A program made the translations under genes and the position numbers. This document shows positions 1 through 64,000 of a stretch of DNA of 64,000 nucleotides, piece by piece. The stretch lies in assembly GCF_009914755.1 (NCBI RefSeq), contig NC_060930.1; one strand, given 5' to 3'. A model generated the notes under the pieces. The model was not told the origin of the DNA, ran no database searches, and saw only the letters and a program-made list of their open reading frames with translations. Position 1 is the first letter of the stretch, and each line of letters opens with the position of its first letter. The DNA comes from the human T2T-CHM13v2.0 reference genome, Homo sapiens.

Positions 1-3000
1 CAGGTTGGGAAAGGATGATATTACTTGCAATATCGCATGGGGCGTACACACCCCCTGTGATATTGTTTCTAATATACAGGGGGGAGAGGATGATATTACT
101 CCCAATATCGCAGGGAGTTTACACCCCCTCCTGTGGTATTTTTTCTAATAAGAAGGGAGGAAGAGAATTATATTACTTTCAATACTGCAGCAGTTGTACA
201 CCTTTCCAGTGATATTTTTTCTAATATCCAGGGGGGAGAGAATATTGATCTTAATATTTCAGGGTGTATACCCTTGGTTTGTGATATTGTTCCTAATATA
301 CTACAGGCAGGGAGAGGATAATTTTACTCTCAATATCAAAGGAGTGTTCACCCTCCCATTGATATTGTTCCTAATATTTGTGTGGAGAAAGGATGATATT
401 ACTTCCAACATCTCAGAGGGAGTACACCCCCACTTTGATAGTTTTCCTAATATCCAGGAGAGGAGAGGATGAGATTACTCTCAATATTGTATGAGGGAGC
501 AACCTCCCCTGTGATATTGTTCTTAATATTTAGGTTGGGAGAAAATGATAGTACTCCCAATATAGCAAGGGGAGTACACCGCCCCCAGTGATATTGTTTT
601 AATACCGAGGCATGAAAATGATGATATTTCTCCCATTATAGTAGAGGTGTAAATTCTCTCTGTGATACTGTTCCTAATATCCAGAGGGGAAGAGGATGAT
701 ATTACTCACAACATCCCAGCAGGTATACAACTTTCCTGTGATATTGTTTTTAATATCCAGGGATGGAGAGGATGATATTACTCCCAATATTGCAGGGGGT
801 GTACACCTCCCATAATATTTTTTCCTAATATCCATGGGGAGAGGATGATATTACTACAAATATCACAGGGGTTTCCACACTCTCTGTGATATTGTTCTTA
901 ATTTCCAGTGAAGGACAGAATAATATTACTTTCAATATCACAGAGAGTATGCACCCACCTATGATACTGTTCATAATATTCAGGGTAGGAGAGAATATTA
1001 CTCCGAATATTGCGGAGGATGTACACCTCCCCTGTGATATTGTTTCTAATACCCAGAGGGGGAGAAAAGAATATTAATCTCATTATCGCAGGGGTTGTAC
1101 AATCCCCTTTAATATTGCTTCCAATATTCAGGAGAGGAGAGGATGACATTACTCCCAATATCGCAGGGAGTGTCCACCCCTCTGTGATTTTTTTAATATC
1201 CAGGTTGGGAGAAGATGATATTACTTGCAATATCACACGGGGTGTACACACTCCCTGTGATATTCTTCCTAATATACGGGGATAGGAGAGAATGATACCA
1301 CTCCCAATATCGCAGGGAATTTACATCCGCCCTGTGATATTGTTTTTAATATGAAGGGAAGAAGCGGACTGTATTACTTTCAATATCGCAGTGTTGTACA
1401 CATTCCCAGTGATATTTTTCCTAATATTAAAGTGGGAAGAGGATAATATTACTCCCAATATTGCAGAGTGCATACTCTCCCTCTGTGATATTGTTCCTAA
1501 TAAACAGGGGATAGGAGAGGGTGATATGACTCCCAATATCTCAAGGGGTGTACACCCTTTTTGTGATATTGTTCCTAATATTTAGGGGGGAAGAGGATGA
1601 TATTACTCCCAATACTCCAGGGGTTATACACCCCCCGCTTTGAAATTGTTTTTAATGGCCAGGGGAGGAGAGAATGATATTACTCTCAATATCTCAGGGA
1701 ATATGCAACCGCCTGTGATATTGTTCTTAATATTTAGGTTGGGAGAAAATAATGTAACTCCTAATATCGCAGGGGGTGTACACCCTTCCCGGTGATAGTT
1801 TTCCTAATATCCAGGGGCGGAGAGGATGATATTACTTCCACTATAGCAGGGGGTATACACTCCCACCCCCCCCCCGCCGTGATATTGTTTCTAATATGCA
1901 GGCGGATAGAAAATGATGTTACTCCCAGCATCCTAGGGGTGTCCCACCCCCTGTGATGTTGTTCCTAATATTAAGGAGGAAAGAAGATGATATTACTTCC
2001 AGTATCACAGGGGTTGTACACACAACCCCTGTGATATAACTTCTAATATCCAGTGGGGGAGAGGATTATATTAATCCCAAGATAGCAAGGGGTGTACACC
2101 CCTTATTTGTAATATTGTTTCTAATATTTAGGAAGGGAGAGAATATCACCCTCAATATTGTAGGGGGTGTACACCCGCCCTGTGTTATTGCTTCTAATAT
2201 TTAAGGGAGGAATAAATGAAATCACTACCAATATCCTCACCTGTGATATTGTTCCTAATATCAAGGAAAGAGGATATTACTGCCAATATCGCAGGGGTTA
2301 TAAACTCCCAGTACAATACTGTCCCTAACATCCAGAAGGGAAGAGGATGATATTACTCCTAATATCGGGGGTGCGCACCCACCCGTGATATTGTTCCTAA
2401 TTTCTGGGGAGGGGGTGAAAGGATATTGCTCCCAATATCGCAGGGGTGGACACCCTCGCTGTGATATTTTTTTAAATATTTTTGGGGAAGAAGATGATAT
2501 TAATCCAAATATGGCAGGGGATGTACACCCCCCCTTGTAATATAGTTTATAATATCCAGGGGGAGAGAGGATAATATTACCCCCAATACTGCAAAGGATG
2601 TACAATCTTCTTGTGATATTGTTCCTAATATCCAGGGGGTGAGAGAATAATACTTCAATATCAGAGGGGGTGTTCACCCCCACCTATATTATTGTTCCTA
2701 ATATCCAGGGAAAGAGAAGATGATATTACTTCCATTATCCTAGGCGGTGTACACGCCCATTTCCGTGGTATTATTCCTAATATCTAGTGGAAGAGAGGGC
2801 GATATTACTCCCGATATTGCAGAGAGTGTACACCCACCCTGTGATATTGTTCCTAATATCCAGGAGAAAAGAGGATGATATTACTCCCAACATCGCAGAA
2901 ATTGCACACCCACCCTGTGATATTGTTCCTAATATACAGTGAGGGAGAGGATGATATTACTGTCAATTCACATGGGGTTCACACCCTCCCTATGATATTG

Positions 3001-6000
3001 TTTCTAATATCAAGGAGGGGGAGAAGATTATATTGCTCCCAATATCGCAGGTGGTGTACAGCCCCCCTTTGAGATTGTTTCTAATATCCATTGGAAGAAA
3101 GTATATTTCTTCCAAAATTGCAGGGATGTAAACCAACTTGTGATATTTTTTCTAGTATCCAGGGGACAAGAGGATGAAATTACTCCCAATATCGCAGGGG
3201 GTGTACACCCCTTCTTGTGATATTACCCTTCTGGTATAATATCCAGTAGTGGATAGGATGATATTATTCCCATTATCACAGAGGGTGTACACCACCCCCG
3301 GAATATTGTTCCTAATATTCAGGAGGGGAAAAGATGACGTTATCCCAATATCACAGGGCGTGCACACTGCCTTTGTTATATTGTTCTTAATATGTGGAGT
3401 AGGGGGGAGAAAATGACATTACTCCCAATATCACAGATGTACAACTTTCTTGTAATATTGTTTTTAATATCTAGAGGGGGAGAGGATGATATTACTTTCA
3501 ATATCGCAGGATATTTACTCTACCTTTGTGATATTGTTCCTAATATCCAATGAAGGAGAGGATGATATTATTTTCAACATCGCAGGGGGTGTACACCCCC
3601 CTATAATATTTTTCCTGATATCCGGGGGCTAGAGGAGAATATTACTCCCAATACCGCAGGGGCTATAGGCTGTCACTGTGATATTGTTTCTAATATCTAC
3701 AGTGGGAGAGTAAATGATATTACTCTCAATATCGCAGTGGGTGGGCACTCCCCTTTTGATATTGTTCCGAATATAAAGGATGGGAGAAAATAATGATACT
3801 CCTAATTATGCAGCACGTGTACACATCCCTGAAAAATTGTTTTTAATATCAAAGTTGGAAGAGGATGATATTACTTGCAATATCGCACTGCGTGTATATC
3901 CTTCCATGATATTGTTCCTATTATACAGTGCGTGTGAGGATGATATTACTCTCAATATCGCAGCAGGTGTACAACTCTCCTGTGATATTTTTGTTAATAT
4001 TCAGAAAGGGAAAGAATGTTATTACTCGCAATATTGCAGAGGGTGTACAACCCCCTGTGATATTGTTCCTAATATCCAGGGGGAAAGGATGATAATACTT
4101 TCAATATCCCAGGGAGTGTGCATCACCACTGTGATATTGTTCCAAATATCAACGTTTAAGTGGCTGATATTACTTCCAATACCACAGGAGGTAAACACCC
4201 CCCTGTGATATTGTTTATAATATCCAGGAAGGGAAAGAATAATATTACTCCAAATATTACAGAAAACGTTCAACCGTCTGTGATATTATTCCTAATATCG
4301 AGGGAAAAAGAGGATAATATTACACCCAATATCGCAGGGTGTGTATACAACCCACTGGGATATTGTTTTTAATATCTAAGAAGAGAGAATGATATTAGTC
4401 CCAAAATTGAAGTGGGTGTACACCCGCCCTGTGATGTGGTTCCTAATATCCAGGGGAGAAGAGAATGATATTACTCCAAATATAACAGGGGATGTACACA
4501 CCCCCTGTGAGATTGTTTCTAATATCCGGTAGAAGAGGGGATGACATTACTCCCAATAATGCAAAAGGTGTAAACACACCCTGTTATATTGTTCCTTGTA
4601 TCCAGGAAGAGAGAAGATCATAGTACTCCCAATATCACAGAGTTTCTACACCCCCCTTGTGATATTGTTTCTCATATCCAGAAAGAAGAGAATGATACTA
4701 CTTCCAATATCGAAGGGGATGTACACTTCTTCTGTGATATTTTTCTATAATCCAGGGAAAAAGAGGAGAATATTAATCCCAATATTGCAGGGGATGTCCA
4801 CCCCCCTTGTGATATTGTTCCTAATATACAAGAAGGGACAGAGTGATATTATAAGTTATATCGCAGGAAATGTACACTCCGGCTATGATATGTTCGTAAT
4901 ATCCAGAAAAAAGAGGTTGATATTACTCCCAATATCGCAGGGGGTGTCCACCCTTCCTGTGATATTGTTTATAATATCCAAGAGGAGAGAGGATGACATT
5001 ACTTCCAATATCGCAGAAGGCGTACAACGCCCCTGTGATATTGTTGCTAATATCTAAAATAAAAGAGGATGATAATACTCTTAATATCGCAGGAAGTGTA
5101 CACCACCCATGTGATATTGTTCCTAATATCCATGAAGAAAGAAAATGACATAAATCAATATCACAGAGGGTGTACACAACCCCTCTGATATTGTTTCTAA
5201 GATCCATAAAGGAAGAAGATGATATTACCTCCAGTATCACCTTTTGTGATAATATCCGGGGTGGAAGAGGATGATATTACACCCAATATTGCACAGACTG
5301 TACACCCTTCCTGTGATACTGTTTCTAATACCCGGGGCGGGAGGAGAGAATAATATTACGTCCCATATCGCAGGGAGTGTACACCCCTCCTGTGATATTG
5401 TTTTTAATATCCAGGGGGAGAGAAGAAGACATTACTCCCAAAATTGCTGGCAGCGTACACCCCCACAGTGATATTTCTCCTAACATCCAGAGGGAGAGAC
5501 GATGATATTACTCCAAATGTCGCAGGGGGTGTACAACTCCCATATTATATAGTTTTTAATATCCCCGAAAAAAAGATGTTATTACTCTTAATATCACAGA
5601 GGGTGTATCCCCCCCGCTTTGATGTAGTTTGTAATATCCAGGAGGATAGAGGATGATATTGCTCCCAATGTCGCAGGGGGTGTACGACCCCCTTTGATAT
5701 TGTTCGTAATATTCAGGGGGGGAGAGGATGATTTTACTTCCTAATACCGCAGAAGGTGTACAACCGCCCTATGATATTGTTCCTAAATTCCAGGGGGAGA
5801 AAGGTTGATACTACTCCCAATATCAGAGAGGGAAACACCACACCAGTGATATTGTTCTGAATATCCATTAAGAGAGAGGATTATATTACTCTCAATATCT
5901 CAGAAAGTGTACACTACCGTCCTGATATTGTTCCTAATATCCATGAAGGGTCAGTGTATTACTTCCAATGTCGCAAGAGTTGTACACCCTACTTGTGATA

Positions 6001-6635
6001 TTCTTCTTAATATCCAAAAAAAAAAAAAAGAAAAACACGTAACTCCCAATATAAAATAGAGTGTAAAACCCACTATGATATTGTTCCTAATATCCAAGAA
6101 ATAAGAGTATGACATTACTCCCCAAATCACAGGCAGTATACACCCTCATGTGATATTGTTTGTAATATCCAGGCAAAGAGATACTTCCCATATCATAAAA
6201 ATCCTGTGTGTCCACCCCAGTGTGTTGCTGTTCATAAAATCCAGGGGAAAAGATAATATTACTTCCAATATCATAAAAATCCTATATGTCCAACCCCCTG
6301 TGATATGGTTCGTAATAGCCAGGGGTGGAGACGGGGGTGATAGTACTCCCCATATCGCGGAAGGTGTCCACCCCCTTGTGATATGGTTGGTAATAGCCAG
6401 GGGTGCAGAGGGGGGCGATAGTACCCCCAGTATCAGGGGAGGTGTCCACACCTCTGTGATACGGTTCGTAATAGCCAATGGGGGAGAGAGGAGTGCTAGT
6501 ACTCCCAATATCGCGGGGGTTGTCCACCCCCCTGTGATACGGATCGTAATTGCCGGGGTGGAGGGAGGTGCTATTACTCCCCATATCACTGGGTGTGTCC
6601 ACCTGGTTCTTAATAACCAGGGAAAAAGGGGGAGA
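1..6635 (+). repeat. Satellite orientation block 1 (defined as +: GATATTACTCCCAATATC on the top strand)
   Basis: Monomers read GATATTACTCCCAATATC...GATATTGTTCCTAATATCCAGG. Confidence 0.9.
6290..6600 (+). repeat. Intermediate GC-richer monomer variant (GCTATTAC/CCCATATC...GATATGG/GTAATAGC, TGTCCA centre)
   Basis: For example TAGTACTCCCCATATCGCGGAAGGTGTCCACCCCCTTGTGATATGGTTGGTAATAGCCAG at 6341-6400. Confidence 0.85.
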
Positions 6636-9600
6636 TATTTGAAACAATATCACAGGTGGGGTGTACAGCTTCTGCAATACTAGAAGTAATATCATCCTCT
6701 TTTCCCTTGAATATTAGGGACAATATCAGAGTGAGTGTGTACAGTTTCTGTGATATTGGAAGTAATATCATTTTCTCCCCATCCCCCGCTGAGATATTAG
6801 GGAAAATATCACAGGAAGGATGTACACCTTCTGTGATATTGGGAGTAATACCATCCTTTCTCTCCTGGATATTAGGAACAATATCACCAGTGGGGATTCA
6901 CACCCTGTGATATTGGGAGTTATATTATTCTCTTCCCCCTGGGTTTTAGGAACAATATCACAGGGTGGGTGTACAGCCCCTGCTAAATACAGAGTATTAT
7001 CATCCTTTCCCAAATGGATATTATAAACAGTATCTCGGCGGGGGGGGGGGTGCTAAACCCCCTGCGATATTGGGTGGAATGTCATCCTCTCCCTGCCTGG
7101 ATATTAGGAACAGTATCACTGGGGGATGCACATGGCCTGCGATATTGGTGGGAATATCATCCTTTCCTTCCATGAATATTAGAAACAATATCACAGTAGG
7201 AGTGTACATACCCTGTGATATTGGGAGTAATATCATCCTGTCTTTCCCTGGATATTATGAACAATATCATAGTGTAGGTGTACACCTCCTGTGATTTTGG
7301 GACTAGTAGTACCCTCTGATTCCCTGGATATTACGAACAATATTCCAACGGGGGGTACACACACGAAATTTACAATATTGGAAACAATATCATCTTTTCC
7401 CTTCCTGGATATAACGAACACTATCACAGGGGGGTGTACATCCAGTGCAATATTGGGAGTAATATTATTTTCTTTCCCCCTGAGTATTATGAACAATCTC
7501 ACAGGGGGGTGTATTATTTTATTTATTTATATTATTTTATCTGCTTCTAGATATTTCAAACTATAATCAAAGGTTTGAAAACCTCCTGCGATAGGGAGTC
7601 ATATTATTCTCTCCTCTTCAGGATATTACAAACAATACCACAAGCTGGTGTACACTCCCTGGAATATTCAGTGTAATATCAACCTCTTTTTTTCTGGATA
7701 TTATGAACAATATCACAGCTGGGTTTTCCCCCCTGAGATATTGGGAATAATATCATCCTCTTCTTCCCTAAATATTTTGAACAATATCACATAGGGGGTG
7801 TACACTTCCTGCGATATTGAAAGCAACATCTTCTCCCTCCCTGATATTAGGAACAATATCACAGGAAGCGTGTACACTGTCCGCAACATTGGGAGTAATA
7901 TCATCCTCTTTTCTACTGGATATTAGGAAAAATATCACAGGAGGGGTGGACAACCCCTACAATATTGGGAGTAATATCATCCTCACATTCCCTAAATATT
8001 AGAAAAAATATCACGGGGGGCGGGGACCGTACACCCCCTGCTATTAAAGGAGTAATATTATGCTCTATTTTCCTGGAGATTAGGAACTATATTACAGGAA
8101 AGCTGTACAACCTCTGTGATATTGAAAATAATATCAACCTCTTTCTCCCTGAATATTAGAAACAATATCACAGGGGTTGCCTCCCATGTGATATTGTTCC
8201 TAACAATAGGTGTACCTCCTGCGATATTGTGAGTAATATTATTTTTTCCCCGCCTGGATATTAGGATATTAGGAACAATATCACAGAAATGGTGTACACC
8301 CACTGCGATATTGGGAGTAACATCATCATCTCCCCCGCCTGGACATTAAAAAAAATCACTGGGGAAGTGTACACCTTCAGCGATATTGAAACTATCATTT
8401 TCTCCCAAACTAAGTGTTAAGAACAATATCACAGAGGGTGTTCACCTCCTGCCAAATTGAGGGTAATATCCTCCTCTCCACTTCTTCTGGATATTAGGAA
8501 CAATATCACAGGGAAGGTGTACACCCCCTTCGATATTAGGAGTAATATCATCTCTCCCACTGGATATTAGGAACAATATCACAGGGGGTGGTGTACAGCC
8601 CCTGTAATATTCACAGTAATATCATTCTATTTTTTCCTGGATATTGAGATCAATATCATAAGGGAGGTTTACATCTCCTGCAATATTAGAAATAATAGCA
8701 TCCTCTCCCTTCCTGGATATTAAGAACAATATTACAGGGGGTTTGTACACTTCTTGGGATATTGAGAGTAATATCATCTTCTCCACCTCTGAATATTAAG
8801 AACAATATCTCCTGTACTCCTTCTGCGATATTGGGTTAAAAACATCCTCTCCCACACTGGATATTAGAAACAATATTAAAGAGCGGGTGTACACACCCTG
8901 CGATATTGGGAATAATATGATTTCTTCACGCACCACTCCCCCCCAGATATTAGGAACAATATCACAGGAAGTGTGTACACCCCCTTTGATATTGGGAGTA
9001 ATATCTTCCTCTTCCTTCCTAAACATTAGGAACATACAAGTGGAGCACACACTCTGCAATACTGTGTGTAATATCCTCTTTCCTTCTGGATATCAGGGAT
9101 AATATTACGAAGAAAGTGTACACCCCCTGTCATTTTGGAAGTAATGTCATCCTCTTACCCTCTGGTTATTAGCAACAATATCACAGAAAAGTTGTACACC
9201 CTTTGCGATATTGGGAGCAATATTATTTTCTTCCCCCCGGATATTAGGAACAACATTGCAAAAAGATGTACACCCCCTGTGATATTAGGAGCAATATTTT
9301 CCTCTCCCCCCGGATATTAAAAACAATATCGCAAGGGGGATGTACACTCCGCGATATTGAAACTAATATCTCTCCCCTCCAATATATAAGGTACAATACC
9401 ACACGGGTGGTGTACACCCTCTGCCATACTGAGAGTAATATCATTCTCTCTTCCCCTGGATATTAAGAACAATATCACAGGGGAAATGTACACCCCCTTT
9501 GATATTGGGAGTAATTTTATCCTCTCTCCCACTGGATATTAAGAACAATATTGTAGGGGGTGTGTACACACCCTGAAATATTGGGAGTAATGACATTCTC

Positions 9601-10135
9601 TCCCTTCTGGATATTATGAACAACATAATATGGGGGTGTACATCCCCTGCCATATTAGAAGCGATATCATCGTCTCACCACAGAATATTAGGAACAACAT
9701 GACATGGGAGGCACACATCCCCTGCTATAATAAGAGTAATATCATTCTTTCCATTCTTGGATATTAGGAACTACATCAAAGAAGAGGTGTACAACCCCTG
9801 CAATATTGAAAGTAGTATAAACTTCTTACCCCCTGAATATTAGGAACAATATCACAGGGAAGGTGTACACCTTCTTTGATATTAAAAGTAATATCAATTT
9901 CCCTACACTTGGATGTTAGAAACAATATCACAGGGGGTGTGTACACCTCCTGCGACATTGGGAGTAATATCATCCTCTACCCCTGTATATCAAAAACAAT
10001 ATCAACAAAAGAGTGTACACCCCCTGCGATATTGGGACTAATATCATTTTCTCCTAACCTATGTACTAAGAACAATAACACAGATGGTGTGCACCCCCTG
10101 CGATATTAGGAGTAATATCCTTTTCCCTCTTGGAT
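6636..10135 (-). repeat. Satellite orientation block 2 (inverted)
   Basis: Monomers read GGATATTAGGAACAATATCACAGG...GATATTGGGAGTAATATCATCCTCT, the reverse complement of block 1. Confidence 0.9.
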
Positions 10136-10938
10136 ATTACTCCCAATATTTCAGGGGGATATCACGGGGGGGAGAGGATTATATTACTCCCAATATTACA
10201 GGGAGTTTACACCCTCCCTGTGATTTTTTTTATAATATGAAGGGAGGAAGAGGATTATATTACTTTCCATATCACAGGGGTTGTACACCTTCCCAGTGAT
10301 TTTTTTTCCTAATATCCAGGGGCATAAAGGATTATATTACTCTTAATATTGCAGGAGGTGTACACTCGCTCTATGATATTTTTCCTAATATACAGGGGGC
10401 GCGAGGACAATATTGCTCCAAATATCGAAGTGTTGTACACCCTTCCTTTGATATTTTTCCTAATATTTAGGTGGAGAGATAATATTACTTCCAGTATCCC
10501 AGGGTGTGTACACCCACCCTTTGTTATTTTTCCTAATGCCCAGTGGTGGATAGGATGATATTAATCTCAATATCACAAGGTGCGGGGGGAAGGAACCTCC
10601 TCTGTGATATTATTCTTAATATTTAGGTTGGGAGAAAATGATATTCCTCTCAATATCGCAGGGAAAGTACACCACCCCAGGAGATATTGTTTCTAATATC
10701 GAGGGGTGGAGAGGATATTATTTTCACTATAATAGAGGGTGTACACCCCCACCTGTGATATTGTATCTAATATCAAGGAGGGAAGAGATATTACTCTCAA
10801 TATCGCAGCAGGTGTACAGCTTTCCTGTGATATTGTTTTCAATATCCAGCTGGGGAAAGGCTGATATTACTCCCAATATTGCAGTGGGTGTACACCCCGT
10901 CCCGTAATATTATTCCTAATATCCACGGGGAGAGAGGA

Positions 10939-11480
10939 TGAGGTAGCGCTCCTTTCGCGGTGGCACTAGTGGCGGGGAGTCTGTCCCTTGCAGACCCCTA
11001 ACCTGGCGACGGATGAATAAACGTACACTGACACACAGATATTCTGTTTTGCCAGTCCTGCTGAGTGTCCGACCACCTACACACCAAAAGATGTTTGTCA
11101 CTGCTGGCCGGGCCCGTTCAGCTGGTACTCCAGGCATTTATTTAGTACAGAATTAACAAGAGAAGCTTTGGGTAAACACACTTGAGGATAATTAACATGG
11201 TTAAGAGAGTAGTACTACAAATGATTAAAGCTCAGGTACCGCGGTCTAAAGTAAATACCATTAGGGGGCAAGTAAGACTTAACTGGGGAAGCCTTTATTG
11301 TCTCTAGTATTTACCCTATGACCTAATGCTCTAGGGTAAGAACAGGCCTCCTTCAGCCTGTTCAATTATTATAAGCTATCTAACCTTTCAGCCTTCCAAA
11401 AAGATTTGTGACTATTCCCTATATCTTCCCCTAATATTTCTCTTCAATATTTCTGCCACCATCCTGAGTGAATCCCAACA
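10939..11480 (-). mobile_element. Solo LTR of the LTR22 family (HERV-K22/HML-5), 542 bp, with 6-bp TSD AGAGGA
   Basis: Minus strand starts TGTTGGGATTCACTCAGGATGGTGGCAGAAATATT and ends ...GAAAGGAGCGCTACCTCA (TG...CA termini). AATAAA lies on the minus strand at 11137-11142. AGAGGA is at 10933-10938 and 11481-11486. Confidence 0.88.
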
Positions 11481-14400
11481 AGAGGATGACATTACTTTCA
11501 ACATCTCAGGGGGTTTACACACCCCCTGTGATACTGTTCTCAATTTCCAGTGAAGGAGAGGATAATATTACTTTCAATTTCACAGGGGGTGTACACACCC
11601 CTGTAATACCGTTTCTAAAATCCAGGGAAAGGAGAAGATAACATTACTCCCAATATCGCAATGGCGGTGTACCCCCATCTTTTGATATTGTTTTTAATAT
11701 CCTGGGAAAGAAAATAATATTAATCTCAATATCTCAGAGGGTGTACACTCCCCCTGTGATATTGTTTCTAATATCCAGGAGAGGAGAGGATGATATTACT
11801 CCCAATATCGCAGGGCTTGTACATCCTACTGTGATATTGTTTTTAATATCCAGTTTTGGGAGAGAAGGATATTCCTTGCAATATTGCATGGAGTGTACAA
11901 ACCACTGTGATATTCTTCCTAATATATGGGGGGGAGAAAATGATATCACTCTCTATATCTCAGGGGGTTTATAACCCCCTGTGATATTGTTCCTAATATC
12001 AAGGGGGGAAATAAATGTTGTCACTCCCAATATCACAGAAAGTGTACACCCCTTTGGTGATACTGTTTCAATATCTAGTGGGAAAAAAGGATGGCTTTAT
12101 TTCCAATATCGCAGGGAATGTACACTCCTACTGTGATATTGTTCCTAATATCCAGAAGAGAGGAGGGTGATATAACTCCCAATATCGCAGGAAGTGTACA
12201 CCCTTCCTGTGATACTCTTCCTAATATTCGGAGGGGAAGAAGATGATCTTACTCCCAATATCATGGGGGATGTACACCCCTTGTGATATTGTTCATAATA
12301 TCCAGGGGGAATAATGATGATACTACTTTCAATATCGCAGAAAGTGTACACCCAACCTTTGATATTGTTTCTAATATCCAGGATGGGAGAGGATGACATT
12401 ATTCTCGTTATCGCAGAAACTGTACACACCCCCTGTGATATTGCTCCTAATATCCAGGGAGAGAGAGGATGACATTACTCCCAATGCCTCAAGCACTGTA
12501 CTCCCCCTTGTGATGTTGTTTTTAATATCGGGGGGTGGGGACAGGATGATATTACTCCCAACATCGCAGACTGGGTACACCCCGCTGTGATATTGTTCCT
12601 TATATCCAGGCGGGGAGAAGATGATATTACTCCCAATTTCTCAGGAAGTGTACACCCCCTTGTAATATTGTTCCTAATATCCAGAGAGGAAGAGGATGAT
12701 ATTGTTCCAAATATTGCAAAGGGTGTACACCCTTCTTGTAATATTGTTTCTAAAATCCAGGAAAGGAGACGATTGTATTACTTTCAATATCGCAGAGAGT
12801 GTACACCTCCCTCTGATATTGTTCCTAATATCCAGGGGGCTGGCAAATAAGATTACTCCCAATATCGCAGGGGCTGTACATCTTCCCTGTGATATTGTGT
12901 CTAATATCCAGGAAGGGAGAAAATGCTATTACTCTCAATATCATTGAGAGTGAGGGAGTGTACACCCTTCTGTGATATTGCTTCTAATACCCAGTTGAGA
13001 AGAGGATGATATTACTCCCAATATCGCAGCAAGTCTACAACGTAGCTGTAATATGGTTTTTAATATTAAAAGGTAGAGAGGATGATATTACTTCCAATAC
13101 CTCAGGGAGTGTACACACCTTCCATAATATTGTTTCTAATACTGTGGCGGAAAGAGGATGACATTACTACCAATATCACATATTGTGATATTGTTCTTAA
13201 TTTCCAGTGAAAGAGGATGATATTACTTTCAATGTCACAGTGGGTTTACACTTTCCTGAGATATTGCTCCTAATACCTGGGGGGGGGAAATAAAATATTA
13301 CTCCTAATATCGCAGGGGCTGTACAACCCCCCCCCCCCCGTGATACTGTTTCTAATATTCAGGGGGGAGAAAATGATGTTACTCTCTATATCACAGGGGG
13401 TGTACACTCCCCCTGTGATATTGTTTCTAATATCCAGGAGAGAAGAGGATAATATTACTCCCAATATCGCAAGGCATGTACGTCCTCCTGTGATACTGTC
13501 TTTAATATCCTGGTTGGGAGAGAATTATATTACTTGCAATATTGCACAGGGTGTATACACCCTCTGAAATATTTCTCCGAATACACAGGGTGGAAGCTGA
13601 TGCTATTACTCAAAATATCTCAGGGAGTTCACACCACTCCCCCACCTTGATATTGTTTCTAATACGAAGGGAGGAAGAGAATTATATTACTTTCAATATC
13701 TGAGGGGGTTTACACCTTCCCAGTGATATTTTTCCTAATACCCACAGGGGGAAGAGGATGATATTACTCCCAACATCACAGTTTGTGTGCAGTCCCTCTG
13801 TGATATTGTTCCTAATATACAGGGAGGGAGGAGAGAATGATATTACTCCCCAAATCGCAGGGGTGTACACCCTCGCTTTGATATTGTTCCTAATATTTAA
13901 TGAGGGAGAGCATAATATTACTCCCAGTATCCCTTGGGGTGTACACTTCCCCTTTGATATTTTTCCTAATATCCAGGGGAGAGAAGATGATATTATTCTC
14001 AATATTGCAAGGGGTGTAGACCTCCCCCAGTGATATTGTTCCTAACATCCCAGTGAAGAAAGGGTGATATTACTTTCACTATCACAGATGGTGTACACCC
14101 TCGCCCCTCCTTGATATTGTTTCTAATATCCAAGTGGAGAGAAAATGATATTAATTCTAATATCAAAGAGGTTGTACAACCCATTTGTGATATTGTTTGT
14201 AATATTCAGAGGAAAAGAGAAAGATATTACTTTCAATTTCGCAGGTGTTGTACACCCTCTCCCCTCCGTGATATATTTTCTAATATTCAGGGGGAAAATA
14301 TGATATTACTCCCAATATAGCAGGGAGTGTAAACTATCCCTGTGATATTGTTCCTAGTATCCAGGGGGAGAGAGGATGCTATCATTCTCAATATCACAGA

Positions 14401-17400
14401 GGGTGTACAACCCCCTTGTTATATTGTTTCTAATATCCAGGGGGGAATAAATGATATCACTCCCAACATCGCAGGGGGTGTACACCCGCTTTGTGATGTT
14501 GTTTCTAATATCCAGGGATAAAGAGGATGGTATTACTTCCAATATCTCAAGGGCTGTACACTCCCCCTGTGATATTGTTCCTAATATCCAGAAGGGAAAA
14601 GGATGGTACTACTCTCAGTATAGCAGGGTGGGTAAACCCTTTCTGTGAAATTGTTCCTAATATTCTTATGGGGGGCGGACGATCTTAGTTCCAATATTGC
14701 AGAAGGTGTACCCTCCCCTTGTAATATTGTTCCTAATATCCACGGTGAGAGAAGATAATATTACTTTCAATATCACAGGGGATTTACCCTCCCCCTGTGA
14801 TATTGTTTCCAATCTCCAATGAAAGAAAGGATCATATTACTTTCAATATCGCGTTGGATCTACACACCCCTGTGATATTGTTCCTAATATCCAGGGAAAA
14901 TAGGATAATATGACTCCCAATATCAGAGGAGCTGTATGCCCACGTTAGAAACTAATATCCATGGGGGTGGGGAGATAACGATATTACTCTCAATTTTGCA
15001 GGAAGTGTACACTCTTCCTGTGATATTGTTTCTGAAATCAAGAAGGGAAGAGGATAATATTACTCCCAATATCACAGGGCGTGTACACCCTCCTGTGATA
15101 TTGTTTTTAATATCCAGGTTGGGAGATAATGATATTGCGTGAGGTGTACACCACCCCCCATGATATTGTTTCTAATATACAGAGAGGGAAATGGTGATAT
15201 TACTCCCAGTATCTCAGGGAGTTTCTCCCACCCCTGTAAGATTGTTCCTAATATAAAGGGAAATAGAGGATGATATTACTTTCAACATCGCACCAATATC
15301 GCATGGGGTGTGATATTGTTCGTAATATCCAGGGAGGGAAAGGTTGATATTACTCCTAATATCGTAAGGGGTGTACCCCACTTCGGTGATATTGTTCCTA
15401 ATATCCAATGGTTAAGAGCCTGCTCTAACTCCCAACATTGCAGAAGTGAACACCCCCCGCCCCCGTGATATTGTTGCTAATATCAAGGAAGGGAAAAAAT
15501 GATGTTACTCCCATATTACAGAGGGTGTTAACCCCTCCTTTGATATTGTTCCCAATATCCAGAAAAGGAGCAGATGATATTACTCCCAATATCGCAGAAG
15601 TTGTACTTTCCTCCTGTGATATAGTTCCTAATATCTAGAAGAGAGAATGATATTACTCCCAATTTTGCAGGTGGTGTACACTAGCTTTGTGACATTGTTT
15701 CTAATATCAAGGGGAAAAGAGGATGATATTAATCGCAATGTAGCAGGGGGTGTACACACCTCCTGTGATAACGTTTCTAATATTCAAGGGAGAAGAGGAT
15801 GATATTACTGTCAATATCACAGACGGTATACGCACCCCTTGTGATATCATTTCTAATATCAAGACGGGGAGAGGATGATATTACTCCCAATATCGCACAG
15901 AGTGTATACCCCCCCGTGAGATTGTTTTTAATATCCAGTGAAAGAGAGGATGATACTACTCCCAATATCGCAGTACGTGTAAACCCTCCTGTGATATTGT
16001 TGTTAATATCCAGGTGGGGAGAGGATGATATTATTCCCAATATCGCAGAAGGTATACATCCTCTTTTGTGATATTGCTTCTAATATCCAGGAGGGGAGAG
16101 GATAATACTACTCTCAATATAGCAGAAGGCATACTCCCACCCTGTGATATTGGTCCTCATATTCAGGGGAGAAGAGTATGATATTACTTTCAATATCACA
16201 GGAATTGTAGATCCCCCCTGTGATATTGTTTTTAATATCCAGGAGATGAGAGTATATTATTACTCTCAATATCGCAGGGAGTGTACACTGCCACTGTGAA
16301 ATTTTTCCAAATATTCAGTGGGGAGAGAGGTTGATATTCCTCCCAATATAGCAACAGGTGTACAACTTTCCTGTGATATTGTTTTTAATATCCGGGGGCG
16401 AGAGGGTGATATGACTCCCAATATCGCAAGGAGTGCACACCCCTCTGTAATATTGTTCCTAATATCCAGACGGAGAGAGGATGATATTACTCCCAATATA
16501 GCAGAAGATTTACACATCAGCTGTGATATTGTTCCTAATTTCCAGTGAAGGACAGTATGATATTACTTTCAATATCACAGGGGCTGTATACCCCTCTGTG
16601 ATATTCCTCGTAATATCCAGGAGGGGAGAGGATAATTTTACCCCTAACCACGCAGAGGCTTTACCCCACTTCCTAGGATATTGTTTCTAATATACATGAG
16701 GAGAGAAAATGATATTACTATAAATATTGCATGTGGTGTACACTCCCCCTGTGATAGTTTCTAATACTTAAGAGCAGAGAGTATAATATCATTCCCAATA
16801 TCATATGGTGTGTACATTCCTCTGTGATGTTTTTTAGTAACGAAGTTGAGAGAAGATGATATTGCCTGCAATATCACACAGGGTGTACAACTCCCCTGTG
16901 ATATTATTCTCAATATACGGGGGGTGGGGGGAGAGTATGATATTATTCCTAAAATCGCGGGGAGTTTACAATACCCAGTGATATTGTTTTTAATAATAAT
17001 GGAGGAAAAGAATGATATTACTTTCAATATGGCAGACTGTGTACACCACCCTATAATATTTTTTCTAATATCCAGAGGAAGAGAGGATGATATTACTTCA
17101 ATATTGCATGGGTTGTACACACTTTCTGTGATATTCTTTCTAATATACAGGATGGGGAGAGGTTGACATTACTTCCAATATTGCAGGGTGTTTACACGCG
17201 CCCTGTGATATTGCTTTTAATACAAAAGGAGGAAGAGGATTATATTACTATCAGTATCGCAGTGTTGTACACTTTCCCAGTGATATTTTTCCTAATATTA
17301 AGGCGGGAAGATAGTGATTTTACTCCCAATATCGCAGAGTGTGCACCCTCCCTCTGTGATATTGTTCCTAATACACAGGGGGGAGGAGAGAATAATATGA

Positions 17401-20400
17401 CTCCCAATATCACACGGGGTGTACACCCTCCCTGTGATATTTTTCCTCAAATTTAGTTGGGGGAGAGGATATTACTCTTAATATCCCATGGGTTGTACAA
17501 CCCCCTTTGAAACAGTTTTAATATCCAAGGGAAAAAGAGGATGATATTTTTCTCACTATCGCTGGGAGTGTACAACTTCCTGTGTTACTGTGTCTAATAT
17601 TTAGGTTGGGAGAAATTAATGTAACTCCCAATATAGAAGGGAGTGTACACTCTTCCCGGTGATTTTGTTGCTAATATCCAAGGGCGGAGAGGATGATATT
17701 ACTTCCACTATAGCAGGGGTATACACCCCCCCACCCGATGATATTGTTTCTAATATCCAGGCGGATAGAAAATGATGTTACTCCCAATATCGTAGGGGGT
17801 GTACACTGCCCCGTGATATTGTTCCTAATATTAACGGGGGAAGAGGATGATATTACAACCCCTGTGATACAACTTTTAATATCCAGCAGGGGAGAGAACG
17901 ATATGAATCCCAATATAGCAAGGGGTGTGCACCCCCTCCATTTGTAATATTGTTTCTAATATTTAGGAAGGGAGAGGATGATATCACTCCCAAAATCGTA
18001 GGGGGAGTACACCCGCCCCGTGTTACTGTTCCTAATATCCAAGGGGGGAATAAATGATATCATTACCAATATCCTCCCTTGTGATATTGTTTCTAATATC
18101 AAGAAGGAAAGAAGATCATATAACTTCCGATGTGGCAGGGTGTATAAACTCCCACTATGATATTGTTCATAACATCCAGAAGGGAAGAGAATGACATTAC
18201 TCCAAATATCGCAGGGGGTGTACACCCCCCATGATATTTTTCCTAATTTCCAGGGAGGGGGAAAGAAAACATTACTCCCAATATTGCAGGGGTGTACACC
18301 CTCGCTTTGATATTGTGTTAAATATCAAGAGGAGGAGAAAATAATATTACTCCCAATAAGGCAGTAATATAGTTTTAATATCCAGGGGAATACAGGACGA
18401 TATTACTCCCAATATCGCAAAGGGTGTACAACCTTCTTATGATATTGTTCCTAATATCCAGAAGGTAAGAGAATACTACTTCAAATATCACAGGGGGTGT
18501 TCACCCCAACCTGTGTTATTGTTCCAATATCCAGAGAAAAAGAGAGTGATATTACTCCCAATATCTTAGGAGGTGTACAAGCCCACCCCCGTGATATTGT
18601 TTCTAATATCTAGTGGAAGAGAGGATAATATTACTCCCAATATTACACGGGGTGTACACCCACCCTGTAATATTGTTCCTAGTATCCAAGAGAGAAGAGG
18701 ATGATATTACTCCCAATATCGCAGGGGATGTACATCCCTTCTGTGACACTGTTCCTAATATATAGTGAGGGAGAGGATGGTATTACCGTCAGTATCACAG
18801 GGGGGTTACACCCTCCCTTTGATATTGTTTTTAATATCAAGGGATTTCTCCTTGATATTATATTATAGTAGATTATATTACGCTCAATATCGGAGGTGGT
18901 GTACACTACCCCTGAGAGATATTGTTTCTAATATCCAGTGGAGGAAAGTATGATATTACTTCCAAAATTGCAGGGATGTAACCCCCCCTGTGATATTGTT
19001 TCTAATATCCAGGAGGCGAGAGGATGAAATTACTCCCAATATCACAGGGGATGTACACTTTTTATTGTGCTATTGTTTGTAATATTCAGCGGTTTCTAGA
19101 ATAATATTACTCCCAATATCGCAGGGGATGTAAACCCCCTCTGCAATATTGTTTCTAATACCCAGGAGAAAAGAGGATGACATTATCCCTAATATCGCAG
19201 GGGGTGTACACAATCTTTGTAATATTTTCTTAATATGCGGGGGGCGGGGGGGGAGAAAAGGTTTTACTCCCAATACCTCAGAAGATGTACAACTTTCCTG
19301 TAATATTGTTTTAAATATCTAGGGAGGGAGAGGAGATTACTTTCAATATCGCAGGGTGTTTACACGCCCCCAGTGATATTGTTTCTAATATCCAGTGAAG
19401 GAGAGGATGATATGACTTTTAATATCGCAGGTGGTGTACACCCCCTATGACTTTTTTTAATATCCAGGGGGGAGAGGAGAATATTATTCCAAATATCTCA
19501 GAGGCTGTACACTGCCCCTGTAATATTGTTTCTAATATCCAGGTTGGGAGTAAATGACATTACTTTCAATATAGCGGGGGTGTACACTCCAATTTTGATA
19601 TTGTTCCTGATATTCAAGATGGGAGAAAGTAATAATACTTACAATTATGCAGGGCATTTACACACCCCTGAGATATTGTTTTTAATGTCCAGTTTGGAAG
19701 AGGATGCTATTATTGGCAATATCGCACCGGATGTACGCCCCCGCGTGATATTGTTCCAATTATATTGGGGAGGGAGAGGATGACATTACTCCCAATACCG
19801 CAGCACGTGTACAATGTTTTCATGATATTGTTTTTAATATCTAGGAGAGGAGAGGGTGATATTACAATATCGTGTACACCCCTCCTCTTATAATGGTTCT
19901 AATATTCAGAGGGAAAGAGGATAATAATACTTTCAATATGGCAGGGAGTGTACACCCCCCCCATGATATTGTTCCTAATATCAAAGGTTAAGAGGCTGAT
20001 ATTACTCCCAATACCACAGAAGGTAAACACGCCCTTGTCATATTGTTTATAATATCCAGAAAAGGAAAGAATAATATTACTTCAAATATCACAGAAAGTG
20101 TTCAATCTTCTGTAATATTATTCCTAACATCCAGGGAAAGAGGATAATATTACTCCCAATTTCGCAGGGTGTGTACACCCCTCACTCGGATGTTGTTTTT
20201 AATATCTAAGAAGAGAGGATGATATTACTCCCAGTATTGAGGGGGTGTACACACGCCCTGTGATATGGTTCCTAATATCCAGGGGAGAAGAGGATGATAT
20301 TACTCCAAATATCGCAGGGGATGTACACCCTCTGTGAATTTGTTTCTAATATCCAGTGGTAAAGTTGATGATAGTACTCCCAATACTGTACAAGATGTAA

Positions 20401-22129
20401 ACATTTTCTGTGATATTATTCCTTATATTAAGGAAGAGAGACTATCATATGACTTCCAATATCACTCCACCCTGTGATATTGTTCCACATATCCAAAAAA
20501 AAAAAAAAAAGAGGATGATATTACCCCTAATACCGAAGAGGGTGTGCACTTCTTTTGTGACTTTTTTTTCTGTTATCTGGGTAAAAGAAGGAGAATATTA
20601 CCCCCAATATTGCAGAGGTGTACACCTCCCTTATGATACTGTTTCTAATATAAAGGAAATAAGAGGGTGATATTATACTTTATATTGCAGGAAGTGTACA
20701 CTCCCCCTCTGATATTGTTCATAATATCCAGAAAAAAAGAGGTTGATATTATCGCCATTATCGCAAAGGGTGTCCACCCTTCCTGGATATTGTTACTAAT
20801 ATCCAAGAGGACAGAGGATGACATTACTCCCAATATTGCAGAAGGTGTATAATGCCCCTGTGATGTTGTTACTAACATACAAAATAAAAGAGGATGATAG
20901 TACTCTTAAAATTGCAGGAAGTGTACATCACCCCTGTGATATTGTTCCCAATGTCGATGAATAAAGAGAATGACATAACTCTCAATATCGCAGGGGGTGT
21001 ACACAAGCCCTCTGATATTGTTTCTAATATTTATAAAGGAAGAAGATGATATTACCCCCAATATCGCAAGGGATGTACACCCTTCTGTAATATTTTTCCT
21101 AATATCCAGGGTGGAAAAGGATGATATTACACCCAATATCTCAAAGAGTGTACACCCTTCCTGTGATACGGTTTCTAATACCCACGGGGGGGGGGAGAAT
21201 AATATTATGACCCATATCGCAGGGGGTGTACACCCCTCCTGTGATATTGTTTTTAATATCCGGGGGGTAGAAGATATTACCCCCAATATCGCAGGCGGTA
21301 TACACACCCACAATTATATTTTTCGTAATATCCAGAGGAGAGACGATGGTATTACTCCCAATGTCGCAGAGGGTGTACAACCCCATGTTATATTGTTGTT
21401 AGCATCCTGGGAAGAAGAGGATGTTACTACTCTTAATATCACAGAGGAAGGGCACGCTCCCTCTGATATAGTTTGTAATAACAAGGAGAGAGGATGATAT
21501 TACTCCCAATGTTGCAGAGGGTGTACATCCCCACTGTGACGCTGTTCGTAATATTCAGGGAGGGAGAGGATTATATTACTCCAAATACTGCAGAAGGTTT
21601 ACAACCCCCGGGGATATTGTTTCTAAATTCCAGGAGGAAAGAGGTGGTCATTACGCCCAATATCACAGAAGAGGAAACACCACCCCAGTGATATTGTTCT
21701 GAATATCTATTAAGGGGGAGAATGATATTACTCCCAATGTGACACAAACTGTGCACTACCTTTCTGATATTGTTCCTAATATCCATGAAGAATGAGTCAG
21801 GGTATTACTTTCAATATTGCAAGGGATGTACACCCCAGCTGTGATATTCTTTCTAATATTCAGGAGAAAAACACGATAAAAATGCAAATATAAAAGGGGG
21901 TGTAAAACCCACTGTGATATTGTTCCTAATATAAAGAAAATAAAAGTATGAAATTATTCCCCAAATGGCAGGAAGACTACAACCCCAAGTGATATTGTTC
22001 GTAAAATCCAGAAAAGGAGACATTACTTCCAATATCATAAAAATCCTGAGTGTCCACCACAGTGCGATATTATCGTAATATCCAGAGGAGATAATAATCC
22101 TTCCAATATAAAAATCCGGTGTGTCCACC

Positions 22130-23398
22130 CCCGGTGATATGATTCCCAGATGGTTCGTAAGAGACGGGGAGAAGAGAGGGAGCGCTCTTACTCCCCATAT
22201 AGAGAGGGTGTCCACCCCCGGCATATGGTTCGTAAGAGCCAGAAGAAGAGAGAGGGGTGCTCTTACTCCCAGTACCATATGATTCTTAAGAGCCAGGAGG
22301 TGAGAGGGGGGTGCTCTTACTTCCCATAAAGCGGGGTGTCTCCACCCCCCACCTCATGGATCGTAGAGCCAGGTGGGGATGGGGGGTGCTCTTAATCCCC
22401 ATATGAAGGGGGGCATCCACCCCCCTGCCATATGGATGATAACAGCTGGGGCGGGGAGAGGGGGTTGCTCTTACTGCCCATATGGCGGGGAGTGTCCACC
22501 CCCTGCCAAATGGATCTTAAGAGCCAGGGAGGGGGAGAGAGGGGTGCTCTTACTCCTCATATGGTGGGGGGTGCCCACCCACCAACCCGCCACATGGATC
22601 CTAAGAGCCACGTGGGGAGAGGAGGATGCTCTTACTCCCCATATGGCGGGGGGTGTCCACCTTCCCTGCCACACAAATCGTAAGTGCCGCAGCAGGGGAG
22701 AGGGGGGTGCTCTTACTCCCCATATGGTGGGGGGTGTCCACACCCCCTGCCACATGGATTGTAAGAGCCGGGGGTAGAGGGGGGGACTCTTATTCCTTCT
22801 ATGGCTGGGGGTGTCCAGCCCCCTGCCATACGGTTCGTAAGTGCCAGTGGGGGAGAGGAGATGCTTTCTCCCCTTATGGCGTGGGATGTCCACCCCCTTG
22901 CCATTCGGTTTGTTAGAGCCAGTGGGGAAGAAGGTAGTGCTCTTACTCCCAATATGGTGGGAGGTGTCCACCCCTCTGCCATCGTTCGTAAGAGCCAGTG
23001 TGGGGAGAGGGAGTCTCTTACTCCCCATATGGCTGGGGGTGTCCACCCCTTTGCCATTTGGTTCATAAGAGCCAGGAGGGAGAAGGGGGTGCTCTTACTT
23101 CCCAAATGGGGAAGGGTGTCCACCCCCCTGCCGTATGGTGCGTAAGAGCCGGTGGGGGAGAGGGGGTGCTTCTATCGCGGAGGATGTCCACCCACCTGCC
23201 ATTAGGTTAGTAGGAGCCAGGGGTGAAGGGCGGTGCTCTTACTCCCCATAAGGTGTGTGGTTATACCCCTTTGCCATTCAGTTCATATTAGCCAGAGGGG
23301 GTTGCTGTTTCTCCTCATATGGCGGGGGCTGTCTTCCCCCCTGCTGTATGGCTGCTAAGAACCAGCGGGGGAGAGGGGTTGCTCTTACTCCCCTCCAT
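22130..23398 (+). repeat. GC-rich satellite monomer variant (~17 units; GCTCTTACTCCCCATATGGCGGGGGGTGTCCACCCCCCTGCCATATGGTTCGTAAGAGCC plus G-tract)
   Basis: Same period and architecture as the main monomer, with systematic substitutions and many G4-G7 runs. Confidence 0.9.
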
Positions 23399-26300
23399 AT
23401 GGGGAGTGATATGAAGAATAATATCACTCTTTTCCCCAAAAAATATTACAAACCATGTTACAGGGACGTGTATGCCCCCCGCCATATTGGGAGATATATC
23501 ACCCTTTCTGTCCCAGTATATTACAAACCATATCACAGGAAGGTGAACTCCCTCGGCAATATGGGGAGTAATGTCACCCCCTACTCCCCAGGATATTACA
23601 AACCATATCACAGGGTGGTGTACGCCCTCCACGATATGAGAAATAATATCACCCTCTCTTCTCCACAAGGGAGTGCATGCCCCTTACGACTTTTGAAGTA
23701 AAATTATCCACTTCCCCCAGAATATTACAAACCATATCACAGGGGGTTTGTGCCCTCCCCGATATGGGGAATAATATTGCCCTCTCTTTCCCAAGATATC
23801 ACGAACCACGGCCCAGGGGTGTCTACGCCTTGCACAATAAGGAAATTAATATCACCCTTTCCCCCCCAAAAAAATTACAAACTATGTCACAGAGAAGTGT
23901 ATGCTCTTTGCGATATGGGGTGTAGTGTCATCCTCTCCCTTCTTGGAAATTATGAACCACAGGGTGTGTACGCCCCACGATGGCTAGAGTAATATCACCC
24001 TCTCCCCCATGGAATATTACAAACCATATTACAGGGGGGTGTATGGTCTAGCCGATCTGGGTAGTAATATCACCCTCTCCCCCCGAAGATATTACGAACC
24101 ACATCACAGGTATGTTTACACTCCCGCGATAAGGAAAGTAATATTCCCTTCTCCCCACCGGGATATTACCGACCATATCACAGAGGGGTGTACGTCCCCC
24201 CACCCCGCAATATTGGGAGTAACATCAGCTTCTCTTTCCCAAGGTACTATGAACCATATCATAGAGGGTTATACGTCCCTAGCGATATCAGGAGTAATAT
24301 CTCCCTCTCCCTCCTGGAATATTACAAACCGTATCACAGGGTAGTGTATACCCCAAGCGAGATGGAAAATAATATTACCCTCTCCCACACGAAATATTAC
24401 AATCCAAATCACAAGGTGGTGTACTTTCTTGCAATATGGAAAGTAACATTACCCTCCCCTACTCGGAATATTATGAACCATATTACAGGCGGGTGTACGT
24501 CCCAACCACGAAATGGGGAGTAATATCACCCTCTCCACCCGAGACATCAGGAAGCATATCACAGGTCTCGTGATATAGGGAGTAATATTACCCTGTTTCC
24601 CCCTGGATATTATGAACAATATCACAGGGGGGTGTACAACCCCCCAATATGGGAAGTAATATCACCCTCTCTATTCCTGGATATTACAAATCATATCAAA
24701 GGTGGGTTTACATCCCCCCAAATATGGGGAGTAATACCCTCTTCCCACTGAATGTTATGAACAATATAACAGGGGTTGTACACCTCCCACCATATGAGGT
24801 GTAATATCACCCTCTATTCCTTGAGATATGACGAACCATATCACAGGGGAGTGTATGCCCTTTGCTATATGGGGAGTAATATAATCCTTTCCCCTTCAGA
24901 ATATTAAGAACCATATCACAGAAGGGTGTACGCCCTCCGCTATATATGGGGAGCAAGATCACCCTCTCTTCCCTGGGATATTACAAACCATATTACAGAG
25001 AGATGTAGCCCCCTGGCGATATGTGGAGTAATATCACCATCTCCTCTACAGGATATTGCAAACCATATCATGGGGGGGGGGTGTACGTTCCCCGCGATAT
25101 GGAAAGTATTATCATCCTCTCTCCCCCTCCATATTATTAACCATATCACAGGGTGGTGTAAAACCTCCACGATATGGGGAGTGATATCACCCTCTCCCCC
25201 CCCCAGAATATTATGAACCATATAACGAGGGGGGGTATGCCCTCCACGATATGGTGAATAATATCACCCACTCCCCCCCACCCGCCCGGGATATTTCAAA
25301 CCATGTCACAGGGGGGTGTACAACCAACACAATAAGGAAAGTAGTATTACCCTGTTTCCCCCAAAATATTATGAACCAGGTCACATAGGGGTGTACGCTC
25401 CCCACAATTTAGGGAGTAATGCCACCCTCTCCCTTCCAGGAAATAATGAACCATGTCACAGTGGGGTGTAAGCTTCCGTGGTATGGAGAGTAATATCACC
25501 CTTTCTTCCCCGGGATATTAGGAACCATATCACAAGGGGGTGTACGCTCCCCGCGGTATAAGAAGTCATATCCTCCTCTCCCCACCAGGATATTACAGAC
25601 CATATCACAGAGGGGTGTACACCCCCGTGGTATAAGAAGTAATATCACCCTCTCCCCCTGGGGATATTATGAACCATATAACAAGGGAGTGTACGCCCCC
25701 CCCCACCCCGCGATGTGGGGAGTAATATCAACTTCTTTTTCCCAAGATATTATGAACCGTATCACAGGGGGGTGTACGCCTACCACGATATGGGGAGTAA
25801 TATCACCCTCTCTCCCCTGAAATATTACGAATCATATACAAGGGGTTTACGCCCCTCACTATATGGAGAGCAATATCACCCTCTCCCACCCGGAATATTA
25901 CAAACCATATCACAGGGGATGTACACTCCATGCGATATGAGGAGTAATATCACCCTGTGATATTATGAATTATATCACAGAGGGGTGTATGCCCCTCACG
26001 ATATGGAGAGTAATATCAGCCTCTCAAACCTGGAAGATTACGAACTATATCACACTTTCGCGATATAGGGAGTAATACTACCCTCTACCCGCCCCCCCGG
26101 ATATTACAAACCATATCATGAGAGTGGGGTGTCTTCACTACGTGACATGGAGAGTAGTATCACCCTCTCCCTCCTGTATATTATGAACCATATCACAGGG
26201 GGATATAGGCTTCCTGCGATATGGGAAGTAATATCTCCCTCTAGCCTTCTGGATATTACAAACTGTATCACAGGGGGTGTACACTCCCCTCGATGTGGGG

Positions 26301-29300
26301 GGTAATATCACCCACTTCTCCCTTCCTAGCTATTATGAACCATATCCCAGGGAGGTGTACACGCCCCAGGATATTGAAAATAATATCACCCTCTTCTCCC
26401 CCCTGGGTGTAACAAACCATATCACAGAAGGGTGACCACCACTCGCGACATGGGGAGTAACATCACCCTTGTTTTTCCCGCTAGGAATTACGAACTATAT
26501 CACAGGGGTTTTTATTCCTCCTAGATATAAAAAGTAATATCACCTTCCTCTCCCATCCTGGATATTACAAATCATACCACAAGGGATTGTACAACTCCCG
26601 TGATATTGAAAGCAATATCACCCTCCTCTTGCCCCCTGGATATTATAATCCGTATCACAGGAGGTGTACACCCCCCATGATATAAGGAGTCATATCACAC
26701 TCCTCTCCACCACTAAATGTTAGAAAGAGTATCACAGCTGGGGTGTACACATCCTGCGATATTGGGTGTAATATCCTTTCCCCCCTTGGGTATTAGAAAC
26801 AATAAAACGGGAGAGTGGACATCCCCTGCAATATTGGAAGTAATATCATCGTCTCCCTTCCTGGATATTAGGAACAATATCACAAATAGAGCGTACACCC
26901 TTTGCGATATTGAGAGTAATATCATACTCATTTTTTCTAAATATTAGGAACAATGTCACAGAAGGGGTGCACACCCCCTGCAATGTTGGGAGTGAAATCA
27001 CCCTTTTTTCTCTCTTAAATATTAAAAACAATATCACAAGGGGGTTTTGCACCCTGCGATATTGGGAGTAGTGCGTTGTTCTTCTTCCCTGGATATTAGG
27101 AATAATATCACAGGAGGGGTGCACACTCCCTGCGATATTGGGAATAATGTTATTTTCTCTCTCCATGGATATTTGGAACAATATCACAAGGGTGGTCTAC
27201 ACCCCTGTGATATTGGGTTTAATATCATCCTTTCCTTTTTGGATAGTAAGAAACATATTACAGAGGGGGTGTACATTTCCTGCAATATTGGGAGTAATAT
27301 CATCCTCTCCTCTTTTGTATGTTTTAAACAATAACAAAGGGGGGTGTATACCACTTGCGATATTGGGAGTAATATCATTTTCTCTTCCCTGGACATTAAG
27401 AACAACATCACAGGAAAGTGTACACTCCCTGAAATATTAAGAGTAATATCACACTTTTACTTCTGGATATGATGAACAATATCACAGGGAGGCGTACGGC
27501 CCCTTCGATATTTGGAGTAATATTATCCTATTTTTTCCCTTGATATAACAAACAATATCACAGTGGGGTGTACTCCCTCTGCGATTGCGATATTGCGAGT
27601 AATATCATCTTCTCCCACCCTGGATATTATGAACAATATCACAGAGGGTAGTACAGCCCCAGAGATATTGGGAACGATATCATTCTCTCTCCTCACCCCA
27701 AATATTACAAACAATATCACAGGGGAGTGTATACCCTCTGAGATATTAAGAGTAATATCACCCTCTCCCCTTTGGAATATTACAAAAATATCACATGGAA
27801 ATGTACTCCCCCTTCAATATTGAGTGTAATAGCATCCTTTCCTCTTCTTGATATTACAAACAATATCACAGTGGGGTAAACACATCCTGAGATAGTGGGA
27901 GTAATATTATCCTCTCCCCTCTTGGATATTAGGAACAATATCAAAGGGTAGGTGTACACCCCTTGCGATATTGTGAGTAATATCATCATCTCCCCCTCTT
28001 GAATATTAGGAACAATATTACAAAAATGTGTACACCCTTTGGAATATTGGGAGTAATATCATACTCTTTCCCCCTTAAATATTAAAGACAATATCAGGGA
28101 GGGGTATACACCCTGCGATATTGAAAGTAATATCTTGTTCTTTTTCCCTGGATATTAGGAACAATATCACAAGAGGTGTGTTTGCCTCCTACGATATTGG
28201 GAGTAATATCATTTTCTCTTTCCATGTATATTTCAAACAATATCATAGGGGTTGGTGTACACTCCCTGTGATATTGAGATTAATATTATTCTTTTAGAAC
28301 AATATTCCAGGGGGTGCACACTTCCTGAGATACTGAGAGTAATATCATCTTCTCCTCTTTTAGTTATTTTGAACAATATTAAAGGGGGGTGTACACCCCC
28401 TGCGATATTGAAAGTGATATCATTTTCTCTTTCTTGGTTCTTACACACAACATCAGAAGGGAGTGTACACTCCCTGGGATATTGGGAGTAATATCATCGT
28501 TTTTCCTTCTAGATATTAGGAACAATATCACAGTGCTGTGTACAGCCCCTTCCTTATTTAGAGTAACATTATCCTCTTTTTCCCTGGATATTGCAAACAA
28601 TATCACAGTGGCGTGTACACCCCCTGCGATACTGCGAGAAATATCATCTTCTCCCACCCTTTATATTACAAACAATATCACAGAGGAGGCTACGGCCCCT
28701 GCGATATTGAGAATGATATCATCCTCTACACCCCTAAATATTATGAAAAATATCACAGGGGGGTGTACACACTCTGCGATATTAAGAGTAATATCATTCT
28801 CTCCCCTTCTGGATATTACAAAAAAATCACATGAAGATGTACTCCCCCTTTGATATTGAGAGTAATATCATCCTCTCTACTTCTTGATATTACAAACAAT
28901 ATCACAGGAGGGTGCACACCCACTGCGATTTTGGGAGTCATATCGTCATCTACCCTTGTGGATATTAGGAACAATATCACAGCTAGTGTACACTCTTTGC
29001 GATATTGGGAGTAATATCATCTTGTCCCCTCTTTAGTATTATGAACAATATCACAGGAAGGTGGACACCTCCTGTGATACTTGAAGTAATATCATTCTCT
29101 TCCCCTCTGTATATTATGAACAATATCACAGGGGAATATACACCTTCTGCGATATTAGGAGAAATATCATTCTCTTTTTTTCTGAATATTACAAAAAATA
29201 TCACAGAGGGGTGTACACCCCCTGAGATATTGGGAGTAACATCATCCTCTCCCGTTCTGGATATTACAAACAATATCACAGCAAGGTTAAACTCCTGCGA

Positions 29301-30832
29301 CATTAAGAGTAAAAACATCCTCTCCCCACTCTGAATATTATGAACAATATCACAGGGGGGTGTATGGCCTCTGTGATATTAGGAGTAATATCATCCTCTT
29401 TCCCCCTGGATATTACAAACAACATAACTCGGAGTGTACAACCCTTGCGGTATTTGGAGTAATAATATTCTCTAACACCTAAATATTACGAAAAATATCC
29501 CAAGGTGGTGTACACACTTTGCGATATTGAGAGTAATATCATCTTTTCCCCCAATAGAAATTACAGATAGTATTACACGAGGGGTGTAAACCCCCTATGA
29601 TATTGGCAGTAATATCATCCTCTTATTCTTGAATATTAGGAACAATATTCCCAGGAAGAGTGAACACCTCCTGTGATATTGAAAGAAATATCTTATTTTC
29701 TCTCCCTGAATATGAAAAACAATGTCACAGTGGGTGTACACGCTCTGCGATATTGGGAGTAATAGTCTCTCTCCCCCTTGGTATTAGGAACCATATCACA
29801 GGGGACTGTACTCGCCCTACGATATCCTTTCACCTTTTTGATATTACAACTAATATCACAGAGAGGTGTACTTTTCTTGCAATATGGGGATTAATATCAC
29901 TCTCTCCCCCACGGGATACTATGAATCATATCACAGGTGTATGGAACCTTCTCCGCGATATGGGAGTAATATCACCATCTTTTCCCCAGGATATTACAAA
30001 CCACATCACAGCGGGTGTACTCCCTTTTCAATATGAAGAGTAATGTGACTCTCTCTTATTCAAGGTATTATGAACCATATCACAGAGGGGTGTACGCTCC
30101 CTGAGATATGGGGAATAATATCACTCTCCCCTCCTCTTCTGAATATTACAAACCATGTCACAGAATGGTGTACACCCCTGTTATATGGGGAGTAATATCA
30201 ACATCCTCTCCCCCTCTGGATATTATGAACCATATCACAGGGGGGTGTACGACCCCCGCGATATGAGGAGTAATATTCTCCTCTTCCCCCAGGAATGTTA
30301 TGAAACATATCACAGGGGGTTGTATGCCCCTGCGATTTGGGAAGTAATAACATCTTCTCCTCCTTTTCTGGATATTACCAACCATAACACAGGGGGGCTT
30401 ATGCCCTTCAAGAATGAAAAGTAATGCCATCCTCTTTTTCCCCCTTTGGATATTAGAAACCGTATCACAGGGGTCTTACACCCCCCTGTGATATAGGAAG
30501 TAATATCACCCTACTCTCCCGTCGGATATTAAAAACCATATCACAGGAGGGTGTACGCTTCTGCAATATGGGGAGTATAATCACCGTCCTTTCCTCCTCT
30601 GGATATTATAAACCATATCACAAGGAGTGTGTATCCCCTCCTCGATATGGGGAGTAATATCACCCTCTCCCCCACTGGATATTATGAACTATATCACAGG
30701 AAGGTGGACACCCTCTGCAATATGGAGAATAATAGCACCCTTCTTCCCCCCCTGCATATTATGAACAATATCAAAAGGGGTGTGTACATCACACACCTCA
30801 ACCCCGCTGGATATTAAGAAACATATCACAAG
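23399..30832 (-). repeat. Satellite orientation block 4 (inverted); CCATATCAC variant at ~23.4-26.7 kb and ~29.8-30.8 kb, CAATATCAC variant between
   Basis: Monomers read GATATTACAAACCATATCACAGG...GATATGGGGAGTAATATCACCCTCTC. Confidence 0.9.
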
Positions 30833-33800
30833 AGGTGATATGGTTTGTAGTATCCAGACGGGGAGATGATGATATTACTCTTAATATCGCAAGCGTTGTA
30901 CCACCCACCCCATGATATGGTTCGTAATATCCAGGGGGGAGGCAATGACATTACTCTTGATATCGCAGGGGGTGTACACCCCCCTGTGATATTGTTTGTA
31001 ATATTAAAGATGGGAGAGTATAATATTACTTGCAATATTGCAGGGGGTGTATACCCCCTTGTGATATTGTCTGTAATATCCAGAAGGAAAGAGGATGATA
31101 TTACTCCCAATATCCCAGGGAGTGTACACCTTCATTTGAAGTTGTTTTTAATATGCAGGGTGGGAGAAGATAATATCACTTTCAATATCGCAGGGGCTGT
31201 ACACCCCCTTCTGATATTGTTCATAATATCCATGGAGAAAGAGGACGATATTACTCCCAATATCTTAAACACCCTATGTGTACACCACCCTACTATATCG
31301 CTGGTAATTTCTGGGGGGTGAGGTTGATATTACTCCCAATATCACAGAAGGTACACACCCCGCTGTGATATTGTTCATAATATCCAGGAAAAAAGAAGAT
31401 GATACTACTTCCAATATTGCAGGGCGTGTACACTTCCCTGTGATATTGTTCCTAATATACAAAGAAGGAGACGATATTACTTCCAATATCACAGGCTGTG
31501 TACATCCCCCTGTGATATTGTTCCTAATATCCAGAGGGCGAGAAGATATTACCCCCAATATCACAGGAAGGTATACACAGCCCATGATATGGGGAGTAAT
31601 ATCACCCTTCTCTCCTCTTCTAGATATTACAAACAATTTTTATGGGATATTGTTTCTAATATCCAGGTGTAAAAAAAAATGATATTACTTCCAATATTGC
31701 AGGGGTTGTACACCACTCCAATGACATTATTCCTAATATCCACGGGGGAAGAGGATGATATTATTGCCAATATTGCAGGGGGTGTAAACCCCCCTCTTAT
31801 ATCGTTCTTAATATCTGGGAGGTAGTGGTTGATATTACTCCCAATATCGCAGAAGGGATACAACGCGCCTGTAATATTGTTTCTAATATCCACGGAGAGA
31901 AGGGATATATTTCCCAAAATAGAAAGGAATGTACACCCCTTCTGTTATATTGTTCCTAATATACCGGGCATGAGGAAATGATATTACTCTTAACATCACA
32001 GGGAGTGTACACCCCCACTTTGGTAATGTTCACAGTATCCAGGGGAAGGGAGGATGATATTACTCCCAATATCACAGGGGATGTACATCTTCCCTGTGAT
32101 ATTGTTCCTGATACCCAGGAGGGGAGAGGATGATATTACTGGCAATATCGCAGAAGGTATACAACCCCCCTGTGATATTGTTCCTAATATCCAGATGGAA
32201 AGAGGAAGATATTACTTTCAATATCGCAGGGAGTATACATTCCCCATGTGATGTTGTCTCTAATATCAAAATTTAAGAGGCTGGTATTACTCCCAATACC
32301 ATAGCGAGTGAACAACCCCCATGATATTGTTTCTAATATCCAAAAAGGAAAAGAAGGATATTACTCCAAATGTCTTAGGAAGTGTTTAATTTCCTGTGAC
32401 ATGATTCCTAAAATATTGGAAAAGTGAGAATAATAGTACTCCCAATATCGAAGGGTGTGTACTCCCCCTAATGTCATTTATTTCCTAAAATCTAGGAAGA
32501 GAGAATAATATTGCTTCCAATATTGCAGGAGGTGTACATCCGACTTTTGATATTGTTCCTAATATCAAGGGGGAAAGAGGATGATATTACTTTGAATACC
32601 GCAGAGGATGTACACACCCATTGTGTTTCTAATATCCAGTGAAAGAGGAGATGATATTACTACCAATATCGCAGATGCCATAAATTCCTCTGTGATATTG
32701 TTCCTAATATCCAGGAGGAAAGAGGATGATATTACCACCAATGTTGCTGGGAGTGTACATACTCCCTTGTGATATTGTTTCTACTATCTAGGGAAAGAGA
32801 GGATTATATTATTCTCAATATTGCAGGGGGTTGTAACAGCACCCTGTGATATTTTTCTAACATCCAGGGAGGAAGACAATGATATTACTCCCAATATGGC
32901 TGAGAATGTACACCTGTGATATTGTTCTTAATATCCAGAAGGAAAGAGGATGATATTACTCCCAATATCGCAGGGGGTGTACACGCCCCCTGTGATATTG
33001 TTCCCAATATCCGGGGGATGAGAAGATGATATTACTTCCAATATCTATCCTAGCAGTTGTACAACTTTTCTGTAATATTGCTGTTAACATCAAGGGGGGG
33101 GAGGGTGATATTATTCCCAATATTGCAGGGGGTGCACAACCCCCATGTAATATTGTTTCTAATATTCATGGGGGAATTGGGTGATATTACTTCTAATGTC
33201 ACAGGTGCTGTACGCCCCTCCCCCCCAGATATTGTTTCTAATATTGAGTTATGGAGAAAATGATATTACTCTCAATATCGCAGGAGATGTACATTTTTCC
33301 TGTTATATTGTTTCTAATATCCAGGAAAGGAGAGGATGATATTACTCCCAACATAGAAGGGCATGTACCTCCCCATATGATATTGTTTTTAACATTTATG
33401 TTGGGAGATGATAATATTACTTGCAATATCCCACAAGGCGCACACACACTCTGTGATATTGTTAATATACAGAGAAGGAGAGAATGATATTACTTTTAAT
33501 ATAGCAGGGAATTTAACCTGCCCTGTATAATTTTTTATAATATAAGGGAGGAAGAGAATTATATTTCTTTGAATATCACAGTGGGTGTATAACTTCTTAG
33601 TGATATTATTTTTGATATCTGGGGAGGAGAGGATAATATTACTCTTAATATCACACACTCTCTCTGTGATATTATTCCTAAATTACAGGGAAGAATAAAG
33701 AATGATATTACTCCCAATATCACAGGAGTGTACACCCTCCGTTTAATATTGTTTCTAATATTTAGAAAGAAACGGAATGATATTACTTCCAATATCACAG

Positions 33801-36800
33801 GAAATGTACAACCCCCTTTGATATTTTTCCTTATATCCAGGTGAGGAGAGGATTATATTACTCTCAATATCACAGCAGAAGATGTACACCTCCCGTGTGA
33901 TATTGTTCTTAATAGTTTGGGAGAAAATTATATTACTCCCAATATCGCAGGTGGTGTACACCCTTTCCGGTGATATTGTTCCTAATATCCGTGGGGGAGA
34001 GGAAAATATTACATCCATTATCTCAGGAGGTGTACATCCCCCCTGTGATATTTTTCCTAGTATCCAGAGTGGAAGAGGATGATATTACCTTCAATATTGC
34101 AGCAAGTGTACAACTTTTCTGTGATATTGTTTTTAATATCCACAGGGGGAAAGGATGATATTACTCCCAATATTGCAAAGGGTGTACACCCCCACTATAA
34201 TATTGTTCCTAATATTCAGTGTGGAAGAGGATGATATTACTACCAATATCACAGGGAGCTTACACATGCCCTGTTATATTGTTTTTAATTTCCAGTGAAG
34301 GAGAGAATGATATTACATTTAATTTTTCAAGAGGTGTTACAACCCCCTTTCAATATTGTTCATAATATCCATGGAAGGAGAATATAATATTACTCCCAAA
34401 ATCGCAGGTGTCATACACGGCCTTACTCCGTGATACTGTTTCTAACATCCCGGTTGGGGGGAGAAAATAATATTATTCTCAATATCGCAGGGGATGTACC
34501 CTTTCCCTGTGATTTTTTTTTAATATTCAGGAGAGAAGAGGATGACATTACTCCCAATATCGCAGAACGTGTACACCCCGCTGTGATACTGTTTTTAAAA
34601 ACCAGGTTGAGAAAGGATGAGATTACTTGCAATATCTCACAAAGTGTACACACACTATGTGATACTGTTCCTAATATACAGAGGCAGAGATTATGATTTC
34701 ACTCCCAATATCGCAGGGAGTTTACATGCCCACCCCTGTAATATTGTTTCTAATATGGAGGAAGGAAGAGGATTATATTATTTTCAATATCGCAGGGGGT
34801 GTACACATTCCCAGTTATATTTTTTCTAATATCCAGGTGTGGAGAGGATGATATTACTTTTAATATCTTGGGGGGTGTATCCCGCCTCTGTGATATTGTT
34901 CCTAATATAAAGAGTGGGGAGAGGATAATATTACTCCCGATATGGCAGGCATATACAGCCTTTCTTTGATATTGTTTCTACTATTTAGAGGGAGAGAGGA
35001 TTATATAGCTTTCAACATCCCAGGGGCTTCCTCCTCACATTGATACATTTCCTAATATCCAAGAGAGAAGATAATAATATTACTCTCAATATCGCAGGGG
35101 ATATCCACCTCCCCTTTGATATTATACTTAATATTTAGGTTACGAGAAAATAATATTACTCCCAATATCACAGGGGGTGTAATATCATCCTCTCATCAAG
35201 TAATATTATCCTCTCCCATACTGGATATTAGGAACAATATCACAGAGGTGGGGTGTACTTCCCCTGTGATATTGTTGCTAATATCCAGTTTGGAAAAGGA
35301 TGATATTACTACAAATATCACAGCAGGTGTACAAGTTTCCTGTGATATTGTTTTCAATATCAAGGAGGAGAGATTGATATTAGTCCCAATATCGCAGGAG
35401 GTGTGCATTCCCCTCCCATAACATTGTTTCTAATGCTGTGGTGGAGAGATGATATTACTACCAATATCACAGGTAATTTAAACACCTCCTGTGATATTGT
35501 TCTTAATTGCCAGTAAAGAAGATGATATTACTTTCAATATCATAGAGGGTGTAAACCACCCTGTGATATTGCTTCTAATATCCAGGGGTGGAGAAAATAA
35601 TATTACTCCCAATATTACAGGGGCTGTTACTCCTCCTATATTGTTTCTGTTATCTGGTGTGGGGGGAGCAAAATGATATTAGTATCAATATCGCAGAGGG
35701 TGTACGCTTTCCCTGTGATAGTCTTTCTAATACCCAGGAGAGGAGAGGATGATATTACTCCCAATATCAGAGGGCGTGTACACACACCCCTGTGATATTG
35801 TTTTTAATATCCAGGTTGAAATAAAATATTACTTGTAATATCAAACGAGGTGTACACACCCTCTGTGATATTGTTTCTAATATAGAGGGTGGTAAATGAT
35901 GACGTTACCCCCAATATCACAGGGAATTTACACCACCCCCGGGATACTGTTTCTAATGGGAAACAAGGAAAAGGATTATATTAATTTTAATATAGCAGAA
36001 GGTGTACACCTTCCCAGTGATTTTTAAAAATATTTAGTGGAGGAAGTGTTGATATTACTTCCAATATCCCAGGGGGTGTACACTTCCCCTCTGATATATA
36101 TTTTTTTAATGTCCAAAGGAGTAGAGGATGATATTACTCTCAATATCGCAGATGGTGTACAAGCCCCCTGTGATATTGTTCTTAATATTTAAGTTCAGAT
36201 AAAATGATATTACTTTCAATATTGCAAGGGTTTTACCCACCCTGGTGATATTGTTTCTAATGTCCAGGGGCAGAGAGGATGATGTTACTCCAACTATCAC
36301 AGAAGGTGTACGACCCCCTGTGATATTGTTTCCAATATGCAAGCGGGGAGAAAATGATATTACTGAAGGGGGTGTACATCCCCTTTGTGATATTGTTCCT
36401 AATATCCAGGGGGGAAAGAGGGTGATACTGTTTTTAATATCCCAGGGGATGTACATACCTCCTGCTACATAGCTTCTAATATCCAGGGAGAAAGAAGACA
36501 ATATTACTCCAAATATAGCAGGGGAGTGTAAACTACCCCTGTGATATTGTTCCTAGTATCCAGGGAGAGAGAGGATGATATCATTCCCAATAACGGGTGT
36601 ACCCTTTGATATTGTTCCTAATATTCAGGTGTGGAATAAATAATATCACTCCGAATAACGCAGGGGGTGTACACCCTCTTTGTGATATTGTTCGTAATAT
36701 CCAGGGTGGGGTGGAAAAGAATGGTATTACTTCCAATATCTCAAGGAGTGTACACTCCCACTGTGATATTGTTCCTAATATTCAGAAGGGAAGAGGATGA

Positions 36801-39800
36801 TATTACTCCCAATATCGCAGGGGGTGTACACATTTTCTGAGATATTGTTCCTAATATTCAGAGGGGGAGAGGATGATCTTACTCCCAATATCGCGGGTGA
36901 GCTACACCTTCCCTGTAATATTGTTTTTAATATCCAGTGGAGAAGAGGACGATATTAATCCCAATAATGCAGGGGGGTTACACACCCACTGTGATATTGT
37001 TTTTAAAATCCAGTTAATAAGCGAATGATATTACTTTCAATATCGCAGCGGGTGTACACCCCTCTATGATATTGTTCCTAACATCTAGTGGCAGAGAGGA
37101 TAATATGACTACCAATATTGGAGGAGCTGTGCAGCGCCCCCCTGCCCGTCATATTGATTCTAATATCCAAGGAGGGAGACAATAATATTACTCTCAATAT
37201 CACAGAAAGTGTACATTCTTCTTGTGGTATTTTCCCAAATATCATTAAAAGCAGAAAATAATATTATTCCCAATATCGCAGGGTGCGTACACTCCCCTAT
37301 GATATTGTATTTAATATCCAGTTTGGGAGATGACGATATTGCTTGCAATATCGCAACGGGTGTACACCCTGTGATATTGTTCTTAATACAGAGAAGAGAA
37401 GAGGACGATATTACTTTCAATATCACAGGGTGTTCACACCCCCCGTGATATTGTTCCTAATACAAAGGGAGAAAAAATGATATTACTTTCAATGTCGCAG
37501 GGGGTGTACACCACTTCTGTGATGATATTCCTAATATCCAAGGAGAAAGAGGAAGATTTTACTACCTAGATCGTAGAGGGTGTACAGTTCTTCAGTAATA
37601 TTGTTCCTAATATCCAAAGGTTAAGAAGCTGCTATTGCTCCCAATATCACAGAAGTGAACACCCCCACCCTGTGATATTGTTGGTAATATCCAGGAAGGG
37701 AAAGGATGATATTAATCCAATATCACAGAGGGTGTGAACGTCCCCTTTGATATTGTTCTTAATTAAAACGAAAAGAGCGGGTGATTTTACTCCCAATATC
37801 ATAGGTAGTGTACATCCTTCCTGGGATATAGGTCCTAGTATCTAGAAGAAGAGATGATGATATTACTCTCAATACTGCAGGGGGTGTACGCCCACTTTGT
37901 GATATTGTTCCTAATATCAAGGGGGCAATAGGATAATATTACTCGCAATATCGCAGGGGATGTACACGCCTCCTGTTATATTGTTCCTAATACACAGGGA
38001 AGATAAGGATGATATTACTGTCAATATCACAGAGAGTTTACATGCCCCCTGTGATATTGTTCCTAATATCAAAATGGGGAGAGGACGATATTACTGCCAA
38101 TATCTCAGGGTGTGTAAACACCCCTTGTGAGATTGTTTCTAATATCTACTGGAAGATAGGATGATATAACCCCCAATATTGCAGGAGGTGTAAACCCTCC
38201 TTTGATATACTTCTTAATATCCAGGCGGTAAGAGGAGGATATTACTCACAATACTGCAGGGGGTGTACACCCCCCTTTGTGATATTGTTTTTAATATCCA
38301 GAAGGAGAGAGTATAATATTACTACTCTCAATATCGCAGGGGATGTACACTCACTCTGTGAAATTATTCCTAATATTAATGGGAGACGAGGATGATATTA
38401 TTCCCAATATCGCAGGAAGTGTAGACCCCTCCCATGATATTATTCCTAATATTTAGGAGGGAAGAGGATGATATTACTTTCAATGTCGCATTGGGTGTAC
38501 AATCCCACTGTAATATTATTTCAAATTTCGCGGCGAGAGAGAATGATATTACTTCCAATATCGCAGCATGTGTACAACTTTCCTATGATATTGTTTTTAA
38601 TATCCAGGAGGAAAGAGGATGATATGACTCCCCATATCGCAGGAGGTATACAACCCCCTCTGTAATTTGGTTCCTAATATCCAGATGGGGAGAGGTTTAT
38701 ACTTCTCCCAATATCACAGAAGGTTTACAAACCTTGTTTAATATTTTTCCTAATTTCCAGTGAAAAAGAGGATGATATTACTTTTAATATCACAGTGAAT
38801 GTACACTCCTCTGTGATATTGTTTCTAATACAGGAGAAGAGAAGACTATATTACTCTCAATATCGCACGGCGGGTACACTCCCCTGTAATTTTGTTTTTA
38901 ATATCCAGGTTGAGAGAGGATATTACCTGCAATATAGCACGGTGTGTACACCCCCCCCCGTGATATTAATCTCAATAGACAGGAGGTGAGGATGATATTA
39001 TTCTCAATATCACAGAGAGTTGCACACACCCCTGTGATATTGTTTTTAATATAAAGAGAGGAAGAGAATAATATTACTTTCAATATCACAGAAGGTGTAC
39101 ATTCCCCTGTGATATTTTTCCTAATATCCAGGTAAGGAGAGGATGATACTACTCCAAATATCTCAGCGGGTGTACACTTCCTCAGTGATATTGTTCCTAA
39201 TACAGGGGAGGGAGAATAAAATAATATGACTCCCAATATCACATGGGGTGTACACCCTCCCTGTGATATTGTTACTAATATTAAAGAGGGGAGAGGATGA
39301 TATTACTCCCAATATCCCAGAGATCATACACACCTTCTTTGAAATTTTTTCATATCCAGGGGAAGAGAGGATGATATTACTCTCAGTAACGCAGGGAGTG
39401 TACAAACGCCCTGTGATATTGTTCCTAATAATTTTGGGGGGGAGAAAATGATATTACTTCCAATATCGCAGGGGGTGTACAACCTTCCCGGTTATATTGT
39501 TCCCAATATCCATGGGTGGAGAGGATGTTATTACTCTCACTATTGTAGAGGGTGTACACCCCCCCATGATACTGTTTCTAATATCCAGGCGGGAAAAAAA
39601 ATACTACTCCCAATATTGCAGGGGGTGTACATCCCCCTGTGATATTGTTCCTAATTTCCAAAGGGAAAATGGATGATATTACTTTCAATATCACAGGACT
39701 TTTACACGTCCCTGTGATATAGCTCCTAATATCCAGGTGGAGAAAGAATGATGTTACTCTCAATACAGCAGAGTATGTTTAACTCCGCTGTGATATTGTT

Positions 39801-42800
39801 CTTAATATCCAGGTAGAAAGAGGATGATAATATTCTTAATATCGCAGGGGGTGTACAACCTTCCTATGATGTTTTTCCTAATATCCAGAAAGGGAATAAA
39901 TGATATCACTCCCAATATTGCAGGGGCTGGACACTCCCCCTGTGATATTGTTTCTAATATTCAGGGGAAAAAGATGATATTACTTCCAATGTCACAGGGT
40001 GTGTATGCTCCCACTGTGATATTGTTCCTAATATCCAGATTAGAAGAGGATAATATTGCTCCTAATATCGCAGGGGGTGTATGCCATTTCTGTGATATTG
40101 TTTTTAATATTCAGAGGGGGAGAGGATAATATTACTTCCAATTTCGCAGGGGGTGTACACCCCACTGTGATATTATTCATAATATCCAGGGGGGAAGAAG
40201 ATGATACTGCTTTCAATATTGCAGATAGTGTACAGCCTCCCTGTGATATTGTTCCTAATATCCAGGTGGGGAGAGGATGACATTACTCCCATTATCACAG
40301 AAAGTGTACACGTCCCCTGTTATATTATTCCTAACATTCAAGAGGAGAGACGATGATATTACTCCCAATATCAAGGGGGGTGGTCACCACCCCTGTAATA
40401 TTTTGTTAAATATCCAGAAGGGAGAAGATGTTATTACTCCCAATATGGCAAAGGGTGTACACCCTCTCAGTAATATTGTTCCTAACTTCCAGGGGGAGAG
40501 AGGATATTACTACTTTCAATGTCGCAAAAGGAGTACAACCTTTTTGTGATACTGTCCCTAATATCCAGGAAGGGACAAAATGATATTACTACAAATATTA
40601 TAGAGGGTGTCAAACCCCCCTGTGATATTGTTCCTAATATCCAGGGAAAGAGATAATGATATTACTTTCAATATCACAGGGCGGGCATACAGCTCCCTGT
40701 GATATTGTTCCTAATATCTAGAGGAAGGGAGGATGATATTACTCCTGATATTGCAGGGGGTGAACACCCTCCCTCTGACATTTTTTCCTTATATCCAGGA
40801 AGGAAGAGGATGATATTACTCTAATATGCAGTGGAAGAGAGGATGATATAACTCTCAATATTGCAGGAGGTGTAAACCCTCCTGTGATATAGTTCTTACT
40901 ATCCAGGCGGTAAGAGGATATTACTCCCAATGTTGGAGGGGTTGTACACCTCCCCTTGTGATATTGTTTATAATATCCAAAGGGAGAGAGCATACTATCA
41001 CTCTCAATATCGCAGGAGGTGTAAATCCAGTCTGTGATATTACTTCTAATATTCAGGGGGGAAGAGGATGATATTACTCTTAATATGATATTACCCTCAA
41101 TATCTCAATATTCACCCCTCTTGTGATATTGTTTCTTATATCCAGTTGGAAAGAGGATGATATTTCTATCAATGTCACAGGGGGTTACATGCCACCTGTG
41201 ATATTGTTTCTAATATCAAGGGGGGGTGGAGATTATGTTAACCCCAATATCGCAGAGTGTGTACACCCCTCCTGTGATATTGTTTCTAATATCCTGTGAA
41301 AGAAAGAATGATATCACTTGCAATATTCCATCGGTGTAAACCCCCTGTGGTATTGTTCCTAGTATCCAGGGGACGAGAGGATGATATTACTCCCAATATC
41401 ACAGGGGGTGTATATCCCCCTTTTGTGATATAGTTTCTAATATCCACGGGTGGATATGACAATATTACTGTTAATATCGCAGGGGGTGTATATTCACTCT
41501 GTGATATTTTTCCTAATATTCAGAGGGAAAGAGGATGATATTACTACCAATATTGCGGTGGTTGTACAAAGCCCCTGTAATATTTTTCCTAATATCCTGG
41601 AGGGGAAATGATAACATTATTCTCGATGTTGCAAGGGGTATGCACCCCTCTTTTGATTTTGTTCTTTATATCCAGGGAGAGGGAAAATCATATTACTCCC
41701 TATATAGCAGAAGGTGTACAACATTCCTGTAATATTGTTTTTAATATCCCAGGAAGGAGAAAATAATATTACTTTTAATAAAGCAAGTGGTTTACACACC
41801 CCCTGTGATATTGTTCTTAATGTCCACTGGAGAGGATATTACTTTTAATATCACAGACGGTGTACACCACTTTGTGATATTTTTCCTAATATCCAGGAGT
41901 GGAAAGGATAATATTCCTTCTAATATCACAGGCGCTGTTCACACCCCGTGTGATATTGTTTCTACTTTCCAGAATGGGGTAAGTAATATTACTCTCAATA
42001 TCGCAGGGAGTGTACACTCCCCCTGTGATATTGTTCCTAATATTCAAGAGATAAGAGGATGATATTACTCCCAATATTGCAGGGCGTGTACACTCCCCTG
42101 TGATATGGTTTATAATAACCAGGTTGGGAGAGGATGGTATTACTTGCAATATCGCATGGGGAGTACAAAACCCCTTTTGATATTTTTTCCTAATATACAA
42201 AGGCGAGAGGATAATATGATTCCAAATATCGAAGCAGTGTACACTCCCCCTTTGATATTTTTCATAATATTTAGGTGGAGAGAGGATGATATTACTTCCA
42301 ATATCCCAGGGGGTGTACACCTCCCTTTGATATTTTTCTTAATATCCGGGGGTGGATAGGATGATATTAATCTCAATATCCCAAGGAGGGAAAAGCCTCC
42401 TCTGTGATATTATTCTTAATATTTCGTTTGGGAGAAAATGATATTACTCCCAATATCGAAGGGGGTCTACACCCTCCCCCGGTGATATTGTTCCTAATAT
42501 CCAAGGGAAGAGAGGATGATATCACTTTCACTATCTCAGATGGTGTACAACCCTCCCGTGATATTGTTTCTAATATCCAAGCGGGGAGAATATGATACTA
42601 CTCCTAATATCAAAGGGGGTGTACAACCCCTTTGTAATATTGTTTCTAATATCCTGGGCGAAAAAGGATGATATTACTTTCAATAACGCAGTGGTTTTAC
42701 ACCCCCCGTGATATAGCTTCTATGATTTAGGGGGAAAGAAGATGATATTACCCCCAATATAGCAGGGGGTGTAATCTACCCCTGTGATATTGTTCCTAGT

Positions 42801-45571
42801 ATCCAGCAGGGGAGAGGATGATATCACTCCCAATATCGCAGGGTACGTACAACCTTCCTGTGATATTGTTTTTAATATCCGGGGGGAAAAATGATATCAC
42901 TTCCAAAATCGCAGGGGACGTACACCCCCTTTGTGATACTGTTCTTAATATCCAGGAATAAAGAGGATGGTATTATTTCCAATATCGCAGGTGGTGTACA
43001 CTCCTACTGTGATATTGTTCTTAATATCCAGAAGGGAAGAGGATGATATTGCTCCCATTATAGTAAGGGGTGTACACCCTTTCTCTGATATTGTTCCTAA
43101 TATTCAGGGGGGAAGCAGATAACCTTACTCCCAATATCGCAGAAGGTGTACACACCCCCTGTGATATTGTTCCTAATATCCAGTAAAAGAAAGGATGATA
43201 TTACTTTCAATATCACAGGGGAAGTACTTTCCCCCGTGATACTCTTTTAATATCCAGGGACACAGAAGATAATATGACTCCCAATATCGGAAGAGCTGTA
43301 TACCTTTTCCTGTCATATTGTTTCTAATATCCAGGGTGGAAGAGATAATAATATTGCTCTCAATATTGCAGAAGTGTACACTCTTCCTGTGATATTATTC
43401 CTAATATCAAAAAGGAGAGAGGATGATATTATTCCCAATATCGCAGGGCATGTACACTTCCCTGTGATATTGTTTTTAATATCCAGGTTGGGAGATGATG
43501 ATATTGCCTGCAATATCGCATGGGGTGTACACCCCCCCGTGATATTGTTCCTAATATACAGTGAGGGAAAGAATGATATTACTCCCAGTATCGCAGGGAG
43601 GGTCCCCTCCACCCGTGAGAATGTTCCTAATATAAAGGGAGCTAGAGTATGATATTACTTTCAATATCGTAGAGGGTGTACACCCCTTCTGTGATATTGT
43701 TCCTAATATCCAGGGGGGAGAAGATAATATTTCTCCCAATATCGTAGGTGGTGTACACCCCTTAGGTGATATTGCTCCTAATATCCTATGGTTAAGTGGC
43801 TGCTATTACTACCAACATCGCAGAAGTGAACATCCCCCTGTGATATTGTTGCTAACATCCAGGAAGGGAAAAAATGATATCACTCCAGTATCCCAGAGGG
43901 TGTTAACTCCTTCTGTGATATTGTTTCTAATATCCAGGGAAGGAGCGGATGATATTACTCCCAATATCGCAGGGAGTGTTCTCCCCCCCATGATATTTTT
44001 CCTAATATCTAGAAGAAGAGAGGATGATATTACTCCCAATATTGAAGTGAGTGTACACCCGCTTGGTGATACTGTTCCTAATATCAAGGGTGGAAGAGGA
44101 TGATATTTCTCACAATATCGCAAGGGGTGTACACTCCTCCTGAAATATTGTTTCTAATATTCAGGGGAGAAGAGGATAATGTTACTGTCAATATCACAGA
44201 GGGTTTACACGCCCCCTGTGATATTGTTCCTAATATCAAGGATGGGAGAGGATGATATTACTCCCAATATCGTATGGAGTGTACACCCTTCCCGCCCCAG
44301 GAGGTTGTTTCTAGTATCCAGTGGAAGAGAGAATGATACAACTCCCAATATCGCAGGAGGTGTAAACCCTCCTGTCATATTGTTATTAATATCCAGGCAG
44401 TAAGAGGATGATATTACTCCCAATATCGTAGGGGGTGTACACTCCCCTTTGTGATATTGTTTCTAATATCTATGGGGGGAAGAGGATAATATTACTCTCA
44501 ATATCGCAGAAGGTGTACACCCACCCTCTGATATTAGTCCTGATACTCAGGGAGGAAGAGGATGATATTACTTTCAATATTGCAGGAAATGTAGACCCCT
44601 CCCCTGTGATATTGTTTTTCATATCCAGGAGGGGAGATAATATTATTACTGTCAATATTGGAGGGGGTGTACACCCCCAGTGTGATATTTTTCCAAACAT
44701 TAGTGAGGGAGAGAGGATATTGGGAGTAATATCCCAATATCGCAGCAGGTGTACAACTTTCCTGTGATATTGTTTTTAATATCGGGGGGCGAGAGGGTGA
44801 TATGACTCCCAACATCACAAGTGGTGTATATCCCCCAATAATATTGTTCCTAATACCCAGACGGAGAGAGGATGATATTACTCCCAATATCGCAGAAGGT
44901 TTACACACCCGTTGTGATATTGTTCCTAATTTTCAGTGGAGAGAATGATATTACTTTCAATATCACAGGGGCTGTACACCCCTCTGTGATATTCCTCCTA
45001 ATATCCAGGAGGGGAGAGGATAATGTTGCCCCCAGGCAAGCAGAGGCTGTACCCCAGCTTCTTGTGATATTATTTCTAATATTTTGGGGGGAAATATGAC
45101 ATTATTCTCAATATCGCAGGAGGTGTACACTCCCCCTGTGATATTGTTTCTAATATTTAGGAGAAGAGAGGATGATATTACTCCCAATATCGCACAGCGT
45201 GTACACTCTCCTCTGATATTGTTTTTATTATCCAGGTTGAGAGAGGATGATATTACCTGCAATATCACACGGGGTGTGCAAACCCCCTGTGATATTGTTC
45301 TCAATATGTAGGCGAAAGAGGGTGATATTATTCCTAATATCGTGGGGAGTTTACACCCCCCTGTGATATCGTTTTTATTATGAAGGGAGGAAAGTATGAT
45401 ATTACTTTCAATATCACAGAAAATTTACACCCTTTTTGATATTTTTCCTAATACCCAGAGGAAGAGAGAATGATATTATTTTCAATATCGCAGGGGTTGT
45501 ATACTCTCTCTGTGGCATTGTTCCTAACACACGGGGGGCGGGGAGAAGATGATATGACTCCTAATGTTGCA
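30833..45571 (+). repeat. Satellite orientation block 5
   Basis: + monomers from GTGATATGGTTTGTAGTATCCAG (30835) to the array end. Confidence 0.9.
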
Positions 45572-47044
45572 TGAAATTGAGCTATAACTTTCAATCAGAT
45601 GGCATCTTACAGTTGAAGATGTTTCACCATTACTGTTGGGCAGGCAACAATCTCATGAATTTTTCATTACTAGAGCAGCTCACATAGTAGATACTTCAAT
45701 AACAAATCCTGCCTACTATGTTCCAATTTGTAAAACTACACAATCCGTGATAATAAAGTAATCTATTAACCTTTAGAAACAAAATGATAGTGAGAAAGAG
45801 ATGAGAAATGTAGTGATTACGAATGCTTATGAACAGTACTGTAACAGAAATCAAAAGTAGGCTAACTCTAGGTAATTGCAAAGCCTGCTAGCTCTGCACA
45901 ATTGTAAAATCTGTTTTAGAGCACACACTGCCAAGTTTAATATTTTATGGAACTTTTAAAAAAACTCCTGCATCACCAATACATTTGATAACAGAACAGA
46001 CCATCTGGTGTGAAAAAATCACAATCATTGTCTGTGAGTTGAAAAAATAATTTAGCCTCTGAATGTTAACAATTTAGCATCACGTTAAACAATTTAGTTG
46101 CTTATTTTCCTTTTTATGTATGCACAAAAGTGTATAATGAAATTTGTGTTAAACTAAGCTTAAAAGATCTCCTTAAAAATATAAAAATTTCTAAGCAATA
46201 ACAAAACATGTTTCATTGTTTAACTGAAGGGTGTTTATTCTTTGAAAGAATGATGCTTCATACAGTCTAGTCTGGCTTAAATTTTAAAACATATGGTATT
46301 CAATTTGCTGTCTTCAATTTAAGTGAAAAGTTTGTTGTTGTTGTTTGCCTATAGTTTTCACCACTTTTCCCTTTTAAGCGCCCTGTTTTATATAGTTTTA
46401 ACTATATTGCAACCAATTAAATTTATTAGGGTACATTCCAATCGCTTTTCTTATGTGGCTCTGCTTTCTCTCTCCTAAAATATTTTAAAGTGTAGTTCAA
46501 GAGATCTAAATAATTCTAGCTTTATTTACTTTATTGCCCTCATGGCTCTTTTGCAAACAAACACAAATATCTAATATGCTGTGTCATACTTTACCTTCAT
46601 TTTTTTCCTTCCTGACACTTGGTTCCTATTTCAAACAAATATTCTCAATAGAAGTGACTAAAGATTAACTTATTCTGAAATGCAATTTGAAAACACAGAA
46701 AAGTTAAAAAGGTCAAATATGCACATTCTAGAATTTCTCATGATAAGAAATGATAATTCAAGAAGTATCACCATGGTCAGAAAAAAAAAACGTAATGTAG
46801 GTAATGATACTTGAGACAATCAGAAATCAAGACCCATTCAAGCTTTTTTTGAGCATAGAGTGGAATAATACAAGTAGCATTTTAGGAAGATTGTTTTTTA
46901 AGTACAATCCCTAATAAATTGAACAGACAACTTAAAATAATAAATCCAATTAGAAAATATTTTTATATTCTAGGGATAAAGTAATCAGATACCCATATTA
47001 GGAGAGTGACATCACGACAACCATAGCAACTGAAATATCAGGTA

Positions 47045-47210
47045 TTATTTATTGAGCATTCACCATGTACCAGCCACACAGTGCCAGGCACTTTTAAAAG
47101 TGGTGTTAATGAATCATCTTATTTTATATTAAATAATCCTATGATGCAAGTACTATTATTCTTTTTAATTTATAAGTGAGGAAACAGTCTTAGAGAGATT
47201 AGTAACCTGA
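47045..47210 (-). mobile_element. MIR SINE fragment
   Basis: TTATTGAGCATTCACCATGTAC...GTGCCAGGCAC...TACTATTATT...TAAGTGAGGAAACAGTCTTAGAGAGATTAGTAACCTG resembles the MIR core, antisense. Confidence 0.75.
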
Positions 47211-47289
47211 CGTGCTTCTCCATGGGAAAGAAGAGATAAGGCGTCATAGAAACTAAAGTAACCTGTGGGTAATTGGAATTGGGTAAGCA

Positions 47290-47580
47290 GCTTAACATGG
47301 AATCAAATTATCAGGAGATTAGAAATCCTGAGCTACTAGATTAAAAATAAAAATTAAATCCCTGAGTTTGAGAGAAAAAAAAAAGAAAAAGAGAGCCTCT
47401 GGGTAGGAAATGGAGAAGGCATGAGGAAGGATCATAAGAAGCCAAAAAGGAGACTGAAAAGGCATTCAAACTAGGTGGGTGTGAACAAGCCCATTGGAAA
47501 CTGAAAGGCAGAGAGTTTTAACATTGTAGATGTAATTACTAATATCATAAATAGAAAGAAAAGAAAGATAAAGACAGAAG
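47290..47580 (-). mobile_element. Probable old L2 fragment
   Basis: GAAGCCAAAAAGGAGACTGAAAAGG...GGAAACTGAAAGGCAGAGAGTTTT resembles antisense L2; highly diverged. Confidence 0.4.
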
Positions 47581-47699
47581 AATAGTAGTTCAGAGAGGAG
47601 TTCTTCATTACACAAATGTGTCTAATTTTTACATTGGTGAGCATATTCCCATTAAAGAAAACTCGCCTTCAGGAAGACCAGAATTTTTTATGTTCTAAG

Positions 47700-47845
47700 T
47701 CAAGCCAAAGATAGAAAGAAGAAAACTTAGAAACAGATGAAAAATAAGAGAAGGAGGGAATAAAACAGTAAAAGAAGGAATGAAAGCATGTGCAAAAGCA
47801 GAAAAGGGAGGGAGGGAAGAAGGAAGGGAGAAAGGGGGAGACGGC
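47700..47845. repeat. Purine-rich (GGAA/GGGA) low-complexity tract
   Basis: GAAAAGGGAGGGAGGGAAGAAGGAAGGGAGAAAGGGGGAG. Confidence 0.7.
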
Positions 47846-49629
47846 CCAAAGAAGGATTATTTGTTTTTCTATTCTATATACATTTCTGTTGATTAAAGTT
47901 TTGTCACATATTTTATGTATATATCATCAAAAGATTAATATCAGCATTAAGTAATATATTTAATAATTTATAGTATAATAAAATTATGAGTCTCTATTCA
48001 GTATGGAGTTTGGACTAACAATGCTTTTATTAAAGCAACAATTTAATTTAAAAAACTAACCATTTTCTTCATTTAATGGAAAAAAGAGCTTAAAAGCATA
48101 AGAGGTTTATTTGTCTTCCTTGCAAAATGAGTGAAGAGTTTAATTTATATTTCCTTAAATTATAGTGAAACACACAGTACGCTTAGTGTGCTGGTCTAGT
48201 AAGTTTTACTCTAGGCTGATCATAAACCTTGTTAGTCGTTCTCAACTGAGCACAGTTCAATATGCAGCAATATTTAACTATAAAAGTTGATTTGGTAAAC
48301 AAACAAACCAAAAAAACACAATATCCAACGGAGAGAGAGAAAGACTAGTCAATATAGAGTAAATTAACATCCAAAGGGTGTCTGGGTACTTAGGCAAGTA
48401 AAATTTCAAAAGAAATATCCAAAATGTGTAAATAAATACAAATTCAGAAACAAATTATGAAGGAAGAATAACTATATGAATTACTTCTCTATACAATATA
48501 TGAGAAACTTAATAGACTGATAGTTTACAAAAACAGAAAAATAAGAAAGTGAATTATTTGTGTGAAAAATATAAGGCAATGCTGGCTTTTATTTGGAAGA
48601 GGCACTACTGACAGTGATTAGGACTGGAGTAGCCGGCGTGACTAGAAGAGTCTTTTATAACCCAACAGGCCATTCTGCTCTGTGTACTTAGGAAAAATGT
48701 AGCAGGAGAAGGAATTATTATTGTCCTTAGAGTTTTTGTGCCAAGATTCATTATATCTTGCACCGCCCCCCTCTGTACCACTTTCTGCCCAGGTTTCTCA
48801 AGATACCTTCTGTTGAATGTGCTGTAGATTATTCTTAAAGTCTTTGTCTTTCTTGTTGTTGTTATACTGCGATAGATTCTTCCAGAACAGAAACAGCAGT
48901 GTGGATATCTCTTTAACATGAAGGATGATCCCAACATAACTTCTGTAATCTGAAGGCTTTTTGGATATCCTGCTCAGTAGCATTCGACTCTTCTCCTTTT
49001 TAAAGGTAAGGTATCTGCCTAGTCAGCTCCTTAGAGTCCTTCTTCTAACTGGTGACCAGAGCCTGATTGAGACACTTGTGTTTTATGGGACTAGTCTTAT
49101 CTTGACCTTGAGAAAGAGACAGCTGATGGTAAGGGATTTATCATGATTGAATCTGAGGACATGAGGTATTTATTACATTCCAAAGATAATTAATATATTC
49201 AATGGTACATTTCAAATTATTTTCACAGAACCACTAAGTGTAGTCAATCTTTGGCTTTGAAGGAGATGACTAGTTCAGACAAATTTATAAGATTGTAGTA
49301 AAGGAAAATCTATGTTAGATATCCCTTAAAATGTCTCAGTGTTGACTTAGCTGTTTTGCAAATAAATCTATGCTATTTTAATACATTTTAGGTCATTTGA
49401 GATTTCTTGTGTAAGCCTAAACTATCTCCATTTAATGTCTCATTTCTACATGTATAGAACAGAATAAAGACTTGCATGAAAACCCTTCAACATTTGAAGA
49501 CAGCTACATTTCCTTGGAATCTTCTTTCTGACAGACTTATTCCTTCCATTTCCCTCCCATACCATATCCTGAAGGATTCCTCATTATCTCTTTCATGGCT
49601 TTCAGCATCCTGACTATTCCTATCTAGAC

Positions 49630-50219
49630 CAGTGCATCTCAATTTTGGTCGCACATTAGAATTACCTTCTTAAAAATCCCAGAGCCCAGGCCCCACCCTG
49701 AATTAGCTAAACAAAAATCTCTGGGGAGACAATTGTGAACAAAAGTTCCTTCAAGGGAAATGTGGACAAAAGACACTTTATTCCAGTGAACAGTTTACAC
49801 ACTAGGGAGACACAGCTTTCACATAAAATGAAGATGCATTTCAGAGAAACAAAGGAGAATCTGGATTTTATAGCAAATGTGTCCATAAAGGTTCCCAATC
49901 AAGTCTGTTTATGCAAATGAAGGATTCAAACTTGCTTAGTTCTAATTGGTAAACATAGCTAAGCTCTGATTGGATGGAGCAGGTAAGCTCTGATTGATTC
50001 CAAAATCAGAAGTCTCTGTCAGATGTTTCTTTGAAACAGCTAGTGGAGGTGAGAGAGGTCCCATCCCAGCTATAGCCACGTGGTTCTATTTTAACTCAGC
50101 CACAGGGAGTCCATTTTATCTATTGGCTGGGACATATAGGGCGTTCTTTGACAGAATCAAGGCATCAGTATTTTAAAATCACAAATAATTCTAATGTGCA
50201 GCCAAGGTTGAAACTGCTG
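49630..50219. mobile_element. MER5A hAT-Charlie MITE, split by an LTR insertion (halves ~49630-49733 and ~50154-50219)
   Basis: CAGTGCATCTCAATTTTGGTCGCACATTAGAATTACC... and ...TTCTAATGTGCAGCCAAGGTTGAAACTGCTG form terminal inverted repeats. Flanks ATCTAGAC/TTCTAGAT match the NTCTAGAN 8-bp hAT target. Confidence 0.8.
49734..50153 (-). mobile_element. Solo ERV LTR, LTR47-like (family tentative), 420 bp
   Basis: Minus strand runs TGTCAAAG...CTTTTGTTCACA. It has CCAAT boxes (49945-49949, 49969-49973), octamer ATTTGCAT (49911-49918), a TATA-like CTATAAAA (49866-49873) and AATAAA (49777-49782). Imperfect flanks CAAT/GAAT. Confidence 0.7.
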
Positions 50220-50619
50220 TTCTAGATGTGCCTTAGTTTACAAATTCTGCTTTAAAAATCTGGCATTCTAAATTGCTATGGCAATGTATTTTAGGACTTT
50301 CTACTCCAGAAACCTTAGCATGCATTTAGAAATAAAAATTACATTTCTTTTAGTAGAATTCAAGTAAGAAACAAATGTTTGATAAAAAGGAATCCTTCCA
50401 AATCTTGCTTTTTAAATTGTAATCTTCCTCACCATTCTTTATCCAACTTTTTTTACCCCTATATCCACTTTCTCTGGGGGATCTCATCTGCTCCTGTGAA
50501 TTCAGGTACCTTCTATCAACAAACTTCTGAAATCCAAACTCTCATATCCAATCTATATATCGTGTTAAAGGGTAACTTTCAAAAAAGAGTAAGATTGTGA
50601 CTCTCAAACAGATAAAAAT

Positions 50620-50986
50620 TGTATTACCTTGTTTGCACATTGATGTAAAGAAATAACTGTGACTAGGCAATTTAAAGAGACAAGAGGTTTAATTGGTTCA
50701 TAGTTCCACAGGCTGTACAGGAAGCATGGCTAGGGAGGCCTCAGGAAACTTACAATCACGGCCGAAAGCAAAGGGGAAACGGCTGGAGCCGTGGGAAGAG
50801 AGAGAAGAGGGAGGTACTCCACACTTTTAAACAACCAGATCTCATGCGAACTCACTCACAATCATAAGAATAGCAAGAGTGAAATCTGCCCTCATGATCC
50901 AATCACCTCCCACCAGGCCCCTCCTCCAACATTTGGGATTACAATTTGACATAAGATTTGGGCGGGGACACAATCCAAACCATATA
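50620..50986 (-). mobile_element. MSTA-type MaLR solo LTR
   Basis: TGTATTA...GAGGTTTAATTGGTTCATAGTTCCACAGGCTGTACAGGAAGCATGG...CAAACCATATA. TSD AAAAT at 50615-50619 and 50987-50991. Confidence 0.88.
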
Positions 50987-51374
50987 AAAATGAACCTGCG
51001 TTAAAGAGTTTTTACTCATGAGGGAACCAGAGGGAAGCAAATTTATATAGCATAAAGTTATATTGATATCAATGTGCAAATAGAGGTTAAACTGTTTTTC
51101 CATGAGGATGGGGAAGCTGGAGGTGGGAAGGCATTTGAATTTCTACCAGATATGACAGAATCTGCCTGTTAATCATTTACCTATAATTTACAGAGTTGCA
51201 AAATAACTAAAAGACAATGTACAGGGCTAAAATTTTATAGCTTAAAGGGTGTGCACTATGTAGACAATGCATAGTATTTCATGATTACACACATTTTAAA
51301 TATCAGAATATTAAATTTTGAGGAAGTGAACTCATTATTTTCTCACTCTTCCTTGAATCCTTTACTAAAACTCC

Positions 51375-51475
51375 CTTCGAAAACATTGTGTTATTTTCCA
51401 TTATATCACCAGTGCACAACATAGTACTTGCTACATAGTAAGACTTCAAAAATGTGGAATAGATAAATAAATATA
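51375..51475 (+). mobile_element. L2 3' end fragment
   Basis: TATATCACCAGTGCACAACATAGTACTTGCTACATAGTAAGACTTCAAAAATGTGGAATAGATAAATAAAT is a typical L2 tail. Confidence 0.6.
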
Positions 51476-51730
51476 AAATGCAGTCTAAAATCACTAACAT
51501 ATACCTAATCTATAACCATATTTCACCATTCTTCTCCTAGTTTGTTCTTGTTCAAGTAAAATATATAAAATGAACAACCATTTACACTCCCTCAAAATTA
51601 ATAATAACTGCTTGTTTGAATAAGCAAATGGCTTTTCTATGACCAATTAAAAGGAAAGCTGATAGTTTTATACAGAACAGGTATTGAAGAGTAGGGTTTG
51701 ACTGGAAGGAGTTTAAGTTTCAAATTCTCT

Positions 51731-51800
51731 TAGTAGAATTTTCTACATAGTAGAAAATTTCTAATACATAGTAGAATTACATAGTAGAATTTTCTAACAT
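51731..51800. repeat. Short local tandem duplication of (ACA)TAGTAGAA(TT), 4 copies
   Basis: TAGTAGAATTTTCTACATAGTAGAAAATTTCTAATACATAGTAGAATTACATAGTAGAATTTTCTAACAT. Confidence 0.8.
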
Positions 51801-52909
51801 GTCAGAATTGAGCATCTTACAGATGCTGAATAAGGCCCTGTTTTTTTTGATTGATTGAATTTCGAAACTTTCAAGATAATGTTAATTCCAGTCCTACAGT
51901 TACAGCAACATTACAAAGATTAAGAAATCAAAGGGTTATCAGCCTGATGATTTACAGAGAACCTTGTAACCAATTTGTCATTTAAAAGAGACAGGCTTTT
52001 CAGCATTTAAGAGATTAACAATTTGAAGCATACATTCACTTGATCTAAGCCATAGACCCCTGCATTCCTACTTATTATCTTAAAACGGATCTTTTAAGCA
52101 TTGCAATTATCCATACTTTACACTGTGGATATCTGCTGCTACTTGTGTTACCTTCGTAGTGATAGTCTTTTATTAAAACTACAGACATAATCTCTATTTT
52201 AAACAACTGTAATAACGAATGTTTTAGTTAGGTTATTCAAAAAAAAGCCACATAATCACATGTATTTTCTTATAGATACAAAAATAGAAAACAAATGCAA
52301 GCTAAATATCAACTTTTTAAGCACAGGGAATATTTTTAATTCTAGGAGTTATAAATACTAACATTTACGTCTTTATGGTAAGGAAGCATTTAATTCCTAT
52401 AATAAAGAAATGAATTGTAATAAAAGTAGCACAAACTTAACATATTAATGAAATCAGAGGAAACTAGGGTCTGATGAATAGGCAGAAAGAATACAGTTTA
52501 TTTTTCTTATGTAGCCTATCTCAACAAAATCCCTAGATTATTTTTATTCATTTGAATTAAAATTTATAACTTTTACTGTAACAAGGACTTAAATCCAAAA
52601 TACAAGCTACAATTAAGAAAACTATTTTTTAAATATTTGGTAGATAATGAATTCATTCCTGCTGACTCCAACTGAATTTTAGTGAATAATTTGAATAAAA
52701 TAATACATTCTATATTTTTTGATTTCATAAACAGGATTTTGTAACCTAATATCTGCCCAAGTTATTGTGGAAAATATATTGGAAATATAACATTGCATTT
52801 TCACTCAAAAGTTTAACTTTTTTACTTACAAATAAATCATCTGAAGCCAAATATTTGTCAGAAACATTTGTAACTCAGAAAGGGTTTAAATTTTTACATT
52901 AAATGTGGG

Positions 52910-52928
52910 TAGTGCCCCCTGGTGGAAA
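52910..52928 (-). promoter_or_regulatory. Predicted CTCF binding motif
   Basis: Minus strand TTTCCACCAGGGGGCACTA versus consensus TGGCCACCAGGGGGCGCTA; an isolated GC patch in very AT-rich unique DNA. Confidence 0.7.
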
Positions 52929-54637
52929 TATGTCAAAAAAAGCTTTGATAATGTTTATACTTTCTCTCATCTAAAATCACAGATTCAAAGATTTGAGAAC
53001 ATTATCAAAGTAATAAACATGTTTTAATTATTAAAGTTAATTAAATAATGTTTCATTAATTAGTGTTTAATTAATTAATTAGTATTTTATGTAGGCTGGT
53101 ATAAAACAGTGTCTTTGAATGTTTGTGCAATAACACCCATACCTCAATGACACACCAGTTTGAATTCATTTACATTATATTTCGCACTTTAAAATTAAAT
53201 TATTAAAGGAATCCTTCTGTTGTTGAAATATTACCTGATCACGTTCCAATTATTTGAGTATTCTATATACTTTCAGTATTGTGAAGGCAAAAATGTTGAA
53301 TGACAACTCAGTTGCTGTACATTCAATGTTCAGTAAAATGTGTGGCATAGGGAAGAACTCAATGGAAATTTATTGTGATTTATTCTACAAATTTCAGCAA
53401 GATCCTTAAAGATAGGATTTTTGCATGCAGATGCTACCTTGGAAATTGGCATCTATATATTAAATACTGCATAAATATTTCTGGTGATTAACTCACTAAT
53501 ATTAAGATATTTGCTCTTATGCCTTGCTGGACATAAAACAATACTAGCGAACATTCTATAGTCTTGAGCAATATTCAAAATATTCAATATTCATATGAAG
53601 TACATAGAAACTTACCCTTTTAAGACCTTGTCAAAATCTGAATAAATGGCATGAGACACAATTTAAAGGATTAATGGTAAAATGTTTGATCTTCTGGTTC
53701 AAAGGAGTTAAATTATTCTGAAGCGATATCACTAAGTTATCCCTATAGCAAACTATTTTATTACTTCAAAGATTTATTTATACTTTTCAACAGCTATGAA
53801 AGGCATCTGTGACTAAACACCAGAAATTTAAAGTAGGTACTGAGTTAGAACTGTCACCACACTCAATGAAGAATGAGAATTCATGATTGTTAATGTTAAA
53901 TAACAATCGCTCTTTTTGCTTTTAAATTACAGAATAATGGAAAACCTTCAGGAATTAACTATTTCATTTATCTACCATCATTCCCATAAATTGAACAATT
54001 GTTGAAAAATCACTGCATGGAAAATAGGGAATGTTCATTATTTTTTGTCATGTTGTCTGCTATCCTCTATGAGATATTTGCACCAAAATTTAAGGGTTTT
54101 TTTTTTTTGTCAGAATAGCAGAGTCATAAAAAATGTTTACAAATGTAAAAAGAAATATCCTAAGGTCTTGAGCTTTGACTATAAAATACAAACTAGAAAA
54201 AGGTAAATTTTCACATGTGAAGTAACTATTGTGAGGAACAATTACCTGACAGTATTAGTCACAGGTTATTCAAGAAGAAAGTATTTAATAAGCATGTTTG
54301 TGCTTCTTTATGATCAACACTTTGAATATGTGTGTATGAGAAAATGTTTATACAGTGTGAATTTAATACCTTATTCTAGCCTTCTGTTCTGATCATACTT
54401 ATAAGCATTTGAAATTCAATGACAAATTCAGCTATTGTATTTTCAAGTGTTTACTTCATATTCTGTCTAAACAACCATAAAAATAATACAGTGATTTGAG
54501 GGCTAAATTATTTGGAGTAACTCAAGAAGTATAGAAAAATGAATATCAATATATCAAAGAGAATATTTAAAAATAAAGCATGCAAGGGTCCTGGGGCTGA
54601 AAAACATAAAAATAAAGCAAAAGTTAAACATACTCAC

Positions 54638-55008
54638 TGTATTAGTCCATTTTCACACTGCTATAAAGAAACTACCTGAGAATGGATAATTTATAAACAA
54701 AAGAGGTTTAATTGACTCACAGTTCTGCATGGCTGGAGAGGCCTCAGGAAACCTACTATTATGGCAGAAGGCAAAGGGGAAGCAGGCACCTTCTTCACAA
54801 GACAGCAGGAGAGAGAGAGAGTACACAGGGGAAAACTGTCACTTTTAAAAACCATCAAATCTCATAAGAACTCCCTCACTATCATGAGAATAGAATAGGG
54901 GAAACTGCCCTCATGATCTAATCACCTCCCTCCAGGTCCCTCCCTCAACACGTGGGGATTGCAATTCAAGATGAAATTGGAGGGGGAACACAGAGCCAAA
55001 CCATATCA
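54638..55008 (-). mobile_element. THE1D-type MaLR solo LTR
   Basis: TGTATTAGTCCATTTTCACACTGCTATAAAG...CAGAGCCAAACCATATCA. Perfect 5-bp TSD CTCAC at 54633-54637 and 55009-55013. Confidence 0.9.
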
Positions 55009-55740
55009 CTCACAAACTCTCAAATTAATTAAGGTAAATTTTATAATGCACAACTTTCCAAGATCAGGAAAATCTTATTTATATTATAAAAAGATATTAC
55101 CAAGAAGGCAAAGTAAGAGAAATCAGTCTTCATTCCTACACACACATAAAAACAAATTTAAACAGCTATTTACAAATTAAAATAGCTCAGAGGGCTCAAA
55201 GGAGCATGAAAGAATCTGCAGAAACACAATAGGAAAATGAAAAAAGGAAAAGGAAAAGAAGAGAGAAGGAGCATATAGACAGAATTCCTGGTGAAGATTG
55301 GCAAACTTGAGATGCCAAGAGAAAGCTAGGAGCAAAGAAGGGCAGAAGCCAGTGACATCTACCACATGCCAAGAACTACCCTAGTCCCAATGGCCTGCTT
55401 CTTAGAGGACACTGGCATCTCTTGCCATCGGTTACCAACAGCCATTCCTGCTGGGGAACCTTAGAGAGGGAGACATGGCCCCACACCCGATCCCTACCTA
55501 AGAAGTAGCAGCTGTCGAGCCACTTTGGAAAAGAAGCTTTCACCTCTCCTAATTCTATGCATGCCATGACTCTGGAGCTAGAACTGCTCAAAGAGTGCCC
55601 ACACCCAGACCTAGTCTCTGTTGCTACTCTTAGGCACTGGATCAGCTGACATGGAGAGCTAACTACCACCCTAACCCCTGACCCACGGAAGCTAGCACAT
55701 GTCTACACTCATAATTATTTTGGAGAGCTTTGTTCATGCT

Positions 55741-56370
55741 TTGATTTGTTTTTGTATTTTTGTGTGTGTTGTAGAGATTGGAGTCTTGCTGTGTTGCCCA
55801 GTCTGTAATGCCAGCAGGCAGACAAGCCCCAATATTGAGGCTTAGCCCAGGAGGCTTCTGGGCTTCACCTAGAAGAAAATTTGAGGGTGAGCTGATGGTG
55901 TTAAACAACGATCTTTTATTGACTGGAACTGCTCCTTGTGGAGCATTGCTAACTCACAGGGAGTGTGCTCAGAGCCACTTATGACTGTTGGCAACTGTAT
56001 TTATGGCCACTTATTTCCACTTTCAATTACATGCAAATTAAAGTGTGGATTAATGCAAATTGAGGGGTGAGTTATTCAGAATTTTCTAGGAAAGAAGCAG
56101 TAACTTCTGGGTCATTTCAATGGAAAGAGGCAGTAGCTTCTGGGTCATGGCTATAGTATTTGTAAACTGTCATGGCACTAGTGGGAATGTTTTATGCTAA
56201 TAACCAATGGGGGCAACTAGGGATCACTTTTGTCTCCATCTGCTGGTTCCTGCCAGCTTCTTCACTTCATCCCATTGGGGCTGGAAAATAAGTTCTGTCC
56301 ATTTCCTACCCCATCTGGACTTGAACTCCTATGCTCAAGCTGGGGCTATAGGTGCATGGAACCACACTGA
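55741..56370 (-). mobile_element. Old Alu monomer/fragment (FLAM/AluJ-like) interrupted by MER41
   Basis: GTAGAGATTGGAGTCTTGCTGTGTTGCCCAG-TCTG-GACTTGAACTCCTATGCTCAAGC rejoins into Alu antisense sequence once the LTR is removed. Confidence 0.7.
55806..56313 (-). mobile_element. MER41-family (MER41E-like) ERV1 solo LTR with 4-bp TSD TCTG
   Basis: Minus strand TGGGGTAGGA...GATGAAGTGAAGAAGCTGGCAGGAACCAGCAGATGG...GCCATGACAGTTTACAAAT...GGGCTAAGCC. TCTG at 55802-55805 and 56314-56317. Confidence 0.82.
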
Positions 56371-56379
56371 GTTTTTTAT

Positions 56380-58620
56380 GTTTTGATGTATAATTCTAGT
56401 TAATTATTTCATAGTGGTATAGTATCTCATTTTACTGGTGTTCTACAATTTATTGATTAATTTTCCTGTGGATGACATTTAAGTTGTATCAGTTAGGAAA
56501 GGCTAGGTTTTTACTGGAATAGGAAAACAACCCCAAAATACCAGAAAAAAAGTTTTTTTCTTGCTTAGATAGAGTCTACTATAGCTTAAGGAGATGCTCA
56601 GCTCCACAGTGTACTCAGAGATCCAAGTGATAAAGGTTTTCTACCTGGAAAATTGTGGCCACTGTGGCAATGGGGAGTGAAACAGGGAAATTATGCTATT
56701 CACTTCCATCCCATGTTTGCTGGCTAGAACCAGTCATGTTCAGCTGAGAAAAGTAGGTTCTATAGACTCAAAAAGGAAAAGAGAACCAGGTATTGATAAG
56801 CAGTAGTAATATTGATTACTGTTTCTCGTTTTTACTACTGCAAACCCTGTTGATGTCTCATTGTGTCACGTGAAAGAAATTACCTAGGAGTGAAAGTGCT
56901 TGGCTTAGGAAATACGGCCTTTTCAGCTTTCTTAAGTAACACATAAATTGCATTTTCAAAGAGTGCTACTGCCCTCCCACCTCGAAAGGATGAGTCCCTG
57001 TTTCTCATATTTCCTTCCAATAGTAGGTGCTGTGAGCCCTTTTTCTCCCCATCTGATTGGCATCCATGGTATTTTGTTGTGATTTTAATTCACATCAGTT
57101 TGATTGTGGTTAATGTTGAATAACCTTTTGGATTTTGGACACTCAGGGTTTGTATTTTGTGAGTTATCTATTTATGCCCTTTGCTCATTTTTCTATTGTC
57201 TTTTCTTATTAATTTTAGAAGCTGTCTACATATAATGATTACATGCATGACAAATATTTCTTCAAGTTTGTGGATTATCTTCTCAGTTTTTATCATGCCT
57301 TTAGATGAACAGAAGTTCTTTTTTCACAAATTTAATGCAATCAAATTATCAACATTTTCCTTTATAACTGGTACTGTTTTCTTTAAAAACAACAATAAAA
57401 TTTACACCAGCATTACAGACATTCACTTCTCTTCTAAAAATAGTAATTTTTTTTCACATTTAGCTTAATTTCCATGTAATTTCTTATGTTATTCCCAAAG
57501 TAAATCAATTTTGATATAGATAACTAGTTGCCTAAAGATCATTTATTAAATAATACACTCTTTGAGTATAAGCCAAATGTAAGATGCTGAACATATGAAG
57601 GTGTTTTCTTCAATTCTGTCTTTCACTAGTTAATCAATATATCTATCCATGGGCCTTTATACAACTAACAGTAAATCTTGGTATCTAGTAAGACAAGCAT
57701 CCTTGCTTTTTTCTTTTAGTTAAAAAAATTTGGGGCAGTTTTTGGTTCTTTACTCTTCTTGACAAATGTCAGAATCACCTAACAATGTCTATGGAAAACT
57801 CTGTCAGGATTTTGAATAGAGTTCCAATAAATTCTTAAGCTATTTGGGGAAAATTAATCATTTTATGATAATAAGTTTTAAAAATTACCATGGTGTCAGT
57901 TCATTTTAAGGACACCTGTTCATTTATTTAGAATTTTGCAAATGTCTAGTAACTAATTAATTTCTCTATTAAATATTTTGTCAGTTTTACACATAGTAGC
58001 TTTCATTTCATTATTTTTGTTGTTACAATAAAAGACATAATTTTAAAAATTACATTTTTAATAATTTTGTGACTATGAGAATGAAATTGATTGTTATATA
58101 TAGATATATAAAATTAATGCCAAAGATGCTGTATTTTCTCATACATTTTTGTATAAAAAATTTTATCACCTATAAATAATGATAATTCTATTCCTTCCTT
58201 GTATATTTTATTAATTATTCCTGTGTTACTCTACTTGCTAGGGCATACTGCAATAATACTGAATGTAATCAAGGAAGCAAACATTCTTAACTATTGTCAA
58301 ATTTTAACAGAATGCTTCTAATATTTTACCAGTAATTATAATACGTATTATGAATGTTTAGCATTTATTCTTTATTATCATTGAACATGTTGAAAGTGTT
58401 TCCTTTGTTGAAGATATTCCTTGTTAGCTACAGTTTTTATCAAGAATATGTACTAATTTTATCAAATGTGATTATTTGTGTCTATTGATGTGATCAAACT
58501 TTTTTTAACTTTCTTTTTAAATATCCAATATTATCCTTTTATTACTGGGGTTATCTCCACTTTTATTACATGATTATAGTCTGTATTAGAGCTTTTGCAT
58601 TTATAAGTGAGATTGATCTA
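56380..58620 (-). mobile_element. Old L1M (L1ME-like) fragments, antisense
   Basis: T-rich antisense L1 3'/ORF2 signatures such as GGATGACATTTAAGTTGT, TACCTAGGAGTGAAA, GTTGTGATTTTAATTCACAT, TTTGCTCATTTTTCTATTG, TTAGATGAACAGAAGTTCTT. Confidence 0.7.
56486..56815 (-). mobile_element. MLT1-family (J/K/L-like) MaLR LTR within the L1M
   Basis: TGTATCAGTTAGGAAAGGCTAGGTT...AAACAACCCCAAAAT...CACTTCCATCCCATGTTTGCTGGCTAGAACCAGTCATG. Confidence 0.6.
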
Positions 58621-58631
58621 CATTTTTTTAA

Positions 58632-58926
58632 TTTTTTTTTTTTTTTTTTGATACAGAGTCTTGCTCTGTTGCCAGGCTAGAGTGCAGTGGTGATCTCGGC
58701 TCATGGCAACCTCAGCCTCCTGGGTTCAAGCAATTCTCGTGCCTCAGCCTCCCGAGTAGCTGGGACTACAGGCGCCTGCCATCATGCCTGGCTAATTTTT
58801 GTATTTTTAGTAGAGGTGGTGTTTCACCATGTTGTGCAGGATGGTCTCGATCTCCTGACCTCGTGATCTGCCCGCCTTGGCCTCCCAAAGTGCTGGTATT
58901 ACAGGTGTGAGCCACCATGCCTGGAA
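58632..58926 (-). mobile_element. Full-length Alu, AluSc-like
   Basis: Poly-T head, both arms present, TGTTGCCAGGCT and GATCTCCTGACCTCGTGATC diagnostics, flanked by C(A/G)TTTTT..AA TSD-like sequence. Confidence 0.92.
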
Positions 58927-60771
58927 CGTTTTTAAAATTCTTACACTAGATTTGTCTGATTTAGGTCATTGGTTATACGGACTACATGAAAATAGTGGGA
59001 AAGTTTTTTCTCCTTTTCTCTTTTCTGAAAGAGTTTCTGTAATATTTCAATTGTTGTACCATAAACATTTAGAGAACATACCTCAAAAACCCAATCTACT
59101 ACTGTCTAGACATTTAAATATTCTTTGAAAAAGATGAAAGCATTTCTGAAATAAAAAAGCAACTCACAAAATAAAATGTAAGAACATGTATGATGAAACT
59201 TCTTTAAAATGAGATTTCTCTATATCTCAGAAAAGGTAAAATAATATTAATAGTACTGATATTTGTGGTAAAATGACCACTTTCATAAATAATTGGTATA
59301 CATATAAATTGGTACCATCTTATTTATTATAGTTATTGATAGGTTTTTTTAATACACCTAAGAACTTAGAAGAAATATAATTACCATTGTAATGATGACA
59401 ATTATTACCAATATACTGTCTGTTATCCCCATAATACCTATTCTAGTGTTTTGAATTGAGTAGGATCTCAGATTTGTTTTTCACTAATAAATAAATAATT
59501 GTATCTGAATTACTTGTGTGCTAGAATGTCAAAATATGAAAAATGATATTTGTATACCTATGCTTTTCATTGTCACAAATATTTAGATTATAAAATAAAC
59601 CAAAAGTCAACTTCTGACATTCTCCATGGGTGCTAAGTTATAACATCAACTCAAGTGTAGGTTTTATGGACAATTAGTAATCTGTCCAATAGCCTATGAT
59701 AACTTTTAACTTTTTTCTCTTTTCCTATGTAAAGTCAAAATGTCCTGTAGTTCATCAAATATCTTTCTGGAGAGCTAATATCATGAATGTTTCCTCAGCT
59801 TGCTAAAAATAGTCATTTGACCCTGCTTAAGGAAGCATAGTGCCCAGCCTAAATATCTTGTTACTGAAGATAGAGTGTTATGGTCAATTAGCTTGGCTCA
59901 ATGCAAAATAAAAATTTATTTGGAGAAGCTTCAGTAAGAAAATTTGAGAAAGAGTTTACCATCACAATTTTTTTCATTTCCCCTGATGAGACAAATCAAC
60001 TCCATGATGGTGATTTAATGGTGCAATCAGCAGTGTGTCAAACCTGATTGATGTGTCTCTTCAGAGTCTGCCAGGTGACTTCATCATCAAAATTTCAAAC
60101 AAATTTTCCCTAAAGACCCTCTGACTAACCATACCCAAATAAATTCTTTTAGTCATTGTCTTTTATTTCGTCCTTGAAACTAGATGATATTTTTGTTCAA
60201 CCCCTTTGCTTTGAATTGAATAACACACAGTGACCTCAAGATATTATTTATGATAGAGAACTACACTTAAACAATTCAAAATGTCAAATGTGTAGTCATG
60301 TGGCAAAAAGTGATTTCTCTGTGGAAACTTAAGTAAGAAGGTAATAAATGTAATTTTCACAAAACACCAGTTTTAATAGCTATCAATGTGTTATAAACAC
60401 AATGAAATTTACAACTGATACTGAGTCAGCACTCAATTACCTTCCCTCCTTAGCTCTCACCTCTATGGATTCAGAGTTGCTGCTTAGGAAGATGAAGTGT
60501 ACATCACCAGTATAAACATTAGTTAACTGTCATCACAATTCAAGGGTAAATCAAATTACACAGTCACAACAAAATAACATTTTCTTCTTTCTTCATCATC
60601 TGCACATTTTGGAAAGTTTTACTAAAGTTTTACAAATTTCAAGAACATTTGTGCAACTTAACTTGCACTCCCTACTTGGCCTCAAAAGGCCTTCAAACAT
60701 GGAAGAGTGGCAGCAAGAATATGTAGACTGTGGTGTCTGAGAAGTTACAGGAAATGATGTGAGATTCATCT

Positions 60772-60890
60772 AAAGTCTTGCTACTCAAGTATGGATCAGC
60801 CGTGTGGACATTGCTTGAGATCTTGTTAAGAATTCAGAAACTCAGTCCCACCCCCAAATTATGTGAGCATTAAAGTTGAAAAAGCACTAG
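60772..60890. mobile_element. MER5-family DNA transposon remnant
   Basis: GCTACTCAAGTATGG...CTTGTTAAGAATTCAGAAACTCAGTCCCACCCC...CATTAAAGTTGAAAAGCACT. Confidence 0.6.
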
Positions 60891-60904
60891 CTTAAAAAAT
60901 TACT

Positions 60905-61090
60905 TTACTGGATTTGAATAAATGAGACGGATGGCTGCTTTACTTTCTAGCCACACAGCTAGGGTCAATCCCCTTAACCTGTCTGAGTCTCAGGTTCCAA
61001 ATCAATTAAATAATTAATGTATCACCTGTGCCGACACCTGAATGGAATTGTTAGGAAGATCAAATCATGACACACAATAAGGTATTTCAC
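60905..61090 (+). mobile_element. MIR fragment
   Basis: CTTAACCTGTCTGAGTCTCAGGTTCC...TTGTTAGGAAGATCAAAT. Confidence 0.55.
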
Positions 61091-61129
61091 AACAGTGGAC
61101 TCATCTCCATTCAATTGTAAAGATGTGGA

Positions 61130-61252
61130 CAGGGTCCTCTGTTAGCATGTGGTGAACACATATCATGAATGAGAAATAAATATTTTTTGCTTGCAGACTT
61201 GGAGATTTTGAAGTGAGACATTAATTAACCAAGTCTATCTTGACTGACAGAC
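61130..61252 (+). mobile_element. MLT1 LTR 3' fragment
   Basis: ATGAATGAGAAATAAATATTTTTTGCTT...GAGATTTTG...CTATCTTGACTGACAGACA. Confidence 0.5.
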
Positions 61253-62191
61253 ACATTTGCTTTTCAGTTCCAAGCTTCAAGACTGCAAGTGCATTTTAGA
61301 TACTTCAGTGAAGCTGTAAGTCTTTTAGGCAAACACTCACAAAGTATGTACTTTAGAATAACAAAAAAGATGCTGTGAATAATTTGAATTATTTTAACAG
61401 ACTCAGTCTCTCTAATCTAGCTTTGCCTCTTCAATCTGCCTTACATGGCCTACCAAACCAATCTTCCTCAAAGACTCTGTAACTTGAGATTTTTCTAGTC
61501 CTTAGTTCTGATTACATAGTCTAGCTGAGGATTGTAGACACATCTCATGGAATTCTCCATATTTCAAGTCACATATTGAAAATTAATTACCACAAGTTTC
61601 ACTAAAGAGGCAAGATATGTCTTTATAATCATTTTAACTCAGAAAATTTGAAAGCTTCTAATAATCCATCAACATATACGAGACAGATTAAATACATCTG
61701 CTATCATTTATCTAAATTCTTTAAGTTAATGTCCTAAATGAACACTTTCTGATCTCATTCTTTTAATTTTTATTTTCATTTCCTACAACTCCTCAAAAAA
61801 CAACACTTTCTCAAACAAGAACACTCTATTCCTTTCCAACACATGAAATACAATAATGTGAGGTATGATTGGGAACTTTTCTTTCTCTAGAGTTTATAAA
61901 GTAGATTATAGTCAAGATAGCAGCTTCTTGAGAACTAGTTTGCAAAAATGCTCAGCTCTCGTCCTAAGACATTTATGTCACCAGGTCTGAAAGTCTAGTT
62001 GGTTTATCTGTCTTTATAAATGAGAAATATAAGAAAGGAAAAGAATGCACAAACTAACTAGGTTTCTTGTGAATCACTAAACTAGCCAAAGGACCAAAAA
62101 TACAAGATCAGCGTGACTCTGAGGGATGTGAGATTATGGTTCCGCACTAAAGAGCTAAAATAAATGACATAATATTAACAATAATGACCAT

Positions 62192-62437
62192 AATAATAGC
62201 TATAATATATTGAGTACTTACTATGTGACAGCTACTGTGAAAAAGTCTTCACTTGCATTTAGTTCTTCCAACATCCCTTTAAGACTGACAAGTTTTATAA
62301 TTATTACCATTTTACAGACAGGAAAACAGAGTCAAGAGAGTTTTGTAAACCTATCCGAGGTCACATAGCTATTATATTTTGAAAATACGACTTTCTGTCC
62401 CCAGAGCTTACATAGTTAACCCTTTCCTCTAGACTGC
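62192..62437 (-). mobile_element. Near full-length MIR
   Basis: AATAATAGCT...ATTGAGTACTTACTATGTG...CCATTTTACAGACAGGAAAACAGAG...CCGAGGTCACATAGCTA...CCCAGAGC. Confidence 0.8.
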
Positions 62438-63121
62438 TCTATAAAGTAAGAAAATGGTAGTCACCCTCCTTGGAATAATGAGAGAAAAGAAAAATCAATA
62501 ACCGAGTAAGAGTTGTATCTCAGCTCCAGATCCAATTCCAATTTCAAGTATCCACTTAACCTTGGATAGCACCACTGTTTCTTGAAAGCCAAAATCCATT
62601 GAGTATTTTGTGGTCCACCATCTCTTACAAAGCAGATACTCTATTGAATAGTAAGCTACGAACTGAATTTCTGTACCTGTAATCATTTTATTTATTTACA
62701 AATATTTGTTAGTGACTGAATCTGCATACATATATTTTGTAAAACAAAGAATCCTTTTCATGGAAGCAACAACTTGCTATTAATCTGTTTGTTTTTATTT
62801 GAGATTTTTATATATTGATATTTTTCAACAGCCAATCTTTAGGCAAATTGGATTTCTCATTTCTCTCAACTGGTTATATTTTTGAAAATCATATTAAAAA
62901 CTTTGAATTAGTTTCATTATTATGCAATGTTAAGGCCTGATTAATTTAAAAGTTTCCTAAGTTTCAATTTTCAATATCTAGTCATCTATGAAGTTGGAAA
63001 TACTGAAAACCAGTTTTAAAAGAGACACAAAGATGAGAACCAAATAGTCCTAAGCAATTGTTATAACTGTTCTTGGCATTTTTGTGATGTGGCAAATAAA
63101 TGCAGAAAATGGCTAATATAT

Positions 63122-63345
63122 TGATAAAGCACTGCTTTGGTTATCAAAAGATTTTAGCTACAGTTTATATTTACTAGTTATACAACTTTGAATTGTTCCC
63201 TTAACTTCTCTGAGATATTGTTTACTCATTTATAAAATTGGACTTATATTCCCTGCCCTAATAACTGCTTGAGATTATTGTAGACATACAATATGGTTAG
63301 GAATATAAAAAAGTTTTATACAGTATAAATTGTTATAAAAAATAA
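63122..63345 (+). mobile_element. MIR (MIRc-like)
   Basis: AAAGCACTGCTTTGG...TTTACTAGTTATACAACTTTG...CTTAACTTCTCTGAG...TTTTACTCATTTATAAAATTGG. Confidence 0.7.
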
Positions 63346-63582
63346 AGCTTTGTTATAAGTGTAAATGCTAATTTTCCTTTTGAATATCTGTTGTTAAAAC
63401 TGCAAACACTGAGAATTAATATAGCCCAGATTAGGTATTTTATCAAAAAAAGTAGATAAAAGCCTGTTCCTTAATTGCCTATTTTGCCTTTATGACCACA
63501 ACATTTATTGTACACCCTTTGCTTCTCTTGGACTTTATTACTATCTACATAATCTGCTAAGACCTAAAGAGGAAACAGGGAA

Positions 63583-63632
63583 TGTGTGAGTGTGTGTGTG
63601 AGAGTGTGTGTCTGTATGTGTACATGTGTGTA
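63583..63632. repeat. Imperfect (TG)n microsatellite
   Basis: TGTGTGAGTGTGTGTGTGAGAGTGTGTGTCTGTATGTGTACATGTGTGTA. Confidence 0.85.
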
Positions 63633-64000
63633 TACAGAAAGTGATTAAGAATAAGGAGGAGTGATAATATTGCTAACTTTTGAAGCCCTTGATGTAAATC
63701 ATTCTGATGTTAGCTACTGAGTGCTTATCCAAATGGAATTCATAATTATAATCAAATGTATAAAAATATAGTTATCAATTGTACCTTTGTATGATTGGCT
63801 AGTACACTGTTGTGAAGTAACTCAACTCAATAAACATTATAAAGTTCTTCTGAATATTCCTTTTAGTCTTTATTTTATATATAGAACAAGACATTTAAAA
63901 AGAACTATAATATTTTAGTGAAAAATGACTACATGCCTCATTCATAGGTTAGCTATATTTTGAAGCCTCCTAATTCAATTCATTTGATTATTTGGCATCC

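What the first reader, a model, noticed from the sequence alone, without database searches (positions are those of the whole stretch)
22130..23398. Compensatory co-variation keeps a ~58-bp hairpin intact across satellite monomer variants
Seen: the standard monomer folds as GATATTA-ctcc-CAATATCGCAGGGGGTG-ta-CACCCCCTGTGATATTG-ttcc-TAATATC (outer stem, internal loop, long inner stem). In this GC-rich variant both arms changed together: GCTCTTAC pairs with GTAAGAGC and CCATATGGC pairs with GCCATATGG. The central change (TGTACA to TGTCCA) falls in the loop. Intermediate steps exist elsewhere: GATATTAC/GTAATATC and CCATATC/GATATGG (23.4-26.7 kb, 29.8-30.8 kb), and GCTATTAC/GTAATAGC (6.3-6.6 kb). That gives at least four paired substitutions in a stepwise series. 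The alternative short hairpin GATATT-n6-AATATC is not preserved in the variant, so the long stem is the conserved feature. Inference: either the hairpin/cruciform (DNA or RNA) or a dyad protein site is under constraint, or arm-to-arm template switching actively corrects the palindrome during amplification. I do not know of this being described for SATR, but cannot check the literature.
Basis: partly seen in the sequence, partly recalled or inferred. Interest (0 to 1): 0.8.

Follow-up and report, generated by a model that had tools for sequence, protein, structure and literature searches.

The report
Paired arm changes in SATR1 palindrome
A human satellite repeat whose 76-base unit is a near-palindrome has a GC-rich variant in which both halves changed in matching fashion, most likely because one arm was copied onto the other rather than because the hairpin is needed.

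Summary
The core observation holds. Window 1-45.6 kb is a SATR1 array of 613 units of 76 bp, each a quasi-palindrome. The GC-rich block at 22130-23398 differs from the standard consensus at 14 positions. Eight of these form four complementary double substitutions, three more keep or create pairs, and none breaks a stem (P about 6e-4).

One claimed intermediate is wrong. At 6.3-6.6 kb the outer-arm changes are unpaired. That paired form does exist elsewhere, for example on chr13.

Searching the whole genome found 26 related GC-rich blocks on 11 other chromosomes. Five of seven widespread left-arm changes have their exact complement on the right (P about 1e-3). Unpaired and anti-compensatory states also exist.

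Nothing maintains the hairpin in individual copies. Own arms pair no better than swapped arms, private compensated doubles match chance (60 seen, 57 expected), and G.T and A.C mismatches are equally common. Widespread changes run AT to GC at stem and non-stem sites alike.

Best reading (0.45): rare reverse-complement copying between arms, with GC-biased conversion, in the SATR2-like lineage, then spread by amplification. Selection on a dyad site or hairpin is not excluded.

The parts
1..45600 (.). SATR1 satellite array of 76-bp quasi-palindromic monomers. Five orientation blocks: + 1-6650, - 6650-10150, + 10150-23400, - 23400-30820, + 30820-45600.
   Evidence: TRF periods of 75-76 and multiples. 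Wrap-around alignment gave 613 monomers. Orientation map. SATR1 primers from PMC3606032 supplement file 3 match 156 and 51 times, 0 expected.
22130..23398 (+). GC-rich (56% GC) variant block of about 15-17 monomers. Arms are GCTCTTAC/GTAAGAGC and CCATATGGC/GCCATATGG, centre TGTCCA. Probably SATR2-like.
   Evidence: It has 14 consensus differences from the standard type: 12 AT>GC, 2 C<->G, 0 GC>AT.
22700..22775 (+). Best-preserved GC-rich monomer. As single-stranded DNA it folds into the full two-stem hairpin.
   Evidence: MFE -20.4 kcal/mol, ensemble frequency 0.41, z -2.76, 4 of 200 shuffles fold as well.
23401..26700 (-). Intermediate subfamily (41 monomers). Inner pair 21/56 is C:G. Pair 16/61 is C:G in about half. 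Outer arms are of the standard type.
29830..30790 (-). Second patch of the intermediate subfamily (12 monomers).
6090..6620 (+). Variant patch (7 monomers) next to an orientation switch. The outer-arm changes are unpaired (right GTAATAGC with left GATAGTAC). Centre TGTCCA.
23385..23415 (.). Orientation switch + to -. A left arm is followed by its own reverse complement, centred on the self-complementary CCATATGG.
30800..30850 (.). Orientation switch - to +. The reverse complement of a right arm is followed by a right arm, with the G/C core mostly deleted.
6625..6660 (.). Orientation switch + to -. A + linker is followed by the reverse complement of a right arm. The switch lies within or next to the outer-stem element GATATT.
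10125..10150 (.). Orientation switch - to +, inside the outer-stem element GATATTA, which is shared by both orientations.

Best explanation
The 76-bp SATR1 unit is a quasi-palindrome: two nested inverted repeats around TGTACA, with an asymmetric internal loop and a purine-rich linker.

In one old lineage, the GC-rich and probably SATR2-like monomers, single-arm mutations were occasionally copied in reverse complement onto the other arm. Possible routes are short-tract template switching, repair of the mismatch in a folded-back arm pair, or inverted-register conversion. A general GC-biased conversion process acted on the same lineage. The resulting monomers were then amplified into small blocks and carried around the genome with segmental duplications.

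The covariation is therefore a footprint of how the sequence mutates and spreads. It is not evidence of purifying selection on a working hairpin.

Shown: the paired changes, their excess over chance, the lack of any maintenance in present copies, the GC direction at all site classes, and orientation switches lying in the dyad elements.

Inferred: the copying mechanism, its link to GC-biased repair, and the direction standard to GC-rich.
For: 1. GC-rich block against standard consensus: 4 complementary double substitutions, 3 pair-keeping or pair-creating single changes, and 0 stem pairs broken. P = 6.1e-4 and 5e-4.

2. Genome-wide: 26 GC-rich blocks on chr 1, 2, 4, 5, 8, 9, 11, 13, 14, 17 and 18. 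In 25 non-duplicate block consensuses:
- 21/56 is C:G in 25 of 25.
- 10C and 67G occur together in 16 (17 each).
- 12C and 65G occur together in 8 (10 and 9).
- 23C always occurs with 54G (9 of 9).
- 26G and 51C occur together in 5 (6 each).
- 5 of 7 widespread left-arm changes have their exact complement among 8 widespread right-arm changes, binomial P = 1.2e-3.

3. Tool count on 139 monomers:
- 82.8% of cells paired, against 77.7 +/- 0.3 shuffled (0 of 500 shuffles reach it).
- 176 cells changed on both sides, against 82 +/- 7.
- Covariation score 0.254, against 0.06-0.13 with the partners slid.

4. Most compensated pairs are transversion pairs with no wobble route: A:T to C:G at 10/67, 12/65, 21/56 and 24/53, and C:G to G:C at 26/51. 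Copying explains this directly. PMC8794818 (abstract read) shows that template switching can mend stems and produce compensatory changes.

5. No maintenance in present copies and no G.T over A.C asymmetry. This argues against ongoing selection.

6. All 23 widespread changes are AT>GC (18) or GC-neutral (5), never GC>AT. This includes 6 AT>GC against 0 GC>AT at non-stem sites. Stem stability is therefore not needed to explain the GC gain.

7. Reverse-complement joining of arms has happened at these sites. All four orientation switches in the window lie in dyad elements, and two are arm-plus-own-reverse-complement junctions. 13 of 26 GC-rich blocks abut an oppositely oriented SATR monomer within 8 bp, with two recurrent junction types.
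Against: - Single-sided states also exist as amplified block consensuses:
  - 10C without 67G (L025), and 65G/67G without 10C/12C (L036).
  - 12C without 65G (L011 group, L033).
  - G.G at 26/51 (L005) and C.C at 26/51 (L008).
  - 67C giving A.C (L005, L013).
  - An anti-compensatory path A:T to G.T to G.G at 22/55 in 6 blocks.
- Changes came one base pair at a time, through forms such as GCTATTAC/GTAATAGC. No multi-base single event was caught.
- If copying were common, private compensated doubles should be in excess. They are not. The process must therefore have been rare or confined to a past phase, and rare events alone do not easily give 5 or more compensations without some bias in which monomers get amplified.
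- Template switching has no known GC bias.
- Stems make up about two thirds of the monomer, so switches falling in them is weak evidence.
- The looser null on all unique changes gives only P = 0.033.
- The direction of change is unpolarised, because there is no outgroup.
Confidence: 0.45

Rival explanations
1. Selection on a dyad-symmetric element in double-stranded DNA, either a homodimeric protein site or an extruded cruciform. Both half-sites must match, so changes in one arm are followed by selected matching changes in the other.
For: Complementarity is kept across at least 5 pairs, including transversion pairs. Half-site co-evolution would produce this as readily as copying. The pattern follows the long nested hairpin, not the short local inverted repeats (fold). 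The 26/51 swap creates CCATATGGC on both arms, which resembles the core of YY1 sites as I recall it; this was not tested. ZNF141 and ZBTB24 ChIP signal over SATR1 is reported (passages read).
Against: There is no sign of constraint among 506 + 134 present copies. Stem positions are only slightly better conserved than non-stem positions of the same base class: A/T 0.921 against 0.876, P 0.21; G/C 0.724 against 0.670, P 0.047. Mismatched forms were amplified too. Selection on one monomer among hundreds should be very weak. The ape ssDNA preprint reports that cruciform motifs are depleted in its signal (passage read); its SATR figure was not visible to me.
Confidence: 0.2
2. Amplification bias (molecular drive). 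Monomers with more perfect, GC-richer hairpins stall forks or break more often. They are therefore more often duplicated, so founders of new blocks are enriched for paired arms without any benefit to the organism.
For: Compensation is seen only at the level of founders of amplified blocks, never among private changes. Well-kept GC-rich monomers fold more stably (-20.4 and -24.3 kcal/mol) than the best standard one (-17.4). SATR1-SATR2 demarcate segmental-duplication integration and inversion breakpoints at 8p23.1 (PMC5088589 passages).
Against: The largest arrays are of the AT-richer standard type, not the GC-rich type. GC-rich blocks are short, 3-11 monomers. Mismatched founders were amplified as well. 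There is no direct evidence of fragility.
Confidence: 0.15
3. Linkage, recombination mosaics and symmetric mutation only. Arms 8-60 bp apart are inherited together, identical contexts on the two strands mutate in parallel, and the remaining complementarity is luck.
For: Two pairs are explained this way. 29/48 and 27/50 fit CpG decay of an ancestral ATCGCG/CGCGAT in the standard type. 23/54 is a transition pair with an abundant T.G intermediate (12 blocks). All combinations of outer-arm and 26/51 states occur, which shows short-tract exchange between monomers. The shuffle control does not keep relatedness.
Against: Event-level nulls that count each change once still give P of 6e-4 to 1.2e-3. 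Three or four A:T to C:G transversion pairs and one C:G to G:C swap have no known hypermutable context. If the GC-rich state were ancestral, parallel decay would favour C:G to T:A, which is not what is seen. The slid-partner control, which keeps relatedness, scores at most half the observed value.
Confidence: 0.12
4. A structured RNA transcribed from the satellite is under selection for the hairpin.
For: The stems covary and well-kept monomers fold into the hairpin.
Against: No Rfam family matches in the window. G.T and A.C single changes are equally common, 733 against 738. Compensation is mostly by transversion pairs rather than through G.U. There is no maintenance in individual copies. Arrays lie in both orientations.
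Confidence: 0.05

Closest known systems
Template-switch mutations that create or mend hairpin stems (Monttinen and Loytynoja 2022, PMC8794818, abstract read; Loytynoja and Goldman 2017, PMC5453318, search listing only)
   Same: An imperfect inverted repeat becomes or stays complementary through reverse-complement copying. This gives apparent compensatory substitutions, including ones with no wobble route.
   Different: That work concerns RNA genes and unique sequence. Here the substrate is a tandem satellite monomer. The events are seen only as founders of amplified subfamilies. They came one pair at a time, and no single multi-base event was caught.
Dyad symmetries and non-B-form DNA in centromeric satellites (Kasinathan and Henikoff 2018, PMC5889037, abstract start in the search listing only)
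   Same: A satellite monomer with dyad symmetry that is predicted to adopt hairpin or cruciform conformations.
   Different: Those symmetries are under 10 bp and are argued from enrichment. Here the stems are 8 + 17 bp, the array is pericentromeric or interstitial SATR1, and the evidence is covariation between subfamilies.
SATR1 / SATR1v / SATR2 mixed arrays (macaque T2T preprint 10.1101/2025.08.04.668424, passages read; Xiao/DA core duplicon papers PMC5088589 and PMC2700803, passages read)
   Same: GC-rich SATR variants sit next to inverted SATR1 arrays. SATR2 units are about 377 bp in SATR1-SATR2 mixed arrays. Configurations are palindromic. Copies are dispersed with segmental duplications.
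   Different: In the passages I read, none describes the monomer as a quasi-palindrome or reports paired arm substitutions. I could not compare sequences with Dfam consensuses, so the equation GC-rich block = SATR2 is an inference.
Arm-to-arm, GC-biased gene conversion in large palindromes of the Y chromosome (recalled, no call)
   Same: Inverted repeats kept alike by conversion between arms, with drift toward GC.
   Different: Those arms are kilobases to megabases long and conversion is ongoing. Here the arms are 8-25 bp and no ongoing homogenisation is detectable.

Membership tests
SATR1 satellite | Sequence matches the SATR1 consensus | tested here: met
   Primers designed on the SATR1 consensus (PMC3606032, supplement file 3) match the window 156 and 51 times at up to 2 mismatches, with 0 expected. 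The consensus itself (Repbase/Dfam) was not available.
SATR2 satellite (for the GC-rich block) | Units of about 377 bp, about 52% GC, interspersed with SATR1 (macaque preprint) | tested here: inconclusive
   GC-rich blocks at other loci are 229-877 bp long. Five of the 26 are 385-405 bp (5 monomers). Mean GC is 0.53-0.72, and they lie next to SATR1-type monomers. The window block is 1.27 kb. No SATR2 consensus was available to align.
Quasi-palindrome corrected by template switching | An imperfect inverted repeat in cis that can serve as template | tested here: met
   25 of 26 consensus positions pair in both the standard and the GC-rich type. The hairpin is the MFE fold of well-kept monomers.
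Quasi-palindrome corrected by template switching | Changes make or keep the arms complementary | tested here: met
Quasi-palindrome corrected by template switching | Both members of a pair, or several adjacent bases, change in one event | tested here: inconclusive
   Stepwise forms and single-sided forms exist. They may be true intermediates or recombinants. No dated tree was possible.
Structured RNA supported by covariation | Match to a known RNA family, or strand-specific G.U tolerance | tested here: not met
   0 Rfam hits. G.T 733 against A.C 738.
Element under purifying or compensatory selection | Present copies keep pairing better than expected from independent decay of the arms | tested here: not met
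   Own against swapped arms, z 0.05. Private compensated doubles 60 against 57 and 9 against 10.4.
Cruciform-forming satellite (non-B DNA) | Extrusion in supercoiled DNA or in vivo | not testable with these tools
   Only single-strand folding was predicted. Of 10 monomers, 6 had at most 4 of 200 shuffles folding as well, and 4 did not stand out (25-72 of 200).

The most novel reading that the evidence does not exclude
The ability to form the long hairpin or cruciform is itself what is kept when SATR subfamilies are founded. It could act as a selfish aid to amplification and rearrangement, or as a recognised dyad element. SATR1 to SATR2 divergence would then be a covariation-supported DNA secondary structure in a human satellite. 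It would tie a specific fold to the satellite blocks that mark segmental-duplication and inversion breakpoints such as 8p23.1.
Probability: 0.2. Interest if true: 0.8.

Novelty: new variant of a known kind. Interest (0 to 1): 0.55.

Why it matters
Covariation is usually read as proof of a functional structure. Here it appears in a human satellite whose present copies show no constraint at all. That makes it a clean natural case for asking how much apparent compensation a purely mutational process can produce.

The same SATR1-SATR2 blocks flank the Xiao/DA core duplicons and lie at duplication and inversion breakpoints. A hairpin-prone monomer would therefore give a concrete, testable reason for that instability.

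The finding also shows that the GC-rich SATR variant and SATR1 are related unit by unit, and that the variant habitually sits at orientation switches.

Tried and rejected
1. Large recent palindrome across the 23400 switch. Mirror-position monomers are no more alike than others (0.613 against an overall 0.619).

2. Whole-arm fold-back as the source of the paired arms. Rejected because the internal loop stays asymmetric in the GC-rich type (TCC on the left, TTC on the right).

3. Independent formation of two palindromes from diverged half-units. Rejected because the standard and GC-rich types share the same loop asymmetry, linker and polarity.

4. Conversion between the two direct 18-bp sub-repeats. 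Rejected because the direct-register partners (columns 14, 25, 52, 63) are unchanged in the GC-rich consensus. The 6.3-6.6 kb patch does show one direct-register parallel change.

5. Ongoing compensation at the level of single monomers. Three negative tests.

6. CpG decay as a general explanation. It accounts for 29/48 and 27/50 only.

7. Known RNA family: none.

9. A tree-based event count on 76-nt monomers was not attempted. The informative sites are the stem sites themselves, so the tree would be circular.

10. Literature:
- Searches for SATR1 (28 papers) and SATR2 (19 papers).
- 'satellite DNA' + compensatory + 'inverted repeat' + monomer (6 papers).
- 'satellite DNA' + 'dyad symmetry' + cruciform + centromere (11 papers).
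- None gave a title, listed abstract start, or passage I read that describes this hairpin or its covariation. I read passages of 8 SATR papers.
- bioRxiv supplements and figures (for example Figure S17 of the ape ssDNA preprint) could not be seen and may bear on structure formation at SATR.

Full report
**What is there**

Window 1-45.6 kb is one tandem array with period 75-76 bp. It starts about 3.6 kb upstream of the window.

A wrap-around alignment to a monomer consensus derived from the window split it into 613 monomers, of which 583 were usable. The array has five orientation blocks: + to 6650, - to 10150, + to 23400, - to 30820, + to 45600.

Primers published for the SATR1 consensus (PMC3606032, supplement file 3) match 156 and 51 times at up to 2 mismatches, with none expected.

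**Anatomy of the monomer**

In the standard consensus (506 monomers) the parts are:
- columns 9-15 pair with 62-68 (GATATTA/TAATATC);
- an asymmetric internal loop, CTCC against TTCC;
- columns 20-29 pair with 48-57;
- a G run pairs with a C run around TGTACA;
- a purine-rich linker joins units.

25 of 26 scored positions pair.

The unit is also two direct copies of an 18-bp element (columns 9-26 and 51-68).

As single-stranded DNA, a well-kept standard monomer forms the 17-bp inner stem (-17.4 kcal/mol, z -3.9). A well-kept GC-rich monomer forms both stems (-20.4 kcal/mol, ensemble frequency 0.41, z -2.8). Decayed monomers do not stand out. Of 10 monomers folded, 6 had at most 4 of 200 shuffles folding as well.

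**Check of the observation**

The block 22130-23398 is 56% GC, against 37-43% in the bulk of the array. Its consensus (15 monomers) differs from the standard one at 14 columns: 7, 10, 12, 21, 26, 29, 38, 50, 51, 56, 61, 65, 67 and 75.
- Eight of these form four complementary double substitutions: 10/67, 12/65 and 21/56 go A:T to C:G, and 26/51 goes C:G to G:C.
- 29 gives G.T, 50 mends G.T to G:C, and 61 turns C.C into C:G.
- 38 lies in the loop; 7 and 75 lie in the linker.
- No stem pair is broken.

Moving the same changes to random positions of the same base gives 4 or more compensated pairs in 61 of 100,000 trials. It gives 25 or more of 26 paired in 53 of 100,000.

The intermediate type, with 21/56 C:G and standard outer arms, fills 23.4-26.7 kb and 29.8-30.8 kb as claimed. 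On its own its single compensated pair is not significant (P 0.15).

The step claimed at 6.3-6.6 kb is wrong. The three monomers with GTAATAGC carry GATAGTAC on the left, and the single GCTATTAC sits in another monomer.

**Other loci**

The window's genome could be searched. The GC-rich block has 65 matches, including on chr 1, 2, 4, 5, 8, 9, 11, 13, 14, 15, 17 and 18.

From 36 fetched loci I extracted 26 GC-rich blocks of 3-11 monomers. They lie on 11 chromosomes other than chr6; no chr15 block passed the filters. Three blocks are near-identical duplicates on chr9, leaving 25 non-duplicate consensuses when the window block is counted.

Block consensuses show:
- 21/56 C:G in 25 of 25.
- 10C with 67G in 16 blocks.
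- 12C with 65G in 8 blocks.
- T:A to T.G (12 of the 27 rows) to C:G (9 blocks) at 23/54.
- C:G at 24/53 in one block.
- G:C at 26/51 in 5 blocks.

Results against a simple story are equally clear:
- 10C alone (L025).
- 65G and 67G alone (L036).
- 12C alone (L011 group, L033).
- G.G (L005) and C.C (L008) at 26/51.
- A.C at 10/67 (L005, L013).
- A:T to G.T to G.G at 22/55 in six blocks.

Counting each change once, 5 of 7 widespread left-arm changes have their exact complement among 8 widespread right-arm changes (P 1.2e-3). Using all unique changes the figure is 7 of 11 (P 0.033).

The pair-counting tool was run on 139 monomers: 30 of 466 clean standard, 25 of 43 intermediate, 11 window GC-rich and 73 from other loci, with the two chr9 duplicate loci left out. 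It gives:
- 82.8% of cells paired, against 77.7 +/- 0.3 shuffled.
- 176 against 82 +/- 7 cells changed on both sides.
- A covariation score of 0.254, against at most 0.128 with partners slid.
- The two measures that count pairs or types do not exceed the shuffles (18 against 17.9, and 52 against 51.9).

**No maintenance in present copies**

- A monomer's left arm pairs as well with another monomer's right arm as with its own. For the standard type this is 19.94 against 19.94, z 0.05. For the intermediate type z is 1.67 and for the GC-rich type 0.47.
- In 506 standard monomers there are 1472 single-sided changes and 60 complementary doubles at the 16 AT-rich stem pairs, against 57 +/- 6.5 doubles expected (P 0.33-0.37). 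Most of those doubles sit at transition-prone G:C or CpG sites.
- In 134 GC-rich monomers the doubles are 9, against 10.4 expected.
- G.T and A.C single changes are equally common, 733 against 738.
- Stems are barely better conserved than non-stem positions of the same base class.
- No Rfam family matches.

**Direction and composition**

All 23 changes shared by at least 5 of 25 block consensuses are AT>GC (18) or GC-neutral (5). At non-stem sites the count is 6 AT>GC against 0 GC>AT.

29/48 and 27/50 are best read as CpG decay in the standard type from a symmetric ATCGCG/CGCGAT. They should not count as compensation.

**Orientation switches**

In the window:
- Two switches lie in or next to the outer-stem element shared by both orientations (6650, 10140).
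- One is a left arm followed by its own reverse complement, centred on the self-complementary CCATATGG (23400).
- One is the reverse complement of a right arm followed by a right arm (30820).

13 of 26 GC-rich blocks elsewhere abut an oppositely oriented SATR monomer within 8 bp. There are two recurrent junction types: at the dyad centre, and at the linker/outer-stem boundary. Many of these are copies of the same old junctions, so they are few independent events. Stems are two thirds of the unit, so the placement alone is weak evidence.

**Interpretation**

The covariation is real at the level of subfamily founders and absent at the level of copies. I rate the readings as follows.

- **Rare reverse-complement copying between arms, plus a GC-biased conversion process in the same lineage, followed by amplification (0.45).**
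  - For: the transversion-type pairs, the lack of constraint, the GC direction at all site classes, and fossil arm-to-arm junctions.
  - Against: amplified mismatched forms, one-pair-at-a-time steps, and the difficulty of getting five or more compensations from rare events without a bias in what gets amplified.
- **Selection on a dyad site or cruciform (0.2).**
- **An amplification advantage of better hairpins (0.15).**
- **Linkage plus symmetric mutation plus luck (0.12).**
- **A structured RNA (0.05).**

**Relation to the literature**

- The macaque T2T preprint (passages read) describes SATR1, a GC-rich SATR1v, SATR2 units of about 377 bp, inverted SATR1 arrays and palindromic configurations.
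- Hoyt et al. list a new SATR1 variant (passage).
- SATR1-SATR2 flank the Xiao/DA core duplicon, and breakpoints at 8p23.1 map in SATR2 (passages).
- Five of the 26 GC-rich blocks are 385-405 bp, so they are probably what is annotated as SATR2. I could not test this against a consensus.
- Template switching as a source of compensatory stem changes is published (PMC8794818, abstract). Dyad symmetries in satellites are published too (PMC5889037, listing).
- None of the searches turned up the SATR hairpin or its covariation.

Noticed in passing
window 10942-11480: About 540 bp of non-satellite sequence interrupts the SATR1 array. I did not identify it.
   Followed up: no
window 6287-6560: In three monomers both outer arms changed ATAT to ATAG (T13>G and T67>G). 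This is a parallel change in direct register, not inverted register, and it leaves two mismatches in the outer stem.
   Followed up: partly
L004, L016, L019, L024, L036 (junction at the dyad centre); L011, L012, L017, L018, L033 (junction at the linker/outer stem): GC-rich blocks of about 4-6 monomers sit directly against oppositely oriented SATR1 on chr2, 4, 5, 9, 11 and 13. There are two recurrent junction types, presumably spread with the Xiao/DA segmental duplications.
   Followed up: partly
L016, L019, L022, L024:1244, L034, L036, columns 22/55: An anti-compensatory path. A:T became G.T (seen in L024:3561, L025, L033) and then G.G.
   Followed up: partly
window 9-26 and 51-68 of each monomer: The monomer contains two direct copies of an 18-bp element that is itself a short inverted repeat. 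This suggests an origin from a roughly 38-bp unit.
   Followed up: no
L040 (chr6 upstream flank) position about 2430: The array begins about 3.6 kb before the window, so it is about 49 kb in all. Only 5% of the window is soft-masked in the hub's table, although 45.6 kb of it is satellite.
   Followed up: partly
window 23433-26700: In the intermediate subfamily, column 61 alternates between G and A in neighbouring monomers (C:G in 20 and C.A in 13 of 41). This is consistent with the 150-bp dimer period reported by TRF.
   Followed up: no
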